A stretch of DNA of 64,000 bases, taken from an uncultured Verrucomicrobiota bacterium (GTDB lineage: Bacteria > Verrucomicrobiota > Kiritimatiellia > JAAZAB01). Under the pieces are notes generated by a model. The model was not told where the DNA came from and searched no databases. It worked only from the letters and a program-made list of their open reading frames with translations. The stretch lies in the NCBI GenBank assembly GCA_964617825.1, contig CAZTWL010000004.1:7546-71545 (forward strand). Direction: 5' to 3'. Below, piece by piece: positions 1 to 64,000 of this stretch; within the stretch, counting starts at the first letter, position 1, and the number at the start of each line of letters is the position of its first letter. Made by a program: the position numbers and the translations under genes.

Positions 1-401
1 CCGAAGCCGGTGGCAAGGATATCAGCGCCAAGATCGACAGCTTTAAGGGTATGATCGAGCGGGTTAAGAAAGCCTATCCCCATGCTTCCGCCTTTGCCAC
101 CACCTTGCGCGAGGTCATCAGCACCAATCGCCACCTCTGGGGCGCGATCATGGCCGAAGGCGCCAACTGGCATGTTGTCGAACCACGCGAAATTACGGTT
201 CTTGATCGGATCGGGGGCGGCGACGGCTTTGTCGGCGGTATGCTCTACGCCATCCTTAAAGGCTGGTCTCCTGACAAATGGATTCAATTCGGCTGGGCCA
301 GCGGTGCATTGGCTACAACCCTTATGACCGATTACGGCCAGCCTGCGGACGAAGAACAGGTTTGGAGCATCTGGAAAGGCAACGCGCGGGTCAGACGCTG
401 A
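1..401 (+). CDS. PfkB-family sugar kinase (2-dehydro-3-deoxygluconokinase-like), C-terminal fragment; 5' end lies outside the window
   Basis: Open frame runs from the window edge to a TGA at 399-401. The C-terminal GGGDGFVGGMLYAIL motif matches the PfkB anion-hole/ATP site. Confidence 0.7.
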   Translation, partial: EAGGKDISAKIDSFKGMIERVKKAYPHASAFATTLREVISTNRHLWGAIMAEGANWHVVEPREITVLDRIGGGDGFVGGMLYAILKGWSPDKWIQFGWASGALATTLMTDYGQPADEEQVWSIWKGNARVRR

Positions 402-445
402 CCGGAGTTGCCGGATCACTTCCGGCGGCATTCATGCTGCGGTTG

Positions 446-480
446 AAAAAGGGCTGTCGGCCACTCCGGCAGCCCTTTTC
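446..480. terminator. Bidirectional rho-independent terminator between convergent genes
   Basis: aaaagggctg (447-456) pairs with cagccctttt (470-479) around a 13-nt loop. An A-tract lies on one side and a T-tract on the other. Confidence 0.6.
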
Positions 481-484
481 CGGG

Positions 485-814
485 TTACTCCATCTCGTAA
501 TTAGTCAGGCCCCCATAAATCTTGAGGGTCATATTCTGCCCCTGGGGGATCGTAACAGATACCTGCCCTTGCACGGTTTGCCCCACCCAACTTACCAGAT
601 GCGCGTTGGTACTGACCTCGATGATCTGGATCGAGTTAGTCGGCGAATCCTGCTGCCGGACCATATCCAGAAAGATGGCCAGCCGCTCGCCGGACCGGTT
701 GCTGATCGTCAATGTCGCCCAATTGTCCGACGATTCGCATGAGATCAGCACGGTCGCCATGATTACCAAGGCACTCATCGCCATCAAACAACCAAGCCGG
801 CACAACTTCTTCAT
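485..814 (-). CDS. Small lipoprotein (hypothetical)
   Basis: Internal ATG at 814 is preceded by aaaggagg. The product begins MKKLCRLGCLMAMSALVIMATVLISC, a signal peptide with a lipobox-like Cys. The longer ORF to 1042 lacks an RBS. Confidence 0.5.
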   Translation of the reverse strand: MKKLCRLGCLMAMSALVIMATVLISCESSDNWATLTISNRSGERLAIFLDMVRQQDSPTNSIQIIEVSTNAHLVSWVGQTVQGQVSVTIPQGQNMTLKIYGGLTNYEME

Positions 815-1022
815 GATGTGACCTCCTTTAGGGTTTGACCGTTCATAATTCTTCAATTGCAAGAGCGCTTGAAAACCGTTGCCGCTCCACAGCTCGCCGC
901 GGGATAAGCGCGAACCAAGGTTTTTAGTATAGACGCGATCATTGCGGAGCAAAAGCCATAAACCACGAAACAAACCGGCAATCTTATCCGTGCCGACCGG
1001 ATTATTCGCATTCTTTGCGGAG

Positions 1023-2342
1023 TTATCGGCGCTCCCTGGCATCTTCCCATGCTAATGTTGAACCATCGGTGCGGATCAAGACGGTGCGTGGCAAGGGCTT
1101 GATAAAATGCTGACGCAGACTGTAGGTATAAGCGCCCTGTGCCGGTATCAGGAGAACGTCGCCGGTTCGAATGTCGTTGCCGTAATACGAATATCCCCAG
1201 ACATCGTGCGGCGTGCAGAGCGCGCCAAGGACATGGAAAGGGCGCTCGACCGGTCCCGGACGCGACAGGTTGATTACGGGAAAAAATTCGCTTTCGTACC
1301 GTTCCCAACCCACGGTGTTGGTCCCCGCGTCCGTGATGGCGATATCCTCGCCTTTGCGATCAAGCACGCTGAGCAGGATGTGCATGCTATCGTTGCAAAT
1401 CCAGCGGCCGGGTTCCGCGCAAATTTGACAGCGGATATGCGGAAACACCTCGATTTTAAGCGCGGCGCCAATCCGTCGGGCAAATTCGCCGATCGCGGCT
1501 GCGGGCTGAAAGCTGCGGGCCGGACGGCAGCCTAGCGCCTTCACGGTTGCGCCGGCGGAATTGTTTGACAGGGGTTCCAGCGACCATGAACCGGGAGGCG
1601 GCCAATAACCGCCGCCGATATCGATAAACTCGATCTGCGTCCGCATCGCTGCCGGCAGGAGCCGCAAGGCTGCGCCCAGACGCCCTACAAAAGCCACGTG
1701 CGCCGTGGGGTCCATATTCCAGCTTGTATGGAATTGCAGTCCGCGCAAATCCACATGCGTTGCGCGCATCGCTTGTTCGATAAATCCGGCCAGGTCAGCG
1801 AGCGCAATCCCGAATTTTCGCCACAGGCCACGCTCATCGGTGGTCAGCCGCACGCCGGCGCGGATCGTCGCGTTCTCCTGCTTAGCCAGGTGTTCCAATC
1901 GTTCCAGCTCTCCCAGACTATCCAGCAGCACCGTCACCCTATCCCGATGGCGGATTGCCAGGCCCAGTTCATCGCCAGTTTTTGCCGGTCCGCTGAACAC
2001 AATGCGTTGGGCGCCGGCCTCAAGCGCCAGCCGTAATTCTTCTCCGCTCGAGACGTCGAGTCCAAGCCCGGCCTTCACAACGGCTGCGACGATCAGGGGA
2101 TGCGAATTCGACTTTAGGGCGTAATAAACCTGCATGCCCGGCAATTCGGAACGAAACGCCTCCGTGAATGCCCTGGCCCGGTCCAAAACGGTCTGTTCCT
2201 CGATCACATACAAGGGTGAGCCGTGCTGGCGGACAACGCTCAGGAATAATTCGCGCCGTTCGGAGTACATGCCTACAAATGCGTCGAGTTCGTCCGGCTG
2301 CTTGCCCGCATTCGATTTGTGCATGTTTTGCGGTAGGCTCAT
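1023..2342 (-). CDS. Fold-III PLP-dependent decarboxylase (Orn/DAP/Arg decarboxylase family)
   Basis: YALKSN PLP-lysine motif, GLGLDVSSGEEL, GGG and EPGRW motifs. Its ATG (2342-2340) overlaps the TGA (2341-2339) of the upstream gene as ATGA. Confidence 0.8.
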   Translation of the reverse strand: MSLPQNMHKSNAGKQPDELDAFVGMYSERRELFLSVVRQHGSPLYVIEEQTVLDRARAFTEAFRSELPGMQVYYALKSNSHPLIVAAVVKAGLGLDVSSGEELRLALEAGAQRIVFSGPAKTGDELGLAIRHRDRVTVLLDSLGELERLEHLAKQENATIRAGVRLTTDERGLWRKFGIALADLAGFIEQAMRATHVDLRGLQFHTSWNMDPTAHVAFVGRLGAALRLLPAAMRTQIEFIDIGGGYWPPPGSWSLEPLSNNSAGATVKALGCRPARSFQPAAAIGEFARRIGAALKIEVFPHIRCQICAEPGRWICNDSMHILLSVLDRKGEDIAITDAGTNTVGWERYESEFFPVINLSRPGPVERPFHVLGALCTPHDVWGYSYYGNDIRTGDVLLIPAQGAYTYSLRQHFIKPLPRTVLIRTDGSTLAWEDARERR

Positions 2343-4597
2343 ATGCATTTGGCGGCGGCAATTTTCACGTTCAACTTTGCATCGATCGCGCGGCAATCCG
2401 CCTCGATGTTTTCTGAGGCTGAAGGCTGAAAAATGGCGTAGCCCAGCATACGCGATTCAAAACTTTCAGGCGGTTGAAGCACGCGCTGCCCCGGGCCCCG
2501 TTTAAGGCTGACCTCCAGCACACGCGGATCGCTGCTTACGGCATCGGTATCGATGGCCGTTATAACTCCGGATTGCGCGGTAAAAAAACGCAAGCCGACC
2601 CGGCGTTGCCATTGCGATGCCGGCGGGATACTGACGGGACGCTGTTCGGCGAAATCAAGCGCCAGGGCCAGGATATCGAGCCCGCAACTCGACCGGATTA
2701 GCGGCGGCAGGCAGTCACCCCCGGGACGCGGGGCAATTTCGATCAAAACCATGCGGTTATCTTCCATGATGAAGTCAACCATGCACAGTGCACGGTCAAT
2801 TCCCACCGCTTGCGCCGCCGCACGTAATTGCTGTTCAAGCGCGCCATTAGTCATGCCCGGTACAGTTTCCGGCAGCTGATAGGCCAGGACCGTGCCGGGG
2901 GTAAGTTCCGGCTGCAGCCATTTCTTGGCGATGCGGATGACCTCGATCTTGTCGCCATCGATCATGAAATCACAGCTGTATTCCGGCCCCTCGACCCACT
3001 CTTCCATCACCACCGTGCGCCGCGGATCCACCCGGAGTCCGCCGTATTCGTAGGGCGCATACATCCGGGCAGCCGATTGCCCGGCCAGTCGATCACGCAT
3101 GATGTCAAACGCGAGGATACACTCGTCAGCCGTTTTACAAACGAAGACTAACTCGCTTCCTGAACCAGTCAGTGGTTTTAGAACCGCTTTCTGCCGTCGG
3201 CAAAGGCCGAGAAACTGCACCGCCTGCTCGGCCGTTTCGATCTGCCGTGAGGCCGGGCAGGAAAGGCCGGCGCGTTCCCAGCATTGTTTCGAAATGTATT
3301 TGCTGCGGCAGGTCACGATGGCCTCGGCTGACGGGTACGACAAGGATAATTTGTTTGCGATAAACGCAGCCAAAGGCATGGACTCGCAATCGAAACACGC
3401 TACGCCGCTCGCCCATAGGCCGTAGTGCGTCAGATGGCGGCGGATACGAGCCAATCCTTCTTCCGGTTGATCGAGCGGGCAGAGCACCTCGCCGGCCGAA
3501 CTGGGCTGCGGCTCTTTAGCGCGTTCCCGTTCAAGAGGATCGGTGACGAATACCACCCGGCTGGGAAAACGGCGATGGATGATGTCGATGTAATCCGAAG
3601 TCGTGCCAATGACCAGAACCCGTCCACCCTCCAGCCCATGCGTTACCCCGCCCGATATTCTTTCTGTGGTTGGTTGCGTCGCGGCAAAAGCAGCATTGGA
3701 AAGCAGATAAAGCGGGCATGGGGTCAGGTGAAAAAGTTTTTTCCACGAAAAATCGCCACATAGAAAATCAGCAACCTGGAAACGCTCGCTGCAGGTCCGC
3801 TGCAGATGATGCATGTTGATCAATTTGGCGACTCCGGGATACTCGGCATGCGTTCCTCCACCCACAAGCGCGTATGCGCCGTTAACGAGAATGCCAATGT
3901 CGATTGCCGCCAAATTGCCGCCCAGGCGCAAACTTGTCAGGCGCAGCCAACCTCGCTCACGGGATAATTGCATTAGGCTGCGAAAACTCTCGAGGAAACG
4001 ATGGTCATGAAAATAGGAATTAGCGCCGAAACGTTCGACGTTCATGGCGATCATCTGGTCGAAATCGGGCATGACGTCGTATAAATATTCAACTCCGGAT
4101 GACTCAAGCCCAGCCAATTCGCGTTTCAATCTTTTGGCCGATTTGCCGGAGAACTCGTGGAAATACATCTGCAGATCATAGCCGTACATCTGGGGGAAAA
4201 ATCGATAGGAGATCTCATCCACCGTTTTTTGCATCCGGGATGCAGCGGAATTGGCCTTCAAATACCGGAGGTGATATGGTCCGGGACACGCTTCCAAGAG
4301 TGCCTGTACCATGGCATCGCCATTGGCGATAATTCGATTTTGCTCCAGCCAAGTTGCCTGATGCCACGTTTCCCCGGGGAAATACTGATAACAGCCGGCC
4401 TCTTCAACCCAGCTCAAGGGCAGGAAGCCAGCCTGACCCTGATTGTCTTCCGCCACAATGAAACAGGCCGGACGCTGAAAGTGCTTGTGAAAACAGGCGC
4501 GGACATCCCAATTATCCCACAGGGTCTCCTGCGGTATGAAGCGTTCCCAAAGCAAACGACATTCGGACAGGTCGGTCACGATGCGATGTTTGATCAT
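2339..4597 (-). CDS. Fusion protein: FemAB/CelD(BcsL)-like GNAT domain + pre-ATP-grasp + ATP-grasp ligase domain
   Basis: The N-terminal ~300 aa resemble the CelD/FemAB acyl/aminoacyl-transferase fold. A central RVLVIGTTSDYIDIIH Rossmann-like segment precedes a C-terminal ATP-grasp signature (KAVLKPLTGSGSELVFVC ... MVLIEIAPRPGGD). It is one continuous 752-aa frame. Confidence 0.65.
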   Translation of the reverse strand: MIKHRIVTDLSECRLLWERFIPQETLWDNWDVRACFHKHFQRPACFIVAEDNQGQAGFLPLSWVEEAGCYQYFPGETWHQATWLEQNRIIANGDAMVQALLEACPGPYHLRYLKANSAASRMQKTVDEISYRFFPQMYGYDLQMYFHEFSGKSAKRLKRELAGLESSGVEYLYDVMPDFDQMIAMNVERFGANSYFHDHRFLESFRSLMQLSRERGWLRLTSLRLGGNLAAIDIGILVNGAYALVGGGTHAEYPGVAKLINMHHLQRTCSERFQVADFLCGDFSWKKLFHLTPCPLYLLSNAAFAATQPTTERISGGVTHGLEGGRVLVIGTTSDYIDIIHRRFPSRVVFVTDPLERERAKEPQPSSAGEVLCPLDQPEEGLARIRRHLTHYGLWASGVACFDCESMPLAAFIANKLSLSYPSAEAIVTCRSKYISKQCWERAGLSCPASRQIETAEQAVQFLGLCRRQKAVLKPLTGSGSELVFVCKTADECILAFDIMRDRLAGQSAARMYAPYEYGGLRVDPRRTVVMEEWVEGPEYSCDFMIDGDKIEVIRIAKKWLQPELTPGTVLAYQLPETVPGMTNGALEQQLRAAAQAVGIDRALCMVDFIMEDNRMVLIEIAPRPGGDCLPPLIRSSCGLDILALALDFAEQRPVSIPPASQWQRRVGLRFFTAQSGVITAIDTDAVSSDPRVLEVSLKRGPGQRVLQPPESFESRMLGYAIFQPSASENIEADCRAIDAKLNVKIAAAKCI

Positions 4598-5154
4598 GGT
4601 TGTTGACGAAAGGATTGGGGATCAAGTCTATAATTACCGTTGAATAGCGATTGATCCTAACATTCTCGCCTTTTTTTACATGGAGTCCGGCTTTTGTTCG
4701 AAGCGATGGCGACTCCACAGTGCTTCTCCGCCTTAATACGGCCCAAAAGGCAATGATCAGGCGTAATTAATACCGGTTCTACCCTCCAATGTCGCGAATA
4801 CGGTATAGACCCATTTGCCCGCTGGTTACCCAAATATCATTTTCACTTTCTTTTTGCAACGTTGTATCAGGACATTTTTTGGTTGGCACCAAAAATTCGC
4901 CACTGAAATTGTCGCGGTTGGCCGATGCAGGCGTGCAGCGTGCATTTCGTTCGATTATAAGGGGACAATATATCTTCGTCGGAGATAAACTGGCGCGGAC
5001 AATTTCCGTGCCCGCGCACAAATAAACGCAGGTTACTGGGCATCTTGATCATCTGGCTCCAGCCGTAGCGCCGTGGCAGACGGATAACCCGGTGCGGGTG
5101 CCAGGCCTTGACGGCGCTTAACATCGAGCTAGGATCCTGAGTGGCCCCAGGACC

Positions 5155-5511
5155 CTACCCCTTGTCTTGTCCATGTTTGTACTTGATGACCTGGACCTTT
5201 TCGATTGTGATCAGCCCTCCGCATTGAGCCGATTCGAATAACGCATCCAGCAATGGCATAAACCGGTCGATTTTGTCAGCCTCGTCGACTATTTCGACAA
5301 TGATTGGCAGATCGGTGGAGAGATCCAGGATCTTTGTCGTCCGGATTCGACTGGTTGGGCCGAAACCCAATATCCCCCGCCAGACGGTGGCTCCGGCAAG
5401 TTCCATTCTCCTTGCCTCGCGTACAATGGCCTCGTAAAGAGCCGTGTGCTTGACCTTGTCGTCTTCGCCCAGGAAAATCCGCAAGAGCTTGGCGTCCCGA
5501 TTCAGTTCCAT
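5155..5511 (-). CDS. DUF190 family protein (CrcB-associated, PII-like fold)
   Basis: 118 aa, immediately downstream of and overlapping crcB by 10 nt. The DUF190-crcB pairing is a recurrent arrangement. Confidence 0.7.
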   Translation of the reverse strand: MELNRDAKLLRIFLGEDDKVKHTALYEAIVREARRMELAGATVWRGILGFGPTSRIRTTKILDLSTDLPIIVEIVDEADKIDRFMPLLDALFESAQCGGLITIEKVQVIKYKHGQDKG

Positions 5512-5912
5512 TGTCCGCCTCCCATTCTAACGAGCAACCGTATCGCCATTATTCCGATAAAGAAAGCCATCATGGAGAGAAACAATGAACTGGCCAGGTA
5601 ACATGCGGCATGCAGATATTCGCTGGAGCGCAGCATTTCGACAATCTCGTAGATCATAGAAGACATCGTGGTAAATCCGCCGCAGAATCCGGTTGCCAAA
5701 AGGAGACGGACTTCAGGCGACATCGTTTCGCCGCGGGCCGCCAACTCCGCGATTATGCCGATCAGGAAACACCCCCCGACGTTTGCGGCCAGCGTCCCTA
5801 ACGGCCATTCGAGCGACAAACGTTGCGACATGACGCTCAGTCCGTAGCGCGCAAGCGACCCGGCAAAGCCGCCGATGCCCACGAGAATTGAAGCTGTTCC
5901 CGGATGTGCCAT
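5502..5912 (-). CDS. crcB: Fluoride ion channel CrcB/Fluc
   Basis: GxxGxxRY-type N-terminus (GGFAGSLARYGL) and the GFCGGFTTMSSM motif across four TM segments. Start chosen is the ATG at 5912-5910, giving a ~136-aa product. Confidence 0.85.
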   Translation of the reverse strand: MAHPGTASILVGIGGFAGSLARYGLSVMSQRLSLEWPLGTLAANVGGCFLIGIIAELAARGETMSPEVRLLLATGFCGGFTTMSSMIYEIVEMLRSSEYLHAACYLASSLFLSMMAFFIGIMAIRLLVRMGGGQWN

Positions 5913-6329
5913 TAGTGTCTCGCCGTAAATCTTGTGCAAAGACAATCTATCTGCCTTGCCGCCCCAAGGTCAATGCCATAATGATTTCATGTCATGCTTC
6001 GCCGCCTCCCGAGGATGGGCTGACAAAACATTGACCAGCAAGAACAAGCAGCATATCCATGTATATCTGATATGGTAGCAGACGAGGTCAGATCAGGGCG
6101 CGATATAATCCGAAACATACCATTTACGTCAGCCTTATCTTCATCTGTAAACATTCAACCGTGTCTGGCGACTGGACGGTTAAATAAGGTTTGCGTATTT
6201 AGTCGGCGGCATAATTAACGCGGAACGAAGAAAATCAACGCGGGTTACGGATGGAACCCGCAGCCTGCATTGGCCCCGTTTTGAAGTTTGTCCTGTAATT
6301 ATCCGGCCTTATTCATTATCTTGTTACCG

Positions 6330-7679
6330 ATGAACAAGGCAACCACAGCACGCATCCTGATCATCGAGGACGATCCCGATGGGCGCCGCTCTCTGGCGGA
6401 AGCCATGGAAGAAAGCGGGTATCTGGCCATTACCGCCGCCACCGGAGAAACGGGTATCCGCCTCTTCAAAGATCAGACTTTCGATGCCGTGCTTTCGGAT
6501 ATCCGGCTTCCGGACATTGATGGACAACAGGTGCAGGAACGCCTAAAGGAAATCAACGCCGATGTCCCCGTCCTGCTGATGACCGCCTTTGGCACCGTAT
6601 CGGCCGCTGTGAATGCGCTAAAAGCCGGCGCCTATGATTATATCCTCAAGCCGCTTAACCTGACGGACATTCAGTCCAAGGTGGCGCATGCCATTGAAAA
6701 CCGCCGCTTACGCTCACAGGTGTTGTCTTTCAGAAAAGCGCTCTATGGTCGCGAGATTATTGCCGTTTCACCCGGGATGGTCGAAGTGCTCCGGCAGGTG
6801 AGAACCGTTGCCGCCACCCAGGCCACGGTTTTGATTCTCGGAGAAAGCGGCGCAGGCAAGGAATTAATTGCCCGCGCCCTGCACGATGGTAGCTCGCGCG
6901 CCGATGGTCCTTTCGTGGCCGTTAACTGCGGGGCTTTTTCGGAATCCCTGCTTGAATCGGAACTGTTCGGCCATGAAAAAGGCGCTTTTACCGGGGCAAC
7001 AGCTCAACATGCCGGCGCCTTTGAGCGCGCCGAAGGCGGCACGCTCTTTCTGGATGAAATCGGTCTTGCCCCACCTTCCGTACAAACCAGGTTGTTGCGC
7101 GTCCTGGAAGAACGCGAAATAATTCGCGTAGGCGGCACCCGCTCAATTCCCGTAAACCTGCGCGTAATTTCAGCCTCCAATCGCAACCTTGATGATCTTG
7201 TTGCCGAGCGCAGCTTCCGCCATGATTTGCTTTATCGCCTGCAGGTGGTTACGATCCACGTCCCGCCCTTGAGGAAACGCCAGGAAGACATTCGGCCGCT
7301 TGCAGATTTTTTCATCGCAACCGCCTGCAGTTTGCATGGCCGCCACATCGACGAAATCGATGATGGTTTTTACAAAACGCTGGAGAGCCATCCTTGGAGC
7401 GGCAATGTCCGTGAGTTAAAAAACGCGGTTGAATCGGCGGTCATAATGACCGCCACACCAAGGTTGACCGCCGCCAGCCTGAAATTGGCGACGCCTGGCG
7501 AGCGCACCAACACGGAAATTGTCATTCCCCCGCGGACCCCATTGGCGGAGATTGAACGCCAGGCGCTTCTGCAGTCGCTAACCCGTTGTTCCGGAAGCCG
7601 GAATTTGGCAGCTGCCGAATTGGGACTTTCTACGCGTACCATTCAGCGCAAGATCAAGGAATATGACCTGCCATTCTGA
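6330..7679 (+). CDS. Sigma-54-dependent response regulator (NtrC family: REC + AAA+ sigma-54 activation + Fis-type HTH)
   Basis: REC domain (ILIIEDDPD...D) followed by GESGAGKE Walker A, the GAFTGA motif (EKGAFTGATAQ), and a C-terminal LAAAELGLSTRTIQRKIKEY HTH. Confidence 0.9.
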   Translation: MNKATTARILIIEDDPDGRRSLAEAMEESGYLAITAATGETGIRLFKDQTFDAVLSDIRLPDIDGQQVQERLKEINADVPVLLMTAFGTVSAAVNALKAGAYDYILKPLNLTDIQSKVAHAIENRRLRSQVLSFRKALYGREIIAVSPGMVEVLRQVRTVAATQATVLILGESGAGKELIARALHDGSSRADGPFVAVNCGAFSESLLESELFGHEKGAFTGATAQHAGAFERAEGGTLFLDEIGLAPPSVQTRLLRVLEEREIIRVGGTRSIPVNLRVISASNRNLDDLVAERSFRHDLLYRLQVVTIHVPPLRKRQEDIRPLADFFIATACSLHGRHIDEIDDGFYKTLESHPWSGNVRELKNAVESAVIMTATPRLTAASLKLATPGERTNTEIVIPPRTPLAEIERQALLQSLTRCSGSRNLAAAELGLSTRTIQRKIKEYDLPF

Positions 7680-7948
7680 GCGGACACTGCGCTTTGAGAT
7701 GTTTTAGAGATCGCCTGATCCGGATGAATCTTCCAACGGATTGACCGAAAATACGCCACGGATGGCGGCGAAATCCTCGTCTTCCAATACATTTGGATAG
7801 CGATATCCGCAATGGCCACGTAATCATGGTCGGTCATGTTTACGACAAAATGTCCGGTTCGCAGACAGCTTGTCCTGCCGGCGCTGCCCAAACTCGGCGG
7901 ACCTTGATCAATTCGAACGATTTCGTGCGCTGTCGATTTTACCGATCC

Positions 7949-7966
7949 CGAGCGCATAGGCGCTCG
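7949..7966. promoter_or_regulatory. Perfect inverted repeat CGAGCGC-N4-GCGCTCG, candidate enhancer (UAS) for the adjacent sigma-54 activator
   Basis: 7-bp arms separated by 4 nt, lying ~60 bp upstream of the -24 element. Confidence 0.35.
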
Positions 7967-8012
7967 TTTTTCGGCGGATCTGCGATTCCTTGCCAGTTGC
8001 GCAAAACTTACT

Positions 8013-8028
8013 TGGCACGATTGATGCT
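8013..8028 (+). promoter_or_regulatory. Sigma-54 (-24/-12) promoter TGGCACGATTGATGCT
   Basis: GG at 8014-15 and GC at 8026-27 with exactly 10-nt spacing (TGGCAC-N5-TGC). It sits upstream of the Hsp20 gene and downstream of the NtrC-family gene. Confidence 0.6.
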
Positions 8029-8235
8029 TAATCAATGCTGTCGGGAATCATTGCTTTCTTATACGGGAGGGATTAGGAGTGAAGGGAATATTTGAAAAGT
8101 TGCCCTCGCCTTGATCGGCATCCAAGGAAGTTGATGTTATGGAATAAATTTCAAGTCGTATCCTGTTGGCGGCGTTATTTTCCTGAATGTTTTTTTGGGG
8201 CCAGAGCGCTGATCGCAATAATAAGAGTTTATACC

Positions 8236-9072
8236 ATGGAACCCAATATTACAAATTACGACAGCGAATCGAATCGGAAATCTCGAAGCCACTGGTTTCT
8301 GATCGCCTTAATTGTTTTACTTTGCGTCATAATCATTATGCAAGGGGTTGCTCTTTTAACCGTAAGGGCCGGGCGGCATGGTCAAACTCCTGGCCGAACA
8401 TGGATTGAGCGCCTGCAGCATTTTTTGCCTGGTTCAGCCGATCAGTCCCGGCAAGCGTCCTTGGGCCATGACAATCAGATCGTTTTCTGGGAAACCACGG
8501 ACGATCTCGAGCAGATTCACGAACAAATCAACCGATTATTGCGGAGCATGACGCCGACATTTGGCGCCATCTCCGGCAATCCTTTCGCCGGCATCCCCCT
8601 TCAACGTCAGGGCGTGAATCGTTCCTCCGCCATATTTCCGCACGAACGCGATCTGAACGAATTGCAGCGGGAAATCGAACAAATCTTTGCGAACGCTTAT
8701 AATGAAAGCCAGCAGAACACGATGCTGTCGCGGTTCGATCACGGTTGGGACATGGTATCTTCGTCCGCGGCAATGAATATCGAAGATCACGGCAGCAATT
8801 ATGTGATCAATGTTGCCCTGCCGGGGTATGCCAAGCAGGGGATCAAAATCAACGTGGAAGGCCATCTGCTGATCATCGATGCGAACCGGGCAACTAAAAA
8901 ACAAGCCGCTGCAACCGGGACGCAAAGCGGACAGTTCCACACACAAATAATGATGCCGGAAAACATCCAGAGCACCGGCGCGCAGGCCACCTATGCAGAC
9001 AACGTGCTTTGCATTCAAATCCCCAAGGCAACGGAGACCAATTCGCTTGTAAGAACCATTGAAATCAGATAA
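8236..9072 (+). CDS. Membrane-anchored small heat-shock protein (Hsp20/alpha-crystallin domain)
   Basis: N-terminal TM helix (WFLIALIVLLCVIIIMQGVALL) and a C-terminal alpha-crystallin domain (NYVINVALPGY...INVEGHLLIIDANR...ADNVLCIQIPK). The longer frame from the TTG at 8092 is less plausible. Confidence 0.7.
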   Translation: MEPNITNYDSESNRKSRSHWFLIALIVLLCVIIIMQGVALLTVRAGRHGQTPGRTWIERLQHFLPGSADQSRQASLGHDNQIVFWETTDDLEQIHEQINRLLRSMTPTFGAISGNPFAGIPLQRQGVNRSSAIFPHERDLNELQREIEQIFANAYNESQQNTMLSRFDHGWDMVSSSAAMNIEDHGSNYVINVALPGYAKQGIKINVEGHLLIIDANRATKKQAAATGTQSGQFHTQIMMPENIQSTGAQATYADNVLCIQIPKATETNSLVRTIEIR

Positions 9073-9255
9073 TTTTCAATTTTTTTTATGGAAGAAAAAA
9101 CGCGCGTGAAAACAAATCTTGCCGCGGATGCAAAAACGACTTAATTCTGCTTGCGCTTGCATTTGCATCCAAGGTGTCGGAGTCCATGGTTGATTTCGTT
9201 AGGTTGCGGGTCTTTGCCCGCTTCAGTGGTACCAATAAAGGAGAGGAGAGACCTG

Positions 9256-10191
9256 ATGTTGGCAGTTAAACAGCTTAAAAAAACATTCGGACTGATCCAT
9301 GCGGTCCGGGATGTGTCTTTCCAGGTTGCCCAGGGCGAAGTCCTCGGCTTTCTGGGCCCCAACGGTGCAGGCAAGACCACCACGATGCGCATGATCACCG
9401 GCTTCCTGCCGCCGACATCCGGCACCGCCGTCATTATGGGGCACGATATCACCGGCGAACCGATACAAGCTAAAAAGCTGATCGGGTATCTGCCGGAAAA
9501 TGCTCCGGTTTATGCCGACATGACGGTCTGGAATTACCTGGGATTTATTGCCGAAATCCGTGGCTTTACCGGACGAAGACGCGCAGAACGCGTCCAGCAA
9601 ACCATCGAAACCTGCCGTCTGGATGCCGTCAAGCATCAGGCCATCGGGACTCTTTCCAAGGGTTATAAACAGCGCGTGTGTTTTTCCCAGGCGCTCCTGA
9701 ACGATCCGCCGGTGCTCATCATGGATGAACCTACCGACGGTCTCGATCCTAACCAGAAACATATTGTCCGCACCATGATTCGCGAGATGGCCGCGCGCAA
9801 GGCCATCGTGATTTCAACCCACATCCTGGAAGAAGTGGAAGCCATCTGTACGCGCGCCATCATTATCCGCGACGGCACAATTGTCGCCAACGCCACGCCG
9901 GCCGAACTGAAGGCCAAAAGCCGTGAGCATGGCGCGGTGGAACTGTATGTCAAGTCGGCCGCCGGAGACCTCGCTGCTAAGCTGGAGCGCCTGGCTTCCG
10001 TCGCCCGCGTGGAAGTCCAGCCGCACCGGGTGGTGGTCTATCCCCGTCCTTCAGCCAATAACCCGGCCCAACTGGCGCCCGACATCCTGGCACTGTTCAA
10101 GGCCAACCCCGCTTGGGAACTGACCGCATTTAAAACCATGGAAGGCCGCCTGGACGATGTTTTCCGCGATCTGACCGAATCGAAGAATTAA
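9256..10191 (+). CDS. ABC transporter ATP-binding protein with long C-terminal extension (GldA-like)
   Basis: Walker A GPNGAGKTT, LSKGYKQR signature, Walker B LIMDEPT. The ATG at 9256 follows a ggagaggagag RBS. Confidence 0.85.
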   Translation: MLAVKQLKKTFGLIHAVRDVSFQVAQGEVLGFLGPNGAGKTTTMRMITGFLPPTSGTAVIMGHDITGEPIQAKKLIGYLPENAPVYADMTVWNYLGFIAEIRGFTGRRRAERVQQTIETCRLDAVKHQAIGTLSKGYKQRVCFSQALLNDPPVLIMDEPTDGLDPNQKHIVRTMIREMAARKAIVISTHILEEVEAICTRAIIIRDGTIVANATPAELKAKSREHGAVELYVKSAAGDLAAKLERLASVARVEVQPHRVVVYPRPSANNPAQLAPDILALFKANPAWELTAFKTMEGRLDDVFRDLTESKN

Positions 10192-10368
10192 ATCCGGCGA
10201 ATAATAATCAACAAGACGAATTATCCGTAAAGAACATAACGCGCGCCAAGATTCGATACTACTGGAAATCAGCGTAGCCTTTTTTGCTCTATTTGAGATC
10301 TTGCGCGGCTAATAAATTGGAGAGCGGGCACAACCCGCCTTAGTTCCAGCGAACAAGGAGATTGATCT

Positions 10369-11112
10369 ATGGATTCCATGCGCAATACCAAGGCCATTAT
10401 CAAACGCGAACTGACCTCCTATTTCGAGTCGCCAGTGGCTTATGTATTTATGGTGGTCTTTCTAATGCTGATCGGGTTCCTGACCTTTTTCGTATCCCGG
10501 TTTTATGAAGGCGGACAGGCCGATTTGCGCGGCTTTTTCTTCTGGCACCCGTGGATGTTCCTGATCCTTGTGCCGGCCGCCGCCATGCGGCTTTGGGCCG
10601 AAGAACGCCGCGCCGGGACCATTGAAACCCTGTTGACCCTGCCCGTGACCATTACCCAGGTAATCGTTGGCAAGTTCCTGGCAGCCTGGTTTTTTATCGG
10701 ACTGATCGTGGCCCTGACGTTTCCCATCGTGCTGACCACGGCCTACTTGGGTGCCCCGGATCGCGGAGCTATCATGGGCGGGTATATCGGCAGTTTCCTT
10801 TTGGCCGGCGCCTATCTCTCGGTCGGCATGCTGACCTCGGCCATGACGCGCAACCAGGTCATCAGTTTCGTACTCTCGCTGGTTATCTGCCTGTTTCTCC
10901 TGCTCGCCGGCTGGCCGCCCGTGACGGATGTCATGGCGCGCTGGGCGCCGGAATGGCTGGTACGCGGCGTGGCCGCCTTCAGTTTTATGCCGCATTACGA
11001 TGCGTTCCAGAAGGGTGTGCTCGACCTGCGCGACTTTGTCTATTATTTCAGCGTGATGATCTTCATGCTGTTCGGCACAAACCTGGTTTTGGAAAACCGG
11101 AAGGCCGCCTGA
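10369..11112 (+). CDS. ABC-2 family permease (GldF-like)
   Basis: Six predicted TM segments. The N-terminus (IIKRELTSYFESPVAYVFMVVFLML) is typical of GldF/ABC-2 permeases. Confidence 0.75.
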   Translation: MDSMRNTKAIIKRELTSYFESPVAYVFMVVFLMLIGFLTFFVSRFYEGGQADLRGFFFWHPWMFLILVPAAAMRLWAEERRAGTIETLLTLPVTITQVIVGKFLAAWFFIGLIVALTFPIVLTTAYLGAPDRGAIMGGYIGSFLLAGAYLSVGMLTSAMTRNQVISFVLSLVICLFLLLAGWPPVTDVMARWAPEWLVRGVAAFSFMPHYDAFQKGVLDLRDFVYYFSVMIFMLFGTNLVLENRKAA

Positions 11113-11239
11113 TCGCATTTCGAATTGCTGCTGGATGATTGATGATTACCAATCGGAAAGCATCAATCCGAAATTAATTTGGCATTGACCATAAACGATC
11201 GACCATTTCAGTCGAATTGCGCAATATAAAGGAAAAATT

Positions 11240-13162
11240 ATGAAAGCACGGCTTCTTTGGAAATTCACCGGCAGCCTTGTCGGCCTGCTGGCCATCCTGG
11301 CCATCCTGATCGCGGTCAATATTATCGTCAGTCACGTCAGGCTGCGGGCGGACCTGACGGAAGAAAAGCTCTACACGCTTTCGGACGGCACCCGCGCCGT
11401 TCTCCAATCTCTGGGCCGGCCGGTATCCCTCAAGTTTTTCTTCTCCGGCAGCTCAACGGAAATCCCCATCCCGCTCAAAAATTTTGCGCGCCAGGTGGAG
11501 GATTTGCTCAAGGAATACGAGCTGGCTTCCGGCGGCAAGCTGCTGGTTGAAACCTACAATCCCAAGCCGGACTCGGATGCCGAGGAATGGGCGCAACGCT
11601 ACGGACTCGCCGGCGAACAACTTGGCTTGGAAGATGGCGCGCTTTATCTGGGGCTCGTCGCCGTGCAGGGCGACAATCACGAGGTTATTCCGTTTCTCGA
11701 TCCGCGCAACGAGGAAATGCTGGAATACAACATTACCCGCATGATCGCGCGCGTGGCCAACCCCAAAAAACCGGTTCTCGGCATCCTGAGCAGTCTGCCG
11801 GTCATGGGCGTGCGCTCGTTCCCATATGCCATGCCTGGCCAGCCGCGGCCCAAGAGTTCGCCGCCCTGGGTGGCCTTCAAGGATCTAAGCAAGGATTATG
11901 ACGTGCGCCAATTGGCCGTCGATACGGAGGTCATCGACCCTGCAATCGACGTTATGATCGTGGTGCATCCCAAGAACGTGCCGGAGAAAACACTTTTTGC
12001 CATCGACCAATTCATCCTGCGCGGCGGGCGCCTGCTGGCATTCGTCGATCCGCTCTGCGTCTCCGACGCCATGAACCAGGATCCTTCCATGGGCGGCATG
12101 GATCGGCCCATGTCCGACTTGGGCCCGCTTACCGCCGCCTGGGGCATCACCTACGAGCCCGACCAGGTTGTTGCCGATCTTCTGGCAAGCACCCGGGTGC
12201 AAAGCGGCAACAACCAGATTGAGAATAATCCCGTGTTTCTCAGCTTGCGCAATGTGAATATCGACGGGAAGGACATTGTCACCTCCTCGCTCGAATCGCT
12301 GGGGCTGCCCGTTGCCGGCGCATTTTCCGGCGCCGGGGTGGAAGGCTTGAGCGTCGGCACCCTGCTGGTAACCTCGGAGCAGTCGGCGCTTGTCAACACG
12401 ATGGTTGCCCAGATGGGCGCGGAGTCTGTCCGCCGTGGCTTCAAGAGCGGGGAGAAGCGCCTGAACCTGGCCATCCGCGTGCAGGGGAAATTTAAAACGG
12501 CTTTCCCGCAAGGCAAGCCCAAGCCGGCGCCGGAAACCGGCAAAAAGAAAGCAGACGCCAAGGAACCCGCGAACTCCGACGACAACACCCCGGCCTTAAA
12601 GGAAAGTGTCAAGCCCAGTTCCGTTATTCTGGTGGCGGATGTCGACCTGCTTTATGACGCTTTCGCCGTTCAGGAAATTCCGATTTTCGGACAGCGCATG
12701 TATCAGCCGCTGAACGACAATATCAGTTTCTTTGCCAATGCCGTCGACCAGCTTTCCGGCAGTGCCGACATGGCCAAGATCCGCGCCCGCGGTCGGGTTG
12801 ACCGCCCATTTGACCGCGTCCAAAAGCTCCAGAGCGAAGCGCAACAACGCTGGATGGCACAGGAACGCATGCTGCAGGATCAGTTGGCCTCAACCCAGGA
12901 AAGGCTTGAAAACCTGCAAGCCAAGAAAGACAAAAGCCAGCGCTTCATTCTCAGCGCCGAGCAGGAACAGGAAATCGCCAAGTTCAAACAGGAACAAATC
13001 AAGACCCAACATGAGCTCAAGCAGGTTCGCAAAAACCTGCGCGAAGGCATCGAGGTGCTTGGCGTCAAAGTCAAGGTCATCAATATTCTGGCCATTCCCC
13101 TGCTGGTGTGCCTGGCGGGGCTGGCTTTTGGCTGGCAACGGCGACACAGTGTAAGGCGCTGA
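11240..13162 (+). CDS. GldG-like ABC-transporter auxiliary protein
   Basis: N-terminal TM, the DLTEEKLYTLSDGT motif, a large periplasmic domain, a C-terminal coiled-coil and a final TM. Confidence 0.7.
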   Translation: MKARLLWKFTGSLVGLLAILAILIAVNIIVSHVRLRADLTEEKLYTLSDGTRAVLQSLGRPVSLKFFFSGSSTEIPIPLKNFARQVEDLLKEYELASGGKLLVETYNPKPDSDAEEWAQRYGLAGEQLGLEDGALYLGLVAVQGDNHEVIPFLDPRNEEMLEYNITRMIARVANPKKPVLGILSSLPVMGVRSFPYAMPGQPRPKSSPPWVAFKDLSKDYDVRQLAVDTEVIDPAIDVMIVVHPKNVPEKTLFAIDQFILRGGRLLAFVDPLCVSDAMNQDPSMGGMDRPMSDLGPLTAAWGITYEPDQVVADLLASTRVQSGNNQIENNPVFLSLRNVNIDGKDIVTSSLESLGLPVAGAFSGAGVEGLSVGTLLVTSEQSALVNTMVAQMGAESVRRGFKSGEKRLNLAIRVQGKFKTAFPQGKPKPAPETGKKKADAKEPANSDDNTPALKESVKPSSVILVADVDLLYDAFAVQEIPIFGQRMYQPLNDNISFFANAVDQLSGSADMAKIRARGRVDRPFDRVQKLQSEAQQRWMAQERMLQDQLASTQERLENLQAKKDKSQRFILSAEQEQEIAKFKQEQIKTQHELKQVRKNLREGIEVLGVKVKVINILAIPLLVCLAGLAFGWQRRHSVRR

Positions 13163-13209
13163 AAATCAATTAATGTCTCAATCGCTAGATATTTACCGGG
13201 AGATGGATT

Positions 13210-14529
13210 ATGAAGATACGCAATCTTGTTTTACTCGTGATATTGGCCGTGGCCTTGGCCGGTTGGGCTGCCTGGACCATGCGTCCGCAACCGCAACCGG
13301 GCACAGCCCTGATTGGCACGCGCGTCCTACCCAAGCTGCCCGTCAACCAGGTGAGCAAAATCGTGCTGACCACGGCAACGAACACCCTGACCCTGGCAAA
13401 GGTTAAAGGTATCTGGACCGTGGCCAACCGGTTTAACTATCCAGCGGCCTTCGACAAAATTGCCGAGAATCTGCTCCAACTCAGCGAGATAAAAGTCGGT
13501 CAGGTAATTGCCGCCGATGAATCACAGAATGCCGCCCTCAATCTGCTGGATCCCGCCGCGGGAGATAAAAAGCAATCCGGGACACGCGTGGAATTGAAAG
13601 ATGAAAACGACGGGATGATTGCTATGCTGCTCATTGGCAAGCCGTTTATGCGTCAGTCTCCGGAAGGCGGCCAGCAAGGACCGCTTTCCATGGGCGATTA
13701 TCCGGACGGGCAATACGTGAAGACATCCGCAGGCCGCATATTCCTCGTCGGCCAAACGTTCGATCGCTTGACCGATGGCATTGAGAACTGGCTGGCCACC
13801 GAGTTCGTCAATGTCGCCGCTAACGATATCCAGAACATCACGGTGACTGCGCCCGACCGCGCGCCGATAAAGCTCGTGCGGTCAAAAACAAGCGAGGCCT
13901 TCACGCTTGAAGGCTTGAAAGAAGGGGAAGGCACATTAGATTCCGCCAAGGTCAACCAGATGGCTGGGGCGCTGAATATGCTGGGGTTTGACGATATTGC
14001 CGCCCCTACTCTGTCATCCAAGGAAACCGGAATGGAGCACCCGGTGATCTTCGAGGCTTCTACCCGCCAGGGACGAATTTACACCTTGCGTATCGGCAAT
14101 ACACTGACCAACGACACGTTCGACCGCTATCTCAAGGTGACGGTGGACTGGAAAGCGCCGGCCGAGGCCAAAGACAAGGATGCCGCGATGGCGGTTACGA
14201 CAAACGCGGTGGATGCGGCCAAAGCCGAACGGCAAAAAGCGGACGAGGCCGCAAAGAATGCGGCGGAAGCCAAGGCGCTGAACGACCGCCTGGCAACCTG
14301 GACCTTCATTATCAAGTCATATCGGGCGGAGCCGTTGCTGATCAAGCGCCAGGACCTGATTAAAAAAACCGAGCCGGCCGGAGAACAGAAGGCGAATGAC
14401 AGCATCCCCACCGTGACTCCCGAGGCAAAATCAGGGCGCCAGGCAAAGAATGTCGGGGACGAGAAAGCGCCGTTGAATTCCCAAAATCAAGCGCTGAACT
14501 TCAAGCCGCAAAATAAAATCGAGGAATGA
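13210..14529 (+). CDS. DUF4340-like periplasmic protein commonly paired with GldG-type ABC systems
   Basis: Signal/TM N-terminus with the LTLAKVKGIWTV pattern, directly following the gldG-like gene. The domain assignment is made from memory, not from a search. Confidence 0.45.
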   Translation: MKIRNLVLLVILAVALAGWAAWTMRPQPQPGTALIGTRVLPKLPVNQVSKIVLTTATNTLTLAKVKGIWTVANRFNYPAAFDKIAENLLQLSEIKVGQVIAADESQNAALNLLDPAAGDKKQSGTRVELKDENDGMIAMLLIGKPFMRQSPEGGQQGPLSMGDYPDGQYVKTSAGRIFLVGQTFDRLTDGIENWLATEFVNVAANDIQNITVTAPDRAPIKLVRSKTSEAFTLEGLKEGEGTLDSAKVNQMAGALNMLGFDDIAAPTLSSKETGMEHPVIFEASTRQGRIYTLRIGNTLTNDTFDRYLKVTVDWKAPAEAKDKDAAMAVTTNAVDAAKAERQKADEAAKNAAEAKALNDRLATWTFIIKSYRAEPLLIKRQDLIKKTEPAGEQKANDSIPTVTPEAKSGRQAKNVGDEKAPLNSQNQALNFKPQNKIEE

Positions 14530-15569
14530 CCGATCCGACCATCTATCATCAACCGCTGACCATGCAGGAGATAATCCATATGGACCACACCGAAATCACC
14601 AAGACGACCGACATGATTCACGAACAGACCAAGGCCATCGACAGCGTGCGCCAGGAAGTGATGAAAATCATGGTGGGCCAGGAACACATGCTGGACCGCA
14701 TGCTGATTGCGCTCATTACCGGCGGGCATATCCTTCTGGAAGGCGTGCCCGGACTGGCCAAGACCACGGCGGTCAAAACGCTGGCCCAGTCGCTGGGATT
14801 GAAATTTCATCGGATCAGCTTTACGCCGGACCTCTTGCCGGCCGACCTGATCGGCACGATGATTTACGACCCGCGCACCGGAACATTTTCAGTCAAGAAG
14901 GGGCCGGTCTTCACAAACCTTTTGCTGGCGGATGAAATCAACCGGGCCCCGGCCAAAGTGCAGTCGGCCCTTCTGGAAGCCATGCAAGAACATCAGGTGA
15001 CAATCGGCGATCAAACCTATCCTTTGCCGGAACCGTTCATGGTCATGGCTACCCAAAACCCCATCGAACAGGAAGGCACCTATCCCCTGCCCGAGGCGCA
15101 AATCGACCGTTTCATGCTCAAATGCAAGGTGACCTATCCTTCCAAGGATGACGAACGCCGGATCATGAACCGATTCACGCGCAAACACGATGAAGAGATA
15201 AGCGCAGTCATGTCGTCCGATCAGATCTTCCTGTTACGCGACCTGCTGGACCAGGTCTATTGCGACGAAAAAGTGGGCGAATACATCCTCGACCTTGTCT
15301 TCGCCACACGCCAGCCATCAATTTACAATATTCCCGTGGATCACCAAATCCAGTACGGCGCATCGCCGCGCGCCACGCTTTATCTGAACCTGGCTTCCCG
15401 CGCCAATGCCATGCTTCACGGCCGCGGTTATGCCACGCCTCAGGACGTCAAGGAAATCGCCCACGATATCCTCCGGCACCGCATAATGCTGACTTACGAA
15501 GCGGAAGCGGAAGAAGTGACCAGCGAGGACCTGATCACGCGTCTTCTCAACGATATACCGGTGCCTTGA
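14526..15569 (+). CDS. MoxR-family AAA+ ATPase
   Basis: LLEGVPGLAKT Walker A and LLADEINRAPAKVQSALLEAMQE. The start overlaps the upstream stop as ATGA. Confidence 0.9.
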   Translation: MTDPTIYHQPLTMQEIIHMDHTEITKTTDMIHEQTKAIDSVRQEVMKIMVGQEHMLDRMLIALITGGHILLEGVPGLAKTTAVKTLAQSLGLKFHRISFTPDLLPADLIGTMIYDPRTGTFSVKKGPVFTNLLLADEINRAPAKVQSALLEAMQEHQVTIGDQTYPLPEPFMVMATQNPIEQEGTYPLPEAQIDRFMLKCKVTYPSKDDERRIMNRFTRKHDEEISAVMSSDQIFLLRDLLDQVYCDEKVGEYILDLVFATRQPSIYNIPVDHQIQYGASPRATLYLNLASRANAMLHGRGYATPQDVKEIAHDILRHRIMLTYEAEAEEVTSEDLITRLLNDIPVP

Positions 15570-15677
15570 ATAATGGACAAGGGGTAACGGCCAACGGCAC
15601 TTGTTGCTCATTGGCCAAGGCCGGTTTGCATTAGTCCGTTTTTTGCCATCGATTAACCATCAACTACTTTTTTTAAA

Positions 15678-16568
15678 ATGGCCATTGATACCAAAGAATT
15701 GATGAAGCACGTCCGCCGGATCAAGGTGGTTACGGCCAAGCTTGTGGATGAACACATATCCGGCGAGTATCACTCCGTCTTCAAGGGGCGCGGCATGGAA
15801 TTCGACGAAGTGCGCGCCTATGTGCCCGGCGACGACGTGCGCTCTATCGATTGGAACGTGACCGCGCGCATGGGGCACCCCTATGTCAAGCGCTTCTGCG
15901 AAGAGCGGGAATTGACGATTATTTTCCTGGTGGATATTTCCGGCTCCATGATTTTCGGGTCCGGATTGCGTTCCAAAGCCGAGGTGGCCGCCGAACTGAC
16001 CAGCCTCCTGGCGCTTTCAGCCATAAAAAATCAGGACAAGGTCGGAATGATCCTGTTCTCCGACCGGATCGAGCGCTATATTCCTCCGCGCAAGGGCCGG
16101 ACGGCAGCAATGCGCCTGGTACGGGAGGTCTTGGCAGCCGAGGAAACGCGCCATGAAACCAACCTTGGTGTTGCCCTGCAATTCCTGAATAAGGTGCAAA
16201 AACGCCGTTCGGTGGTTTTCCTGATTTCCGATTTCCTGGCCACGGGATATGAAAAGGAATTGCGGATCATGTCGCGCCATCACGACCTGATCGCCTGCCC
16301 GATTTCAGACCCCCGCGAGCGGACTTTGCCAGATATCGGACTTTTGGAACTGGTCAACCCGGAGACCGGCGAACTCATGCTGGCGGACACCAGTTCCAGC
16401 CATCTCTTGAAATCGTTTCAGGCTCAGGCCGCCGCGGAGGAGCAGGCGCGCGACAAGCAATTCCAGAGGCTTAAAGTTGATCGCCTGGCACTGACAACCG
16501 ATCGTCCCTTTGTGGACGATGTCCGCCGGCTTTTCCACCTTCGCCAGCATCGCATGCATCGGGGCTGA
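15678..16568 (+). CDS. DUF58 (vWA-like) protein of MoxR-Bat operons
   Basis: Hallmark GxYxSxFKGRGMEFDEVRxYxPGDDVRSIDW and an FLVDISGSM MIDAS-like motif. Confidence 0.85.
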   Translation: MAIDTKELMKHVRRIKVVTAKLVDEHISGEYHSVFKGRGMEFDEVRAYVPGDDVRSIDWNVTARMGHPYVKRFCEERELTIIFLVDISGSMIFGSGLRSKAEVAAELTSLLALSAIKNQDKVGMILFSDRIERYIPPRKGRTAAMRLVREVLAAEETRHETNLGVALQFLNKVQKRRSVVFLISDFLATGYEKELRIMSRHHDLIACPISDPRERTLPDIGLLELVNPETGELMLADTSSSHLLKSFQAQAAAEEQARDKQFQRLKVDRLALTTDRPFVDDVRRLFHLRQHRMHRG

Positions 16569-16573
16569 AGAAA

Positions 16574-17701
16574 GTGCAGAATTTTATGATGGCCATGCCA
16601 TACAAAGCAAAAGGATCCTGTTCACGGCTATACGGCTGGGCGCAAGCCGGCGTTTTTTTGGCGCTGGCGGCCTTCTTGTCCGTTACGGCACCCGTTGCCG
16701 CCAGTACGAACGGCGCTGCTTTGCCGGAATCACGGGCTGAGCCGCGTGTGGAAAAAATGGCGTCGGGCCCCGTGGAATTAATCATTGCCGCCGACCCGGC
16801 CCAGGTTCATCTGGACCGGGACATCCTGCTTTCGATCAAGACTATTGCGCCCTCCAATATCACGGTCCGGTTGCCGCCCCTGGAAAATCGGCTTGCCGGA
16901 TTTGTCCTGAACGGCGCGTTTGACCGCGAACCGGCCTGCGAGGGCGGGACCATTGTGCAGGAACATTGTTTTCGATTGACGCCGCTTGTGGCCGCCGAAT
17001 ACCGCCTGGCGCCCCTGGCGGTTACCTATACCGATAGAAGCGCTCCCAATTCCTCTGAAAACTGGTTTGCCACGCGCGCGCTCGTTTTTGATGTCGCCCC
17101 GCTAGGCAAAGAGCATCCGGGCGTTTCCATGCGCGATATCCGCGGGCCGGTTTGGATCTATCCCCCCTTCAAAACAGTGGTCGGCTGGCTGGCAATCCTG
17201 GTATTGGTCGCGGCGGCAATCTGGGCGATCTACCGGTTCAGCCGCCGAATTCATCGCGCCATTCAGTTACAGCGGATGTCGCCCCGCGAACGCGCGCTGG
17301 TGGAACTGGCCGAATTGATGGCCCAAGACCTAATCTCAAAAAGCAAGATCAAGGAATTTTTCCTGGCACTGACCTTGATTGTCCGCCGCTACATCGAACG
17401 GGCACACGATATTCGGGCGCCCGAACAGACCACGGAGGAATTTCTGCTGGCCGCTTCGCGGAATCCGCAATTCCGCCCGGAGGTTTTGGTCAAACTGCGC
17501 GCTTTTCTGCAAACTGCCGACTTGGTCAAATTCGCGGAATATCGACCGGAAAAAGCGGTCGTGGATCTGGCCTTCGGCACGGCCAAGGATTATGTGGCCA
17601 CGGATGAAGCGCTGCAAACGGCGGAATCCGGCGCCGGCAGGGAGGATGGCGCACCACGGCGGACACGCCATGATCTTGGAACAATGAAGCAGGAAACATA
17701 G
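16574..17701 (+). CDS. Membrane protein: BatD-like N-terminal beta-rich domain + DUF4381-like C-terminal region
   Basis: Signal peptide and a single mid-protein TM (WLAILVLVAAAIWAIYRF), followed by a DUF4381-type TPR-like tail. This is the position normally held by the small membrane protein between DUF58 and batA. Start (GTG 16574 or ATG 16586) is uncertain. Confidence 0.5.
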   Translation: MQNFMMAMPYKAKGSCSRLYGWAQAGVFLALAAFLSVTAPVAASTNGAALPESRAEPRVEKMASGPVELIIAADPAQVHLDRDILLSIKTIAPSNITVRLPPLENRLAGFVLNGAFDREPACEGGTIVQEHCFRLTPLVAAEYRLAPLAVTYTDRSAPNSSENWFATRALVFDVAPLGKEHPGVSMRDIRGPVWIYPPFKTVVGWLAILVLVAAAIWAIYRFSRRIHRAIQLQRMSPRERALVELAELMAQDLISKSKIKEFFLALTLIVRRYIERAHDIRAPEQTTEEFLLAASRNPQFRPEVLVKLRAFLQTADLVKFAEYRPEKAVVDLAFGTAKDYVATDEALQTAESGAGREDGAPRRTRHDLGTMKQET

Positions 17702-17722
17702 AATAAAGAAACGATTCCCGTC

Positions 17723-18757
17723 ATGTTTCGCTTTGCCAATCCATATTATTTGTTTTTGATTATCCCGCTTTGTGTCGTGGCCTGGGCCATGTTCGCGCGG
17801 CGCAGGAAGGGCGGCATTGTCTTTGCACCCACTCATCGTCTGCCGCCTGCGGCTTTAACCTGGCGGACGGTTGCCATCAGCCTTGTCCCGTTCCTGTTCC
17901 TGGCCGGCGCAGGGCTGACGATTATCGCCATGGCCCGTCCGCAAACTGTGTTCTCGAAGACCGCGCATCAAACCGATGCCATTGCCATTCAAATGGTGGT
18001 CGACGTTTCCGGCTCGATGGAAGCGCTGGATTTTTCGACGGCGGACACCATGTGTACGCGCCTGGACGTGGTCAAGGAAACATTCGCCAAGTTCATTGAG
18101 AAGCGCACCGACGACTTGATCGGCCTGGTCACTTTTGGCGGCTATGCCAACAGCCGCGTGCCGTTGACCATCGATCACAGCGCGCTCCTGCACGTCCTCA
18201 AAGGCGTCCAGATTCCCAAACCCTCCCTGGATGCCAACGGGCAGTTGGTTAACCAGGAGGAATTGCTGACCGCCATTGGCGATGCATTGGCCACGGCCTG
18301 CGGGCGGCTGGAAAAGGCCCCGATCAAATCCAAGCTTATCGTGCTGCTTAGCGATGGCGAATCCAACACAGGCCTGATCAAGCCCGACGAAGCCGTCAAA
18401 GCCGCCAAGGCGCTGGGCATCAAGGTCTATACCATCGGTGTGGGCTCAAACGGACGCGCACCCTTTATGACCAGAGACGTTTTCGGCCGCAACACCATTC
18501 AATACGCCGAAGTCCGCATCGATGAGGAACAGCTACGCCGCATTGCCTCGACCACCGGCGGACAATATTTCAACGTCAAGGATCCCAAGGGTCTTTCCCG
18601 TGCGCTATCCGAGATCGATAAACTTGAGAAAACCAATATTAACAAGGAGATTTTTAACCAGTACACGGAATTGTTCCCTCGCTATCTCTGGCCTGGAGTT
18701 GTTTTGCTGGCTCTGGCCATCTCTTTGAACATGATGGTGCGGAAGGAGATTATTTAA
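17723..18757 (+). CDS. BatA-like membrane-anchored von Willebrand factor A protein
   Basis: Two N-terminal TM segments, a vWA MIDAS motif (VVDVSGSM) and a C-terminal TM. Confidence 0.8.
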   Translation: MFRFANPYYLFLIIPLCVVAWAMFARRRKGGIVFAPTHRLPPAALTWRTVAISLVPFLFLAGAGLTIIAMARPQTVFSKTAHQTDAIAIQMVVDVSGSMEALDFSTADTMCTRLDVVKETFAKFIEKRTDDLIGLVTFGGYANSRVPLTIDHSALLHVLKGVQIPKPSLDANGQLVNQEELLTAIGDALATACGRLEKAPIKSKLIVLLSDGESNTGLIKPDEAVKAAKALGIKVYTIGVGSNGRAPFMTRDVFGRNTIQYAEVRIDEEQLRRIASTTGGQYFNVKDPKGLSRALSEIDKLEKTNINKEIFNQYTELFPRYLWPGVVLLALAISLNMMVRKEII

Positions 18758-18761
18758 CGTC

Positions 18762-21698
18762 ATGCACGTTCAATTTGTCAATCCATGGGCTTTGATCCTG
18801 CTCTGGCTGGTGCCGGTCATCGGCATAGCCTGGTTAGCGGGCTGGCATCTGAAAGCCCGCCGCCTGGCCGGCTTCCTCTCGCCGGATATGCGCCGGAAAC
18901 TGTGCCCTCCACCCCAGTCTCACCGTTTTTACTGGCAATGGGCGCTGGCCTTGCTCGGGCTCCTCCTGGCATTGTTCGCCGCCGCCCGCCCACAATGGGG
19001 CCTGCGCGAGGAAAAAGTCATGCAACGTGGACGCGACTTGATCATTGCGCTCGATGTCTCGCGCTCCATGCTGGCGCAAGACGTCCATCCCAGCCGCCTC
19101 CAGCGTTCCAAGGCGGATATTCAGGATCTGCTCCGCGAACTGCGCGGCGACCGGGCGGCGCTGATCGTTTTTCGTGGCAAGGCGCTCCAGCTTTGCCCGC
19201 TGACCACCGACTATGCCTACCTCGAACAGGCTTTAGCCGATGTTTCTCCGGAATCGGCGCCGCGGGGCGAAACCGATATCGGCGACGCCATTAATAAGGC
19301 CATTGAGGCGTTCGAAAGCAACCTCGGCGCCTATCAGGCCATCATCCTCATCTCCGATGGCGAGGATCTGGTCGGCAAGGCCAAGGCGGCGGCCGACATC
19401 GCGAAGAAAAAAGGAGTGGTGATTTTTACGGTCGGCCTGGGCGACCCGCAGGGCGCCAAAATTCCAAGCTCGGCCCGCGCCAACGAATTCATGAAATATC
19501 AGGGCCAGGATGTGGTCAGCAAGCTTCAGCACGAGACCCTGAAGGCAATTGCCGAAATCACGGGCGGCGTTTATGTGCCTGTCGGCACGGCCAACGTCAA
19601 GTTGGACAAACTGTATCACGACCATTTGAGCAAGCTGACCACACGCGACATTGAGGAGTCGATCCGGCGCCGCTATATTGACCGTTATCAGTGGTTCCTC
19701 CTGCCGGCAGTGCTGGCCTTCCTGGCCGCCGGACTGCTGAGCCGCGGTCGTCTGGGCAAACGATCCCGGACGCTTCCTTCCGATACGGGCACGGCCGTTG
19801 CTTCCGGCGCTTCAATGGCAAAACAATTCATGCCGTCCAACTCTGCGAGCATCTTAGCGCTGTTTCTCCCGCTTGCGCTGGCGGCCGGACTTCTCCAGGC
19901 CCAGGTTCCCAAAACGAGCGTCTTGACAACCAATGCCGGAGGGATTTCCGCCCTTGCCCAGACAATGCCGGGTCAAACCGGCGCAGCGTCAACTATGGCG
20001 GCTTCGGACACGAACACAACGCCGACTGCCAATGTCTTGACGAATGCGGCCATTGCCCAGACATCGTACGCTACAGGCCGCGAAGGCGCGCGGCGCGCCC
20101 AACGTCTGTACAAGATAGGCTCCTATCACGAAGCCGCAAAAACATATCTGGCAGCCATGCCGGGCCAAACGGCAGCGTTGCAGAACGATTGCCTTTTCAA
20201 TGCCGGGGATGCGCTCTATCGGGCCGGTCAATACCAGGCGGCGGTAGAAAAATATACCGAACTGACAACACGCCAGCCGAATGATCCCGCAGCCGCGTTT
20301 TACAATCTGGGTTGCGCCACCTTCCAGCTGGCCGATCAGGCTAAATCCGCCGGGACCAACCTGCCACCCGATACCCGCCCGACATTATTGGAACGTTCCG
20401 GAGTGGCATTCCAGCGCGCACTGCGTGCGCAGAACGATGATCTGGCGGCGCGCGCGAATCTTGGTGTGATTACCAATTTGCTCCCGGAAGCCCGCGAAAA
20501 AGCCAAAATTCAAGCCTTAATGGCCCGTTATCAGGGCATGCAGCCGCCGCAAATGGCCGATACGCTGCTCGAAAACCAACGCAAAATCGGCGCCAGTCTG
20601 ACCGTTGCCCTGACCAATGCCGCGCCATCCCGGATCGGACAGATGGAAGCCTTAAGCGCGCAGCAGCGCGACAATGCGGATGCGCTTATGCCGCTTAAAA
20701 TCGCCCTGGCTTCGGCTATGGCCCAGATGGCGGCTTCCTCGACATCGGGAGCGCCCCAATCCGCCCAGATGGAACAGCATATCGAGGCGGTGCGCAATAC
20801 CATGCAACAAGCTGCCGAATCGCTCCGCAACTTGGAAAATGAATCCTATCGCTCGGTCATGAAAGCCGAATCCGGTATTTACATCCTTTGGAAAGGCATG
20901 GCCCAATTTCCACAATTGCTCCGCGAGGATATTTTCCGCCAGACCAACACGATCGACCAGACAACCTCTGTCCTGGCCCGTAAAGCCGAAACGGAACTGT
21001 CTGTAATCCGCTACCAGCAGAATGAAGCCCGCGAATTGACCAGCTTGTTCGTCGAACGTTTCTCGCAGGCTGTGCCTCCGGATGGAATGCCTCCTCCGGG
21101 CGGGCCCGCGCCACAAGGTGGAACGCCGGGCGCAAAAGCGGGACCATTCAAGGCAAATCTCAATACCGCATCTGTCACCAATGCGCCGGAAGAGAAACAA
21201 ATGATCACCGCGGAAGTGCGTTCCAATATTCTGGCCCTGGCCCAGCAGGCCATGCTCCAGCAAGACTTGGCGCTCGGGCAGATCAATGCCACCAATCTCA
21301 CCGCTTCCCTGCCCGGACAGCGCCAAGCTTATGCGCTTCTTAAAGAAATCGAAAAACTCCTGCCGAAAGATAAGAACCAAAACCAGCAAAAGCAGGATCA
21401 GCAACAACAGCAGCAAAAGCAGGAACAGCAGAAGCAGGATCAACAAAAGCAAGATCAGCCTAAGCAGGAAGAGCAGAAGCAAGAGCAGCAAAAGCCGGAA
21501 CAACCACAGCAAGATCAACAACAAGAGCAACAGCCCAATGCCGACCAGAAGCCGGAGCCGCCGAATAAAGACAAGGAAATGACCCCCGAACAAGCCAAGG
21601 CGCTCTTGGAAAAGGCACAGCAGCGCGAAAAAGATCACCGCGAGAAACGCGAACTGGATAGCTACATTACGCCATCTCCGGTGGAAAAGGACTGGTGA
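18762..21698 (+). CDS. BatB/BatC-like fusion: TM + vWA + TPR + long K/Q/E-rich low-complexity tail
   Basis: LIIALDVSRSM vWA motif, TPR-like helices, then about 70 aa of QQKQDQQ... repeats before a charged C-terminus. Confidence 0.75.
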   Translation: MHVQFVNPWALILLWLVPVIGIAWLAGWHLKARRLAGFLSPDMRRKLCPPPQSHRFYWQWALALLGLLLALFAAARPQWGLREEKVMQRGRDLIIALDVSRSMLAQDVHPSRLQRSKADIQDLLRELRGDRAALIVFRGKALQLCPLTTDYAYLEQALADVSPESAPRGETDIGDAINKAIEAFESNLGAYQAIILISDGEDLVGKAKAAADIAKKKGVVIFTVGLGDPQGAKIPSSARANEFMKYQGQDVVSKLQHETLKAIAEITGGVYVPVGTANVKLDKLYHDHLSKLTTRDIEESIRRRYIDRYQWFLLPAVLAFLAAGLLSRGRLGKRSRTLPSDTGTAVASGASMAKQFMPSNSASILALFLPLALAAGLLQAQVPKTSVLTTNAGGISALAQTMPGQTGAASTMAASDTNTTPTANVLTNAAIAQTSYATGREGARRAQRLYKIGSYHEAAKTYLAAMPGQTAALQNDCLFNAGDALYRAGQYQAAVEKYTELTTRQPNDPAAAFYNLGCATFQLADQAKSAGTNLPPDTRPTLLERSGVAFQRALRAQNDDLAARANLGVITNLLPEAREKAKIQALMARYQGMQPPQMADTLLENQRKIGASLTVALTNAAPSRIGQMEALSAQQRDNADALMPLKIALASAMAQMAASSTSGAPQSAQMEQHIEAVRNTMQQAAESLRNLENESYRSVMKAESGIYILWKGMAQFPQLLREDIFRQTNTIDQTTSVLARKAETELSVIRYQQNEARELTSLFVERFSQAVPPDGMPPPGGPAPQGGTPGAKAGPFKANLNTASVTNAPEEKQMITAEVRSNILALAQQAMLQQDLALGQINATNLTASLPGQRQAYALLKEIEKLLPKDKNQNQQKQDQQQQQQKQEQQKQDQQKQDQPKQEEQKQEQQKPEQPQQDQQQEQQPNADQKPEPPNKDKEMTPEQAKALLEKAQQREKDHREKRELDSYITPSPVEKDW
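21370..21570 (+). repeat. Imperfect tandem cag/aag codon repeats encoding a Gln/Lys/Glu-rich tract
   Basis: Visible cagcaaaagcaggatcagcaacaacagcagcaaaagcaggaacagcagaagcaggatcaacaaaagcaagatcag... periodicity. Confidence 0.7.
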
Positions 21699-21948
21699 TG
21701 TAAGCACGCCAATGGATGATCAAAAACGGAGCAGTTGTCTGCCATGAGCAGGCGACGGATTATGCGCTGCGCGCGAGGTGTCGGCTGTTGCGAACTTGGT
21801 TATGAATTTTATAATTTGCGGCTCGCATGTTATGATCATTGCTCTTATCCGTTTCTGAGTTGTTTTTGCCGGAATGCATTTTTTTCTTTGGATTTTGGAG
21901 CTTGGATTATTTCTGGCTGCGTGCATAGTTCATTTGAGGCGAGTTACA

Positions 21949-24561
21949 ATGAGAACTATTTTCAGCACGTTGCTATCCGTCACGCTATTGATGTTCACGG
22001 TCCTGCCGCTCGTGGCCGAAGATACGAATTTGAGCGTGGAGGCCAATCGCAACCAGCTTTATCTGGGCGAATCGTTTATCCTGCAGATCAATGTGTCCGG
22101 TACGGGCGAAGCCGATCCCGACCTCTCCCAGATCAAGAACGGCAAGATCCGCAGTCTGGGCAAACAAAACATCAGTAATTACAGCATTAGTTTTGTAAAC
22201 GGCCAGATGACCCGCCAAGGCTTTTCCGGACTGATCGTCACCTATGAGATCACGCCACTAAGCTCCGGTCCCTTCCGCGCCGGGCCTATTGCCGTAACCG
22301 TCAACGGCAAGCGTTTGACCGCCGAGGGCCCTACCCTTACCGTCACCGATATCGAAAAGCAGGACCAGGTATATTTGTCCATTACCTCTTCCCGCGAAAC
22401 GGTGCTGATCGACGAGTCATTTGACGTGACCCTCACTGTCCGAATCAAGCGCATTGCAGGTCGATTTGCCAATACTGAGCCTCTTTTTCCCGAAAATCCG
22501 CCCATTTTGACCATTCCATGGCTGACTCTTGAAGGTCTTCCCGGCTTGAATGGTCCCGATCTTAACCAGCTTCTGAACAAATTGCTGATTCAAAATAGCC
22601 GTCCCGGTTTTGCCATTAACGATTATACGCGCCAGTCGGATCCATTCGACTTTGCCAGCTTAATGTCCGGCGGGCGCCGTCGGGCAATGTTTGCGTTTGA
22701 CCATCGCCTGGCCAGCCAGGACGGCAAGGATTACATGGAGTATTCAATCACATTGTCCTACGCTCCCGTGGACGAAGGCAACTACGTTTTCGGTCCCGCG
22801 GTATTTAAAGGTTCCGTGCCGGTCGAAGTTGACGAAAACGGACAGGCCCACGGCATGGCTGTTTTTGCCGTGGGACCCGCTTGTACGGTCCGGGTAATTC
22901 CGCCTCCCGAACAGAATCGTCCCGCGTGTTTCAGCGGCGCCATCGGCAGCAACCTGACGGCCAAGGCCGTCCTGGATGCAACCACCTGTTCCGTGGGCGA
23001 CCCGCTTAAACTGACCTTGGAACTTGCCGGCCGTGTACGTTTTGACAAAATGTTGCCGCCCAAGTTGACGCTGCAAACCAACCTGCTGAGCCATTTTACC
23101 ATTTACGATAACACCGTGCAGACCGATAGAAAAGGCGACACCTGCCGGTATACCTACACGCTGCGGCCGCTCCATGCCGGGGCGTTCCAGGTGCCGCCGA
23201 TTGAAGTGGCCTATTATGACGTCAAAAGCCGCGAATACAAAATTATCGCAACCGAGCTGATCCCACTGGCGGTTAAAAAAGGATCCGAGGTCACCGGCTC
23301 ACAGATCGTTGGCAACACCAATCGTTTGCAGGCCGTATCCAGGATAGAAGATGATCGCACTAAGCCGATCGCAGCCGCCCGCACGGGCATGACCGGATCG
23401 GATTCCGTGCCCCTGTTGGGCAATCCCGCCTGGCTGGCACTGGCCGGCGCCGGTCCGGTACTGTTCCTCCTCGGACTGATGTTCCAGTTTTATCGGGAGC
23501 ATAACGAACAGCATCGCGCCGCGCTGCGCCGCCAGCAGGCCATGCCGCATGCTTGGCGGCGCTTAAGCCGGGCAATCAAGTTAAGCGCCATCGATACATC
23601 CGCTGCAGCTGATGAGGTCTGCGACGCCATTCGCCAATATGTTTCCGAGCGCCTGGGCGTTCCGGCAGCGGGCATCACCCCGGAAGATACCAGGCGTATG
23701 CTGACGGCAGCGTCTGAACCGCCGGCCATCATTGCGTCCAAGGCCATGGTTGTGGCCGATGATCCGGTTGGGGAATTGTGCCGTATTTTCGAAAACTATT
23801 TTAACGCCGGCTTTTCGACTCAAACCGAATTCAAGGATATTGGCGTCGATTGCCGGAAACTCCGCAAGCTCATTCCAAAAATCGAACTGGCTTTGCGAAA
23901 ATTTGAAAGAAGAAAGCGCCGTCAAGCCGTGGCCCAGCCCCTGCTGTTGATTGCCGGCAGCCTTATCCTGTTTTCCTGCCTGCCGGCACACGCCCTGGAT
24001 GCATCCGAACGGGCCTTCATCTGGAACGAGGGGCAGGCACATATGGCGGCCGCCCGCACGCCGGAAGACTACCTGCGCGCGGCTCAAACATATCAGAAAC
24101 TTGTGGACGCTGGTGTGCGCAACGGTCCCCTGTTTTACAACCTGGGCACCGCCTTCCTGCATGCCGGCCAGATCGCTCCGGCGATCGACGCATTGCAAAG
24201 GGCCGAGCAGTTTTTGGGTTTCCAGAACGATATTCGCCAAAATCTTAAAATCGCCATGGCGCGCAAGGCCAACAACGAGACCGCCGAATGGCCATGGTAC
24301 CGGCTGGTAATGTTCTGGCACTTCTATCTGTCAGCCGCGACGCGCCTGATGGTGACCGCCATCGCGTTTTTTGTTTTCTGGGTAATATTGATCCTGCGGC
24401 TGCTGGGCATTCGACGCGGCGATGTCAATACCATCATGATTCTGGCGGCCCTTGCCATGGTCCTCTTCGGCTCAAGTGTGGCCACGTCCTGGCATCAAGC
24501 CGCAACGTCCGGCAGCTACCAGCTCGTTCAGCAAACGCCGCCGGATTCGGCAAACAAATAA
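21949..24561 (+). CDS. BatD-like (oxygen-tolerance family) protein with C-terminal TM/TPR extension
   Basis: Signal peptide (MRTIFSTLLSVTLLMFTVLPLVA), repeated beta-rich BatD-type segments, a TM after ~520 aa, then TPR-like helices and two more TM segments. Confidence 0.6.
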   Translation: MRTIFSTLLSVTLLMFTVLPLVAEDTNLSVEANRNQLYLGESFILQINVSGTGEADPDLSQIKNGKIRSLGKQNISNYSISFVNGQMTRQGFSGLIVTYEITPLSSGPFRAGPIAVTVNGKRLTAEGPTLTVTDIEKQDQVYLSITSSRETVLIDESFDVTLTVRIKRIAGRFANTEPLFPENPPILTIPWLTLEGLPGLNGPDLNQLLNKLLIQNSRPGFAINDYTRQSDPFDFASLMSGGRRRAMFAFDHRLASQDGKDYMEYSITLSYAPVDEGNYVFGPAVFKGSVPVEVDENGQAHGMAVFAVGPACTVRVIPPPEQNRPACFSGAIGSNLTAKAVLDATTCSVGDPLKLTLELAGRVRFDKMLPPKLTLQTNLLSHFTIYDNTVQTDRKGDTCRYTYTLRPLHAGAFQVPPIEVAYYDVKSREYKIIATELIPLAVKKGSEVTGSQIVGNTNRLQAVSRIEDDRTKPIAAARTGMTGSDSVPLLGNPAWLALAGAGPVLFLLGLMFQFYREHNEQHRAALRRQQAMPHAWRRLSRAIKLSAIDTSAAADEVCDAIRQYVSERLGVPAAGITPEDTRRMLTAASEPPAIIASKAMVVADDPVGELCRIFENYFNAGFSTQTEFKDIGVDCRKLRKLIPKIELALRKFERRKRRQAVAQPLLLIAGSLILFSCLPAHALDASERAFIWNEGQAHMAAARTPEDYLRAAQTYQKLVDAGVRNGPLFYNLGTAFLHAGQIAPAIDALQRAEQFLGFQNDIRQNLKIAMARKANNETAEWPWYRLVMFWHFYLSAATRLMVTAIAFFVFWVILILRLLGIRRGDVNTIMILAALAMVLFGSSVATSWHQAATSGSYQLVQQTPPDSANK

Positions 24562-24651
24562 AATCCGGATGCTGAGAAAAAGGCTGCGCTTGAGAGTCCT
24601 ACCGTATTTTTTTCGAATTTCCATAAAGTTGCCATTTCCGGTGCTCTGCGC

Positions 24652-24665
24652 CGATGAATTCATCG
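24652..24665. promoter_or_regulatory. Perfect 14-bp palindrome CGATGAATTCATCG upstream of the NqrF-like gene
   Basis: Exact dyad symmetry ~45 bp upstream of the predicted start. A ttgact -35-like hexamer follows it. Confidence 0.3.
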
Positions 24666-24711
24666 CGTTTATTGACTTGACGCCTTGCCGGAATCATGCT
24701 CAAAACATTGC

Positions 24712-25734
24712 ATGCCGGAAAGAACAGCAACAATTGCACAAATAAAAATCAACGACCGCCAACCCGTCGCGACGCCGGCGGGACAATCGCTGCTGGCCGC
24801 GCTTAATGCGCAGCATATCTTTGTTCCGTCCGCCTGCGGCGGTCATGGCATTTGCGGACTCTGCCGGGTCAAGGTGCTTGCGGGCGCCGGCCCCTTCTCC
24901 GCCCGGGAAGAAAACATCCTGAGCAAGGAGGATCGCGCCGCCGGCATACGCCTGGCCTGCCAAGTTCCGGTGCTAAACGACTTGCGGATCGAGATTCCAA
25001 ACGATTATTTTACCGCGCGCGCATACACGGCCAAAGTCGTCGGCCTGCGGGATTTGACGCACGATATCCGCGAATTTACCCTCCAGTTGCAAGCGCCGCC
25101 AAGCATCGATTTCAAGGCGGGCCAATACATCCAACTTCGCATTCCGCCTTACGAACAGTCGCGTAAAATCGTTTATCGCGCTTATTCCATTGCTTCGCCT
25201 CCTTCGGCAGGCGACCGCCTGGAACTGGAAATCCGTCAAGTCTTGAACGGCGTGGGCACGACCTATATTTTTAAGCATTTGGCGTTGAACATGACCGTTG
25301 TTTTCAATGGACCTTATGGTGATTTTTATCTGCGCGACAATGAGCGCTCCGTCATTCTGATTGCCGGCGGATCAGGCATGGCGCCGATGAAAGCCATCTT
25401 ATCCGATATGCAGGCGCGCAAGATTCGACGCCCGGTCCGCTACTTCTTTGGCACGGGCGCCCGGCGCGATCTTTTTCTGCTGGACGAAATGCAGGCGCTG
25501 GAACAAAGCCTGCCGAATTTCAAGTTTATCCCCGCGCTGGCCAAACCATTGCCGGAGGACCAATGGACCGGCGAAACGGGCCTGATCACCACGGTGCTGG
25601 ACCGACATTTGGAGAACCCGTATTCCGGAGAGGCTTATCTCTGCGGCAGCCCGGCCATGATTCAGGCCGCGATCACGATCCTGCACCAAAAAGGCGTCGC
25701 CGATGATCGTATATTTTTTGACAATTTCGCATAA
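24712..25734 (+). CDS. Soluble NqrF-like oxidoreductase (2Fe-2S ferredoxin + FAD + NAD(P)H domains)
   Basis: SACGGHGICGLCRVKV 2Fe-2S motif, RAYSIAS FAD-binding motif, GGSGMAPM NAD-binding motif, no TM. An alternative TTG start lies at 24685. Confidence 0.8.
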   Translation: MPERTATIAQIKINDRQPVATPAGQSLLAALNAQHIFVPSACGGHGICGLCRVKVLAGAGPFSAREENILSKEDRAAGIRLACQVPVLNDLRIEIPNDYFTARAYTAKVVGLRDLTHDIREFTLQLQAPPSIDFKAGQYIQLRIPPYEQSRKIVYRAYSIASPPSAGDRLELEIRQVLNGVGTTYIFKHLALNMTVVFNGPYGDFYLRDNERSVILIAGGSGMAPMKAILSDMQARKIRRPVRYFFGTGARRDLFLLDEMQALEQSLPNFKFIPALAKPLPEDQWTGETGLITTVLDRHLENPYSGEAYLCGSPAMIQAAITILHQKGVADDRIFFDNFA

Positions 25735-25833
25735 TTTAAGCGCAAGTGCATCGCGCTTTTGGCGGGAAGGCATTGCCAATAAGATTGTCCGCCAATGACA
25801 GAAAAGGACCGCAAATCGGACCGAGGTGGAGTC

Positions 25834-26304
25834 ATGAAAAAAAGCAAAGCCCTGGATGCCCTTGACCAAAGCCTGCGCCAAGCCAACACTACCGGCACCG
25901 GATTTCTGGGAACGGATGAAAGGCCTTTGAAGTCCATTCTGCAGGACGATGACCATGCTGTCCGGAAACTGGGATTGACCCACGCGGACATTGCCCAAAA
26001 AATGGTTGCCTTGCGCCGGGCCGGCTGGGATGGATTGGGCGAACCCGTGGCCGTGCCTCCGCATCTGGAAGTGTGTGTGGATGCAGCGCGCGGAACCATC
26101 CCCTGCCCCTTTGGTGACCAGGATGCGATTGCCAAGGTCAATACAACCGTTCGCAATCTTGCCAGCGGGGAACGCGTCGTATTCAGCGATTTGAATATTC
26201 ATCTGATTGCCGCGCACGGATTTTACGAGGGCCGCGGCGCCCAATTCCGCCTGGATCCGGAACAATTGCGGGACGCTCTGGAAATCGGCAATGGCTTTCG
26301 CTGA
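25834..26304 (+). CDS. Hypothetical protein
   Basis: ATG preceded by gaggtggag, with clean coding periodicity. The overlapping minus-strand ORF 25399..26265 looks like an antisense artefact. Confidence 0.45.
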   Translation: MKKSKALDALDQSLRQANTTGTGFLGTDERPLKSILQDDDHAVRKLGLTHADIAQKMVALRRAGWDGLGEPVAVPPHLEVCVDAARGTIPCPFGDQDAIAKVNTTVRNLASGERVVFSDLNIHLIAAHGFYEGRGAQFRLDPEQLRDALEIGNGFR

Positions 26305-26429
26305 TTACCCGACAAAAAACATCACGGAATTCATTGATTTTGATCGCAGAGGGTGATAATAATAATGTTTATTGATCCGGAACTTTGTTCCGGAATCAAA
26401 GCGCATACCCGGGTAGCAGAGGAGGCTTT

Positions 26430-26759
26430 ATGCAAATCGTCACCAGCAAGGTTGATCAAACGACAATTTTGGCCCTCAAAGGCCGTATGGATGTAATCGG
26501 CGCAATGGAATTTGAAAAAGCAATTGCCTTGTGTCTTCAGGAAGGCAACAAGCAGATTGTCGTTGACCTGGACGGGTTGGAGTATATCAGCAGCGCCGGA
26601 TTGCGCAGTTTGCTTTCGACCGCCAAAAAATTCAAGGAAATCAAGGGTACGGCCAACTTCTGCAATGTCAAGGGTGTTGTCAAGGAAGTCTTTACAATGT
26701 CCGGTTTCGATTCAATCCTCCCGATCTTTAAATCGGTCAAAGCCGCTCTGCCGGCGTAG
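26430..26759 (+). CDS. STAS-domain protein (anti-sigma-factor antagonist, SpoIIAA-like)
   Basis: gaggagg RBS. The segment VVDLDGLEYISSAGLRSLL carries the STAS Ser. Confidence 0.75.
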   Translation: MQIVTSKVDQTTILALKGRMDVIGAMEFEKAIALCLQEGNKQIVVDLDGLEYISSAGLRSLLSTAKKFKEIKGTANFCNVKGVVKEVFTMSGFDSILPIFKSVKAALPA

Positions 26760-26763
26760 TGCC

Positions 26764-27096
26764 ATGCAAATTATCTACAAAAAGAAAGATACGGCCGTTG
26801 TCATGAGCATCCATGGGCATTTCAATGCCGGCGATGCCCAGGAGTTCGAACGGATATTCAACCAACACCTGGATGCCGGCGAACGCCGTTTTGTCCTGAA
26901 CCTGGCTGAGTTGTCCTTCATCAACAGCGCGGGTTTGTGCAGTATTCTGTCCATTGCCAAGAAAATCAGGGAGTTGGAAGGCAAACTCGTGGTTTGTGCC
27001 CTGCAAGGCGAAGCGCTCAAAGTGTTCGAGATTTCCGGGTTTGCCTCCTTGTTCTCGATCTATCCGACTGAGGCAGCTGCGCTCAAACAGGTATGA
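26764..27096 (+). CDS. STAS-domain protein (second tandem copy)
   Basis: LNLAELSFINSAGLCSIL STAS motif. It starts 5 nt after the previous stop. Confidence 0.75.
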   Translation: MQIIYKKKDTAVVMSIHGHFNAGDAQEFERIFNQHLDAGERRFVLNLAELSFINSAGLCSILSIAKKIRELEGKLVVCALQGEALKVFEISGFASLFSIYPTEAAALKQV

Positions 27097-27111
27097 TTCT
27101 TCCCGACACCC

Positions 27112-28122
27112 ATGAACCAGGCCATCAACGCCCGTCGGCTCCCGCTTATTGCCGGCTTGCTATGCCTGTCCGGGATGTTGAATACCGCTCTGGCCGGGGA
27201 TAAGCCAACCATCTTGATCCCGCAGTGGGAACCCCAAGCCCAATTCGCCGGCTATTATGTTGCGGCCGAAAAAGGCTTTTATGCCCGTAATGGCCTGAAC
27301 GTTACCATTCTCCGCGGCGGCCCGGAGCAGCCCATTTGCCGCTTGCTTAAGGAAGGCCAGGCAGACTTTGCCACAACCTTCCTGACCTCCGCGCTGGAAA
27401 AGCGTTCACTTGAAGGGCTGCCGCTGGTCAATATCGCTCAAATTGTCCAGCGATCCTCGCTCCTGCTGGTGGCTAGGAAATCGTCCGGGATCCGTTCGCC
27501 GGCCGATTTACAGGGCAAAACGGTCAGCATTTGGCCCGATTTTGCGGTTCAACCCAAAGCCCTGTTCCGTAAATTTGGCGTCGACCCGCGAATGTTGCCC
27601 CAGAGCGCATCGATCAACCTTTTCTTGCGCGGGGCTGTCGATGCCGCATCCGCCATGTGGTATAACGAGTATCATATGCTGCTCAACAGCGGAATTGAGG
27701 AACAAGATTTGACGGTTTTCTTTTACGACCAGTTCGAACTTAATTTTCCCGAAGACGGTATCTATTGCCTGGCAGCGACATTGAAACAGGATCCGGACCG
27801 TTGTCGCCGCTTTGTGCAAGCCTCGATCGCCGGTTGGCAGTACGCGTTCCAGCACCCAGAGGAAGCTCTGGATATCGTCATGCAAAAGGTGACCGCTCTC
27901 AATCGCCCAACCAATCGCGTCCACCAGCGCTGGATGCTGAGACGCATGCAGGATATCATACAGCCGCCCGGCGGCCGGCCCATTGGCGAACTGCAGGAAG
28001 CCGATTACCTGCGTGTGGCCCGTGAACTTCAAGCCGCCGGCCAGATCAAAACCATTCCCGACTGGCACGAATTCTATGAAAACTGCGCCATTAACATTTC
28101 GACGAACCAGCCTGGCCGTTAA
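27112..28122 (+). CDS. NMT1/THI5-like periplasmic substrate-binding protein (SsuA/TauA-type)
   Basis: Signal peptide (LIAGLLCLSGMLNTALA) and an NMT1-type fold pattern. Confidence 0.65.
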   Translation: MNQAINARRLPLIAGLLCLSGMLNTALAGDKPTILIPQWEPQAQFAGYYVAAEKGFYARNGLNVTILRGGPEQPICRLLKEGQADFATTFLTSALEKRSLEGLPLVNIAQIVQRSSLLLVARKSSGIRSPADLQGKTVSIWPDFAVQPKALFRKFGVDPRMLPQSASINLFLRGAVDAASAMWYNEYHMLLNSGIEEQDLTVFFYDQFELNFPEDGIYCLAATLKQDPDRCRRFVQASIAGWQYAFQHPEEALDIVMQKVTALNRPTNRVHQRWMLRRMQDIIQPPGGRPIGELQEADYLRVARELQAAGQIKTIPDWHEFYENCAINISTNQPGR

Positions 28123-30022
28123 GCTGGGATTCATGGTGCTGACCGGCACGTCGCTGGTGTTCGCCGCCGCCTTTCTTTACAATCACGTGCTTTCGCGGCG
28201 CGGCATATTGCGCAACGCGGAAACGAATGCCCGCAATCTGACGAGCGCCACGGTCAGCCGGATTGAGGCCGTCTTGAACGGTGTTGAAAAAATACCCGGC
28301 TATACAGCGCTTTGTCTGGAACAGCGCGCATGGACCCGCGATGATCTGATCGGCTTCACCCGCAACTGCCTGCTGGCCAACCCGGACATTTTCGGAGCAG
28401 CCGTGGCCTTCGATCCGTACGCGTTCGATCCCCAATCCAGGTTTTTTGCGCCTTACAGTTGTCGCCAGGGCAAGGAGATCCGGCAAACCTGGCTGGGAAG
28501 CGAGCAATACCTGTATTTTAACTGGGACTGGTATATCCTGCCCAAGGAACTCAAGCGCTCCGTGTGGAGCGAGCCATATTTCGATGAAAGCGGCGGAAAA
28601 GTCATTATGACCACCTATTCCGTGCCGTTTTACCGCGTGCTGAACGGACAGCGGCAATTTCAGGGAATAGTCACGGCCGATATTGCGCTGGACTGGCTGG
28701 TCAAAATTGTTGCCGAGGTGTCGTATTTAAAAACCGGTTATGCCTTTCTCATTTCGCAGAACGGGGTGTTCGTGACGCATCCCAACACGAATCTGATCAT
28801 GCGCCAAAGCGTCTTCGACATGGCCGAAGACGCCAATGACGATCAAATTCGCCAAGTCGGCAAGAAAATGGTGCAAGGCGCCACAGGCTTTGTGCGTCTG
28901 CAAAGCGTTTTCCTCGGCAAACCCTGCTGGGTTTCCTATGCGCCATTGAAAACGACGGGCTGGTCGTTGGGCGTGCTTTTCCCGGAAGACGAATTGTATG
29001 CCGATGCGCAGCGCATGGGGCGCAATATCCTGCTGATCGGCTTGGCCGGATTCGTTGTCCTCTTCCTGATTATCATGCTGATCTCAGCCTCCGTGACGCG
29101 GCCCATCCGCAGTTTGGCGCGCACCACGGCGGAAATCGCTCAGGGCAATCTGGACATCAAACTGCCCCGGATCAAAAGCCACGATGAAGTCGGTGAACTT
29201 TCCTGCGCTTTCGACAACATGCGCGTGGCCCTCAAGGAATATATTGCCGGCCTTACGGAAGCCACGGCGGCCCGTGAACGCCTGGAAAGCGAACTCAAGA
29301 TCGCCCGGACAATTCAAATGAGTTTCCTGCCCAAGCATTTTCCGCCTTTCCCCGAGCAATCCGAATTCGATCTCTATGCCCGCCTGGAACCAGCCAAGGA
29401 AGTTGGCGGCGACCTATACGACTTTTTCCTGCTCGATAATCAGCACCTGTTCTTCAGTATTGGGGATGTCTCCGACAAAGGCGTGCCGGCGGCGCTTTTC
29501 ATGGCCGTAACCAAAACACTGATGAAAGGAATCGCCATGCAAGGCGGCAAGAATGCCGCCGAAATCATGGAGCAAGTCAATCAGGAATTATGCAAGGAAA
29601 ACGATTCATGCATGTTTGTAACCGTTTTCTGTGCGGTGCTTAATTTCAAAACTGGCGAACTGGTATATTCCAATGCCGGTCATAATCCACCCCTGATCAG
29701 GCATGCAAACGGACAGCCGGAGGAAATGCTCCTGCCCAAGGGACTGATCCTCGGCACAATCGAGGCTGCCCGTTACAAAACCGCCAGACTGATCCTTCGC
29801 CCTGGCGATACATTGATTCTCTATACCGATGGCGTTACCGAAGCGATGAATCCGAATAAGGAATTGTATTCGTCCGAGCGGCTGCGGCAAGTGGTTGTCG
29901 ACATCGGCGACCAGAGCCCGCAAACCATCGTGGATGACCTGTTCAAGTCAGTCAACGCCTACTCCTCCGGCGCTCCGCAATCCGACGACATCACCGTTCT
30001 GGCTTTGCATTACAACGGTTGA
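28076..30022 (+). CDS. Sensor phosphatase: Cache-like periplasmic domain + TM + HAMP + PP2C/SpoIIE (RsbU-like)
   Basis: N-terminus MKTAPLTFRRTSLAVKLGFMVLTG (positively charged, then TM), a periplasmic Cache-like region, a second TM, HAMP, then PP2C motifs (GGDLYDF, SIGDVSDKGVPAALFM, DGVTEA). The ATG at 28076 overlaps the upstream gene by 47 nt. Alternative ATG at 28133. Confidence 0.75.
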   Translation: MKTAPLTFRRTSLAVKLGFMVLTGTSLVFAAAFLYNHVLSRRGILRNAETNARNLTSATVSRIEAVLNGVEKIPGYTALCLEQRAWTRDDLIGFTRNCLLANPDIFGAAVAFDPYAFDPQSRFFAPYSCRQGKEIRQTWLGSEQYLYFNWDWYILPKELKRSVWSEPYFDESGGKVIMTTYSVPFYRVLNGQRQFQGIVTADIALDWLVKIVAEVSYLKTGYAFLISQNGVFVTHPNTNLIMRQSVFDMAEDANDDQIRQVGKKMVQGATGFVRLQSVFLGKPCWVSYAPLKTTGWSLGVLFPEDELYADAQRMGRNILLIGLAGFVVLFLIIMLISASVTRPIRSLARTTAEIAQGNLDIKLPRIKSHDEVGELSCAFDNMRVALKEYIAGLTEATAARERLESELKIARTIQMSFLPKHFPPFPEQSEFDLYARLEPAKEVGGDLYDFFLLDNQHLFFSIGDVSDKGVPAALFMAVTKTLMKGIAMQGGKNAAEIMEQVNQELCKENDSCMFVTVFCAVLNFKTGELVYSNAGHNPPLIRHANGQPEEMLLPKGLILGTIEAARYKTARLILRPGDTLILYTDGVTEAMNPNKELYSSERLRQVVVDIGDQSPQTIVDDLFKSVNAYSSGAPQSDDITVLALHYNG

Positions 30023-30355
30023 CATCCGCGCCATTCATTCCAACTGAAAATCGCTGCGCTGCGTTTAAAAGCATCTGGCGCAGTCGATGGCTTTTCGCTA
30101 GCTGCAATTCCGGCCGGAGCGCGGCATCTCTCCCGGGGCGTCATCATAATCAAGACCCTGTCGGTTAACGTCTGCCTGCGCCGCAGCCGATAGATTGTAT
30201 CCATCCACAGCTGTTTATAATTGTTTAACCGCGCCAATCCTTTCCTTGAGCAACAAAAAAACAGGGATAATCAGGCCTGTTCTGCATTCGTTTTCGTTTG
30301 CAAACCATATTCTTACGAAAACAGACAACTATTGCAAAACACGCGCCGGCATTGA

Positions 30356-30373
30356 TTGTGAAATTAATCACGA
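30356..30373. promoter_or_regulatory. Rex operator-like site TTGTGAAATTAATCACGA
   Basis: Matches TTGTGAA-N4-TTCACAA at 16 of 18 positions, upstream of rex. Confidence 0.45.
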
Positions 30374-30418
30374 AGAAAACGTTGACAAATAGTCGCGCGT
30401 TGTGTACGTTAACAGCAT

Positions 30419-30436
30419 TCGTGAATTCATTCACAA
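30419..30436. promoter_or_regulatory. Rex operator TCGTGAATTCATTCACAA
   Basis: One mismatch to the 18-bp TTGTGAA-N4-TTCACAA consensus, ~30 bp upstream of the rex start. Confidence 0.6.
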
Positions 30437-30464
30437 AAGAATGCTTGATGTTGGGAGGGTGCGG

Positions 30465-31121
30465 ATGAACGATAAGGTCAAAAATCACGCTGTTCCGGCA
30501 AAGACAATCGAGCGCCTTGTGATGTATCGAATTCTCCTGGATGAGCTGCAGGCCCAGGAAAAAACACATATATTCTCGAATGAAATGGCTCAGATTGTCG
30601 GTAACACTTCGACCCAGGTCCGAAGGGATTTGATGGCCGTCGGCTACACAGGCAATTCGCGGAATGGTTATCAAATCAAGGATTTATTGAAAGCCATCCG
30701 GTCGCTGCTTGAGCCACCGGAAGGAATTACCATGGCTATCGCCGGCATCGGCAACCTTGGACGCGCCATGCTGGGCTATTTTTCCCTGATGCATCCGCGC
30801 TTCCGGATTGTGGGTGCGTTCGATAACGATGTCAACAAGGTGAATCGCACAATCGGCGGCTATCGGATTTCCCACATCCACTCGTTGACCGAAATTTTGA
30901 CGCGCACTCCGGCTCAACTGGGAGTGATAACGGTGCCCGCCGATCAGGCTCAAAAAGTCGCGGACGCCTTCCTGGCATCGAAGGTAACCGGGATCGTTAA
31001 TTTTGCGGCTATTCCGCTTCGCGTTCCGCACCGTGTTTGGTTGGAAGATATGCACATCACATCAACGCTGGAAAAAGCCGCTTATTTTTCCAGAATGAAA
31101 CAGCAAGGAGTAAGCCTGTGA
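30465..31121 (+). CDS. rex: Redox-sensing transcriptional repressor Rex
   Basis: gggaggg RBS. The N-terminal winged helix carries RLVMYRIL. The Rossmann domain carries AIAGIGNLGRA and FDNDVNKV. Confidence 0.85.
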   Translation: MNDKVKNHAVPAKTIERLVMYRILLDELQAQEKTHIFSNEMAQIVGNTSTQVRRDLMAVGYTGNSRNGYQIKDLLKAIRSLLEPPEGITMAIAGIGNLGRAMLGYFSLMHPRFRIVGAFDNDVNKVNRTIGGYRISHIHSLTEILTRTPAQLGVITVPADQAQKVADAFLASKVTGIVNFAAIPLRVPHRVWLEDMHITSTLEKAAYFSRMKQQGVSL

Positions 31122-31132
31122 GCACAGCCACG

Positions 31133-31591
31133 ATGGAGAAAATTAAGTCGAAACACCCGGATGCGGGACGCGATTCCCTGATTCCCATACTGCAGGAACT
31201 GCAGGACGAGCAGGGTTACCTGGCCGAGGAATCGCTGCAGGAAGTCAGCCGTATGTTGAAACTGCCGATGAGCAAGGTTTACGGCGTGGCGAGCTTTTAC
31301 AACCAGTTCCGCTTTCACCCCATCGGCAAATATCACTTCGTGGTTTGCCGGGGTACCGCCTGCCATGTGAAAAAATCGCTGGCGCTTCTGCAAGTGGTTA
31401 AGCAGGCCTTGAAGATCGAACCGGGCCAAACCACCCGCGACGGACTTTTCACGCTCGACCAGGTGGCCTGCATTGGCGCCTGCGGACTGGCGCCAGTCGT
31501 TTGCGTGAATGGCGAATTTCACGCCAAAATGACACCGGAAAAAATTACGGCATTGATTGCAACCTTACGGAGCGCGAATGAAAACAAATAA
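31133..31591 (+). CDS. NuoE-like [2Fe-2S] thioredoxin-fold subunit of NADH-linked [FeFe] hydrogenase (HydC/HndA-type)
   Basis: VCRGTACHV...CIGACGLAPV four-Cys pattern. An in-frame GTG at 31118 (RBS caaggag) overlapping the rex stop is an alternative start. Confidence 0.85.
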   Translation: MEKIKSKHPDAGRDSLIPILQELQDEQGYLAEESLQEVSRMLKLPMSKVYGVASFYNQFRFHPIGKYHFVVCRGTACHVKKSLALLQVVKQALKIEPGQTTRDGLFTLDQVACIGACGLAPVVCVNGEFHAKMTPEKITALIATLRSANENK

Positions 31592-33578
31592 TAGTCTGAC
31601 CGAGCCATGCTGCGCCCGATGCACGCATGCTCCCGAAAAACCCTGCACGAAACGCGTGGAGTGTCTGCTGGATGGTCCTTTCTGCCACGATGACCCGGCC
31701 TGCCGCCAGAAACGCCAGGCCAACGCGAAACAGGCCCGCCGGCAAACGGTTGCCGAACCGGTCTTTATCGTCGGCACCGGCACTTGCGGGCTGGGCGCGG
31801 GCGCAGCCAAAACGATGGAAGCCATTCGCAATTACTGCCGCGCCCACAATTTGGCCCATTCGCTGGTCGAAACCGGCTGTATCGGCCTCTGTTCCGCCGA
31901 GCCGATCATGGATGTCATGCTGCCGGGCAAAGCGCGAATCAGTTTTTCGGATGTTACCGAAGATCGCGTCGCCCCGCTGCTGGATGCCTTGCTGGCCGGC
32001 AAAGCGGATGCCGCCCTGGCGCTGGGTTATTATCCCCAGGAAGGCCACGCCGCCTGGGATGGGATTGCGCCCATAAACGAGCACCCCTTCTTTGCCTCGC
32101 AACACAGGATCGTCCTCCAAAACTGCGGGGTGATCAATCCCTCCAGCCTGGATGAATACGTCGCTTTGCGCGGCTACCGGGCGCTGGCCAAGGCCTTGAA
32201 CACAATGACGCCGGATGAGGTGATTCAGGCGGTGTCGATTAGCGGTCTGCGCGGGCGCGGCGGCGGTGGATTTCCCACAGGCAAAAAATGGTCCCTGGCG
32301 CGCTCGACGCCGTCAGCCCAGAAATATGTGGTTTGTAATGCCGACGAAGGCGACCCGGGGGCCTTCATGGATCGGGCGGTAATCGAAGGCGACCCCCATC
32401 GCGTTCTGGAAGGACTTGCGATTGCGGCCTATGCGGTGGGCGCCTCGAAAGCCTATGTGTATATCCGGGCGGAATACCCCCTGGCGATTCGCCATCTCGA
32501 AGCGGCGATTGCCCAGGCCACGGCCTTGGGACTCATTGGCTATAACATCCTGGATAGCGGATTCAACCTGGCCATCATTATCAAGCAAGGCGCCGGCGCC
32601 TTTGTCTGCGGCGAGGAGACCGCCTTGATCCACAGCATTGAAGGCAAGCGCGGCATGCCGCGCCTGCGGCCGCCCTACCCGGCCACGAGCGGACTGTTCG
32701 GCAAGCCGACGATCATCAACAACGTGGAAACGCTGGCCAATATTCCATCAATTCTGCTGGATTCGCCGGAAAAGTTCGCTGCGATGGGCACGGCTACCAG
32801 CAAAGGCACGAAGGTCTTTGCCCTTTCCGGCAAGGTATCGCGCACCGGTCTGGTCGAGATCGTCATGGGCACGCCGATCAAAGATATCGTCATGAAAATC
32901 GGAGGCGGGATTGCGGATGGCCTGAAGTTCAAGGCCGTGCAGATCGGTGGTCCGTCGGGCGGATGCATCCCCTCCAGCCACATCGATATTGCCGTCGATT
33001 ACGAATCATTGAAACAGGTTGGCGCCATCATGGGCTCCGGCGGGCTGGTTGTAATGGACGAGAAAAACTGCATGGTGGATCTGGCCAAGTTCTTCATGGA
33101 ATTCATCCAGCGCGAAAGCTGCGGCAAGTGCATTCCCTGCCGGGAAGGCACGCGGCGCATGCTGGAAATCCTCAAGAGCATTACGCGTCCACGCGGGGCT
33201 GATTCCGCAACCAATGCCCTCGATCGCTTCAAGGGCGTCCTGCAACTAGAGGAACTGGCCATGGTCATCCGGGACACCAGTCTGTGCGGCCTGGGGCAGA
33301 CGGCGCCCAATCCCGTGCTCTCGACCTTGCGCTGGTTCAGCAACGAATACGAGGCGCACGTCTACGAACGGCGATGTCCGGCGGGCGCCTGCACGGCATT
33401 GCTGAAATATACGATCGATCCGGCCAAATGCATCGGCTGCACGCGTTGCGCAAAATCCTGCCCGGCGGGGGCCATTGCCGGGTCGGCAAAGAAACCGCAT
33501 GCCATTGCCAATGCCCGTTGCATCGGCTGCGGAAGTTGTCTCGATATTTGCACGTTTGGCGCCATCACTCGTAATTGA
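31578..33578 (+). CDS. NuoF-like NADH-binding flavoprotein subunit (HydB/HndC-type)
   Basis: GLRGRGGGGFPTGKKW FMN site and ESCGKCIPCREG N3 cluster motif. An N-terminal thioredoxin-like [2Fe-2S] domain and two C-terminal ferredoxin-type Cys clusters flank the core. A Cys-rich 55-aa N-terminal extension precedes the 2Fe-2S domain. Confidence 0.9.
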   Translation: MKTNNSLTEPCCARCTHAPEKPCTKRVECLLDGPFCHDDPACRQKRQANAKQARRQTVAEPVFIVGTGTCGLGAGAAKTMEAIRNYCRAHNLAHSLVETGCIGLCSAEPIMDVMLPGKARISFSDVTEDRVAPLLDALLAGKADAALALGYYPQEGHAAWDGIAPINEHPFFASQHRIVLQNCGVINPSSLDEYVALRGYRALAKALNTMTPDEVIQAVSISGLRGRGGGGFPTGKKWSLARSTPSAQKYVVCNADEGDPGAFMDRAVIEGDPHRVLEGLAIAAYAVGASKAYVYIRAEYPLAIRHLEAAIAQATALGLIGYNILDSGFNLAIIIKQGAGAFVCGEETALIHSIEGKRGMPRLRPPYPATSGLFGKPTIINNVETLANIPSILLDSPEKFAAMGTATSKGTKVFALSGKVSRTGLVEIVMGTPIKDIVMKIGGGIADGLKFKAVQIGGPSGGCIPSSHIDIAVDYESLKQVGAIMGSGGLVVMDEKNCMVDLAKFFMEFIQRESCGKCIPCREGTRRMLEILKSITRPRGADSATNALDRFKGVLQLEELAMVIRDTSLCGLGQTAPNPVLSTLRWFSNEYEAHVYERRCPAGACTALLKYTIDPAKCIGCTRCAKSCPAGAIAGSAKKPHAIANARCIGCGSCLDICTFGAITRN

Positions 33579-33594
33579 GCAAGGAGGAATCGTT

Positions 33595-35317
33595 TGTGAT
33601 CACAATTGAAGTCAACGGAAAACCCATGGAAGTAAAGGAAGGCGAAACACTCCTGGCAGCCATGCGGTCTCAGGGAATTCTAATCCCGGCCCTCTGTCAC
33701 ATGGAAGGTTTCTCACCCACCGGCGCCTGCCGCCTGTGCGTGGTGGAAGTGGAAGGCCAGCGGGGCCTGTCGCCCAGCTGCGCCACCGTGGTCAGCAAGG
33801 GAATGAAAGTTAAGACCCATTCGCCCCGCGTGCTGAAAGCCCGTAAAACCGTGGTGGAGTTGTTGCTGGCCGGGCACCCCGATAACTGCCTGTATTGTTC
33901 GCGCAACAAGCACTGCGAACTTCAGTCGCTGGCCGAACAATTGGGCATTAGTGACCGCCGTTTTGAGGGAGGCCGCAACCGCTTCCCGCTCGACATGTCG
34001 AGCCCGTCCCTGGTGCGCGATCCGGATAAATGCATCCTGTGCGGTCGCTGTGTCCGCGTTTGTGAGGAAGTCCAGGGGGTCGGCGCCATCGATTTCATCG
34101 GGCGCGGTTGCACCACCGAGGTGGGCACGGCCTTCCGGCGCGGATTGAACACCTCCACTTGCGTCAACTGCGGGCAGTGTATTGTGGCCTGTCCGACAGG
34201 GGCTCTGCGCGAACAGAGTTCCATCGCCGTGGTGGAGAATGCCCTGGCGGATCCCGCCAAATGCGTCGTGATCCAGCATGCTCCGGCCGTGTCGGTAACG
34301 CTTGGCGAAGAAATCGGATTGAAGGCCGGAACGGATTATGCCGGGATCCTCAATGCGGCCTTGCGGCGCCTGGGTTTTGCCAAGGTTTTTGATACTTCCT
34401 TCACCGCCGACCTGACGATCATGGAGGAGGCGTCCGAACTGGTGCAGCGGATCACGCAGGGCGGGCGCTTGCCGCTCATGACCAGCTGTTCGCCGGCTTG
34501 GGTTAAATTCGTGGAGCATTTTTATCCGCAGCTGATCCCTAACCTTTCGACCTGCAAGAGTCCGCAGCAGATGATGGGTGCGGTGATCAAGAGTTATTAT
34601 GCCGCCAAGGCCGGGATCGATCCGCACAATATTTTCAGCGTGAGCCTGATGCCCTGCACGGCCAAAAAATTCGAGGCTACGCGGCCGGAAATGGGCCGGG
34701 ATGGCATGTCCGATATCGACGCCGTTCTGACGACGCGCGAGCTCGTTTCCCTGCTGCACAAGCACGGTATTGACCCTCAGACCATGACTCCGGAAGAGGC
34801 GGACGATCCCATGGCGCGCCGCAGCGGCGCCGGCAAAATCTTTGGCGCCTCGGGCGGCGTCACCGAGGCGGCCTTGCGCACGGCCTATCACCTGATTACC
34901 GGGCATGAAAGCCCGTCGCTGACCTTCAAGGAAGTTCGCGACAGCCGTGGGACAAAGGAAGCCCGCATCCAGATCGCCAATCTGAATGTCGGCGTGGCCG
35001 TTGTCTCCGGACTGCAGAATGCACGACGCCTGATGGACCAGCTTGTTGCCGGCCGTACGGACCTGCATTTCATCGAAGTGATGAGTTGCCCGGGCGGCTG
35101 CGTCGCCGGTGGCGGACAGCCGCGCGGTGTGGACCACAGCGCCGTTCGCGAGCGCGCGGCCGCGCTCTATTCGGTCGACGAACATGAAAAACTGCGCACG
35201 TCGCACGAAAATACATCCATCCAGGAACTTTATAAAGAATTCCTGGGAAGTCCCTTGGGACACAAGTCCCACGAACTGCTGCACACGCATTACATGAAAA
35301 GGGATTCGGCGCAATAA
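33595..35317 (+). CDS. hydA: [FeFe] hydrogenase catalytic subunit HydA (NuoG-like N-terminus)
   Basis: GTG start after aaggagga. N-terminal 2Fe-2S and 4Fe-4S cluster motifs precede the H-cluster motifs MPCTAKKFE (L2) and EVMSCPGGCVAGGGQP (L3). The L1 motif reads TSCSPAW rather than canonical TSCCPxW. Confidence 0.9.
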
Positions 35318-37347
35318 TGAATGCCGGCTGCACCCAGCCTAATACCGCCGTGCCGATCGTGGAAGAGCCGCTGGTCCGTTCGGTGAGCGAACGATGCCGC
35401 GTCTGTTACACTTGCGTTCGGGAATGTCCGGCCAAGGCCATCAGGATTATCCATGGCCAGGCCGCGGTGATTCCGGAACGCTGCATCGGCTGCGGCAATT
35501 GCGTCCGCGTGTGCAGCCAGGGCGCCAAAGAAGTGCGCAACAGCGTGCCCAAGGTGCGTGAAATCCTGCAGGGCCAGGCGCCGGTGGCGGCGATCCTGGC
35601 CCCCAGCTTTCCCGCTGCGTTTTCGGAATGCGATTACGGCGCAGTGGTCGGCATGCTGCGCCGGCTGGGATTTGCCAGGGTTTGCGAGACGGCCTTTGGG
35701 GCCGACATGGTGGCTCAGGAATATCGGAGGCTGCTCGAAGCGCATCCGGATCGGAACTACATTGCCTCGACCTGCCCGGCCGTCGTATCTTTCATCGAAT
35801 ATTACCACCCTACCCTCGTGACACGGTTGATTCCGGTGGTGTCGCCCATGGTGGCCGCGGCGCGAATGTTGAAAAAAATCCAGCCTGAAATCCGCATAGT
35901 ATTTATCGGTCCGTGCATTGCCAAAAAAGCCGAAGCGATCGACGAGGATGCTGCCAGCGCGGTCGATGCCGTGCTGACTTTCACGGAAATAAGGACCATG
36001 CTGCAGGAACAAAGCATCAATCCGCAGGGCACGACGCCCTCCGAATTCGATCCGCCCTATGCCGGCAAAGGGCGGCTTTTTGCCTTGACGCGCGGACTGT
36101 TGGAAACTGCCGGAATCCGCGAGGAACTGATGAACAACAATATTGTCGTCAGCGACGGACGGGAAAGTTTTGTCGAGGCGATCAACGAATACGAACTCGG
36201 TTCGCTGAATGCCCGCTTGCTGGAAGTCTTGTGCTGCCAGGGTTGTATCATGGGAGCCGGCATGTCCAAGCCACTGCTGCCCTTGTTCAAGCGCCGCGCG
36301 CTGGTCAGCGCCTATGCGAAGAAACGCACGGCCGACCCGACCACCCCGGTCGCAACAACGGGACGCGAGCCGCATAATGTCGATCTGCACCGCGAGTTTC
36401 GCCGCAAGGACCGTAATATGCCGACGCCAATGGATGACGATATCAATGCGATCCTGGCCAAGATGGGCAAGTTCTGCGCGGATGATGAATTGAATTGCGG
36501 TGCTTGCGGCTACGCAACCTGCCGGCTGCATGCCGTGGCCATCCACGATGGCTTGGCCGAGGAGGAGATGTGCCTGCCTTATACGATCGACAAACTGAAA
36601 GAAACGATCCAGAAGCTGGCCGATTCGAGCGAGGAAGTGGCTACGATCCAGAACGCGCTGGCCCAGTCGGAAAAGCTGGCCAGCATGGGCCAGCTGGCTG
36701 CCGGCGTGGCGCATGAAGTCAACAACCCGTTGGGCATTGTGCTGATGTATGCGCACCTCCTTCTCGAAAAACACGGCCGGGCCGACAAAGGGCTTAAGGA
36801 AGACTTGAGCGTAATTGTGGCGCAGGCTGACCGCTGCAAACGAATCATCTCCGGCCTGCTGGATTTTGCCCGCCAAAACAAGGTGTTGCGCCAGCGCACG
36901 AACATCCTGCACCTGGTGGAAAACAATTTGCGGGCCATCAATCTGCCGCCGGAAATCGAAACACGGATCGTCAATGGCCTGGAGGATCCCGTGGCCGAGG
37001 TGGATGCCGACCAGATTTCCCAGGTATTGGTCAATCTCTTTGCCAATGCGCGGGCCGCCATGCCGCGCTCCGGGCGTTTGACGGTGGAGTTGAGCGGTGA
37101 CACTGATACCGTAACTCTGCGCGTGGCGGATAACGGCGTGGGCATCCCGCCTGAGAACCTGCCGAGGATTTTCGATCCTTTTTTCACGACGAAACAAATC
37201 GGCATCGGGACTGGGCTGGGACTGGCCGTGGTATACGGCATCATCAAAATGCACCGCGGAAAAATCACGGTCAAATCCAATCACACCCCCGGCAAGGACG
37301 ATACCGGCACGGTCTTCACCATTAACTTGCCGCGCAGGGGAATTTAA
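35317..37347 (+). CDS. Sensory [FeFe]-hydrogenase-like domain fused to a histidine kinase (HisKA + HATPase_c)
   Basis: Two N-terminal ferredoxin CxxCxxCxxxCP motifs, then an H-cluster-like domain with ASTCPAV (L1 lacking one Cys), GPCIAKKAE (L2) and EVLCCQGCIMGAG (L3). A CADDELNCGACGYATC...(16)...C cysteine cluster follows, then the HAHEVNNPL H-box and an ATPase domain. The ATG overlaps the hydA stop (TAATG). Confidence 0.8.
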   Translation: MNAGCTQPNTAVPIVEEPLVRSVSERCRVCYTCVRECPAKAIRIIHGQAAVIPERCIGCGNCVRVCSQGAKEVRNSVPKVREILQGQAPVAAILAPSFPAAFSECDYGAVVGMLRRLGFARVCETAFGADMVAQEYRRLLEAHPDRNYIASTCPAVVSFIEYYHPTLVTRLIPVVSPMVAAARMLKKIQPEIRIVFIGPCIAKKAEAIDEDAASAVDAVLTFTEIRTMLQEQSINPQGTTPSEFDPPYAGKGRLFALTRGLLETAGIREELMNNNIVVSDGRESFVEAINEYELGSLNARLLEVLCCQGCIMGAGMSKPLLPLFKRRALVSAYAKKRTADPTTPVATTGREPHNVDLHREFRRKDRNMPTPMDDDINAILAKMGKFCADDELNCGACGYATCRLHAVAIHDGLAEEEMCLPYTIDKLKETIQKLADSSEEVATIQNALAQSEKLASMGQLAAGVAHEVNNPLGIVLMYAHLLLEKHGRADKGLKEDLSVIVAQADRCKRIISGLLDFARQNKVLRQRTNILHLVENNLRAINLPPEIETRIVNGLEDPVAEVDADQISQVLVNLFANARAAMPRSGRLTVELSGDTDTVTLRVADNGVGIPPENLPRIFDPFFTTKQIGIGTGLGLAVVYGIIKMHRGKITVKSNHTPGKDDTGTVFTINLPRRGI

Positions 37348-37374
37348 ACAAAACGCACTCGAAAGGATACAAAG

Positions 37375-37764
37375 ATGGGCACAGCAAAAAAAGCGCTGAT
37401 CGTGGACGATGATACCGATTTTGTTTTCCAGCAGAAAAAGGCACTGGAGTCGCTGGGTTTCACCGTTGAATCGGCGGAAGGCCGCGAAGAAGCGATGGAA
37501 AAACTTAAAGTCTACCACCCGGACCTGGCGATGGTAGATCTGATGATGGAAGAAAAGGATGGCGGATTTGTGCTCGCGCATTATCTCAAGCAGCTGTATC
37601 CGCAAACACCGGTCATCCTCGTATCGGCGGTCACAGCTGAAACCGGCCTGCAATTCGACTTGGATTCGCAGGGAGCGCAGCGCTGGATCAAGGCGGATGC
37701 GATCATGACCAAGCCCTTGCGCTTGGAACAATTGCAACGGGAAATCGAACGCTTAATGGCATGA
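37375..37764 (+). CDS. Single-domain response regulator (REC)
   Basis: ALIVDDD ... MVDLMM ... receiver pattern. 129 aa. Confidence 0.8.
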   Translation: MGTAKKALIVDDDTDFVFQQKKALESLGFTVESAEGREEAMEKLKVYHPDLAMVDLMMEEKDGGFVLAHYLKQLYPQTPVILVSAVTAETGLQFDLDSQGAQRWIKADAIMTKPLRLEQLQREIERLMA

Positions 37765-38885
37765 AGACAACGGACCTGACTTTTTGGATCGTCGATGATG
37801 AGCCCTCCATGTGCCAGAGCGTTCTACGCGCACTGGAGGATTTCAGCGTGGATGACCAGGATCTGGGTGAGACCGTGCGTTATCAGGGCCTGGCGCTGGA
37901 TTCCGGCGAAGCCTTCATGCAGCGGGTGGAGAGCGGGGAAGTCCCGCACCTGCTGCTGCTGGACAGCAAGCTGCCGGGCAAAGATGGCATTGAAGTCCTG
38001 CAATGGATGGGCAAGCGCCATCAACCGATTGTGACGATAATGATCACCGCCTACGCCACACTGGAAAATGCGGTCAAGGCCACCAAACTGGGCGCATTTG
38101 ATTTCCTGGCAAAACCATTTACCCCGGTGGAATTGCGCCACGCCGTCACCCGGGCCACCCGCGAAATCCTTCACCTTCGCCGTGCCCGGCAACTGGAGCA
38201 GGAAAAGCGCCAGGTGCGTTTTGAATTTCTTTCCATCTTGGCCCATGAATTGAAGTCCCCCCTCGCGGCACTTGAAGGCTATGTGGATTTGGAGCGCCAG
38301 GCACCCTCCAAGGAATACCTTGACCGCATGCAGGCGCGGATTTCCGGCATGCGCAAGCTGATCGGAGACTTACTGGACTTGACGGCAATCGAATCCGGCA
38401 AGCGGATACGCAATCTGCAACCGGAAGACTTGCGCGCCGTGGCGCTCCAGGAAATTGCCGCCCAGACGTCCGCCGCAGCGGAACGCCGGATTTCGATGGA
38501 TGTGACCGGAACCGGCCAGTCCTCGGTGGAAGCCGATCGCCGCGAATTGGAAATGTTGCTGAGGAACTTGATTTCCAATGCGATCAAATACAACCGTCCG
38601 GGCGGCAGCGTGACCGTCGACATTACCGCAACCGAAGGTGAGATTGTTCTGAGCGTGCGCGATACCGGCATCGGCATTGCTCCGGCTGATCAGGAAAAAT
38701 TATTCCTTGAATTTTCGCGCGTCAGAAACCAGAAAACAAGGGGAATTGAAGGCAGCGGATTGGGACTTTCCATTGTACGTCAGATTGCCGGACTATATGG
38801 AGCCAAGATCCGTTTGATAAGCGAAGAAGACAAGGGCAGCACTTTTATGGTAATATTTCACAGACCAAATAGCCCCGCTGCTTGA
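37761..38885 (+). CDS. Hybrid response regulator-histidine kinase (REC + HisKA + HATPase_c)
   Basis: ATGA overlap with the upstream gene. REC (FWIVDDEP...LLLDSKLPGKDG), the LSILAHELKSPL H-box, and G-boxes. Confidence 0.85.
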   Translation: MKTTDLTFWIVDDEPSMCQSVLRALEDFSVDDQDLGETVRYQGLALDSGEAFMQRVESGEVPHLLLLDSKLPGKDGIEVLQWMGKRHQPIVTIMITAYATLENAVKATKLGAFDFLAKPFTPVELRHAVTRATREILHLRRARQLEQEKRQVRFEFLSILAHELKSPLAALEGYVDLERQAPSKEYLDRMQARISGMRKLIGDLLDLTAIESGKRIRNLQPEDLRAVALQEIAAQTSAAAERRISMDVTGTGQSSVEADRRELEMLLRNLISNAIKYNRPGGSVTVDITATEGEIVLSVRDTGIGIAPADQEKLFLEFSRVRNQKTRGIEGSGLGLSIVRQIAGLYGAKIRLISEEDKGSTFMVIFHRPNSPAA

Positions 38886-38932
38886 GACATTCCGGCGACG
38901 GTGTCGGACACAAAACACAAAAGGAGGGTCAA

Positions 38933-39313
38933 ATGGACACAAAAACAATCCTAGTCGTGGATGATGACGCTGACATTCGGGCTCAGATGGAAAAGATCCT
39001 CCAACCCCATTATCGGGTGATAACGGCGGCGTCCGGTAAAGAATGCCTGCAGAATGTAGCCAAGGCGCTGCCGGACTGCATCGTCATGGACGTCATGATG
39101 GATGACTTGACTGACGGCCTGGAAACCGCCAAGAAACTCAAGGATGCCTACAAGACCAGGAAAATTCCGATCATCCTGTTGACCAGCGTTAACGAATCGT
39201 ATGACTATCGCTCACAGGTGGATGCCGGCTATTTCCCGCACAATTGCTGGATGGATAAGCCGGTCAAGGCGGACCGCCTTCTCAAGGAAATCGCGGCCCT
39301 GGTCGGGGCCTGA
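38933..39313 (+). CDS. Single-domain response regulator (REC)
   Basis: aaaggaggg RBS. ILVVDDDADIR ... IVMDVMMDD receiver pattern. Confidence 0.8.
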   Translation: MDTKTILVVDDDADIRAQMEKILQPHYRVITAASGKECLQNVAKALPDCIVMDVMMDDLTDGLETAKKLKDAYKTRKIPIILLTSVNESYDYRSQVDAGYFPHNCWMDKPVKADRLLKEIAALVGA

Positions 39314-39540
39314 AACCAAGTCACGCGAACGCATGTCCGCCAAGCTGCAGTCATAAGGCCGCCAAAAGCGGCGCATAAAGTTATTCGGGGTTGCGCCTGC
39401 TATAAAAATTAAATCTCGCTTTTTCCATTTTTGCAGCCACGACGCGCTTGGGAGCGGCAATGGATTTTCCTTGTTTATCGCGCCGCATTCATTTATTGAT
39501 AGCGCCAAATAAGTGTCCGTGAATAGATGCGGAGCGGTTG

Positions 39541-40896
39541 ATGGAACGCTATAAAATTCTCATTGTCGATGACGAAGCTGACATGGTGTCCGCCATGACC
39601 AAGCTGCTGGCCTCCTCGGTGCAAGCCGACATCATTTCCACCTGCTCATCCAGCGAAGCCATCAATATTCTATTCAAGGAATCCATTGCCTTGATATTGT
39701 GCGACATGCAAATGCCCGAGTTCGACGGCAACGTCGTGCTCTCCCTCGCCCGCAAAAGCAATCCCAATATTGTCTCCATTCTTTGCACGGCCCGCGCCGA
39801 CCGCGAAAGCGTTATTGAAGCCATCAATAAGGGTGGCATCTGGAAGTATCTGGCCAAGCCTTTCAAGGCCGCCGACTTCATCCAGATGATCCAGGACGGA
39901 CTCCAATATTACGACGACGTCATGCGCCGCCAGAATCAGCTAAAGACACTGGCGCATACTGCTCCCATGCCGAAGCTGGCTCCGAAACAAGCGGAGACGC
40001 CAAAGGCGCGTCCGCTCCATCCGGTACGCATTAAAAGGATGCACCCGGTTGTCGCGCATCGTCCTGCCATTCCCAAACTCGCCGGTCCTCTGGCCAACGC
40101 CAAGCACGTTGACCAGCGCTATCGGATTGTGCGCCTGATTCAGGAAGGTGGCAGCGGTATCGTCTATGAAGCCCATGACACCCTGCTGGACATGCCCGTG
40201 GCAATCAAAGTGCTCTTGCCCCAATTCACTCAGGATGCGGCCTCGATCGCCGCGTTGCGCAACGAGGCGCGGATTGCCATGCAGCTTTCGCACAAGCATA
40301 TCGTGCGCTTGCACAACCTTCAGGAACATGACGGCGGATTTTATATGGTCATGGAATACATCGACGGCTGCACGTTTCGTGACATTATCAAGGACCAGGG
40401 CAAACTGCCTCTGGCCACGGCCATGCAGGTGGCCGGCATATGCGCCGATGCCATCGGTTATGCCCATCGCCGCAATGTGCTCCATCGCGATATCAAGCCT
40501 GACAACATGATGCTGACCCAGGATGGCGTGTTGAAGGTCATTGATTTCGGCTTGGCCTGCCTTTCGCATCCGGTGCGCAAAACCGAGGTGATCAGCGGGA
40601 CGCCGATGTATATCAGCCCGGAAGAATTTCAAGGCAAGTCCCTGGATCAGCGCTCGGATATTTTCTCTCTGGCCGTCACCCTTCACGAATTGATTACCGG
40701 CAATATGCCGACAGCCGATGGCGCGCGCGCCAATAATCTGGCGCCCTACTGCCCGGTAATCTCAGCCGAGATCCCCACCCCGCTCCGCCCTGTCTTCGCG
40801 AAGGCCCTGGCCCTGGACCCCGACAAGCGCTGGAGCACCGTCGACGAGTTTGTCGGGGAACTGACCAAGGCCTATGCCGGCATCAAATCCGCATGA
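39541..40896 (+). CDS. Response-regulator receiver fused to Hanks-type Ser/Thr protein kinase
   Basis: N-terminal REC (ILIVDDEADM...LCDMQMPEFDG). The kinase domain carries GGSGIVYEA, AIK, HRDIKPDNMML, DFGLA and SPEEF. Confidence 0.85.
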   Translation: MERYKILIVDDEADMVSAMTKLLASSVQADIISTCSSSEAINILFKESIALILCDMQMPEFDGNVVLSLARKSNPNIVSILCTARADRESVIEAINKGGIWKYLAKPFKAADFIQMIQDGLQYYDDVMRRQNQLKTLAHTAPMPKLAPKQAETPKARPLHPVRIKRMHPVVAHRPAIPKLAGPLANAKHVDQRYRIVRLIQEGGSGIVYEAHDTLLDMPVAIKVLLPQFTQDAASIAALRNEARIAMQLSHKHIVRLHNLQEHDGGFYMVMEYIDGCTFRDIIKDQGKLPLATAMQVAGICADAIGYAHRRNVLHRDIKPDNMMLTQDGVLKVIDFGLACLSHPVRKTEVISGTPMYISPEEFQGKSLDQRSDIFSLAVTLHELITGNMPTADGARANNLAPYCPVISAEIPTPLRPVFAKALALDPDKRWSTVDEFVGELTKAYAGIKSA

Positions 40897-40928
40897 CTCG
40901 GCGGAAGCGCATGCCGGCCCTGACAAGA

Positions 40929-41005
40929 TGGTACCCCGGGCGCGACTTGAACGCGCGACCTGCTGATTAGGAATCAGCTGCTCTGTCCAACTGAGCTACC
41001 GGAGT
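40929..41005 (-). tRNA. tRNA-Arg (anticodon CCT)
   Basis: Hand-folded cloverleaf: acceptor ACTCCGG/CCGGGGT, D-arm GCTC..GAGC, anticodon loop TTCCTAA, T-arm GCGCGTTCAAGTCGCGC, encoded CCA. Confidence 0.85.
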
Positions 41006-41110
41006 AGATTTACGCGGGCTCTGACTGCCGTTCAACATACCACAGGTCAGCCGGCATTGACAATAACGGATGCGGCAACCATCCGCATCGTCAAATTCAT
41101 GCCACACACA

Positions 41111-41155
41111 AAAACAGCCCGGACGTTTCCTTCGAAACTTCCGGGCTGTTTTGTT
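41111..41155 (-). terminator. Rho-independent terminator downstream of the EF-hand gene
   Basis: cagcccgga / tccgggctg 9-bp stem with an internal gtttc/gaaac mini-hairpin loop, flanked by an A-run and a T-run. Confidence 0.6.
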
Positions 41156-41179
41156 CGAGTGACACAAGATCAGGCTTGC

Positions 41180-41812
41180 TTACTTTGCGGTTTTATCGGC
41201 CTTCGCCTTGGGCTCCGCGGCGAAGGGTACAATGGCGATGAATTCCTCCACTGTCACAAAGCCATCGTTGTTGGCATCCAAATTCTTGAATTCTTTGTCG
41301 ACACCAGCCTTCATTTCATCGGAAGTAACCTTGCCGTCGCTGTTTGCGTCCAGGGCAGCGTAAACGCTCATGCGATAGGCAATGACCTCAACCGCGCTAA
41401 CTTCGTTGTCGCCGTTGGCGTCCAGTTTGTCGCAAGCGGCAGTTTGACCAGCCGCGGCATCGGCGCCGGCGAAGAAAACGACGTATTCTTCCATCGTTAT
41501 GCTGCCATCTTTGTTAAGATCAATATTCACTATTCGTTGGGCGGCAAATTCGCCGGCATCGAGTTTCCCGTCGTTATTGACATCCAGTTCCTTGAACCAG
41601 TCTTTGCGCCGGGCCTGCTGTTCTTCGGCCGACAGTTTGCCGTCTTTATTGATATCCATCTTCTGGAAAATCGACTTAACTATCTGGACGGCCTTTTTCT
41701 CAGGCGCCACCGCTTTTGAATCCTTGGCCACAGTCTGTTCCTCAGCGCAAACGACCGATGACATAGCAACGGCGACGACTCCGGCAACCGCCCATTTCAG
41801 CATCTGACTCAT
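41180..41812 (-). CDS. Secreted EF-hand calcium-binding protein (six EF-hand loops)
   Basis: aggagg RBS and a signal peptide. Repeated DxNxDGxxxxxE loops (DINKDGKLSAEE, DVNNDGKLDAGE, DLNKDGSITMEE, DANGDNEVSAVE, DANSDGKVTSDE, DANNDGFVTVEE). Confidence 0.8.
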   Translation of the reverse strand: MSQMLKWAVAGVVAVAMSSVVCAEEQTVAKDSKAVAPEKKAVQIVKSIFQKMDINKDGKLSAEEQQARRKDWFKELDVNNDGKLDAGEFAAQRIVNIDLNKDGSITMEEYVVFFAGADAAAGQTAACDKLDANGDNEVSAVEVIAYRMSVYAALDANSDGKVTSDEMKAGVDKEFKNLDANNDGFVTVEEFIAIVPFAAEPKAKADKTAK

Positions 41813-42116
41813 TGAAGAACCTCCTGACCAGCTGTTTGCGGCCGCATGGGTGTGGATTAATCTGAGCTTAGCAGCCCGCAATCAACACCGGATAATCATG
41901 GCAGCCAATGTGCTGAACGATACCAGTACATCGTCAAAAGTGTCAAATTTATTTCCGCACCGAATTATGACTCCAGCAGTAACTCCTCTCGACGGGTTTC
42001 ATCGATAACATTGCCGAATTCGGCCGGCACGCGGTCGGAGCGTGCAAATAGAGCCCAAACCGCCGTGTTGGACAATTTTCATTGGACACACCTGCCAGGA
42101 TGGGTACAATAATTTC

Positions 42117-42896
42117 ATGCGACTTCTTCTTTATAACGTTCGCTATTGCACCGGGCATGGCGGACAGTTCCATTTTCCTTGGAGCGGTTATCTGCGGCGG
42201 ACGGCCCGCCATTTTGACTTGATCACCACATTTATACAAACCATGGCTCCGGATATTGTCGGTCTGCTGGAAGTGGATGCCGGGTCCTACCGTTCGCGCT
42301 GGCACAATCAGGCGGCTCTGATGGCGGAAACCCTGGGACACTATCATGTCTATCATTCCAAATACCCCGCGCAGTCGCTGGCAAGACGTTTGCCGGTAAT
42401 GGGCAAGCAGGTCAATGCTTTCCTGTGCCGTGATGCCATCCACTCACGGCGGTTCCATTTTTTTAAGAAGGGCGTTAAACGTCTGGTGATTGAACTGGAG
42501 CTTCAAAACCTGGTTGTTTTTCTCGTCCATCTTGCGCTGGGCTTCAAAACCCGCCATGAGCAATTGAACGACCTGTACACCCTGGTAAAAACAACGCAAA
42601 AGCCGTGTATCGTGGCCGGAGATTTTAATGCCTTTTGGGGCGATCGCGAAATCAAGCTGTTTCTGGCCGCCTGCGGACTGGTGAACGCCTGTGCCAAGCC
42701 CCAGCCTTCTTTTCCCAGCTGGAAACCGCGTCGCCAACTTGATTTCATCCTGCACAGCTCCGCCATTAAAATTAACGATTTTTTCATGCCGCAGGTAACG
42801 TTTTCGGACCATCTGCCACTGATTTGCGACTTCGAGATTCTAAAGCGGAATGCGAATGCAAACGAAACCGCCACAGACAAATTTAAAGTCAAATAA
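42117..42896 (+). CDS. Endonuclease/exonuclease/phosphatase (EEP) family protein
   Basis: N-terminal LLYNVRY... and a C-terminal SDHLPL motif typical of EEP enzymes, with IVAGDFN-type motifs between them. Confidence 0.55.
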   Translation: MRLLLYNVRYCTGHGGQFHFPWSGYLRRTARHFDLITTFIQTMAPDIVGLLEVDAGSYRSRWHNQAALMAETLGHYHVYHSKYPAQSLARRLPVMGKQVNAFLCRDAIHSRRFHFFKKGVKRLVIELELQNLVVFLVHLALGFKTRHEQLNDLYTLVKTTQKPCIVAGDFNAFWGDREIKLFLAACGLVNACAKPQPSFPSWKPRRQLDFILHSSAIKINDFFMPQVTFSDHLPLICDFEILKRNANANETATDKFKVK

Positions 42897-42922
42897 ATGC
42901 CGGTTAGCCGGCTACTACGCCA

Positions 42923-44209
42923 ATGATTCAATCCGGATATTTGCAATGGGCATGCATTCTGAGCATCAGTCTGCTTCTGGTGGCAAACTGTCCCGCCGAG
43001 CAAGTTGCACTACCGGAAGATATACTCGACAATTTGGATGTTCCGGACCTTGATCAGTCGCTTCTCGAAAATATCCCGCTCGAATGGGAACTGCCCAACG
43101 CCGAGGAATGGCAGGCATTTTGGGACCAGATGGAAGCCATCCTGCAATCGCAATCGTTGGACAACATGGCCTGGATACGCTCCATGGCCCAGCAGGCTTG
43201 CAGTTACTTGGACGCCGATCCTGCCACCCAGCCATGGGCCGACTGGCTCAGGCAAAAGCTGGATTATTTTGACATGGCATGCGTTGTCATCCAGGAAATA
43301 CCCGTTCCTGCGATCACGCAGCCGACCAACGCACCAGCCCCGGCGCCATCGCCTGCATCGCCGAAAACTCCGGCGGTCAAACCCATCCCTGTCCCAACTC
43401 CCCCGCCAACAGCAAAACGCGGACGTGAACCGTTTGCTTTTGCCGTTCCCATAAAACCACCGGCCAGCGCGCCGGCATCGCTTCAAGTTGAAAATCAGCG
43501 GCACCATCTCATTCGCAATTCAATCCGTTGGCAGAAAATCCTGGCCAAACGGCCGGTGCCGGCAAATGCCGCCACGCTGATTCCGCGCCTTAAACAAGTA
43601 TTTCAACGCGAAGGACTGCCGCCTGAACTGGTCTGGATGGCGGAAGTGGAGTCGTCGCTGAATCCCTCAGCGCGCAGTCCGGTGGGTGCGCTGGGATTAT
43701 TCCAGCTTATGCCGGCAACGGCCCGGCGCTTTGGATTGCACACGGGATTTTTCGACGAACGAAAAAACCCCGAAAAAAGCGCACGCGCCGCCGCGCAGTA
43801 TCTTAAGTTCCTATATAAAACGATGGGGTCCTGGCCTTTGGCCCTGGCAGCCTACAATGCGGGCGAAGGCCGTGTTGGCAAATTAGTTAAACGCAATACC
43901 CCGGCTTCCTTTGAAGGCATTGCCGACGATTTGCCGCTGGAAACTCAAATGTACGTTCCTAAAGTCACGGCCTTGCTTACCCTGCGCGAAAACACGCATC
44001 TCGACAAAATGCCCGCTCCGGTGACCACGGCAAGATCAAGTAATCTGGACTTTGGGCTCATGTCATTCCACACGATGTTCGGTGTTTGCCGAGAAAAATA
44101 TATATCCAGGCTGCCCGATCTGAATCCCTGCAATAAGCGGGATAAAGTTATCTCCAAGAATGAATTTTCCTTGGAAACGGCGTATAGCCAAGTTGTCCGC
44201 TGCTTTTGA
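42923..44209 (+). CDS. Lytic transglycosylase (SLT domain) with Pro/Ala-rich linker
   Basis: Signal peptide. SLT catalytic motif EVESSLNPSARSPVGALGLFQLMPATA and AYNAGEGRV. Confidence 0.75.
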   Translation: MIQSGYLQWACILSISLLLVANCPAEQVALPEDILDNLDVPDLDQSLLENIPLEWELPNAEEWQAFWDQMEAILQSQSLDNMAWIRSMAQQACSYLDADPATQPWADWLRQKLDYFDMACVVIQEIPVPAITQPTNAPAPAPSPASPKTPAVKPIPVPTPPPTAKRGREPFAFAVPIKPPASAPASLQVENQRHHLIRNSIRWQKILAKRPVPANAATLIPRLKQVFQREGLPPELVWMAEVESSLNPSARSPVGALGLFQLMPATARRFGLHTGFFDERKNPEKSARAAAQYLKFLYKTMGSWPLALAAYNAGEGRVGKLVKRNTPASFEGIADDLPLETQMYVPKVTALLTLRENTHLDKMPAPVTTARSSNLDFGLMSFHTMFGVCREKYISRLPDLNPCNKRDKVISKNEFSLETAYSQVVRCF

Positions 44210-44341
44210 CTATAATTACGGAAACCGAATCGACAAACGGGGTTGGTTGTTTATTCAAAGTCATCCGACCAGCCGTGAAGACGGCAAAAACCACAACCTG
44301 ACGATCTGCGGGAGTTCGCATTCTCAGCATGAGATAAGCAC

Positions 44342-45214
44342 ATGCGAAAACAAAAATCTCACTCACTCGACATGTTAAGCTTCTTGAAAAAGTCAATTAT
44401 TGGATTAATTTCAAGCGCCATGGTGCTGCCGGTCCTGGCCGAGGAACCTGCAGCGACAGGCAGAGCGCAAACAGTAGCGGATGCTTGGCGCATTATTGCC
44501 TCCAAGCGTTTTGTCGATCTTACTCATCCGTTCGAGCCGGGGATTCCTCACTGGATGGGATTCCCGGATGAAAAGCGGGAATCGCTTTACTGGTATGAGG
44601 CGGCCCCGGGCATTTCGGGAACAGGTTTCTTTGCCCAAGTGTATACTCACGTCGGACAATGGGGAACGCACGTTGATCCGCCGGCCCATTTTCACAAAGG
44701 GCTGCGGTCCGTGGATCAAATCGACGTGCAGGACATGATCATGCCATTGGTTGTGCTCAACATCCAAGCACGTGTCGCCACCAACGCCGATACCGTCGTT
44801 ATGCTATCTGACGTTCAGGCATGGGAAGCGGCTCATGGCCGGATTCCGGCGCGGGCTTTTGTCGTCCTGCGAACCGATTGGTCCAAGCGATGGCCGGACG
44901 CAAAAGCCATGGCAAACAAGGATATCCATGGCACAGCACATTATCCCGGATGGAGCGCCGAAGTGCTCAAATTCCTTTACGAAGAACGAGGCATTACCGC
45001 CTCCGGGCATGAAACCACCGATACCGATCCCGGCTTGGCCACAACGAAAGACAACTATGAGCTCGAAGCCTATGTGTTGAAACACGGCTGGCAGATCGAA
45101 TTGCTGGCGAACCTGGACCAAGTGCCGCCGGCCGGCGCGCTGGCCGTGGTGACGTTTCCCAAGCCCAAGGGTGGCTCCGGCTTCCCCGCGCGCGTGTTCG
45201 CGATTCTACCGTGA
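44342..45214 (+). CDS. Putative cyclase / arylformamidase-like family protein (secreted)
   Basis: HxGTHxDxPxH pattern (HVGQWGTHVDPPAHF) and a signal peptide. An alternative start lies at 44372. Confidence 0.65.
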   Translation: MRKQKSHSLDMLSFLKKSIIGLISSAMVLPVLAEEPAATGRAQTVADAWRIIASKRFVDLTHPFEPGIPHWMGFPDEKRESLYWYEAAPGISGTGFFAQVYTHVGQWGTHVDPPAHFHKGLRSVDQIDVQDMIMPLVVLNIQARVATNADTVVMLSDVQAWEAAHGRIPARAFVVLRTDWSKRWPDAKAMANKDIHGTAHYPGWSAEVLKFLYEERGITASGHETTDTDPGLATTKDNYELEAYVLKHGWQIELLANLDQVPPAGALAVVTFPKPKGGSGFPARVFAILP

Positions 45215-45229
45215 CGATGGCAAGCAGAT

Positions 45230-46486
45230 ATGGATAACAGATTACACATTGGATTTTACAGTATGGGCTTGGTCCTCTGGGAATCGTTAAAATCGTTTCA
45301 GAGGAACCGCGGATTTCAAAAGGCTGCGTTATTAGCCTATTTTTGTTTTCTCGCCCTGATCCCGCTCCTTCTGCTTTCAGCCCTGCTCATGGGTCAGGTT
45401 GTTTCTTCATCACAAAACGCTTTGAGCGTTCTTCAGGAAACGATTTCCGAGCTCTCCCCCGTCATGGCGGATACGGTATTGCGGGAAGTCCAATCGTTGG
45501 CGCACAACAAGACTTGGAGCTTATTAAGTTTATTTCTGTTGTTCTGGTCAGTAATTCCTTTGGCGTCCGCAATGCGCAACGAGTTCGCTTGTGTTTTTCA
45601 TCTCGATAAACTGCCATCCTTCTGGCTTGCCAAATTGCGGGAAATGGGTGGCGTTTTAATATTAATCATCCTGCTCGTCACACTGGCCTCCGGAAAAGTA
45701 TTCCATCATGTTTTGCCAGCCTGGCTACCCTGGCTCCATACTCAGCTTTGGATCGTTAAAACCGTTGTTTCGATGTTACTCACGGCAGGAATATTATACG
45801 TCTATTTTCTAATTCTTATCCCCCTGCGTCTCAAAGCGTTCCACTTGCTGATCGGCGCTTTGACCACAACGATATTGCTTGCCATGGTAGGCCCCGCACT
45901 CACGTTTTTGCTGAAAATCAACCCGAATTATGGCGTTACATTCGGATCCTTGAAAACCGTGTTTTTCTTGCTCGTTTGGGTTTATTACGCATTTGTGGCA
46001 GTTCTTTTCGGCACAGAAATCATGGCCAATGTATGGCGCAAGGACGCCTTGATTCTCAGAACGCTCTTCATCGCTTCGAAATCCAGCCCCAAAAAACGCG
46101 CATTGTTGAATCGGTTCGTCCGCGTGTTTGGCAAGAATGAAATTGTTTTTCGGGAAGGCGACGAAGGCCATGAAATGTTTTACATTATGAACGGATCGGT
46201 AGTGCTCGGCAAAAACGGACAGGATTTTCGAACCATGAAAGCCGGGGAATACTTCGGTGAAATGGCTATGCTGCTTAATATGCCACGCACGGCCAACGCT
46301 CGAGCCGGAGAACCGGAAACGGAATTAGTCGCAGTTTCCAGTCAGAACTTCGATACAGTCCTTCGCGAAAACCCGAAAATCATGTTCGCGATTCTGCGCG
46401 AGATGGCCGAACGATTGAAAGAAACCACCCAGCAGATGGAGAGCAATTTGTCTCGTCGGACCGAAACTATTGATCGACAAGGCTAA
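45230..46486 (+). CDS. YihY/BrkB-family membrane protein fused to a C-terminal cyclic-nucleotide-binding domain
   Basis: YihY N-terminus (AALLAYFCFLALIPLLLL plus 5-6 TM segments), then a cNMP-binding domain (FREGDEGHEMFYIMNGSV...GEYFGEMAML...RTANARA). Confidence 0.7.
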   Translation: MDNRLHIGFYSMGLVLWESLKSFQRNRGFQKAALLAYFCFLALIPLLLLSALLMGQVVSSSQNALSVLQETISELSPVMADTVLREVQSLAHNKTWSLLSLFLLFWSVIPLASAMRNEFACVFHLDKLPSFWLAKLREMGGVLILIILLVTLASGKVFHHVLPAWLPWLHTQLWIVKTVVSMLLTAGILYVYFLILIPLRLKAFHLLIGALTTTILLAMVGPALTFLLKINPNYGVTFGSLKTVFFLLVWVYYAFVAVLFGTEIMANVWRKDALILRTLFIASKSSPKKRALLNRFVRVFGKNEIVFREGDEGHEMFYIMNGSVVLGKNGQDFRTMKAGEYFGEMAMLLNMPRTANARAGEPETELVAVSSQNFDTVLRENPKIMFAILREMAERLKETTQQMESNLSRRTETIDRQG

Positions 46487-46621
46487 ACGCGATATAGAAA
46501 AATCAAGCATTGAGATTGCAGTATGACCTGATTCCGGCAGGAAAATGCCGGCTTAATGTGTGCATAGCGCCATAGTCATTTAACGTCATTGTTCAAATAA
46601 ATACGCTGAGGAGGAAAGATT

Positions 46622-47515
46622 ATGCGACACGTATTGTCTGCCGCCGTAATTATGATTTCGATCCTGTGCTGGAATTCTTCCAATGCCGGAGACGCCGATT
46701 CGGGTAAAAAGGACAATGCGGAAATCGGAGCAACAATAAACAAGCTGATGGATCAGCTCATGAGAACAGCGGAAACGCTTGACGCCGAAAAAACGCTTGC
46801 CCCGCTGACTCAGGACAAGGATGCCGTATTCTTTTTCGACGCAAAACCATACACGCTTAAGGAACTGTCCCATGTTCTTCGGGGAATATATGGGAATCTG
46901 AAAAACATGTCCATCAAGATGGATAAAGCACAGGTCAAAGTTTTGGGAAAGGACGCCGCTGTTTGGATAGCATGCGGCAAAGGACAATCCGTCGGCAAGA
47001 CAGGTCAGATATTTGAGGAGTATCTGACGGAAACCTGGATCTGGCAGAAAATAGCGGGCCAATGGCAGGTTGTTCATTATCATGAATCCGTGGTGAATCT
47101 GCCCAATGCCGAAAAAAAGGGGGCGATTGAAAAATCGTTGCAGCCTTTCGCCGCTGACTTACGGGAAAATCTTCCCACCGCCGAGGATATTTACAAGCGA
47201 ATTGAAGATTACCTATTGAAAAACCCCGGAGTTGCAGGCGCCGCTTATGCCATGTCTCCGGAATCTGGGAAAAGAGCTGCCTTCTACGTTTTTCGCAAAT
47301 CCGGAGGCGGTTTCGAAAAACGGGGCGTCCCCGCCAGTTACGACTATGCATCCGCCGACTGGTATGCGAAATCGGCAAATTCGGGAAGGACTGAATGGTG
47401 CGAGCCTTACTATGACATCGACGGCGCCGGATTGTTCATGGTGACTTGCTCCATGCCCGTCTACAACAAGCAGAATAAACTCATGGGCGTCATCACGGCG
47501 GATCTGGGTCTATAA
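46622..47515 (+). CDS. Secreted NTF2/SnoaL-like domain + orphan Cache-like domain protein
   Basis: Signal peptide and an NTF2-like segment (WIWQKIAGQWQVVHYHE). The C-terminal segment is homologous to the Cache region of the 28076..30022 phosphatase (WCEPYYDIDGAGLFMVTCSMPVY...GVITADLGL). It ends 8 nt before tRNA-Tyr. Confidence 0.5.
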   Translation: MRHVLSAAVIMISILCWNSSNAGDADSGKKDNAEIGATINKLMDQLMRTAETLDAEKTLAPLTQDKDAVFFFDAKPYTLKELSHVLRGIYGNLKNMSIKMDKAQVKVLGKDAAVWIACGKGQSVGKTGQIFEEYLTETWIWQKIAGQWQVVHYHESVVNLPNAEKKGAIEKSLQPFAADLRENLPTAEDIYKRIEDYLLKNPGVAGAAYAMSPESGKRAAFYVFRKSGGGFEKRGVPASYDYASADWYAKSANSGRTEWCEPYYDIDGAGLFMVTCSMPVYNKQNKLMGVITADLGL

Positions 47516-47523
47516 ACGTCACT

Positions 47524-47606
47524 TGCCTATGGGTGGTGGGGGATGGATTCGAACCATCGAAGGCGTTAGCCAACAGATTTACAGTCTGCCCCGGTTGGCC
47601 ACTTCG
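47524..47606 (-). tRNA. tRNA-Tyr (anticodon GTA), long variable arm
   Basis: Hand-folded: acceptor GGTGGGG/CCCCACC, anticodon loop CTGTAAA, T-arm GATGGTTCGAATCCATC, discriminator A. The CCA is not fully encoded. Confidence 0.85.
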
Positions 47607-47864
47607 GTACCCCACCTGGAAAAGAAATCTTCCAGCCAACAAACTTGTGCATTCTGTCGGTTTGGCTCCGAAATGCAAGCATAAATTGCTGGCTATCGCC
47701 CTACCGTTATAAAAAGCTTGATGGCATTGGCAAAGATGATACTAGCTATGTTCGACAATCCAATTGATGCTCCGGCGATTGGCGGCAGGATATGTTGTTT
47801 GGCAATAAGGATTGCTTCCGTTCCAAATGGGCTTATTTGCAAAATCATTAAAAGGAGCTCTTCG

Positions 47865-50114
47865 ATGGAAAAGAGACAACCGCTCAACGAACAACCGTTC
47901 TACAACCACCAGCTGGACCGCTATTTTGAGCCACCCGAACCCGGAATTCGTGACTGGCGGAACAAGGTTTATCTGCCGCCCAATCTTGAAGTTTGCATCG
48001 AAGGGCCAAGCGCAAACGGAATCGAGCATGCCGGCCTCTTACTTAAACGCTACTTGAAAAAATTCAACCGTTGGCAGGCGCCGAGCGGCGTGGCGCGGAT
48101 CAAATACATCCGCATAGCCCATGGCGGCCCCGATCCGCTGTTCGGGCGCGTTCCGAACGAGCAATTTACCTTCGAGGTGGATGACGAGAAAGTTCAGATC
48201 CAGGCAAAGACTGTTCGCGGCGCCATTGCGGGCATCGTGAACCTGATTCACCGTCTTGAGCTCGAACGGTCTCCCGGTCTCACAAAGGGAAATAGCTCGC
48301 TTCGCCCCCGCTTTGCGCGCCGGATTCTTCCCGGTGTTTTTGGGAACTCTTTTGTCGACTTCAATGCGCGGAACGAACCGGATGAGCGCGCTTTCGATCT
48401 GGAGCTTCTCAGCGGCGCCAACACCGTAATGACCACCCTGGATCTGGCATTATTGGATGACGGTCGCGTCCTGCGCGAGCTTGGGAATAAAGCCAACATT
48501 GAGCGCCGTGAATACCTGGCAAGGATGGCCGATCGCATCGGCAAACATGGATTAGACCTTGCGGGCAACTGCTATACGCCGCGGCTTGCTGCAAACCATG
48601 CGCTTTGGACAAAACACCCGGAAATGCGCGGATCGTATTGCAAGAAATCGTTTTATATCATGTGTTGCAGCCATCCGGGATCAATAGCGGCGCTGGGAAA
48701 ATCCTGGGCCAACCTGGCTGAGGACATCCCCCAGTTGGCTACCATGATTTGGATTGTCGGCGGCGAAGGATTTTACCACTGCCATATGCATCCCAAAACC
48801 AGCATCATTTGTTCCCGCTGCATGCGAAAGGATCCCGAGCAGACGATAGCCCGCTTTATAAACCGGTTGGCTCTTTTTGTGCATCAGGCACGCGACCGCA
48901 TGGAAATTATTGCCTGGCCTTACAGCGGATATGGTTGGACCAGGGATGCCGAATGCAAGGATTTGATCAACGGCTTGGATCCCGAGCAAGTCGCCTTCAT
49001 CACCTGTCCCGAAAAAGACTCTTTGTTCAATCGCGGGGAACACGACATCAATGCCTGGGACTACAGTATTTCCTGCATAGGTCCCGGGCCGCGCTTTCAG
49101 ACCCAGGAACGCCTCTGCCGCAAACGCAGTATTCCTTTTTACATCAAGACCGAGACTTCCTTAGGTTTCGAATTCCAGCACGTCCCGTTCATTCCCGTTA
49201 TGCAAAGCTGGCAGAAACGGTGGAACCTTGTAAGGAAAGCCCGTCCTAAAGGAATTATTATGGCATGGGGAAAAGAATCGGGAGCGGCAACCATGGACTT
49301 GGGGTATTGGGCCGGCTTGACTTCGGACAAGGAATTTAAATCCATTCTGAAATGCGTGGCGCAAGCACGCTTTGGTGACCGTTGTGTCGGGCTAATCCTT
49401 CAGGGCTGGAGGTGTTTTTCGCGTTCCATGCAGGCCTACCCGCTCGTGGCCCCCTTCTACAGTGCCGGTCCGGCTTTTCTCGGTCCGGCGCACCCGATTT
49501 CCCTTGATCCAGGTTCGCATTTGGATCCACTGTATGAAATACGTTATTCCTGGGCCACGGAAGATTATCCCGCCGGAACACCGGTGGAAGAAACGCCGAA
49601 ACATTACTGTTCGCTAACGAATCTGGAAATGTTTATCGCGCACATGTTGCCGCACAATCTGGACGATGCCAAGGATGCCATCCTCCTGCGGGCAATGAGA
49701 AAGGCGGAACGATATTGGCGCGCCGGGATTCGCTGCCTCGATCGGGCGCGTCCCTTGATTACCGGGGAAAGAGAACGAAAGGATTTTAACAGGGAGGAGG
49801 CGGTCGCGCGTTGGATCTGGATGACGCTCGTAACCAGCGTCAACTTCATCGAAGTGACTCGATTGCGCGATCCCCTCACGGGTTGGCGCAAGCTCTGTGA
49901 AGCCTATCGCCCAACCCTGATGCGTCGCTTGAAGACAAAATGCAACCGGATTCTTTCATCGGAAGAAAAAAACACGTTGGCCGCCTTGTCCCTTATTAGG
50001 CGCGTGCCGGAACTTGACCTGGGGCGCAGGCGCGGCGCGTTCATTGCGCCAATCGAAGAAATGCTGATCCACAAATTGAGATTAATCAGAAAGGATCTCG
50101 ATGCCTTGAATTAG
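47865..50114 (+). CDS. Large hypothetical protein (749 aa, Cys/Trp/His-rich, no assignable domain)
   Basis: aaaggag RBS 8 nt before the ATG, and a long clean ORF. No motif could be assigned by eye. Confidence 0.5.
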   Translation: MEKRQPLNEQPFYNHQLDRYFEPPEPGIRDWRNKVYLPPNLEVCIEGPSANGIEHAGLLLKRYLKKFNRWQAPSGVARIKYIRIAHGGPDPLFGRVPNEQFTFEVDDEKVQIQAKTVRGAIAGIVNLIHRLELERSPGLTKGNSSLRPRFARRILPGVFGNSFVDFNARNEPDERAFDLELLSGANTVMTTLDLALLDDGRVLRELGNKANIERREYLARMADRIGKHGLDLAGNCYTPRLAANHALWTKHPEMRGSYCKKSFYIMCCSHPGSIAALGKSWANLAEDIPQLATMIWIVGGEGFYHCHMHPKTSIICSRCMRKDPEQTIARFINRLALFVHQARDRMEIIAWPYSGYGWTRDAECKDLINGLDPEQVAFITCPEKDSLFNRGEHDINAWDYSISCIGPGPRFQTQERLCRKRSIPFYIKTETSLGFEFQHVPFIPVMQSWQKRWNLVRKARPKGIIMAWGKESGAATMDLGYWAGLTSDKEFKSILKCVAQARFGDRCVGLILQGWRCFSRSMQAYPLVAPFYSAGPAFLGPAHPISLDPGSHLDPLYEIRYSWATEDYPAGTPVEETPKHYCSLTNLEMFIAHMLPHNLDDAKDAILLRAMRKAERYWRAGIRCLDRARPLITGERERKDFNREEAVARWIWMTLVTSVNFIEVTRLRDPLTGWRKLCEAYRPTLMRRLKTKCNRILSSEEKNTLAALSLIRRVPELDLGRRRGAFIAPIEEMLIHKLRLIRKDLDALN

Positions 50115-50186
50115 CCCCCCTGTATGTACGGTATTTATTCGATCGACGGGAGCTTGCTCGTCAATGGAAACAGCGCGAAAGCAGCG

Positions 50187-50546
50187 CTAAGCTCTTGGTT
50201 TCGCGCCCCATGTTGCCGCCGCATCCGTGATGATCCCATAAAAAACACCAAAGATTAAAAGCATGGCGGCTCCGAATATACTGCCGTGGCTATAGGGCAC
50301 AATGGCAAGCATTAGGCTGAAAATCAATCCGAGAATTCCGCCTCTTAGCGCCCAATGCAGACAAATGCGATCAGCAAGGCCGATCGTAAAACTTTGCAGT
50401 ACCCGACCGTAAAATATGATTGCCACAAACCAAAGTTCCGGCTTAACGTTCGGCGGTGGATTGAAAAGCGCGCTTCCGGCACAATACCCGCCGGTAATTA
50501 CACCGACAATCAGAGCAATCGCTACTCTTTTTTTTATGTTGCTCAT
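50187..50546 (-). CDS. Small integral membrane protein (hypothetical, 4 TM)
   Basis: Hydrophobic segments. The internal ATG at 50546 is preferred over the longer ORF. Confidence 0.4.
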   Translation of the reverse strand: MSNIKKRVAIALIVGVITGGYCAGSALFNPPPNVKPELWFVAIIFYGRVLQSFTIGLADRICLHWALRGGILGLIFSLMLAIVPYSHGSIFGAAMLLIFGVFYGIITDAAATWGAKPRA

Positions 50547-50661
50547 CTTGATTCCTCTTTTGCCATCATCCCAGCCTGGATGACAACATATTCCGCAGTC
50601 AGCAAGGATGGGAGCAGCCATTGGCAATCCGACAATCTGGAGCCTGAAGTTCTACAGACGA

Positions 50662-52536
50662 CTATGGATCCCAGTGCCTAATACAATCGATGCCGTATAC
50701 CATGACTTTCCCCGATCCGCCGAAATGCACCCGCGGTTCGATATCCGACAGCTCGGAAAGAACAAAAGAAATAGCTGCGCTTTCTCGCGGATGCGTGCCC
50801 CAAACCATGCGCTGTCCAAGAACGACATCATTATCACAACGCACGACATCCACCGTCACCGGCGCATTGGAACTGCAACCGACGGTAGCCAAATCGAAAT
50901 GCATTTCATATCTGCCGGGCCACCACCTGAACTTGGTTTTTGCCACCATCCAATGGGCTTCATCCTTCAGTTCGCGCGCAACCCGAACCGGCAGGCCGGA
51001 AAACAGGTCGGTTTCATCTCTCCCCGTGTAGTTACCCAGGCCAACAACCTGCACATAAGCACGGGACGGATTTGCCAAATTTACCGGTTGCAAGCGGTCT
51101 TCATCACCGCCGCGGATCATCCACAAACTATGCGTTGGAAATGCGGCCGCCACTTTGCGCTCACATCCAAGTTCATGGCGCAGAACGATCGGATTGCTGT
51201 TGGTGCCCAGGGGATTGAAGACTGATTTCATCCCGCTCCTGTAGTCAATCGTGATTTGATTCAACAAAACAACCGAACGTTCCGGCGCCCGGGAAAGAGT
51301 GGTCTGAATACGCGCTTCATATCGGCGATCGGCAGTCAGCTTGCCGCCTTCTACGCGCATGAAAGCGATGGACAGCCCCACCATGGCGATCGCGGCCAGG
51401 CCCACGACGACCTGACGGTGTCGCGACCACAGCGTGCCCCAGCGCCACAACCGATCTATTCCGAAGGCGGCGCCCAGCACAAGCAGGGGGAAAGTTTCAT
51501 AATAGTAATAAGGGCCGATATTATCCACGGTATTGGCATAAAAGATTATATAGCCCAACCACACCGCAAGCGTTCCGCCCAAAAATAAAGGAGTCCATTT
51601 GTTACGCCAGCCGACACACAACAGTCCGGCAGCGAGCGCCAGCGATCCGGGGAACCCCCACATCCAGCGGTTAAGGAGGCATACACTGCGGTAAAGATGC
51701 GCAACACCCATTTGCCAGGTATGATATACGGTGGGTCCGGAGGAACGGCGGGGACCAAATCCCAACGCGTCGTGGGGATCGTAAAACAAATAGGTAGCCA
51801 GGAACGGATCACCGGTAATCAATGCGTTATAGAGCAGGAAAAGCAGCGCGCCCAATCCGGCAATTCCTGCAAACAGCGCGCAACCGATCCATGCACTTCG
51901 GTCGCGTTTCACCCACAAATGGATCAGCGCGGCCAGGCCGAATGGAATGGCTAGCAATGTCGCCGTATACGGGCGGATTAGATAGAGCCAACTCCACCCT
52001 ACTCCGGCCCAGGCCGCATATTTAACCTGGCTTGTGGTCATCCATGTCACCACACCCCAGATCATCAGACAGGTCATCGCGAATCCACTGGTATGACTGA
52101 GCAAGGTTCCCTGCATGAAAAGAAACCACGGGGAAACCAGTGTGATAAAACCAACCAACAACACCGGCAATCGCAATCGAAGTCCGGCCCCGGTTAACCA
52201 CCAGATGCCTAAAGCGGCAGCAAGCGAACTCATCAGGCGGGGCACGCCTACCGCAACGCCGGGGATCAACCAAAGAGAATGTCCGGGAGAATACCGGGAA
52301 ACCCACCCGGTCCCCTCACGCAGAATGATCATTTCATGATCGAATAGATGTGCCAAGGGCGGCAACGGGCGCGCCAAAGCGCCCTCCAGAAAAATTCGCG
52401 CTTGGAACAGGTAGCTGTTCTCGTCCGTGGTGAAAGGCGAATCGAGGAACACAACCCGTCCGATAATAAAAGGCACAATCCCGGCCAGAAGAGCCAAAAA
52501 AAAGCGTGTGGTCAAATCGCGCTTTAACCAGGACAT
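50662..52536 (-). CDS. GT-C fold glycosyltransferase (ArnT/PMT, GT39/GT83-like)
   Basis: About 11 TM helices in the N-terminal half, a DE motif in the first periplasmic loop (FTTDENSY), and a large C-terminal periplasmic domain. Confidence 0.65.
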   Translation of the reverse strand: MSWLKRDLTTRFFLALLAGIVPFIIGRVVFLDSPFTTDENSYLFQARIFLEGALARPLPPLAHLFDHEMIILREGTGWVSRYSPGHSLWLIPGVAVGVPRLMSSLAAALGIWWLTGAGLRLRLPVLLVGFITLVSPWFLFMQGTLLSHTSGFAMTCLMIWGVVTWMTTSQVKYAAWAGVGWSWLYLIRPYTATLLAIPFGLAALIHLWVKRDRSAWIGCALFAGIAGLGALLFLLYNALITGDPFLATYLFYDPHDALGFGPRRSSGPTVYHTWQMGVAHLYRSVCLLNRWMWGFPGSLALAAGLLCVGWRNKWTPLFLGGTLAVWLGYIIFYANTVDNIGPYYYYETFPLLVLGAAFGIDRLWRWGTLWSRHRQVVVGLAAIAMVGLSIAFMRVEGGKLTADRRYEARIQTTLSRAPERSVVLLNQITIDYRSGMKSVFNPLGTNSNPIVLRHELGCERKVAAAFPTHSLWMIRGGDEDRLQPVNLANPSRAYVQVVGLGNYTGRDETDLFSGLPVRVARELKDEAHWMVAKTKFRWWPGRYEMHFDLATVGCSSNAPVTVDVVRCDNDVVLGQRMVWGTHPRESAAISFVLSELSDIEPRVHFGGSGKVMVYGIDCIRHWDP

Positions 52537-52617
52537 AAAAAAAACCTCTACAACAGCCGTTTTTCAAGCGATGCCAGTTTCCGGATTTGACCATCCTGAA
52601 TTCGTACGCCGCATGGC

Positions 52618-53598
52618 TCAGCGAAGTTGCCTCTGCGACAAAATCCACGGATCGAACAGGCGGTCGAAATTCGGCAGATCAACAAAGAGCAGGATAACGC
52701 AGGCAATGCAGGCCGCCAGAATGATCAGCACCAGCTTTTTTTCGCGGTAGAGCAATTCGGGATATTGCACGGTAATCGCCGGTTTGTAGGCCAAGTGCAG
52801 ATAATACGACATGGCCAGGGCCACCAACGGCGCGGCCAGGACTAGTTCGAATCGGTAGCGGGCGATAAAAAAACCGCTCATCAGGGCAAATAAGGTCACA
52901 TAAAACAGAATGCTTTCGATCAAACTCTCTTCCGTGTACCGCATAAAAGACTTGCGATAGCAGGCAGCTTTCTGGACATTGCCGATCATGCGATATTCGG
53001 CAAACCGTTTGGCCGCCATCAAGAAGGCCCCAAACATCCAATAGGCCACAAACATCGAAAGCGGCGGCGCGGAACCCAGTCCCGTGGCATACCAGCCCAG
53101 GGCCAGCCGCAACGGATTGTTGAGCGATTCGCTCAGCACGTCGCAATAGGGAATATCCTTGAGCCGGATCGGCGGGATGTTGTATAGAATTCCGGCCACC
53201 CAGAACAAAAAACCAACAATGCCAAATCGAATATTCAACAAAAATCCCGCTGACACTCCAGCCAAGCTGACGGCAACCCAGAGGACCCAAGCCAGGGAAA
53301 TCCGCGCAGTTCCCGTCACCAGAGGTCGGTTGTGTTTGACGGGATGATGCCGGTCGCTCTCGGCATCGAGGATTTCGTTGAACACATAATTACTCGAGGC
53401 AATCAAGCAGGCCGCCGCAAAGCCCAACGCTAAAGACCATATGGTCGGCCAGCCAAGCAGATCGGGCCTAAAGTATAAAGCCAGAACGATACCGGGCAGC
53501 ATAAACACGTTCTTGAACCAGTTGTCGGGTCGCAACAGGCGCAGGTAGGGCATCCAACGATTCATTCCAAGCGTCCTCTTATTTGTTTTTTGGCGCAA
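52618..53598 (-). CDS. UbiA-family prenyltransferase, decaprenyl-phosphate phosphoribosyltransferase (DPPR synthase)-like
   Basis: LRPDNWFKNVFML N-terminus and the NEILDAESDRHHPVKHNRPL motif closely parallel the Rv3806c-type IRPRQWVKNVLVL / NDVRDVEADREHPTKRFRPI. Eight or nine TM segments. Confidence 0.75.
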   Translation of the reverse strand: MRQKTNKRTLGMNRWMPYLRLLRPDNWFKNVFMLPGIVLALYFRPDLLGWPTIWSLALGFAAACLIASSNYVFNEILDAESDRHHPVKHNRPLVTGTARISLAWVLWVAVSLAGVSAGFLLNIRFGIVGFLFWVAGILYNIPPIRLKDIPYCDVLSESLNNPLRLALGWYATGLGSAPPLSMFVAYWMFGAFLMAAKRFAEYRMIGNVQKAACYRKSFMRYTEESLIESILFYVTLFALMSGFFIARYRFELVLAAPLVALAMSYYLHLAYKPAITVQYPELLYREKKLVLIILAACIACVILLFVDLPNFDRLFDPWILSQRQLR

Positions 53599-54055
53599 TG
53601 CTGCCGGTCAATGCCCGAAGGCGATCGATTATCACGTATCGCCTGTTGCTTTGTGACAGCAAATTCATCCCTCCCCTGCTATCAGAAAATAAAAAAATAT
53701 CAGGTCATCGGATGGAGTCAAGCAGAGATAATAAAAAAACACGCACACCCGGCAATTTACGGCAGGTTATGAGTTGGCAATTAACATGCGTCTAATTTGC
53801 CGTCACCAACAATGATCAGATCGGCAAGGCGCGAGCTTGAAGGCGGCGGCCAGGTCAGATGCTGCCGTGCATCGGCGAGCAGGCCCCTACTTGCATACAT
53901 CGATGACGTGTAAATAACAAGTGAGGAAGAAGTCCCTTGCAAGCTGCGGCATCAGGGCATGCAATCCAAACTCTCGGCATCTGTCCGGCCTTAGTCAAGG
54001 TTTTGAGTGCGCAATAAGTGTTGTCTGATTGAATTCCTTGGACTATATTTTGCCC

Positions 54056-55684
54056 ATGAACACTGACGAACCCAAAACCCCGCTGGACGACTGGCAAAAG
54101 CAATTTCAGGATATCCTGCGCCAAGCGCACGCCAACCCGATGTTTGACAACACCCCGGCGTCCGCAGCGGGCGACAAAGGAGACTCCAAATCGCCCGACG
54201 ATAATGCCGCCACGAAGGATAAGCTCCGGCGAATCCGCGAATTCAACCTGAAGCCGCGCGATATCCGGGACTATCTCGATCGCTATGTTATCCAACAGTC
54301 TGAGGCCAAGAAGGTGCTTTCCGTGGCCATCTGCGACCATTACAACCACGTGCGTCAATGCCTGGAAACACCCGCCCTGCGCGATCACGATTATGCCAAA
54401 CAAAACATCATTTTGCTTGGCCCAACCGGTGTGGGCAAGACCTACCTTATGCGCTGTGTCGCCAAGTTGATCGGCGTGCCCTTCGTCAAGTCCGATGCCA
54501 CCAAGTTTTCAGAAACCGGCTATGTCGGGCATGATGTCGAGGATTTGGTCAGGGACTTGGCGCGCGCCGCCGACGGCAACGTTGACTTGGCCCAATATGG
54601 AATTATTTACATCGACGAAATCGATAAAATCGCCGGGCAAGCCGGCTCATATGGCCGCGACGTTTCCGGCCGCGGAGTGCAGGTCAACCTCCTTAAACTC
54701 ATGGAGGAAACCGACGTCAGCCTGCAAAGCCAAACCGATTTGCTCGGGCAAATGGAAGCCATCATGCAATTGCAGCGCAGCGGTCAGCCGCCACGGCGCA
54801 CGCTCAATACGCGCCACATTCTTTTCATTGTCAGCGGCGCTTTCGACCGCCTGGCGGAACGCGTAAAAAAACGGGTCAGCGTCGCGCCCATAGGATTCAG
54901 CCAGGCCGCCAAAACCCCTCAGGCCGACAATGAATACCTGAAATTGGCCGAAACCCGCGATTTTATCGATTTCGGGTTCGAGCCGGAATTCATCGGGCGT
55001 CTCCCCGTCCGCGTCACCTGCGACGCGCTCACCGCCGCCGATCTCCAGCAAATCATGCTGACCTCGGAGGACAGTATTCTGGCGCAATACCGGCAGGATT
55101 TTAACGGCTATGGCATCGACTTGACGATAACCAAGGAGGCCATCGCTGAAATCGCCACGCGGGCCATTAAGGAACAGACCGGCGCACGCGGCCTGATGAC
55201 CGTGATGGAGCAGGTCTTCCGCAATTTCAAGTTCCAATTGCCCTCGACCGCCGTGAAAAATTTCGAAGCCGATTCCAACACCATCACGGACCCGACCGGC
55301 GCGCTCAAGAGTTTGCTTCGCAAGAACCAGCGTTCCCAGCGCGCACTGCTGAAAACGGAGGTGGCCGCCTTCGCGCAGCGCTTCAAGGAGGAACACGCCC
55401 TGGATCTAGTTTTCAACGACGAGGCCGTCGACCTGCTTGTCGAACTGAGCACCACGCAAGACAAAACGATGCGCACGATTTTCAGCGAAAAATTCAGGGA
55501 CTTCCAGCACGGCTTGAAACTGATCGCCAAAAATACCGGCAGGACCACGTTCGAAATTACGCGGGACATCGTCGAAGCGCCCGACAAAGAGCTTTCCCGG
55601 CTGGTTGTGGAAAGTTTCCAAAAGGCGCCGGAAGACCGCAGCAAGCCGGCAACAAACGGCAAGCAACAACCCGCGGACAGCTGA
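54056..55684 (+). CDS. ClpX-like AAA+ unfoldase lacking the N-terminal zinc-binding domain, with N- and C-terminal extensions
   Basis: [10 protein letters not shown] Walker A, GYVGHDVE pore loop, IIYIDEIDK Walker [14 protein letters not shown] (IGF-like loop) and the TGARGLMTV sensor. No C4 zinc finger. About 130 extra C-terminal residues. Confidence 0.8.
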
Positions 55685-56380
55685 TCAGATTTTGACGGCC
55701 GGCCGTCGCCGCAAGGCCGGGTCGGCTACATGGCAGGCCGCGAATGCCGCTTGGCGTTCCACGCAAGAAGGGCACACGCCGCACGGTTGATCTTCCCCGC
55801 GATAGCAACTCCATGTCTCGGCATAATTAACGCCTAGGTCCAGGCCAATTTTTACAACCTCACTCTTGGACATAAGCATAAAAGGGGCATGCAACCTGAC
55901 AGCCTGACGGCGATTAAGGCTCAAAACGGCATTCATCCGCTCAAGAAAAGTCTGCGTGCAATCCCAGTAACCGTAGCGGTCTTGAGTTTGCGCGCCGTAA
56001 AAAACATCGGCTACCCCCCGGGCCTCGGCAAAGGCAGCGGCCAAAGCCAGAAAAAGCATATTGCGATTGGGCACATAGGTCGGCGGCTGGTCAAGCTGGT
56101 TTGGCGCCAATGAGTCCAGCGCCGGAACCGGCATGGTCAGATCGGTCAAAGCCGACGCGCCGGCAACCAGTTCGCCGAAAAACGAGAGATCCACCTGTCG
56201 GTGCTCCCTGACTTTCGCGGTGCGCGCCTGGGCGACGGCACAGGCGGTTTCACGCGCATGCTTCTGGCCATAACTAATCGTCAAGGCATAGAGCGGCCGA
56301 GCATCCGGCTTGCTGTTGACGTAATGAAGCAAGGTGGAGGAATCCAGCCCGCCACTTAATAAAATTAACGCGCTATTCAT
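55685..56380 (-). CDS. queC: 7-cyano-7-deazaguanine synthase QueC
   Basis: LSGGLDSST PP-loop, YGQKHARE, and a C-terminal CGVCPSC zinc motif. Confidence 0.9.
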   Translation of the reverse strand: MNSALILLSGGLDSSTLLHYVNSKPDARPLYALTISYGQKHARETACAVAQARTAKVREHRQVDLSFFGELVAGASALTDLTMPVPALDSLAPNQLDQPPTYVPNRNMLFLALAAAFAEARGVADVFYGAQTQDRYGYWDCTQTFLERMNAVLSLNRRQAVRLHAPFMLMSKSEVVKIGLDLGVNYAETWSCYRGEDQPCGVCPSCVERQAAFAACHVADPALRRRPAVKI

Positions 56381-56624
56381 TTTTCCACCGAACTTCCGTC
56401 GCGGCATCTTCTGTGTACGGACCAACAACCAGGCCCTGGCTTACGCCACCGGTTGAGTCTTTACGACTATTCGAGAACCTGGCGTAGATTGCCGAGTCAA
56501 ACGCCGAGCGTCAAGAAAAACCAATTTTCATCTTGCCGCTTGTCTATGCCTCGTCAGTCTGCAATACTCTGGGCCCGTTGAAAGTTAAGGGCGCCTTGAA
56601 TCCGGGATATTGCAGGAGGAGCTT

Positions 56625-57767
56625 ATGCCATCATTAAAGGTCCTACATCAACTGGCTCAGCAACACGGCACCCCCCTCTTTGTTGTGGATCACAACGAAC
56701 TGCGCCGGAATTATGCCACTTTTAAAAAATATCTGCCGCGTGTCCAGGCCTACTTCGCCGTCAAAGCCAACCCGGATAGCGCCATCGTCAAGACGCTTTA
56801 CGAGGCCGGGGCGAGTTTTGACGTGGCCTCATTGCCGGAATTCATGATCGTGCACGAGTACATCAAGGACCTTCCGGCCAAGCAACGGCAGGACTGGATT
56901 TGGGACAAGATCATCTATGCCAATCCGATCAAAGCCAACGAGACCTTGCAGGCGCTCGATCAATACAAGGCATTGGTAACTTACGACAACTCTGAGGAAA
57001 TCAAAAAAATCAAGCAGTACGCCCCACACTCCGGGCTCTGCCTGCGCCTCAAAGTCGCCAATACCGGCGCAATGGTCGAACTCTCGTCAAAATTTGGCGC
57101 GGCCTCGGGCGAAGCGGTCGACCTGATTCTCGAAGCCGACAAGGCCGGACTGGTTGTCGAAGGACTGAGTTTCCATGTCGGCAGCCAGACCACCAACTTC
57201 GAGAATTTCGTGCAGGCCATCAATCTCGCAGCTAACGTATTCAAAGAAGCGCGCGACCGCGGCTATAACAAGATGAACCTGCTGGATATCGGCGGGGGAT
57301 TCCCCGCGCCTTACGATGCTTCCGTCAAACCGTTCCGTGAACTGGCCCGCAAGATCAACTCCGAACTGGAACGGCTCTTTCCCAAAGACATTCAGATTCT
57401 GGCCGAACCGGGGCGTTTCATGGTGGCGACCGCCGGCACGGCCATATCGAAGATCATTGGCAAGGCCGTGCGCGACGGCAAACTGTGCTATTATATCGAT
57501 GATGGCGTTTATCACACTTTCTCAGGCATCATCTTTGATCATTGCCAATACCATCTGAAGGCTTTCAAAAAGGCCCCTACCCAGATTTGCACCGTATTTG
57601 GGCCTACCTGCGATGCGCTGGATGTGATCTCGATGTCCGAGGAACTTCCTGCCAACCTCGAACGTGGTGACCTGCTTTACAGCCAAAACATAGGCGCCTA
57701 CAGCGTTGCCTCCTCAACCCCGTTCAACGGATTCCCGCCCGCCAAGGTGGTTCACGTCAACCAGTAA
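56625..57767 (+). CDS. Eukaryotic-type ornithine/lysine decarboxylase (fold-III PLP enzyme)
   Basis: caggaggag RBS. FAVKANPDSAIVKTL...GASFDVAS, GGGFP and the FGPTCDALD motif. Confidence 0.8.
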   Translation: MPSLKVLHQLAQQHGTPLFVVDHNELRRNYATFKKYLPRVQAYFAVKANPDSAIVKTLYEAGASFDVASLPEFMIVHEYIKDLPAKQRQDWIWDKIIYANPIKANETLQALDQYKALVTYDNSEEIKKIKQYAPHSGLCLRLKVANTGAMVELSSKFGAASGEAVDLILEADKAGLVVEGLSFHVGSQTTNFENFVQAINLAANVFKEARDRGYNKMNLLDIGGGFPAPYDASVKPFRELARKINSELERLFPKDIQILAEPGRFMVATAGTAISKIIGKAVRDGKLCYYIDDGVYHTFSGIIFDHCQYHLKAFKKAPTQICTVFGPTCDALDVISMSEELPANLERGDLLYSQNIGAYSVASSTPFNGFPPAKVVHVNQ

Positions 57768-57790
57768 CGCCTAGATCGTAAACAACGCGC

Positions 57791-57812
57791 CCTGTCCGTA
57801 TTCCCGGACAGG
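57791..57812 (+). terminator. Stem-loop downstream of the decarboxylase gene (possible terminator)
   Basis: cctgtccg / cggacagg 8-bp stem with a 6-nt loop, followed by aattt. Confidence 0.35.
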
Positions 57813-57887
57813 AATTTGCAATACCTCTTCGCGTGCTGGCCGGAGCAACATGTCCATGAAAACACAATTTATCATGGAGAAAATATG

Positions 57888-59219
57888 AAACGAATCAAGA
57901 TTCCATCAGAAAGAGTGCCCGTAATTACCGAGGCGGATATCTGCGTTTTGGGCGGAAGTTGCACCGGCGTATTTGCCGCGGTCCGGGCTGCCCGGCTTGG
58001 CGCCAACGTCGTCATCGTCGAAAAACAGAACCGGTTCGGCGGAGTCGCCACCAACGGTTTGGTGCACATGTGGCACAGTATTTATGACACGGATTTCAAC
58101 GAACAGATCATCGGCGGACTGACATATGAAGTCATGGAAAGGCTGGCCAAAAGAAATGCGATTAGCCCGTTTAAAAACTCGAAGATCTTTGGAATCCGGC
58201 TGAATTCGGAAGAGTTGACCATTGAACTGGATGAACTCGTTCTCGAGTCTAAAATCAAGCCTTGCCTCCATGCTTTCTTTTCCGCGCCGATCATTGAGGA
58301 TGGGCGCGTTACCGCGGTAATTATCCAGACCAAGTCCGGCCGGGGCGCGATTAAAGCCAAAATGTTCGTCGATGCCACCGGCGATGCCGACCTTTGCAGT
58401 TTGGCAGGATTGCCGACCTATGTGCCGGAGCATATCCAACCGCCGACCGCTTGCGCCAGATTCACCCATTGGGATACCAAGCTTGATACCAACAAACTGA
58501 TCATGGACCATGCCAAAGAATTCGATTTGCCGGAAGGATTCATCTGGGGCGCTACGATCCCACCGGACGACGATGTTTACATGCTTGCCGGCACGCGCGT
58601 TGCCGGAAAGAATCCGGCGGATGGCGATCAATTAACTTATTGCGAGATGGAAGGCCGCCGCCAGATCAGGGCGATCATGGATATCTATAGAAAATACGCG
58701 CAAGGCAACTGCATCGCATTGCATGCCCTGCCTTCACAAATCGGCATCCGGGAAAGCCGGCATATCGAGGGTCTTGGCCGGATAACCGGAAAAGATCTGC
58801 TTAACGGGCATAAATACTCCGACGCCATTGCCAAGGGGACTTACCCGGTGGACATCCATCACCAGGACAAACCTGGAATAACTTTCCGGCATTTAAATGG
58901 AACCCAGTATTATTGCCGGCCGGGGAAAGAAACCGTCACGAGCCGCTGGCGCGAGGAAACGGTTGCTTCTCCAAAATATTACCAAATTCCTCTAAGCGCG
59001 TTGATTCCCAAAAACTCCCGGAACGTCATTGCCGCCGGCCGCATGCTTGACGCCGACCGGGAAGCATTCGGCGCTGTCCGAGTGATGGTGAATCTGAATC
59101 AGACAGGCGAAGCTGCCGGTGTGGCCGCATGGCAGGCGCTGGTCGCAAACACGACCATAGCCCAAGTTGACCCCCAGGCCGTCAGAAAAGCACTGTCCTC
59201 CGGCGGCTCGTGTGTGTAG
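57888..59219 (+). CDS. FAD-dependent oxidoreductase (FAD_oxidored-like family)
   Basis: N-terminal dinucleotide fold (ICVLGGSCTGVFAAVRAARLGANVVIVEK) and a GD..AD motif. Confidence 0.6.
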   Translation, partial: KRIKIPSERVPVITEADICVLGGSCTGVFAAVRAARLGANVVIVEKQNRFGGVATNGLVHMWHSIYDTDFNEQIIGGLTYEVMERLAKRNAISPFKNSKIFGIRLNSEELTIELDELVLESKIKPCLHAFFSAPIIEDGRVTAVIIQTKSGRGAIKAKMFVDATGDADLCSLAGLPTYVPEHIQPPTACARFTHWDTKLDTNKLIMDHAKEFDLPEGFIWGATIPPDDDVYMLAGTRVAGKNPADGDQLTYCEMEGRRQIRAIMDIYRKYAQGNCIALHALPSQIGIRESRHIEGLGRITGKDLLNGHKYSDAIAKGTYPVDIHHQDKPGITFRHLNGTQYYCRPGKETVTSRWREETVASPKYYQIPLSALIPKNSRNVIAAGRMLDADREAFGAVRVMVNLNQTGEAAGVAAWQALVANTTIAQVDPQAVRKALSSGGSCV

Positions 59220-59222
59220 CAA

Positions 59223-60482
59223 CTACGCGTATTGCGCGGAAACCTCGGCGGCTATGCGCGCCCATTCCCAGAGGCGCTCCGGCTGATGGCGGACAGTGCT
59301 GATATCCTTGAGGATGATTTCAACGGCGCAGGACTTCGTTAACTCGAGCTTTTCCTGCAGATATTTGCGGACGTCGGCCGGATTCCAGGCGTCAACGGCA
59401 AGCAGCGCCGGATTAGGTTTGAACGAAAAAACATAGTCGCGGCCGATATTGGCCACAGCCTCGTCGAATTTGATCCAGGGACTCATCGAGATTTTTTTAA
59501 GATTAGGCACTTTTCTCAGGATGCCAACCTTTTTATGGAGCGGCTCGCAACAGCCGTAATATGTCACGCCGAAGCGCTTGAGCCATTCCATTTCATACTT
59601 CAGGGCAAATTCATCGTGCATTTCCGGCGAAACTTCCGAAAATATTTGCGACATCGACCGTCCCCAGCAATTCATGGGATGCACCGTTTGTCTGGCGCCG
59701 TCGACTTCGGGAAGCGCGTCGGTATAGCCCAACCCGCCCGAAGTGCTGCAGCTGTTATCGTTGTTCTGAAGAAGGAGGCCCAACGCATCATACTGATCGA
59801 GGCGCGCGAGGTAGGCCCGCGTCAAGCGCTGCATCAACAAATGGACATACTCGGGACGCAGGACCATATCCATGAGAACTTCCTGGATGCCGGTCCAGCG
59901 AACGAGTTCATCCCAGGCGTTAAAACTGAAGCCCTTGGTACCGCCCTTCCTGACCTGGACGATCCCATTGAATATGCCGGCGACAACCTCAAGATATTCC
60001 GCACTTTGGGCGGCATCATGGGTGACCACCGGCATCTTGATTTTTTCCGCGTCGGCTTCCTCTCTGATCTGGATGTTAAAATGCCTTGAGACCACATTGT
60101 TCGTTTCGTCGGTCTTGGTAATATCGACATCTTCTTTGATGCCGAAGCCACTGTCTGTCACTGCCACGGGAGCATAAATCACCGGCTCCACGACCATGTC
60201 GCCCGGCAAGTGATTCCACTGGTAGATTTTCATCCTGAGATTCTGTTCCAGTCCCCGGCAAAGCGGGTCCTGGCTGCGGATGGTCAACTCGTCGTTGACA
60301 TTCATTTCGCACCAGGGAATCTCATAAATGAAAATCGGCGGCTTGACGCGCTCGACGTTATTCAAGCGCTTCCATAATTTTTTGCGGACTTGGTTCACGG
60401 GGTCGGCCGCAATTTCAGCGTACTTGGCCCCCAACTCGCGCAAAACAGCCTTGTCGCTCTGCGAGATTTTCGGCATGGACAT
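59223..60482 (-). CDS. Uroporphyrinogen-decarboxylase-like (URO-D/MtaA fold) family protein, function unknown
   Basis: The C-terminal half resembles the URO-D family TIM barrel. Low-confidence assignment made by eye. Confidence 0.4.
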   Translation of the reverse strand: MSMPKISQSDKAVLRELGAKYAEIAADPVNQVRKKLWKRLNNVERVKPPIFIYEIPWCEMNVNDELTIRSQDPLCRGLEQNLRMKIYQWNHLPGDMVVEPVIYAPVAVTDSGFGIKEDVDITKTDETNNVVSRHFNIQIREEADAEKIKMPVVTHDAAQSAEYLEVVAGIFNGIVQVRKGGTKGFSFNAWDELVRWTGIQEVLMDMVLRPEYVHLLMQRLTRAYLARLDQYDALGLLLQNNDNSCSTSGGLGYTDALPEVDGARQTVHPMNCWGRSMSQIFSEVSPEMHDEFALKYEMEWLKRFGVTYYGCCEPLHKKVGILRKVPNLKKISMSPWIKFDEAVANIGRDYVFSFKPNPALLAVDAWNPADVRKYLQEKLELTKSCAVEIILKDISTVRHQPERLWEWARIAAEVSAQYA

Positions 60483-60529
60483 GCGATTTGTCCTCCTGCG
60501 GCTTAAAAAACCCAGTGACTCGCAATCGA

Positions 60530-61915
60530 CTATTTCTTTTTACCGACAGCTTTACTGGCAGGCTTCTTTTTGGCAGTGGAAGTTTTCGCTGCAAGTGCAA
60601 TCATCGGATTCGCGGCCGAAACCGTGACCGTGGCCGTCGATTTGGCCAATTCCGTCGCCAAGTCCCTGACGGTGCCGTCAAACGAAGCCTTGCTGCCGGG
60701 CTTGATTTCCTTGACTTCGGTTGGCAGGCCAATTTTATCCAGAAGGGCAATAAACGGCTCAGGATCGAGTTCCTCGACATTGACCATCGTTTTGGGATCC
60801 CAGATGCCCTGGGCTACAAGCATGGCGGCGGCAACCGGCGGAACCCCGGCGGTATAACTGATGCCCTGGGACTCAACTTCTTCATAGCATTTCTTATGGT
60901 CCGAGACCTGGTAGATCAAAACCTCGCGTTTTTTTCCGTTTTTCCAGCCCTTGACGAAGTTGCCGATGCAGGTGTTGCCTGTATAGCCGGGAGCCAGCGT
61001 CTTCGGGTCAGGCAGGAGCGCCTTGACAACCTTGAGCGGCACAACCTTTTGGCCCGTGGTCAGGGTCACCGGCAGGTGCGAGAGGAATCCGAGCGTACGC
61101 AGCACGGTAAATACATTGATGTAGTGATCGCCGAATCCCATCCAAAATCGAATACTGTTCGCATCGATGTTCTTCGAAAGCGAATGCAATTCGTCGTGAC
61201 CGTTGAGGTAAATCGGGCAAAGTCCGGCAACGGGAAAATCATAGACGCGCTTGACGGAATGCGTCGGATACTCGCGCCACTGCCGGTCAATCCAGGTCCA
61301 AACCTTGATGAACTCGCGAAAATTTATTTCCGGGTCGAAATTCGTGGCAAAGTATTTGCCGTGCGAGCCAGCGTTGACATCCATGATGTCGATCGTATCG
61401 ATTTTGTCGAAGTAACGCTTGACTGCCAGGGCGCAGTAGGCATTGACCACGCCCGGATCGAATCCCACTCCCATAATGGCCGTCAACCCCTGCGCCTTGC
61501 AGCGCTCACGGCGTTTCCACTCGTAATTTGCGTACCAGGGCGGGTTTTCGCAGACCTTGTCCGGGTCCTCATGGATCGCCGTATCCAGATAAACCGCGCC
61601 TGTCTGCAAGCAGGCTTCCAGAACCGACATATTGATGAAGGCGTTACCCAGATTGATCACGATTGCGGAATTGGTTTCCTTGATCAGCTTGGCGGTGGCC
61701 GCAATGTCGAGCGCGTCAATCGAACGCGAATAGAGTTTTTTCGAAGGATCCTTGATGTGATTTTTGCGTTTAACGCTCGCGATAATTTCGTCGCATTTGG
61801 CCTGAGTGCGGGAAGCAATACAGATATCTCCCAGCACATCGTTATTCATCGCCGCTTTGTGGGCCGCCACGTGGGCGACACCCCCGGCGCCTATGATCAA
61901 CACGTTTTTTTTCAT
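60530..61915 (-). CDS. Carboxy(nor)spermidine dehydrogenase/synthase (saccharopine dehydrogenase family) with Lys/Ala-rich C-terminal tail
   Basis: aggagaag RBS, the IIGAGGVAHV Rossmann motif and a CANSDH-like core. About 60 extra C-terminal residues (AKKKPASKAVGKKK). Confidence 0.85.
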   Translation of the reverse strand: MKKNVLIIGAGGVAHVAAHKAAMNNDVLGDICIASRTQAKCDEIIASVKRKNHIKDPSKKLYSRSIDALDIAATAKLIKETNSAIVINLGNAFINMSVLEACLQTGAVYLDTAIHEDPDKVCENPPWYANYEWKRRERCKAQGLTAIMGVGFDPGVVNAYCALAVKRYFDKIDTIDIMDVNAGSHGKYFATNFDPEINFREFIKVWTWIDRQWREYPTHSVKRVYDFPVAGLCPIYLNGHDELHSLSKNIDANSIRFWMGFGDHYINVFTVLRTLGFLSHLPVTLTTGQKVVPLKVVKALLPDPKTLAPGYTGNTCIGNFVKGWKNGKKREVLIYQVSDHKKCYEEVESQGISYTAGVPPVAAAMLVAQGIWDPKTMVNVEELDPEPFIALLDKIGLPTEVKEIKPGSKASFDGTVRDLATELAKSTATVTVSAANPMIALAAKTSTAKKKPASKAVGKKK

Positions 61916-61928
61916 ATGTATTCTTCTC

Positions 61929-63038
61929 CTATGATAAACTGTCAACATAATCTTTGTAGCCGAAATTCCTGACTAAATCAAGCGTCCCGTCCAACCGGCG
62001 CACGCAAATGGACGGCATGGGCAATCCGTTGAACCAGTTCTTTTTCACCATCGTATATCCGGCGGCATCTGCGATCCGAACCACGCTACCGGGCTTCAGC
62101 TTGGTTTTCAGGCAATATTGACCAAAGACATCGCCTGCCAGGCAGGAACGGCCGGCAATCATGACTTTGTAATGGCCGGGACCGGGAGAGGCGATCTTTG
62201 CGCAGGTGCGATAAATCAAATGGTCCAGCATATGCGCCTCGGTTGAGGCATCCACGATGGCGATATCCATCTTGTTGTGGACAACATCCAGGACCGTGGT
62301 CACCAGTTCCGCGCAACCGGTAATGGCCGCCTCTCCAGGCTCCAGATAGACCTGGACGCCGAATCGCTCGCCGAAAGATTTAAGGCACGCGCAGAATTTT
62401 TCAAGCGGATAACCGTCTTGCGTAAAGGCCAGCCCCCCTCCCAAACTAACCCATTCCATCTTCTTCAGCAGTTCCCCGTATTTCCGCGCGATGCGCTCCA
62501 TGTTCCCGGCAAAATTGCCAAAATCATTGTTTTCGCAGTTGAAATGGAACATTACGCCGCTGATCAGGGATGCCGCCTGCCTGAGTTCAAGTTTGTCGGT
62601 TACGCCCAGCCGTGAATACTTCCTGGCCGGGTTCGCCAGGTCGAAGTGCGAATAACTCAGTCCCGGATTGATCCGCAGGCCCTGTTTCAGTCCGCGGACA
62701 ATGCCGGCATATCTTTTGAGCTGGGAAAGCGAATTGAAAATAACCTTGTCGGCGTATTTCCTGACGGATTCGATATCCTGCCACGAAAAACCGACGCTAT
62801 AGGCATGGACCTCTTTTCCGAATTTTTCATATCCCAAGCGAGCTTCATACAACGAGCTGCTCGTTGTTCCATCCATATATTGGCGCATCAGGTCGAAAAC
62901 GCACCAAGTTGAAAAACATTTCAGCGCCAGCACGGACTTGGCGCCCGAAACTTTGCGCACATGGCGGATAATCTTCAAATTCCGCAGCAGTTTTCTTTCA
63001 TCGATCAGGTAATAAGGCGTGCTTATGTGCATCATCAA
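61929..63038 (-). CDS. nspC: Carboxynorspermidine/carboxyspermidine decarboxylase NspC
   Basis: TPYYLIDERKLLRNL...LALKCFSTW...DGTTSSS closely matches the NspC N-terminus. Three consecutive ATGs make the exact start ambiguous. Confidence 0.9.
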   Translation of the reverse strand: MMMHISTPYYLIDERKLLRNLKIIRHVRKVSGAKSVLALKCFSTWCVFDLMRQYMDGTTSSSLYEARLGYEKFGKEVHAYSVGFSWQDIESVRKYADKVIFNSLSQLKRYAGIVRGLKQGLRINPGLSYSHFDLANPARKYSRLGVTDKLELRQAASLISGVMFHFNCENNDFGNFAGNMERIARKYGELLKKMEWVSLGGGLAFTQDGYPLEKFCACLKSFGERFGVQVYLEPGEAAITGCAELVTTVLDVVHNKMDIAIVDASTEAHMLDHLIYRTCAKIASPGPGHYKVMIAGRSCLAGDVFGQYCLKTKLKPGSVVRIADAAGYTMVKKNWFNGLPMPSICVRRLDGTLDLVRNFGYKDYVDSLS

Positions 63039-63100
63039 TCATCTGCCTCAAATTAGCGCGTTAAAATCACGTTTGCCGTGGGCCATTGCCCGGTTCTTGC

Positions 63101-63976
63101 TCACTGTTTTCCGGAAATCGCGAGGGGAAAAACCACGGCGCCGTATCCCACAACCCAATTTCCCCTGCTTTCGGGATGATCGTCGCCCGTATTGCGGTAA
63201 TGCAAGACAACGCCTTCCCGCACTCCCTGCTGTTTCACAAACCGCATGGTTACCGCAACCGCCGACATGCCGCAGAAAATCTGGTTTTCGTAGCTCCACT
63301 GCTGCAGCAAATCGTCGGTTTGCATTGCGGCCACTTTTTTCAAGCTGTTGCGATCGGTTTTGGTTACCAAATTGTAATCCGGATCGTGGAGCATATCGGA
63401 GCTGGCAATGACCAGCAGCTTGCGTATTTTAGCCAATTCTTCCAAACCAGCCGCCAGGGCATCGAACGTTTGCGGATTATGATCGCCGATCAAGCCCACC
63501 ACCAGCCTTGCTTTGGGGATGGCCGTCTGCACAAACGGAATCTGATTCTCGGCCGAGTGTTCGCCGTTATGCGGAGCATAATCCGGATAAATCGCCGGCC
63601 GGTTGCTGCTCAGCACGCTCAAGGCATCCTTGTCGAGTTCAGTCTCTCCGAGAGGCGAACGAATCGCATCACCATCCATGAGGGCAACACCGCGGAAACC
63701 TCCGCGATGACTGAAGCCCAGGATGACAACCGTGTCCGGCGCATCGCCCCGGCGGGCCTGATCCTGAAGCGCACGGTACACGTAGCCGGCAACCGACCCG
63801 GAATATATATAACCGGCATGCGGCGCAATGGCGCCGATAATCCGGCCTTTAAGCGGGCTCACCCGGGCCGCGTCGATGCAAGAAGCAACCAAATTGCCCA
63901 ACGTCGTCTTGTCACCCGGGAACCAGCGGTCATCGCCACGGGTTGTCCTGACCATTTGTTGATTTTTTGGGTTCAT
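63101..63976 (-). CDS. Memo-like protein (AmmeMemoRadiSam system protein B family)
   Basis: GAIAPHAGYIYSG and LGFSHRG motifs typical of MEMO1. The ATG at 63976 follows aaggataat. The ORF reaches the window edge only through a TTG. Confidence 0.7.
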   Translation of the reverse strand: MNPKNQQMVRTTRGDDRWFPGDKTTLGNLVASCIDAARVSPLKGRIIGAIAPHAGYIYSGSVAGYVYRALQDQARRGDAPDTVVILGFSHRGGFRGVALMDGDAIRSPLGETELDKDALSVLSSNRPAIYPDYAPHNGEHSAENQIPFVQTAIPKARLVVGLIGDHNPQTFDALAAGLEELAKIRKLLVIASSDMLHDPDYNLVTKTDRNSLKKVAAMQTDDLLQQWSYENQIFCGMSAVAVTMRFVKQQGVREGVVLHYRNTGDDHPESRGNWVVGYGAVVFPLAISGKQ

Positions 63977-64000
63977 ATTATCCTTTCCATATCCGGACAA

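Follow-up and report, generated by a model that had tools for sequence, protein, structure and literature searches.

A translationally coupled GNAT/ATP-grasp fusion and PLP-dependent decarboxylase in an uncultured Verrucomicrobiota bacterium form a reduced version of a conserved five-gene cassette

Classical L-amino-acid ligases (LALs) join two free amino acids and activate the alpha-carboxyl, not the side-chain carboxyl. In the butirosin route (BtrI/BtrJ/BtrK/BtrH), the ATP-grasp ligase BtrJ and the fold-III decarboxylase BtrK reportedly act on gamma-glutamyl conjugates to give a GABA unit, after which an acyltransferase takes over; the side chain is said to be carried on an acyl carrier protein. 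Among the aminoacyl-tRNA-dependent tandem GNATs, the catalytic lysine (K305 in FemX, K329 in DhpH-C) lies in the C-terminal GNAT subdomain with an aromatic residue before it, and Sbb17/Sba18 aminoacylate a small-molecule amine, streptothrisamine (PMC12945691). In L/ODC, ADC and CASDC, acidic residues of the specificity helix bind the distal amine (PMC7857480). The locus described here unites relatives of these enzymes in two genes of a 64,000-nucleotide window (the whole stretch of DNA analysed), and the pair represents a conserved five-gene cassette in reduced and fused form.

The fusion gene occupies 2339..4597 on the minus strand, stop codon included (ORF, translation and Pfam domains), and its 752-aa product is identical to a protein recorded for a 156-kb NCBI contig. 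Residues 1-302 (3692..4597, minus strand) form a tandem-GNAT transferase domain, FemX-like and of the Pfam family Acetyltransf_6, as delimited by the AF2 model, Foldseek, invariant columns and stand-alone homologues. Residues 325-752 (2342..3625, minus strand) form an L-amino-acid-ligase-type ATP-grasp part with pre-ATP-grasp, ATP-grasp and LAL C-terminal domains (AF2, Foldseek, invariant residues). The intervening residues 303-324 (3626..3691, minus strand) are a flexible linker stemming from the gene fusion: AF2 pLDDT falls below 50 at residues 303-317 and 318-321, length and sequence differ across five fused proteins, and the split homologues end or start right there. The first-pass annotation had named the domains correctly, as the Acetyltransf_6, ATP-grasp and Orn_Arg_deC_N profiles all match in a Pfam search and the N-terminal domain lies inside the predicted family, not an unrelated one.

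The stop codon of the fusion gene (TGA, 2341-2339) and the start codon of the decarboxylase gene (ATG, 2342-2340) overlap as ATGA (2339..2342, minus strand), which can be read directly from the sequence and bears out the translational coupling proposed earlier; the same 4-nt overlap is found in the homologous fused loci L001/L002. The second gene, at 1023..2342 (minus strand), encodes an alanine-racemase-fold PLP-dependent decarboxylase (Pfam, NCBIfam, PDB relatives, motifs), and translation from the overlap ATG gives a 439-aa protein that agrees exactly with the gene product recorded for the source NCBI contig. A mechanical ORF at 1023-2396, whose initial TTG lies within the fusion gene, was rejected as the decarboxylase gene. 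In the window, a small lipoprotein gene comes after the decarboxylase. The untranslated region upstream of the fusion gene (4598..4992, minus strand) contains no credible ORF, no Rfam match and no convincing sigma-54 site, and it shares no conserved block with the sequences upstream in L001/L087; presumably the operon's own promoter sits here. Beyond it, a terminator-like hairpin (4993..5017, minus strand; 9-bp stem with seven G-C pairs, T-rich tail) ends the upstream crcB-DUF190 operon and marks the 5' boundary of the two-gene unit.

The fusion is real and came about two or more times. Five or more independent contigs of different sample origin (the window, L001/L002, L087, L088 and L006) carry fused ORFs, which have in common an in-frame linker of 20-30 residues whose sequence varies; this speaks against the frameshift-merged pair considered in the first-pass annotation. 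P0011, a distant fused protein (32-35% identity), points to a further fusion event independent of the first. Nearly all genomes that have the cassette encode GNAT and ATP-grasp separately, and in about 75 other loci the two genes adjoin or overlap. The architecture earlier singled out as uncharacterised is thus atypical as a fusion, since it merges two genes that are separate elsewhere, and the unit of interest becomes the five-gene cassette; a literature search found no paper describing it.

The full cassette comprises a TetR or sigma-54 activator, a SpeDC-type pyruvoyl ornithine decarboxylase, the GNAT, the ATP-grasp and the PLP decarboxylase. Its observed range covers 202 species-representative genomes in over 12 phyla, those listed being MAGs throughout, and its proteins retain 45-55% identity across more than 200 species with almost no tailoring diversity. 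Synteny was counted over 80 GTDB genome loci, in which the genes follow one another closely on a single strand, each denominator being the loci with enough flanking sequence. A free-standing GNAT gene (about 320 aa) occurs in 76/76 loci; the count is 73/74 for the decarboxylase, 66/72 for the SpeD homologue and 41/67 for a TetR-family gene. The pairing of GNAT/ATP-grasp with the decarboxylase is far beyond chance, and the two proteins noted together in the first reading are indeed co-conserved in related genomes.

In most related loci a gene for a SpeDC-type pyruvoyl L-ornithine decarboxylase precedes the GNAT/ATP-grasp/decarboxylase genes, which ties the cassette to putrescine and strengthens the earlier guess of an amine-conjugated or polyamine-type product. 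The SpeD homologue retains the processing Ser, His and Cys and has lost the AdoMetDC proline, and the SpeDC-diagnostic residues Gln, Thr, Phe and Tyr in QLIETSLISAHF...Y.DVFSC are present in 69 of the 70 homologues from the cassette. Its sequence identity is 52-59% with the ODC domains and 29% with the AdoMetDC domains of the biochemically validated fusions from D. phosphitoxidans and Omnitrophica (PMC10407285), the comparison sequences having been machine-read (OCR) from a supplementary figure. The SAM_DCase model TIGR03330 reaches 27 bits against a cut-off of 75.65. Judged by sequence, the homologue is a putative SpeDC-type ornithine decarboxylase. It is missing from 6/72 loci and from the window clade, with no homologue found anywhere in the 64-kb window, so putrescine dependence is not universal or putrescine comes from elsewhere. 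The SpeDC and GNAT genes overlap or abut; the pair stands without the other two genes in L102-L104 and with a different ATP-grasp in L106, and in L019 and L049 the cassette is divided into ATP-grasp with decarboxylase and SpeDC with GNAT. This pairing and division argue that the GNAT acts on the SpeDC product. The window also encodes a carboxy(nor)spermidine synthase and decarboxylase (60530-63038), an indication that the organism runs diamine/polyamine metabolism.

Acetyltransf_6 (PF13480) matches residues 153-287 of the fusion protein (E 3.7e-17, 63.3 bits against a cut-off of 22) and the split homologues as well, and the Pfam search gave no PF02388 (FemAB) match on the GNAT domain. In Foldseek searches with the AF2 model (pLDDT 83), the top matches were the aminoacyl-tRNA-dependent transferases Sbb17/Sba18, FemX and MprF, and all 14 best PDB matches were aminoacyl-tRNA-dependent tandem GNATs or DUF2156-type relatives (with 2hqy among them). 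The double-GNAT alignment with FemX, Sbb17/Sba18 and MprF extends over about 320-350 columns (E 1e-10 to 1e-8, TM about 0.55-0.6). The CoA-dependent tandem GNATs 2wpw, 5kf1 and VipF come close behind, TM-scores in the search are only about 0.57, and fold likeness cannot separate the tRNA-dependent type from the CoA-dependent one. At the sequence level, a family profile gave no match in the PDB, and the closest NCBIfam family is TIGR03019 (cut-off 260), which scores 13.3 bits in the window and 30.8 bits (E 1.5e-7) in L003, a split homologue. In 30/30 family members 64 columns are invariant, among them W285-K286 near the C-terminus, which resembles F328-K329 of DhpH-C and K305 of FemX when matched by C-terminal distance, not superposition.

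The ATP-grasp part is recognised by ATP-grasp_4 (residues 471-629; 7.7e-12, 45.6 bits against a cut-off of 27) and ATP-grasp_3 (39.6 bits against 23.2). LAL_C2 falls just below its cut-off at residues 670-746 (28.9 against 29.4 bits) and is on record for several homologues. Structure prediction, which had been suggested earlier as a check on the ligase domain, yields an LAL-type architecture: the AF2 model (pLDDT 92) finds the LALs BL00235 (3vot, TMq 0.77), RizA and YwfE/BacD as top Foldseek matches. K157, E303, R307 and G309-G310-D311 (domain numbering) are invariant in 35/35 members, and CFDCES is a family-specific motif. The context argues that the nucleophile is an amine or amine conjugate rather than a free amino acid.

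The decarboxylase is matched by Orn_Arg_deC_N (2.4e-29, 102.9 bits) and Orn_DAP_Arg_deC (25.6 bits), both above the Pfam cut-offs. Its PLP lysine K77, within YALKSN, is invariant in 77 family members, and the IGGGY loop and C376 are conserved. The LysA-like specificity suggested earlier did not hold: TIGR01048 (LysA) scores 144.8 bits, under half the cut-off of 297.9, in two partial stretches, and the LysA loop C-E-S-G-D aligns to C-T-P-H-D in the window and in 73/77 family members, with no acidic residue beside the catalytic Cys. The best full-length PDB relatives are FigC/FslC (7kh2, 2e-23) and BtrK (2j66, 1.3e-18), conjugate decarboxylases that the enzyme looks more like than LysA. CTPHD resembles CMQHD of FigC and has no counterpart to the acidic residue through which ODC, ADC and DAPDC hold the side-chain amine. 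Three conserved acidic residues (E, E, D/E) in the specificity helix GWERYESEFFP suggest that the substrate is long and bears a distal amine. FigC has nothing but the C-x-x-H-D loop in common with the enzyme, its helix being neutral (T327, T330, Y331 against W-E-R-Y-E-S-E in the window); the position of FigC R387 is Leu in the window, and the FigC/FslC model NF041039 gives 80.6 bits against a cut-off of 500.

We propose, with a probability of roughly 45%, that the cassette is a small-molecule pathway that turns putrescine into amide-linked amino-acid conjugates, the window pair being its compact fused version. In the full cassette, the SpeDC-type pyruvoyl enzyme would convert L-ornithine into putrescine, to an amine of which the tandem GNAT would transfer an acyl group; on the model of FemX and Sbb17 this is most probably an aminoacyl group donated by aminoacyl-tRNA. 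The LAL-type ATP-grasp would form a second, ATP-driven amide bond, adding an amino acid whose alpha-amino-acid end is left free, for example by linking the side-chain carboxyl of Glu or Asp to an amine that is still free in the putrescine conjugate, in which it would depart from classical LALs. By removing the alpha-carboxyl, the PLP decarboxylase would create a new terminal amine, and the end product would be a cationic, amide-linked pseudo-polyamine. The fusion of GNAT and ATP-grasp in the window lineage suggests that these steps are consecutive, and the loss of the dedicated ornithine decarboxylase and the TetR regulator from that lineage that putrescine is drawn from the cell's own pool.

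Within the same logic, the tandem GNAT might be an acyl-CoA- or acyl-ACP-dependent N-acyltransferase that acetylates or acylates putrescine or an amino acid, in the way that the GNAT half of N-acetylglutaminylglutamine synthetase (Ngg) acts ahead of ligation by the ATP-grasp half, with an N-acyl amide such as a compatible solute or cationic lipid-like amide as product. We regard this as possible though rather unlikely. The structural matches to CoA-dependent 2wpw (a clavulanate tandem GNAT), 5kf1 (a glucosamine N-acetyltransferase) and VipF are significant, Pfam places the domain under 'Acetyltransferase (GNAT)', and Ngg, whose model TIGR03103 weakly matches the ATP-grasp part, is a precedent for a bifunctional GNAT and ATP-grasp protein. 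That match is confined to residues 418-479 of the window fusion and amounts to 18.8 bits against a cut-off of 569, however, and the 14 best structural matches, the FemAB family as closest NCBIfam relative and the invariant aromatic-Lys pair rather favour a tRNA-dependent enzyme, as does the second tRNA-type transferase domain (LPG_synthase_C) that one locus adds. A biosynthetic gene cluster for a secreted peptide-amine (antibiotic, metallophore or signal), perhaps made by the chemistry proposed above but with an ecological instead of a physiological role, we consider unlikely. LALs and decarboxylases of the FigC/SbnH/BtrK type are typical of natural-product pathways, with analogues in the LAL products dapdiamide, rhizocticin and tabtoxin and in the FigA/FigC, SbnH and AcsE siderophore routes. 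A TetR regulator would fit, as would the ABC/MFS exporters of some loci, and the occurrence of the two-gene module in three unrelated genomic contexts suggests mobility. The wide and fairly uniform conservation of the cassette nevertheless suits a physiological metabolite better, and an exporter, immunity gene or receptor is absent from most loci.

More improbable still is that the enzymes modify an envelope precursor (peptidoglycan stem peptide or membrane lipid) in the manner of FemX, MprF and the ATP-grasp D-aspartate ligase, with putrescine or a decarboxylated amino acid shifting surface charge. For this envelope modification, which had been offered earlier as an example, speak the FemX and MprF matches, an ABC exporter within the operon of L019 and L049, joined in L019 alone by a DUF2156/LPG_synthase_C protein, and MFS transporters after the decarboxylase in 4/37 loci, where the window has its lipoprotein gene. 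Yet the cassette has no conserved mur, lipid or glycosyltransferase neighbour in the loci surveyed, its regulators belong to the small-molecule type (TetR), SpeDC and GNAT as a pair adjoin unrelated genes, and exporters occur in a minority of loci; all four enzymes appear soluble, as no membrane domain was reported. Practically no credence is left for an assembly or frameshift artefact of two ordinary neighbours beside the organism's lysA. The two domains are separate, overlapping genes in nearly all relatives and lysA is the decarboxylase's top NCBIfam match by score, but this reading is already refuted by the recurrent fused contigs with their variable in-frame linkers and the second fusion indicated by P0011, by the sub-cut-off lysA score and by the replacement of the DAP-binding CESGD.

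Turning from these alternatives to described systems, the XrtA/PEP-CTERM pair of a FemAB protein (TIGR03019) and a PLP decarboxylase (TIGR03099) is the sole curated system that co-conserves a FemAB-family and a LysA-like decarboxylase protein, and both models are, lysA aside, the best NCBIfam relatives of the two proteins. Their scores are far under the cut-offs (13-31 against 260 and 94.5 against 478), and the cassette shows no conserved association with the acyl-CoA ligase, carrier protein and exosortase by which that system is defined. Ngg (TIGR03103) likewise joins GNAT and ATP-grasp in one protein for consecutive steps to a small amide-linked metabolite, but has a single classical GNAT, an ATP-grasp of another clade and no decarboxylase partner, while the cassette is without an AsnO-like amidotransferase. 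The tRNA-dependent enzymes FemX, Sbb17/Sba18/Orf11, PacB, VlmA and DhpH-C (PMC12945691) resemble the cassette GNAT in the double-GNAT fold, and its aromatic-Lys pair near the C-terminus may correspond to theirs; they differ in that its Pfam family is Acetyltransf_6, not FemAB, and no ATP-grasp fusion is known for any of them.

The carrier protein, monooxygenase and gamma-glutamyl cyclotransferase of the butirosin route are not conserved in the cassette. The order of ligation and subsequent decarboxylation of a conjugate would be shared with FigA/FigC (FslA/FslC) of rhizoferrin synthesis and the SbnH/AcsE/BtrK/MccE clade (PMC7857480); shared, too, is the FigC-type Cys loop without an acidic residue beside the Cys, whereas the ligase of that route is an NIS synthetase using citrate and not an ATP-grasp, and its decarboxylase helix is neutral where the cassette's is acidic. 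With the SpeDC polyamine clusters (Li, Liang, Phillips and Michael, JBC 2023, PMC10407285) the cassette shares a first enzyme assigned by sequence to the SpeDC clade and its position directly upstream of would-be putrescine consumers. The published partners are SpeD/SpeE, CASDH/CASDC and HSS, in contrast to the tandem GNAT, ATP-grasp and FigC-like decarboxylase of the cassette, a combination that PMC10407285 does not mention; the window itself is without the SpeDC gene. CASDH/CASDC extend a diamine by an amino-acid-derived unit, from which an alanine-racemase-fold PLP decarboxylase then takes the alpha-carboxyl, an acidic residue of its specificity helix holding the distal amine; the cassette would do likewise. 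CASDH, however, makes its C-N bond by reductive amination, and the cassette has no reductase and would form an amide by means of its ATP-grasp. Since the window contains a genuine CASDH/CASDC pair, the GNAT/ATP-grasp-decarboxylase module is additional to it.

The fusion gene (window 2339-4597, minus strand) is a single ORF of 752 aa, in which Pfam places Acetyltransf_6 at residues 153-287 (E 3.7e-17), ATP-grasp_4 and ATP-grasp_3 at residues 471-629, and LAL_C2 at residues 670-746 (28.9 bits, slightly below the cut-off of 29.4). Its 3' codons read AAA TGC ATA TGA, and the start codon of the PLP decarboxylase (DC) sits within ATATGA, so that the stop and start codons share ATGA (2339-2342). The DC gene (1023-2342, minus strand; Orn_Arg_deC_N, 2.4e-29, and Orn_DAP_Arg_deC in Pfam) encodes 439 aa, identical to the recorded product of the source NCBI contig (156 kb). 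The fusion and its ATGA-coupled decarboxylase, as described in the first-pass annotation, are thus borne out by the ORFs, the Pfam domains and the overlap read from the sequence. The decarboxylase gene itself stands, but the mechanical TTG-started ORF (1023-2396) is too long.

Used as a database query, the fusion returned only four fused proteins, namely itself, P0002 (69% identity), P0003 (64%) and P0011 (35%), together with hundreds of ATP-grasp proteins that stand alone (about 436 aa, 45-56% identity). The recurrent gene order around the relatives is TetR, AdoMet_dc homologue, Acetyltransf_6 (the GNAT), ATP-grasp and PLP decarboxylase. When one genome per GTDB species was scanned, relatives occurred in 202 genomes from more than 12 phyla. 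The best 80 of these 202 are all MAGs. Their hosts include Planctomycetota (Sedimentisphaerales, Pirellulales, Phycisphaerae and Brocadiaceae), Desulfobacterales and other Thermodesulfobacteriota, Ignavibacteriales, Zixibacteria, Omnitrophota, Krumholzibacteria, Acidobacteriota, Hydrogenedentota, Lentisphaerota, Verrucomicrobiota, Nitrospirota, Armatimonadota and others. An ORF and BLAST survey of the 80 loci, counted over those with enough flanking sequence, found the GNAT in 76 of 76, the PLP decarboxylase in 73 of 74, the AdoMet_dc homologue in 66 of 72 and a TetR-family regulator in 41 of 67. The cassette genes lie closely packed on a single strand, and all-against-all clustering revealed no additional gene conserved in more than one fifth of the loci.

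The fusion is real and derived. In the split loci the end of the GNAT gene and the start of the ATP-grasp gene lie a few bases apart at most; fused ORFs are present in the window and in the related loci L001/L002 (two JGI samples), L087, L088 (75% identical) and L006. The alignment of the fused proteins places an in-frame linker of 20-30 residues, variable in sequence and length, where the split proteins end and begin; this stretch is modelled with a pLDDT below 50. In the ATP-grasp part the window protein shares 32% identity with P0011, less than with the split proteins (44-54%), so fusion took place at least twice. Neither the AdoMet_dc homologue nor TetR survives in the clade formed by the window, L001 and L087, whose two-gene module is found in three unrelated genomic neighbourhoods. 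In L006 the AdoMet_dc homologue is kept upstream of the fusion. The window form of the cassette is therefore rare, fused and reduced.

One clade of SpeD homologues consists of pyruvoyl L-ornithine decarboxylases (SpeDC), marked by Gln, Thr, Phe and Tyr residues and by the loss of the AdoMetDC proline (PMC10407285). Of 70 cassette AdoMet_dc homologues, 69 carry QLIETSLISAHF...Y.DVFSC. Compared with the validated SpeD1SpeD2 fusions from D. phosphitoxidans and Omnitrophica, the cassette proteins show 52-59% identity to the ODC domains and about 29% to the AdoMetDC domains, the references having been read from supplementary Fig. S5 of that paper with some OCR errors. By these marks the cassette AdoMet_dc homologue is a predicted SpeDC. 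The cassette is not mentioned in PMC10407285.

The GNAT domain is modelled by AF2 as a double GNAT (pLDDT 83). In the PDB it best matches Sbb17 and Sba18, aminoacyl-tRNA-dependent peptide synthases (one structure contains the amine acceptor streptothrisamine), then FemX of Weissella, a DUF2156-type protein, and MprF with related aminoacyl-phosphatidylglycerol synthases. A W285-K286 pair near the C-terminus is invariant in the family; in its residue pattern it is reminiscent of FemX, with the catalytic K305, and of DhpH-C, with an F328-K329 pair (PMC12945691). A family-profile search against solved structures returned noise only and gave no sequence-level link. For the model of the ATP-grasp domain (pLDDT 92) the closest structures are the L-amino-acid ligases BL00235 (TMq 0.77), RizA and YwfE/BacD; every ATP- and Mg-binding residue is invariant, and a CFDCES motif is specific to the family.

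DC is not LysA. In this fold two elements set the specificity, the loop that follows the catalytic Cys and a 3-10 "specificity helix", and in L/ODC, ADC and CASDC acidic residues of the helix bind the distal amine (PMC7857480). The Cys loop of DC reads C-T-P-H-D, as against C-M-Q-H-D in FigC and C-E-S-G-D in LysA, so that the acidic residue which binds the side-chain amine of Orn, Arg or DAP is absent. The helix, G-W-E-R-(F/Y)-E-(T/S)-(D/E)-(Y/F)-F-P, contains three conserved acidic residues, and both elements are nearly invariant among 77 family members. The simplest reading of this pattern is that the substrate would be a long one, an alpha-amino acid whose side chain leads via a neutral link to a distal ammonium, as in a carboxyspermidine-like conjugate. 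Scores for curated models remain below their cut-offs: 144.8 against 297.9 bits for LysA (TIGR01048), 80.6 against 500 for FslC (NF041039), 18.8 against 569 for Ngg (TIGR03103), 13-31 against 260 for the XrtA-associated FemAB (TIGR03019) and 94.5 against 478 for the XrtA-associated decarboxylase (TIGR03099).

The variants of the cassette are informative on its working units. A minimal SpeDC-GNAT gene pair whose stop and start overlap is found in L102-L104 and L106 (e.g., L103 5585-6912); in L102-L104 it occurs without ATP-grasp or decarboxylase. L103 lies on a low-GC contig beside a TFIIE-alpha-like HTH protein and IscS/NifU, which suggests an archaeal or CPR host. In L106 the pair precedes genes for a CxxCxxCC protein and for a different, divergent ATP-grasp of the PurD-like kind, and there is no decarboxylase. 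L019 and L049 hold the cassette as two halves, [ATP-grasp + DC] and [SpeDC + GNAT], with homologous ABC exporters between them (about 9260-11883 and 10564-12273, respectively; 61% identity). L019 further has a separate gene for an LPG_synthase_C (DUF2156) protein, a second tRNA-type transferase; this gene overlaps the SpeDC start. An apparent full MprF in the same operon was rejected, the 869-aa ORF being a reading-frame artefact over the ABC exporter gene and the separate LPG_synthase_C protein of about 300 aa. SpeDC is missing from six bacterial loci, four of which carry a C39-like peptidase after the decarboxylase. A Desulfobacterales subgroup (L005, L027, L031, L035, L043) has no SpeDC; its GNAT is longer, at about 351 aa, and the decarboxylase is immediately followed by a Peptidase_C39_2 protein of some 245 aa (e.g., L005 10660-11391). 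In 4 of 37 loci an MFS transporter is encoded after the decarboxylase. These patterns say that the GNAT works with the SpeDC product, that the ATP-grasp and the decarboxylase belong together as another functional pair, and that export is an occasional addition.

Seven Ignavibacteriales/Zixibacteria loci (L021, L032, L050, L054, L057, L069, L082; e.g., L069 11014-13672) have added a triad 3' of the decarboxylase, comprising an RLAN-domain protein, a RimK-like ATP-grasp ligase and a GNAT fused to a DUF3335/C39-like peptidase. It is another uncharacterised amidoligase system, which possibly acts on the cassette product.

From these observations a four-step pathway can be proposed. SpeDC would convert ornithine to putrescine, as its membership of the validated clade predicts; for the window form putrescine would be drawn from the cellular pool, and the organism has a diamine metabolism because the window carries CASDH and CASDC (60530-63038). 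The GNAT would then place an acyl group on putrescine, probably an aminoacyl group from aa-tRNA, as its fold, its conserved Lys and its pairing with SpeDC suggest. The ATP-grasp enzyme would make a second amide that leaves an alpha-amino-acid end free, for instance by joining Glu or Asp through the side-chain carboxyl, as is the case for MfnD and BtrJ. Finally, DC may take off the alpha-carboxyl to yield a terminal amine, as its Cys loop and acidic helix suggest. The fusion of the GNAT and ATP-grasp genes argues that the second and third steps are consecutive; the identity of the product is conjecture. That putrescine is turned into amide-linked oligoamines by one tRNA-dependent and one ATP-dependent ligation followed by decarboxylation is a tentative proposal, to which we give a probability of roughly 0.3; such a branch of polyamine metabolism, common among anaerobic and sediment bacteria, would have gone unrecognised so far.

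Several alternatives have to be weighed against this proposal. The acyl donor of the GNAT may be CoA-dependent: CoA-dependent tandem GNATs rank next among the PDB matches, behind the tRNA-dependent synthases. An envelope precursor may be the acceptor, as FemX and MprF are among the best matches; the link between GNAT and SpeDC favours putrescine. The cassette may make a secreted natural product, to which the exporters would be agreeable and the low frequency of transporter genes less so. DC may also act on an N-delta-aminoacyl-ornithine in the manner of FigA/FigC. Its full-length PDB relatives are FigC/FslC, an N-citrylornithine decarboxylase, and BtrK, a glutamyl-carrier-protein decarboxylase; the acidic helix is the feature that points to a distal ammonium. 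The four-step putrescine pathway is our preferred reading among these.

Many TetR-less loci have a divergent sigma-54 activator instead. In 8 of 12 examined loci with this activator, a near-consensus TGGCAC-N5-TGCT promoter lies 5' of the first cassette gene, and it was found in none of the TetR loci. Loci with the divergent activator include L033, L062, L067, L070, L071, L074, L078 and L079; L049 has an additional dCache sensor kinase. The window encodes a sigma-54-dependent response regulator (6288-7679, plus strand), divergent, 1.7 kb upstream of the fusion and homologous to the activator of the 12 loci. No convincing sigma-54 promoter was found in the window, the best look-alike, GGGCACGGAAATTGTC, being the loop of the crcB-DUF190 terminator, and a tie between this regulator and the fusion operon is unproven.

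This terminator-like hairpin (5017-4993) closes the crcB-DUF190 operon and forms the upstream boundary of the unit. The 395-nt stretch after it has no credible ORF and no Rfam match. The pair of crcB (fluoride exporter) and DUF190 genes lies directly upstream of the fusion (5155-5945, minus strand, and 5946-6287), with neither a fluoride riboswitch nor another Rfam family 5' of crcB at E<=1. An Rfam scan of window 1-8000 at E<=1 gave a chance match only and hence no known RNA upstream, and the aligned upstream regions of the window, L001 and L087 share no conserved block or leader. A degraded SpeD or TetR gene is absent by tblastn from the 557-nt upstream gap and from the whole window, and PADLOC reported no anti-phage defence match. 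Downstream of DC by 208 nt, on the same strand, lies a gene for a small predicted lipoprotein (485-814, minus strand; about 109 aa, signal peptide, lipobox LISC, RBS AAGGAGG), with a strong hairpin terminator beyond it at about 445-476. The gene may be co-transcribed with DC, since no terminator is predicted between the two; it is not conserved in the related loci.

A ClpX-like protein encoded in the window shares 85% identity with one from a Kiritimatiellia MAG, and its remaining close matches belong to Verrucomicrobiota and Lentisphaerota, which marks the organism as an uncultured member of the PVC group. Elsewhere in the window, 60530-63038 (minus strand), about 57 kb from the gene pair, encodes an alternative spermidine/norspermidine pathway. 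It consists of a carboxy(nor)spermidine synthase/dehydrogenase (60530-61948, minus strand; 472 bits against a cut-off of 800) and an overlapping gene for carboxynorspermidine decarboxylase NspC (61929-63038, minus strand; 423 bits, exceeding its cut-off). A third decarboxylase of the alanine-racemase fold (56610-57767, plus strand; 385 aa), for which a short LysA or an ODC/ADC-type enzyme are candidates, best matches lysA at 174.5 bits against 297.9 and is followed by an FAD-dependent oxidoreductase-like gene (57816-59219). A long same-strand run (9151-21698, plus strand) begins with a GldA/GldF/GldG-like ABC transporter set (9151-13162, plus strand). It continues at 14526-21698 (plus strand) with a MoxR AAA ATPase, a DUF58-like protein and several von Willebrand-type proteins, the last of 978 aa with a highly repetitive Q/K/E-rich tail, and resembles a Bat aerotolerance operon.

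Polyamine biosynthesis is held to be largely mapped, with SpeE, CASDH/CASDC and HSS/SpeY as its modules. If true, the proposed pathway would lengthen polyamines independently of S-adenosylmethionine and aspartate semialdehyde, and would include the first tRNA-dependent step in polyamine chemistry. As a fourth, amide-based module on the recently discovered SpeDC ornithine decarboxylases it would add a new product class, of relevance to specialists in polyamines and tRNA-dependent enzymes. It would also assign a function to several hundred MAG proteins from Planctomycetota, Desulfobacterales, Omnitrophota, Zixibacteria and other phyla that are labelled "GNAT family N-acetyltransferase", "ATP-grasp domain-containing protein" or "diaminopimelate decarboxylase". 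All four cassette enzymes are small and appear soluble, so the question is directly testable, and the fused form of the window offers a convenient two-gene entry point. A full-text literature search found no paper describing the cassette. Each of its enzyme families is known, and the cassette is a widespread and uncharacterised amide-ligase module linked to polyamine biosynthesis, with a logic like that of CASDH/CASDC, FigA/FigC, BtrJ/BtrK, MfnA/MfnD, Ngg and Sbb17.

Follow-up and report, generated by a model that had tools for sequence, protein, structure and literature searches.

The locus lies in a 64-kb window, by which we mean the whole stretch of DNA that was analysed, and all of its genes discussed here are read from the + strand. 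The series opens with rex (30466..31121), which encodes a redox-sensing (NADH/NAD+) transcriptional repressor (NCBIfam NF003995, 187.6 bits for a cut-off of 126; Pfam Put_DNA-bind_N and CoA_binding). The rex ORF was listed from a GTG at 30402, the ATG at 30466 being the likely true start. Within about 110 nt upstream of this ATG are two Rex-operator-like palindromes, 30356-30373 and 30419-30436, which match TTGTGAAnnnnTTCACAA with 2 and 1 mismatches, respectively, and are its best two matches in the 64 kb; judging from their sequence, it is reasonable to suppose that Rex binds them. There follow hydC (31118..31591), for a NuoE-like [2Fe-2S] subunit (Pfam 2Fe-2S_thioredx, E 2.7e-50), whose start is presumably a GTG preceded by AAGGAG; hydB (31557..33578), for a NuoF-like FMN/NADH subunit with 2x[4Fe-4S] at its C-terminus (Pfam Complex1_51K, NADH_4Fe-4S and Fer4; NCBIfam nuoF_fam and NuoF CCxxC prefix domain); and hydA (33575..35317), for a catalytic [FeFe] hydrogenase of the trimeric type, group A3 or NCBIfam "A6" (NF040763, 825 bits for a cut-off of 765; Pfam Fer2_4, NADH-G_4Fe-4S_3, Fe_hyd_lg_C and Fe_hyd_SSU), in which L1 reads TSCSPAW.

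The next gene (35317..37347), a single uninterrupted 676-aa ORF in the window, encodes a HydS-type sensor module fused to a histidine kinase, as assigned from the ORF, Pfam, homologues, alignment, AlphaFold and Foldseek. The hydA stop TAA (35315-35317) shares 1 nt with the ATG of the fusion gene (35317-35319), giving TAATG. The original prediction saw in this a translational coupling to the catalytic hydrogenase; the overlap is present here, but it is specific to this genome, the gap being 19-51 nt in L001, L003 and L004, the three homologous loci read for spacing. Since the homologue alignment begins only at about residue 16, translation could instead start at a GTG, at residue 12 or 15. An identical protein, P0001, is on record; the sequence is otherwise new, with at most 82 % identity to anything listed.

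Starting 27 nt downstream of the fusion gene is REC1 (37375..37764), a stand-alone receiver and candidate phospho-acceptor (Pfam Response_reg, E 6e-16), and overlapping it by 4 nt is a gene for a REC-HisKA-HATPase_c hybrid (37761..38885), by Pfam a second kinase with an N-terminal receiver. Further on are REC3 (38933..39313; Response_reg, E 2e-19), a third receiver-only protein that is found in some syntenic loci (L004, L005), and a receiver joined to a Ser/Thr protein kinase (39538..40896; Response_reg and Pkinase, E 6e-45, with HRDIKP, DFG and SPE motifs). None of the other loci examined has the latter behind the fusion, and because it is specific to this genome its membership of the fusion cascade is uncertain. 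The genes hydE, hydF and hydG were not found within the 64-kb window, and by Pfam and the syntenic loci the cassette lacks a gene for a DNA-binding response regulator.

The N-terminal domain of the fusion is ferredoxin-like (35380..35526, residues 22-70; Pfam Fer4_10, Fer4 and Fer4_9), with two [4Fe-4S] motifs, C27/30/33/37 and C56/59/62/66, whose cysteines are invariant or nearly so in alignment A2. Behind it lies an H-cluster domain (35581..36258; Pfam Fe_hyd_lg_C, residues 89-314, E 2.7e-51), also identified by alignment to solved hydrogenases and by Foldseek, in which the fold matches [FeFe] hydrogenases with an E of 4e-22. All four H-cluster ligands are present in the alignment to solved enzymes, namely C153, C200, C307 and C310, which we take to be C300, C355, C499 and C503 in CpI numbering. 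Among the 89 divergent sequences of A2, C200, C307 and C310 are invariant, and C153 and the pocket residues P96, S97 and P177 are at least 90 % conserved; K203 is kept in the 120 closest homologues listed, while the wider family has either K or R at this position.

The three cluster-binding motifs are STCP (L1), GPCIAKKAE (L2) and EVLCCQGC (L3). L1 runs A-S-T152-C153-P-A-V, and when it is set against solved enzymes of group A, the relay Cys, presumably CpI C299, is matched by T152 and the cluster ligand by C153; the absence of the relay Cys from STCPAV had been correctly read from the start. Relatives in the family have T, S or N at the relay position. L2, from G198 to E206, retains the Cys (C200), Lys (K203) and Glu, and L3 retains both Cys ligands (C307 and C310). 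The statement that L2 and L3 are intact is nevertheless valid for the ligands only, since the Met residues (CpI M353 and M497) are replaced by Gly198, nearly invariant across the family, and Leu305, and since the Cys spacing of L3 is 1 residue shorter than in the aligned group A/catalytic enzymes. The acidic stretch EEAHE of the aligned group A enzyme, which would map to CpI E279/E282 as we assume, falls in a 5-residue gap of the fusion, and the position of CpI S319, mapped by eye against the neighbouring HydA with no tool, is Ile. Neither the proton-relay Cys nor the acidic residues of the proton path remain in the H-domain, which has kept the cluster cysteines and the Lys/Ser/Pro pocket. Loss of the relay Cys together with the group A proton-transfer residues is a criterion for the sensory type (PMC8163306).

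After the H-domain comes an accessory cluster motif, Cx2Cx4Cx16C (C394, C397, C402 and C419; 36490..36579; Pfam PF04060 "FeS", residues 392-421), whose four cysteines are invariant in the 89 relatives. It is the canonical HydS motif, borne by TmHydS and TamHydS too (PMC8163306), and is the predicted fourth [4Fe-4S] site of the fusion. The longer string first described, C387x6C394x2C397x4C402x16C419, is there, but its first Cys, C387, is unconserved, the family consensus being Pro. Judged by the E-values, chance is excluded by far for the domain assignments in the fusion. With the ligands kept, the relay Cys lost and the HydS cluster motif in place, the original designation of a degenerate, putatively sensory H-domain is largely right, and we regard the input module as a putative sensory [FeFe] hydrogenase of the HydS type.

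The kinase that follows the cluster domain comprises 255 residues. Its signalling helix and DHp/HisKA region, with the phospho-acceptor His466, occupy 36574..36876 (AlphaFold; Pfam HisKA, residues 457-520, E 2e-14), and its catalytic ATP-binding domain 37003..37335 (Pfam HATPase_c, residues 563-673, E 2.6e-25), with N577, D605xGxG609, F622 and G633xG635; both Pfam scores exceed the gathering thresholds. H466, in AHEVNNPL, is nearly invariant in A2, and the N, G1, F and G2 box residues are invariant or nearly so. By these H-, N-, G1, F and G2 boxes the fusion is a HisKA-class sensor histidine kinase. In the AlphaFold model (pLDDT 90.3), which is without a PAS fold, residues 420-486 form one unbroken helix of 67 residues, which makes a hairpin with a second helix, 491-519. 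C419, the last cluster ligand, sits at the start of the helix that becomes DHp helix 1 bearing His466, and the 46 residues between C419 and H466 are all in this one helix. Pfam (E <= 0.01) and the 420-486 helix agree that a PAS domain is absent from the fusion, and Pfam and the homologues agree that complete HisKA and HATPase_c domains stand directly after the cluster in one polypeptide, both as had been predicted.

Among solved structures, the transmitter core is closest to that of ZraS (PDB 9jfj, E 1.7e-33, TM 0.76), and it also resembles the NCBIfam AtoS and ZraS models. However, kinases of the ZraS/AtoS/NtrB kind sit in the membrane, take their input through a periplasmic or PAS domain and are paired with sigma54 activators, and there is no such regulator in the fusion cassette.

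Comparison of the sensor half with the two characterised HydS proteins gives a mixed picture. With TmHydS (Thermotoga maritima, group C, M2f) the fusion shares two N-terminal [4Fe-4S] clusters, the lack of the relay Cys, Gly for M353, the Cx2Cx4Cx16C motif and a gene position near a group A hydrogenase (PMC8163306). The last domain of TmHydS, however, is a PAS domain, and a kinase is absent, whereas in the fusion the kinase comes directly after the cluster domain; the M497 position is Ser in TmHydS and Leu in the fusion, which has Thr at the relay position. The PAS domain that follows the C-terminal cluster in the TmHydS-type, M2f, is lacking in the fusion by Pfam (E <= 0.01) and by the model. 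With TamHydS (Thermoanaerobacter mathranii, group D, M2e) the fusion has in common the absence of PAS, the C-terminal [4Fe-4S] cluster and Leu for M497, and the TamHydS gene has a trimeric bifurcating hydrogenase as its neighbour (PMC8163306). TamHydS goes no further than the cluster domain and has its partners encoded separately, while the fusion carries its own kinase; in place of the group D (M2e) hallmark, Ser/Thr at M353, the fusion has Gly198, as well as the 255-residue kinase. Both TmHydS and TamHydS bind an active H-cluster and show sensor-like properties (PMC8163306, PMC10055695). The same logic is found in HoxBC and HoxJ of Cupriavidus necator (HydDB [NiFe] group 2b), where a slow sensor hydrogenase and a histidine kinase act on hydrogenase expression (PMC5037454, PMC5665086). 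This is analogy and not homology, as metal site and fold are unrelated and sensor and kinase are separate proteins joined via a PAS-like domain.

In the survey of the hydrogenase-HisKA architecture that was originally suggested, the fusion is present in all 120 listed homologues (90 %-identity clusters), with the same architecture, and in 30 loci. Full-length fusions are spread, by genome label, over at least eight major lineages, namely Planctomycetota, Bacteroidota, Ignavibacteria, Desulfobacteraceae, Anaeromyxobacteraceae, Bdellovibrionales, Elusimicrobiota and Ca. Kuenenia; among these relatives, L021 is from Elusimicrobiota and L019, L022 and L027 are from Ignavibacteria. Direct histidine kinase fusions make up 38 of the nearest 150 clusters at 50 % identity. 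Other relatives fuse the same sensor module to PAS, PAS-HK, sigma54 activator, GGDEF or MCP domains, as in P0146, where one polypeptide joins the sensor to a sigma54 activator and HTH; the module therefore serves as a signalling input. In a neighbour-joining tree of the sensor module without bootstrap, rooted on four group A HydA and leaving out group B, E and Nar1 references, the query falls in a direct-HK-fusion clade beside PAS-type HydS clusters.

The cassette order is rex-hydC-hydB-hydA-[sensor-kinase]-REC-[REC-kinase], often followed by hydE/G/F. In the synteny sample of 30 loci, hydA is directly upstream of the fusion in 21 of the 26 where this could be counted; a REC-HK hybrid is downstream in all 28 scorable loci and a stand-alone REC in 23 of them; and hydE/G/F and rex are at the locus in 16/30 and 14/30, respectively. 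Three cassettes (L002, L012 and L021) have maturases but no adjacent hydCBA. The kinase core and its REC-HK partner are also found with unrelated Cache/HAMP sensors, so the input is exchangeable.

The architecture of the fusion is not new. The original prediction had allowed that it might already be well described, and this is largely so in surveys of 2016, 2020 and 2024. HydDB (2016) has a class C1, "histidine kinase-linked" (PMC5037454); the present fusion may belong to C1 or to C3. PAS-less group C hydrogenase-kinase fusions beside a trimeric hydrogenase and Rex appear in the Elusimicrobia study of Meheust et al., 2020, which noted them in Elusimicrobia lineage V, Ignavibacterium album and Caldithrix abyssi (bioRxiv 10.1101/765248). 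In Hydrogenedentota (2024), a PAS-less group C "BfuT" of sub-type V, with a histidine kinase domain, lies downstream of bfuA and near Rex (PMC11406978). The surveyed fusions share with this one the PAS-less sensory-type H-domain, the kinase and the neighbourhood of Rex and a trimeric hydrogenase of group A; this copy differs in the 1-nt hydA overlap and the genome-specific REC-Ser/Thr kinase at the cluster end. The fusion is widespread and was noted before in genome surveys, and the present copy is a further example. We found no biochemical study of any such H-domain-kinase fusion in the literature.

How might the fusion act? It had been called a one-component H2 sensor. This term is wrong: by Pfam, HisKA and HATPase_c are the only domains after the sensor, and since there is no output domain and REC and REC-HK genes are conserved downstream, the fusion belongs, as the sensor kinase, to a relay with several components, a multi-step phosphorelay of which it is the first kinase. 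REC1 and the REC-HK hybrid, both conserved in synteny, are the candidate phosphotransfer partners. We consider it fairly probable that the fusion is a soluble sensor histidine kinase with a putative HydS-type input, and that an H2-switched phosphorelay, together with Rex, tunes HydABC and the maturases. The H-cluster of the fusion would be matured by HydE/F/G and would react slowly with H2. A redox or conformational change in the H-domain and C-terminal cluster unit would then pass along the helix and switch autophosphorylation of His466, and the phosphoryl group would move to the stand-alone receiver, to that of the neighbouring REC-kinase hybrid, or to both, and on to further output. Rex, responding to NADH/NAD+, would control transcription of the operon, so that H2 level and redox state are integrated in tuning the trimeric HydABC and its maturases. 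In this way, the fusion probably lets the cell match hydrogenase use to hydrogen level. Several points count against an H2-sensing phosphorelay. The C-terminal cluster of TamHydS stayed unreduced under 1 atm H2, which in its authors' view refutes signalling through cluster reduction (PMC13104023), and the 2024 survey doubted H2 sensing in some kinase-bearing group C1 proteins whose P1-P3 motifs are hardly detectable (PMC11406978). The short L3, the lack of hydE/F/G in the window and a cassette without a DNA-binding regulator are counted on the same side.

The TamHydS result is equally an argument for an alternative in which redox state or electron flux, not H2, is sensed: the N-terminal clusters would exchange electrons with ferredoxin or HydABC, and cluster redox state would set the kinase, leaving the H-domain as a structural relic or only a redox buffer. 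The 1-base overlap with hydA in a Rex-associated operon and the exchangeable input of the kinase core and REC-HK partner fit this scheme. We think it unlikely, though it is the strongest of the competitors, as the four ligands are retained across 89 divergent sequences, the pocket residues P96, S97, P177 and K203 (K/R more widely) are kept, maturase genes follow the cassette in 16 of the 30 loci, and TmHydS and TamHydS bind an active H-cluster. Less likely still is that the fusion is a fourth, attached HydABC subunit, the "BfuT", which would act on the enzyme itself, for example by local phosphorylation or electron gating, rather than at the level of gene expression. Its usual place directly downstream of hydA, the 1-nt overlap here, the name "T subunit" in PMC11406978 and the want of a DNA-binding regulator speak for such a subunit; the cassettes L002, L012 and L021, with maturases but without adjacent hydCBA, do not, and the canonical transmitter and neighbouring receivers suggest a phosphorelay.

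The input module could also be a Nar1/NARF-like protein or another degenerate hydrogenase fold, with only [4Fe-4S] clusters and no di-iron subcluster. Nar1 and NARF are eukaryotic cytosolic Fe-S assembly proteins that have no di-iron site and are independent of HydE/F/G. The non-canonical residues in L1, L2 and L3, the shorter L3 and a TIGR04105 score of 190.7 bits against 450, under the NCBIfam hydrogenase cut-offs, would agree with such an origin, yet this is a bacterial protein, and 16 of the 30 related loci carry hydE/G/F; the bridging Cys C310 does not vary in A2, the Pro and Ser of the pocket show at least 90 % conservation, and position 203 holds Lys, with Arg in some of the more distant relatives. 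In the tree rooted on group A HydA it clusters, moreover, with HydS-type proteins whose characterised members hold an H-cluster (PMC8163306), and its nearest relatives are PAS-type HydS and other signalling fusions. This possibility, which the original prediction had itself raised, is unsupported, and we regard it as very improbable. To the other one raised there, that the kinase is a separate gene joined to the hydrogenase by a sequencing or assembly frameshift, we give practically no credence: the frame is unbroken, the identical protein P0001 is on record, all 120 listed homologues are full length with the same domains in independent assemblies, and 30 independent loci carry the fusion. An artefact of this kind is rejected.

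The fusion bears on whether, and how, group C/D [FeFe] hydrogenases sense H2 and transmit the signal. A natural fusion does away with the partner problem. Autophosphorylation of His466 would be a direct biochemical read-out of sensor state, the receivers next to it are the evident candidates for phosphotransfer, and the large and diverse family offers a choice of well-behaved members. The capping of the signalling helix by the last cluster ligand would explain why the module is fused directly to kinase, sigma54, GGDEF and MCP domains, PAS being an optional insert. It is tempting to speculate, and we do so tentatively, that the HydS-type module is a portable, mechanically signalling H2-input domain, and that the sensor-kinase, REC and REC-kinase trio forms an uncharacterised H2 phosphorelay, ending here in a receiver-Ser/Thr kinase. 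The value of the locus lies in the convenient experimental handle that it provides and in adding one more case to the H2/redox control cassettes that are widespread among anaerobes.

The gene at 35317–37347 on the plus strand is a single unbroken open reading frame of 676 codons, whose ATG overlaps the TAA stop of hydA by one base (...CAA TAATG AAT...), a TAATG junction that the original prediction had read correctly. Pfam places in its product a two-cluster ferredoxin domain (residues 22–70), Fe_hyd_lg_C (89–314, E 2.7e-51), the small 'FeS' family PF04060 (392–421), HisKA (457–520), and HATPase_c (563–673). An H-cluster domain and a histidine kinase thus do lie in one polypeptide, the sensor-kinase. 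The claim that it lacks a PAS domain also holds: no PAS family was found at E <= 0.01 in the Pfam scan, and the AlphaFold model has neither space for such a domain nor such a fold. On the minus strand, an 815-codon open frame (35290–37737) spans the entire gene; neither a start context nor any domain supports it, and it is most likely a by-product of the codon and GC bias of the coding strand.

A protein identical to the sensor-kinase is on record, and the 120 best-listed clusters at 90% identity are 56–82% identical to it, all carry the same Pfam domains and, bar a few shorter entries, align over at least 95% of its length. These full-length relatives exclude a frameshift as the origin of the fusion, a possibility that the original prediction had wanted checked. 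With the unbroken frame and 30 independent loci bearing the fusion, they also make it exceedingly improbable that the assembly produced it. The nearest named relatives belong to Phycisphaerae and other Planctomycetota. When one genome per GTDB species was scanned, at least 587 relatives were found and, among the matches listed, the complete fusion is present in genomes labelled Desulfobacteraceae, Thermoguttaceae, several Bacteroidales/Bacteroidota, Bdellovibrionales, Ignavibacteria/Melioribacteraceae, Ca. Kuenenia stuttgartiensis, Elusimicrobiota, Syntrophorhabdaceae, and Anaeromyxobacteraceae, so that a survey for the hydrogenase–HisKA architecture recovers it in many lineages.

The fusion is real, and its architecture, common to many lineages, has appeared in print on at least three occasions, which removes the novelty at first supposed for it. 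HydDB has an entry '[FeFe] C1, histidine kinase-linked (putative)' (PMC5037454); Meheust et al. recorded the kinase link and a relationship to Ignavibacterium album and Caldithrix abyssi (bioRxiv 10.1101/765248); and a 2024 study of Hydrogenedentota described, downstream of bfuA, group C 'BfuT' proteins that carry a histidine-kinase domain, and also reported HATPase_c-containing C1 proteins (PMC11406978). That biochemical papers define group C by its PAS domain (PMC8163306, PMC11216029, PMC13104023) probably explains the impression of novelty. In the literature on hydrogenase–kinase fusions, we found no autophosphorylation or other biochemistry.

Motif equivalences were drawn from residue-level alignment to the solved group A enzymes TmHydA (7p5h), T. 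kivui (8a6t), and DdH. L1 reads A-S-T152-C153-P, with Thr at the position of the relay Cys, whose absence had been predicted, and Cys at that of the cluster ligand; we take T152 to fall on relay C299 of CpI and C153 on ligand C300. L2 and L3 had been called intact, and this is true of their ligands: L2 (G198-P-C200-I-A-K203-K-A-E206) retains Cys, Lys, and Glu, and L3 (E-V-L305-C-C307-Q-G-C310) retains both Cys. It is not true of the remainder, as Met is replaced by Gly in L2 and by Leu in L3, where the inter-Cys spacing is also one residue less. In CpI numbering, G198 presumably replaces M353, with C355, K358, and E361 retained, and L305 replaces M497, with C499 and C503 retained. The acidic proton-path stretch of the aligned group A enzyme is a five-residue gap in the sensor-kinase. 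That both the relay Cys and the acidic path are lost speaks against a metabolic role, a point discussed for TmHydS and TamHydS (PMC8163306, PMC8924675).

The catalytic HydA of the same locus has TSCSPAW as its L1 (34481–34501), the canonical form being TSCCPxW; its L2 and L3 are canonical. The alignment thus gives Ser in place of the second L1 Cys, which we take to be the [4Fe-4S]H ligand C300 of CpI. Of the 120 closest-listed HydA homologues, 117 have this TSCSP variant, as does the HydA of each of the three syntenic loci examined for motifs (L001, L003, and L004); the family carries the NCBIfam name 'NADH-dependent [FeFe] hydrogenase, group A6'. A published remark on the variant concerns Melainabacteria (PMC3787301), and we found no explanation of its cluster ligation in the literature.

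Following the H-domain is the cysteine string C387x6C394x2C397x4C402x16C419, which had been proposed as a five-Cys cluster. Four of these residues (C394, C397, C402, and C419) are invariant across an alignment of 89 relatives. C387 is incidental: since it is unconserved, with Pro as the family consensus, the string is cut to the canonical motif Cx2Cx4Cx16C, previously described for TmHydS and TamHydS, with which the sensor-kinase has this C-terminal cluster motif in common (PMC8163306). The kinase is complete, with H466 within AHEVNNPL, and with N577, D605xGxG609, F622, and G633xG635 invariant or nearly so.

AlphaFold gave an unusable model from the single sequence (pLDDT 36); the model used was built with the 89-sequence alignment (mean pLDDT 90.3, pTM 0.71). 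In this model, residues about 20–340 form an [FeFe] hydrogenase-like fold (Foldseek match to DdH, E 4e-22, target TM-scores 0.63–0.70), and the C-terminal third matches the cytoplasmic domain of ZraS (TM 0.76). One helix, 420–486, starts directly after C419 and includes H466, and a second, 491–519, completes the DHp hairpin. The prediction implies that the signalling helix has C419, the final ligand of the C-terminal cluster, at its N-terminal end, and a mechanical link at this junction is plausible from the monomer model.

The genes from rex to the REC-Ser/Thr kinase are closely packed, all on the plus strand. Within a few nucleotides of rex (30466–31121) lies hydC (31118–31591), whose start is uncertain; hydC overlaps hydB (31557–33578) by 35 nt, which overlaps hydA (33575–35317) by 4 nt. 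Downstream of the sensor-kinase, 27 nt separate it from the receiver gene REC1 (37375–37764), which overlaps a REC-HisKA-HATPase hybrid (37761–38885) by 4 nt; REC3 (38933–39313) follows after 47 nt. The last of these receiver genes, 224 nt further on (39538–40896), encodes a receiver joined to a Ser/Thr protein kinase in which HRDIKP, DFG, and SPE motifs are recognisable; no such gene follows the fusion in the other 30 loci examined.

Two Rex-operator-like palindromes, at 30356–30373 and 30419–30436 (TTGTGAAATTAATCACGA and TCGTGAATTCATTCACAA), lie at most about 110 nt upstream of rex. Nothing else in the window matches the Rex operator consensus as closely (one of the two has a single mismatch, the other two), and they suggest that the whole rex-hyd-sensor operon is autoregulated through NADH/NAD+. 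Scans of the operon for promoters and terminators, and a search for sigma54 promoters, gave chance-level results. The sole near-gene sigma54 match (8013–8028, one mismatch, within chance expectation for the window) precedes an Hsp20-domain gene (8092–9072) ~29 kb away and is therefore unlinked to the hyd operon; ahead of this match, next to the Hsp20 gene, an NtrC-type sigma54 response regulator with no adjacent kinase is encoded at 6288–7679.

On its upstream side, rex adjoins a partner-switching-type module (26385–30022), which comprises two STAS-domain proteins (26385–26759 and within 26512–27096), an NMT1-like binding protein (27112–28122), and a dCache-HAMP-SpoIIE (PP2C) phosphatase (27983–30022). 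Since phosphatase-linked signalling is the hallmark of HydDB group C3 loci, a functional tie of this module to the hydrogenase operon is conceivable. Elsewhere in the window, genes for a MoxR-like AAA ATPase (14526–15569) and a DUF58/VWA protein (15678–16568) are followed by four more large ORFs (to 24561), one of which (18762–21698) encodes a protein of 978 aa whose long low-complexity tail is rich in Q, K, and E; the layout of 14526–24561 resembles a Bat/aerotolerance-type cluster, the Pfam scan having covered the first two genes.

Neighbours were classified at the 30 independent fusion-bearing loci. Directly upstream of the fusion is hydA in 21 of 26 scorable loci; downstream are a stand-alone REC (23 of 28) and a REC-kinase hybrid (28 of 28). 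A rex gene occurs at 14 of the 30, and hydE, hydG, or hydF at 16, often with an aspartate-ammonia-lyase-like gene. None of these three maturase genes was found in the 64-kb window, so they must be elsewhere in the genome if the two hydrogenase-type proteins are matured. The cassette of sensor-kinase, stand-alone REC, and hybrid encodes no DNA-binding regulator. The term 'one-component' sensor is a misnomer, the protein being the sensor kinase of a multi-component relay. At L001, L019, L022, L023, and L024 (Ignavibacteria, Bacteroidota, and metagenomic), the cassette precedes a further REC and a second full hydC-hydB-hydA set, which places the sensor between two trimeric hydrogenase operons.

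Some tblastn matches covered residues ~397–672 alone (loci L074, L079–L084, and L047) and were first suspected to be FeS-plus-kinase units with other sensors. They are membrane-type kinases with long non-hydrogenase N-terminal regions, without the CGACGY cluster motif, and have in common with the fusion just the kinase core and the REC-kinase partner. Because this pair also stands behind membrane-type regions, the HydS module looks like an input exchanged onto a generic kinase/REC-kinase cassette.

A search with only the sensor part (residues 1–430) against 1.84 billion representatives matched 5379 clusters at E <= 1e-3, of which 964 reach E <= 1e-30. Outputs were classed for the best 150 clusters by Pfam scans of 20 members and local phmmer seeded from those: PAS only, the classic HydS (55), direct HisKA kinase (38), direct sigma54 activator with HTH (11), PAS-kinase, some with receivers (8), PAS-sigma54 activator (4), direct GGDEF (4), MCP (2), kinase-receiver hybrid, HisKA_3 kinase, and GAF-GAF-kinase (1 each), and an unclassified C-terminal extension or fragment (25). 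In the relatives P0146, P0161, P0149, P0136, P0148, P0139, and P0195, from other organisms, the HydS-type module, including Cx2Cx4Cx16C, is fused directly to sigma54 enhancer-binding activators with HTH, GGDEF diguanylate cyclases, MCP, HisKA_3 kinases, or GAF-GAF-kinases. The sensor–sigma54-activator fusions are the true single-polypeptide variants; we found no discussion of sigma54 or GGDEF fusions of this module in the searchable literature.

What is observed for the sensor-kinase is its architecture, its conserved motifs, the predicted coupling through the helix, and its synteny, and the functional reading of the original prediction, a sensory hydrogenase with a kinase, is reasonable. That the domain is instead a Nar1-like fold without a di-iron site is very improbable. 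In an NJ tree of the sensor module with group A HydA as the root, calculated without bootstrap and on a sample biased towards the query, the sensor-kinase lies in a clade made up of direct kinase fusions, the PAS-only proteins are gathered in a single derived cluster, and other outputs are interleaved; we use the tree solely to propose that the H-domain belongs with signalling-type hydrogenases rather than group A. We doubt that the protein is a regulatory fourth subunit of HydABC, and a sensor of redox state or electron flux, if somewhat easier to entertain, also seems unlikely.

For a sensory hydrogenase with a kinase, the H-cluster would be matured and react slowly with H2; a redox or conformational change would travel along helix 420–486 and alter autophosphorylation of H466; and the phosphoryl group would pass to REC1 and/or the receiver of the hybrid kinase, with Rex probably exerting NADH-dependent transcriptional control of the same operon. 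The C-terminal cluster of TamHydS is unreduced under 1 atm H2, so, by analogy, the signal may be conformational instead of a redox change of that cluster (PMC13104023). The main value of the locus is as a tractable system for how HydS-type proteins signal.

Follow-up and report, generated by a model that had tools for sequence, protein, structure and literature searches.

In the window, by which we mean the whole 64,000-nt stretch of DNA analyzed, we found a [FeFe] hydrogenase operon headed by rex, a sensory hydrogenase fused to a histidine kinase core (HydS-HK), and four further signaling genes on the same strand (Table 1). These four genes at 37375-40896 had been described in the original prediction as a REC, a REC-HisKA-HATPase hybrid, a second REC, and a receiver fused to a Hanks-type kinase, with the first start located 27 nt past the sensor stop (37347 to 37375) and with no DNA-binding output among the products. 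The ORFs and Pfam domains agree with this composition, the spacing is as described, and the domain search found neither an HTH nor any other DNA-binding domain among the four proteins.

Table 1. Features of the hydrogenase-sensor locus and its surroundings in the window.
Feature	Position	Strand	Evidence or remark
STAS anti-sigma antagonist 1	26430-26759	+	
STAS anti-sigma antagonist 2	26764-27096	+	
NMT1-like binding protein	27112-28122	+	
dCache-HAMP-PP2C phosphatase	28076-30022	+	SpoIIE E=5e-54
Two Rex-box-like palindromes (TTGTGAAATTAATCACGAA, TTCGTGAATTCATTCACAA) and promoter-like site	30356-30437	+	Read by eye
rex, redox-sensing repressor, first operon gene	30402-31121, likely start ATG 30466	+	Pfam Put_DNA-bind_N and CoA_binding
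hydC (NuoE-like), hydB (NuoF-like), hydA	31037-35317	+	Trimeric A3-type [FeFe] hydrogenase
HydS-HK, HydS-type sensory [FeFe] hydrogenase with HisKA-HATPase fusion	35317-37347	+	Pfam matches
REC1, single-domain receiver	37375-37764	+	Response_reg E=6e-16
REC-HK, N-terminal receiver with HisKA-HATPase	37761-38885	+	E=3e-19, 2e-13, and 4e-28, respectively
REC3, single-domain receiver	38933-39313	+	Response_reg E=1e-19
Non-coding gap	39314-39540	+	Last ~20-70 nt common to REC-STK orthologs located elsewhere
REC-STK (REC-Pkinase)	39541-40896 (ORF start 39538/39541)	+	Response_reg E=6e-20, Pkinase E=6e-45

The hyd operon is headed by the candidate palindromes TTGTGAAATTAATCACGAA and TTCGTGAATTCATTCACAA, which flank a promoter-like site (TTGACA-N17-TACGTT); their likeness to Rex boxes was judged against the Rex operator consensus. 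Matches to the sigma-54 promoter show no enrichment (44 vs. 40 expected), and none was found before the hyd or REC-STK genes. Among solved structures, the window hydrogenase is closest to HydA1/HydA2 from bifurcating and HDCR enzymes. The stop of hydA and the start of hydS overlap at base 35317, and the product of the latter gene combines two [4Fe-4S] sites (Fer4 at residues 22-70), an Fe_hyd_lg_C domain (E=3e-51), a Cx2Cx4Cx16C motif (read from the translation as CGACGYATC-x16-C), and the HisKA and HATPase domains, with a match to PF04060 at residues 392-421. All four Cys residues that bind the H-cluster are kept, in alignment with those of HydA (Cys of STCP, GPC, and CCQGC), within altered P1 (STCP), P2 (GPC), and P3 (EVLCCQGC) motifs, and residues of the catalytic type are replaced, with Thr for the first Cys of P1, G for M353, and L for M497. 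The roles assigned to these residues (proton-relay Cys, M353, and M497) follow in part a published account (PMC8163306). By the sequence and context criteria of the group, the window sensor is a putative Group C sensory [FeFe] hydrogenase (HydS). Its homologs number 7873 at E<1e-20.

The genes that follow the sensor encode proteins that appear competent as phosphoryl donors and acceptors, given that the H-boxes, the N/G1/G2 boxes, and the acceptor Asp residues are all present and conserved. In REC1, D11-13, D55, and K113 are invariant, and its orthologs occupy the same position in three other gene contexts (L175, L084, and L086). The start of REC-HK overlaps the REC1 stop by 4 nt; D68, H162, and the N/G1/G2 boxes of this hybrid are invariant in eight orthologs from several phyla, and it matches HisKA (PF00512, E=2e-13), with HWE_HK not listed at E<=0.01. 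The REC3 ORF opens at 38882, and ATG 38933 is its likely start because a GAAGGA ribosome-binding site precedes it and the resulting length matches that of the orthologs. The phospho-sites of REC3 are invariant among its orthologs, and REC1 and REC3 represent distinct conserved paralogs. Pairwise comparisons of the REC domains (21-36% identity) gave no hint of kinase-receiver specificity, and no specific NCBIfam model was found at cut-off for any of the five signaling proteins.

Four hyd contexts were read gene by gene, and the composition Rex-hydC-hydB-hydA-hydS/HK-REC-REC/HK(-REC) seen in the window occurs again in the other three. In L084 (68% amino acid identity in HydS-HK), the order is Rex-HydC-HydB-HydA-HydS/HK-REC-REC/HK-REC, followed by a convergent gene. 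In L086 (58%), the same order extends to REC/HK and is followed by hydG and hydF, with REC3 absent. The position of Rex and the order of hydC-hydB-hydA in these two are identical to those in the window. The third context, L175 (81%), contains HydA-HydS/HK-REC-REC/HK-REC, and its contig ends 127 nt past REC3 with a tail unrelated to the window. An A3 hydrogenase with an adjoining HydS-HK fusion is found in all three, and REC3 in two of them (L175 and L084). The claim that the sensor is a histidine kinase is supported, and REC1 and REC-HK are its conserved operon partners, with REC3 joining them in two of the three contexts. Nucleotide similarity between the window and L175 spans 34997-39313, ending exactly at the REC3 stop, and similarity to the two closest relatives ends at, or just inside, the end of REC3. 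As a proxy for linkage on a wider scale, we compared the contigs that carry the best 120 matches of each protein, pairing contigs by their length. The HydS-HK and REC-HK lists share 18 contigs (the window's own and 17 others), and of the 16 closest HydS-HK homologs among these best 120 matches, 11 have a REC-HK homolog on their contig. Named sources of the HydS-HK/REC-HK pair include Planctomycetota/Phycisphaerae, Margulisbacteria, and Chitinivibrionales, among others. Taken together, these patterns suggest that a conserved operon, rex-hydC-hydB-hydA-hydS-HK-REC1-REC-HK-REC3, probably ends at 39313 and that REC-STK is a separate orphan gene. The conserved cluster carries no DNA-binding output, with Rex as the sole transcription factor in the set.

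The region between REC3 and the kinase gene differs from the rest of the locus. A non-coding gap of 225 nt (39314-39538), to which the original prediction had not referred, parts REC-STK from the three overlapping or closely spaced genes before it. No intrinsic terminator (fold z=0.24) and no consensus sigma-70 promoter were found in 39314-39540, and read-through co-transcription of REC-STK is possible because the gap has neither a terminator nor a recognizable promoter. By eye, a promoter-like TTGAC-N19-TATAAT can be seen upstream of the orthologs in L091 and L094; it is weak in the window and fails the criteria of the scanner.

Relatives of REC-STK (42-81% amino acid identity) were found in six other contexts, with no hydrogenase or histidine kinase nearby in any of them. 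The gene lies between DUF6790 and smpB (L081-83), immediately downstream of two STAS genes in L087, the nearest relative (81%), next to recombinase/McrBC genes (L088-90), between a fucosidase and an HD gene (L091), and in two further, different contexts (L171-173 and L174). The orthologs share ~89% nucleotide identity that is confined to the gene. Of the other hyd contexts, L084 and L086 extend beyond the signaling genes, and REC-STK is not downstream of HydS-HK in either. Apart from the window's own, no contig of the best 120 REC-STK matches appears in the HydS-HK or REC-HK lists. It thus seems rather likely that REC-STK is an orphan, and that its adjacency to the hyd operon reflects a juxtaposition specific to this lineage and not a conserved functional link.

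The protein itself contains a REC domain (residues 1-125), a Pro/Lys/Ala-rich linker of ~65 aa, and a kinase domain (190-445; Pkinase 154 bits vs. a cut-off of 31.7). The original prediction had made its reading depend on a competent kinase, and the catalytic residues appear intact, with HRDIKPDN and DFG present. Among 34 family members, K223, E242, H315, D317, N322, and D335/G337 in the kinase, as well as D10/D11, D55, and K106 in the receiver, are invariant or nearly so; T83 is also present. The best PDB matches are Stk1, StkP, and PknB, Hanks-type kinases whose catalytic domains align end to end with that of REC-STK (E ~1e-41), and all of the catalytic motifs and the activation-loop Thr/Ser are shared. 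Unlike these three, REC-STK has no transmembrane segment, PASTA, or other extracellular sensor. The family comprises at least ~100 proteins among the matches listed, for which the named sources are only MAGs of Kiritimatiellota, Verrucomicrobiota, and Lentisphaerota; no member from the phyla named above for the HydS-HK/REC-HK pair was found among these matches. A metagenome search gave five true REC-STK relatives, and a motif search of genome contigs with the REC-STK alignment gave 80 matches, all of them unrelated kinases that carry generic kinase motifs. Response regulators with protein kinase outputs are listed in census papers, and to our knowledge, none has been characterized. Our literature search on REC-Pkinase regulators, with the Galperin census papers outside its reach, found nothing usable.

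These distributions bear directly on the original prediction, in which HydS-HK or REC-HK phosphorylates the REC-STK receiver and an H2 signal is converted to Ser/Thr phosphorylation. The kinase gene lies immediately downstream on the same strand with no terminator detected in the gap, both its kinase and its receiver appear catalytically intact, and it would neatly fill the role of effector in this genome for a conserved relay that has no effector domain. However, its adjacency to the hyd genes is found in the window alone, it is absent after HydS-HK in L084 and L086 while L175 ends 127 nt past REC3 in an unrelated tail, and it recurs in six unrelated contexts. The best 120 matches share no contigs beyond the window's own, and the HydS-HK/REC-HK pair occurs in phyla with no REC-STK member among the matches listed. 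We therefore regard a relay ending in this kinase as quite unlikely; of the four-gene unit proposed, the first three genes stand as a conserved set, and the membership of REC-STK does not, with similarity to L175 stopping at REC3. Conversion from His-Asp to Ser/Thr signaling in this organism is possible, though without comparative support. In a variant that we consider very unlikely, a mobile orphan REC-STK was captured beside an H2 cascade that had no output, such that HydS-HK/REC-HK phosphorylates it, the STAS proteins are possible targets, and the dCache-HAMP-PP2C phosphatase resets them. If true, three signaling chemistries would be joined in one 14.5-kb locus. Under the reading that we favor, REC-STK is a neighbor and not a conserved member of the system, which corrects an otherwise attractive view of the relay.

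The STAS/PP2C module upstream offers a further possible partner for the kinase. As in RsbU/RsbV/RsbW-type partner switching, two STAS genes and a sensor-linked PP2C gene lie on the same strand, 9.5-13 kb upstream. Both STAS proteins exceed the ant_ant_sig cut-off of 53.45 bits (72.9 and 67.1) and keep the phosphorylatable Ser (ISSAGL and INSAGL). Unlike such systems, the window showed neither an RsbW-type kinase (HATPase_c_2, no HisKA) nor a sigma factor in a scan of 44 of its ORFs. Hanks kinases phosphorylate STAS proteins in Mycobacterium (PknD-Rv0516c), and REC-STK could similarly be the STAS kinase that opposes dCache-HAMP-PP2C, with the hyd operon inserted between them in this lineage. 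In L087 (81% amino acid identity), REC-STK directly follows two STAS genes and an 88-bp PP2C remnant, with 3-4 nt of microhomology at both junctions that is typical of real deletions. The retained Ser residues and the RsbW-type HATPase kinase missing from the ORFs scanned would also fit, as would the higher GC and opposite GC skew of the hyd segment. However, STAS and PP2C genes are missing from the surroundings of REC-STK in its five other contexts, L087 is just one short contig, and the rearrangement could have been either an insertion or a deletion. This explanation is thus unlikely in our view, and any tie between the STAS/PP2C module and either REC-STK or the hyd relay is conjectural.

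For the conserved core, we propose that the HydS-like domain would use its H-cluster and its C-terminal [4Fe-4S] cluster to report the H2 or redox state to the fused kinase core. The phosphoryl group would then be passed on to two acceptors, REC1 and the N-terminal receiver of REC-HK. Phosphorylation of this receiver may switch the REC-HK autokinase, which in turn would control REC3. The cascade may thus be two-tiered, branched, and possibly sign-inverting, as is the case for BphP1-AgR-ExsG-ExsF in vitro. The single-domain receivers would act as outputs through protein-protein contact, and Rex would provide a transcriptional, NADH-dependent layer. As a soluble response regulator with a Hanks kinase output, REC-STK would instead be activated when D55 is phosphorylated by a histidine kinase encoded elsewhere.

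A linear His-Asp-His-Asp relay of the Spo0 type, running from HydS-HK through REC1 and the DHp histidine of REC-HK to REC3, would fit the gene order, which mirrors KinA-Spo0F-Spo0B-Spo0A (HK-REC-DHp protein-REC), and the presence of distinct conserved paralogs in REC1 and REC3. Against this, REC-HK keeps fully conserved N/G1/G2 ATP-binding boxes, which dedicated phosphotransferases such as Spo0B and ChpT have lost, together with a receiver of its own at the N-terminus. Furthermore, REC3 is absent altogether in L086, and the experimentally studied system of like composition, BphP1-AgR-ExsG-ExsF, is branched. A linear relay therefore appears improbable, and the branched cascade is the scheme that we favor.

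Among known systems, Group C sensory [FeFe] hydrogenases are classified in HydDB as C1 ("histidine kinase-linked") and C3 ("phosphatase-linked"), and a "BfuT" subunit with a His-kinase domain adjoins A3 hydrogenases (PMC5037454, PMC8163306, PMC11406978). Sensory [FeFe] hydrogenases linked to histidine kinases, catalogued as HydDB C1/C3, are thus already known. Like these proteins, the window sensor has altered active-site motifs, two N-terminal [4Fe-4S] sites, a C-terminal Cx2Cx4Cx16C motif, and a fused signaling domain, and it directly follows a trimeric A3 hydrogenase. Of the proteins studied biochemically, TmHydS has a PAS domain and TamHydS lacks one, in contrast to the window sensor with its directly fused kinase core. 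The papers that we consulted on sensory [FeFe] hydrogenases go no further than "PAS domain" or "linked to a histidine kinase"; we found in them no experimental demonstration of the signal output and no description of the downstream REC/REC-HK/REC set. Our comparisons indicate that the kinase-fused sensors travel with fixed partners, namely a receiver and a receiver-kinase hybrid, often joined by a second receiver. This fixed set leads to a concrete phosphotransfer scheme and suggests a post-translational output.

The closest architectural parallel is the BphP1-AgR-ExsG-ExsF pathway of Rhizobium NT-26/Agrobacterium, in which the sensor HK phosphorylates AgR and the ExsG receiver (PMC3899027). 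ExsG phosphorylates ExsF, and phosphorylation of its receiver inhibits ExsG, such that the pathway is experimentally branched and inverting (PMC3899027). The window core likewise comprises a sensor HK, a single REC, a hybrid HK with an N-terminal REC, and a second single REC. The input is light for BphP1 and H2 for the window sensor, and we claim no sequence orthology. ExsG is hexameric and has an HWE-type kinase core, and the analogy is architectural only because REC-HK is of the HisKA type. With no HWE core, REC-HK is not a member of the ExsG pathway, yet it may work like ExsG. By analogy, we read the window core as a putative H2-sensing histidine kinase cascade with single-domain receivers as its outputs.

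Downstream of the sensor HydS-HK, a HydS-like, putatively sensory [FeFe] hydrogenase fused to a histidine kinase, the open reading frames and Pfam matches gave the four-gene series of the original prediction, namely, a receiver (REC1), a hybrid histidine kinase (REC-HK), another receiver (REC3), and a receiver fused to a Hanks-type Ser/Thr kinase (REC-STK). All domain matches in this gene run far exceed the Pfam cut-offs. The spacing of 27 nt behind the sensor stop, the absence of a DNA-binding domain from all four proteins, and the intact kinase domain (HRDIKPDN and DFG present) had also been described correctly; the sole omission was the gap before the fourth gene. In this gap, no intrinsic terminator was found (fold z = 0.24) and no sigma-70 promoter site met the scan criteria. 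These signals are neutral on linkage, and read-through into REC-STK is possible.

Features of the hydrogenase-sensor region and of other genes in the window
Feature	Position	Strand	Remark
Rex	30402-31121	+	probable true start ATG 30466
NuoE-like HydC	31037-31591	+	
NuoF-like HydB	31557-33578	+	
HydA	33575-35317	+	P1 variant at 34481-34501
HydS-HK	35317-37347	+	two ferredoxin-type [4Fe-4S] motifs, H-domain, small 'FeS' four-Cys domain, HisKA, HATPase; Fe_hyd_lg_C E = 3e-51
REC1	37375-37764	+	start 27 nt past sensor stop
REC-HisKA-HATPase (REC-HK)	37761-38885	+	overlaps REC1 by 4 nt
REC3	38933-39313	+	start probable
REC-Pkinase (REC-STK)	39541-40896	+	preceded by 225-nt gap
EF-hand protein	41180-41881	-	next gene after REC-STK
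NtrC-type REC-AAA-HTH regulator	6288-7679		
Sigma-54 site	8013-8028		immediately 5' of Hsp20-domain gene (region 8013-9072)
MoxR AAA-DUF58-(unknown)-VWA set and two very large proteins	14526-24561		Gln/Lys/Glu-rich tail in one of the latter (18762-21698)
Proteins without Pfam match	47718-50114, 50662-52536, 59223-60482, 60488-61972		

The interpretation attached to these genes, that the H2-sensor relay ends in REC-STK and so converts His-Asp into Ser/Thr phosphorylation, held only in part. Conserved REC and REC-HK partners, often with REC3, do accompany the sensor, but the Ser/Thr-kinase endpoint, which had made the finding interesting, lacks comparative support. Three independent HydS-HK contexts from other genomes were read gene by gene. 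The first (L084/L085; HydS-HK 68% aa identity) has the order Rex-HydC-HydB-HydA-HydS/HK-REC-REC/HK-REC, followed by a convergent FAD oxidoreductase gene. The second (L086; 58%) has the same order through REC/HK, then hydG and hydF, and the third REC is absent. The third (L175; 81%) has HydA-HydS/HK-REC-REC/HK-REC; it matches window 34997-39313 at 77% nucleotide identity, similarity breaks off precisely with the stop codon of REC3, and the last 127 nt of the contig are unlike any part of the window. As a wider proxy, the 'longest contig' values were compared among the best 120 homologues listed for each of HydS-HK, REC-HK, and REC-STK. HydS-HK and REC-HK have 18 values in common, which take in 11 of the 16 closest HydS-HK homologues, and the one value that REC-STK has in common with either list is that of the contig holding the window (156,092 bp). 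Conservation within the REC-HK family is tight even between phyla: D68, H162, and the N, G1, and G2 boxes do not vary, and mean column identity is 62%. REC1 and REC3, each of them conserved, are separate paralogues whose acceptor sites are intact. Based on these contexts, the end of the L175 match, the proxy lists, and the conservation of the receivers and REC-HK, the conserved unit spans the candidate Rex-box promoter region through REC3.

At the head of this unit, two Rex-operator-like palindromes bracket TTGACA-N17-TACGTT (30356-30437), just before and within the annotated rex start. They resemble the Rex operator consensus and are candidate Rex boxes, and their placement around a promoter-like site suggests that the entire hyd operon may be autoregulated. 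Window 32001-38000 has a GC content of 0.57-0.61 (versus about 0.54) and positive GC skew, versus negative skew in the rest of the window; this shift may stem from the Fe-S protein composition or from the segment having arisen separately.

Alignment with the neighboring HydA was used to read the sensor motifs. The Cys ligands of the H-cluster are kept, and the sensor has STCP for TSCCP, GPC for MPC, and EVLCC-QGC for ExMxCxxGC. A Cx2Cx4Cx16C motif, as reported from putative sensory enzymes (PMC8163306), is present as well. The same fused architecture was found in 7873 homologues (E < 1e-20), of which those named are from Planctomycetota/Phycisphaerae and Margulisbacteria. Putative sensors that are 'histidine kinase-linked' (C1) or 'phosphatase-linked' (C3) are listed in HydDB (PMC5037454), and a 2024 survey reported group C proteins with a His-kinase domain adjoining A3 hydrogenases (PMC11406978). 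Because its motifs match putative sensors and these classes are already listed, HydS-HK is a member of a catalogued, biochemically uncharacterised kind. The conserved hydrogenase-sensor-relay operon is likewise a new member of a catalogued kind.

The catalytic HydA has TSCSPxW in place of the canonical P1 TSCCPxW. In CpI, the residue before Pro is Cys300, a ligand of [4Fe-4S]H; in this protein it is Ser. TSCSPxW is conserved in the orthologous HydA of L084, L085, and L086, and among the best 150 cluster representatives, 20 have TSCSP and two more have SSCSP, most of these ranking among the closest. A literature search found no mention of TSCSP in a hydrogenase context.

The REC-STK family comprises about 100 proteins of identical architecture among the matches listed, with named sources being Kiritimatiellota, Verrucomicrobiota, and Lentisphaerota MAGs. 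All receiver and kinase catalytic residues are conserved, the domains are joined by a variable Pro/Lys/Ala-rich linker, and the kinase domain has its closest matches in Stk1, StkP, and PknB. In the contexts examined, no hydrogenase or histidine kinase was found within 8-10 kb of these relatives. Their neighbors are DUF6790 and smpB (L081-83; 76% identity to the window REC-STK), a large unknown protein and recombinase/McrBC (L088-90/L093; 75%), fucosidase and an HD protein (L091/92; 76%), DUF1846 and a LacI region (L171-173; 42-44%), or phospholipase A1 (PLA1) and OmpA-like genes (L174; 45%). The orthologues in L081, L088, and L091 share ~89% nucleotide identity over a stretch that exceeds the gene by no more than a few tens of bases, and their 10-kb flanks are entirely unrelated; judged from these alignments, the gene appears to move on its own. 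Several orthologues adjoin integrase/Fic, recombinase/McrBC, or toxin-antitoxin genes. The preferred interpretation of REC-STK is an orphan response regulator, which would have a separate cognate kinase encoded elsewhere. A role as terminal acceptor of the relay, conceivable for this organism alone, is improbable.

L087 is the nearest relative (81% aa). There, REC-STK comes directly after two STAS genes and a PP2C fragment of 88 bp, the pieces corresponding to window 26315-27106, 29439-29526, and 39520-40946. The 12.4 kb with the binding protein, PP2C, and the entire hyd operon are missing. The PP2C remnant is in-frame and joins the STAS genes to the REC-STK ribosome-binding site (L087 2460-2600). 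Both junctions have 3-4 nt of microhomology (versus window 27096-27115, 29436-29526, and 39515-39540), which favors genuine deletions over a chimeric assembly. The layout may reflect two natural deletions or, alternatively, an insertion of the hyd operon in the window lineage. This adjacency would fit REC-STK belonging with the upstream STAS/PP2C module, as would the phosphorylatable Ser kept in both STAS proteins and the lack of an RsbW-type kinase among the window ORFs scanned; however, five other REC-STK contexts have no STAS genes, and we consider such membership unlikely.

Elsewhere in the window, a near-consensus sigma-54 site (TGGCACGATTGATGCT) lies between the NtrC-type regulator gene and a gene for a 326-aa Hsp20-domain protein; this is probably a stress regulon with no connection to the hydrogenase finding. 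The MoxR-DUF58-VWA set resembles the Bat aerotolerance operon; one of the two very large proteins behind it has a long tail. No Pfam match at E ≤ 1e-5 was found for four proteins of 419-798 aa.

For the conserved core, two features make a linear Spo0-type relay the less likely reading: the ATP-binding domain of REC-HK is complete, and L086 does without REC3. The composition of sensor kinase, single receiver, hybrid kinase with N-terminal receiver, and single receiver is shared with BphP1-AgR-ExsG-ExsF. In that pathway, AgR and the receiver of ExsG are both substrates of the sensor kinase, ExsF is phosphorylated by ExsG, and phosphorylation of the receiver inhibits ExsG (PMC3899027). By analogy, H2 or redox state would be the input to similar logic, and the two single-domain receivers would be outputs acting on proteins (candidate targets HydABC, Rex, or PP2C). 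The candidate Rex boxes would add NADH-dependent control of transcription. The hybrid kinase is of the HisKA type in the window, whereas ExsG is of the HWE type. The operon offers a useful, testable parallel to the characterised BphP1-AgR-ExsG-ExsF pathway.
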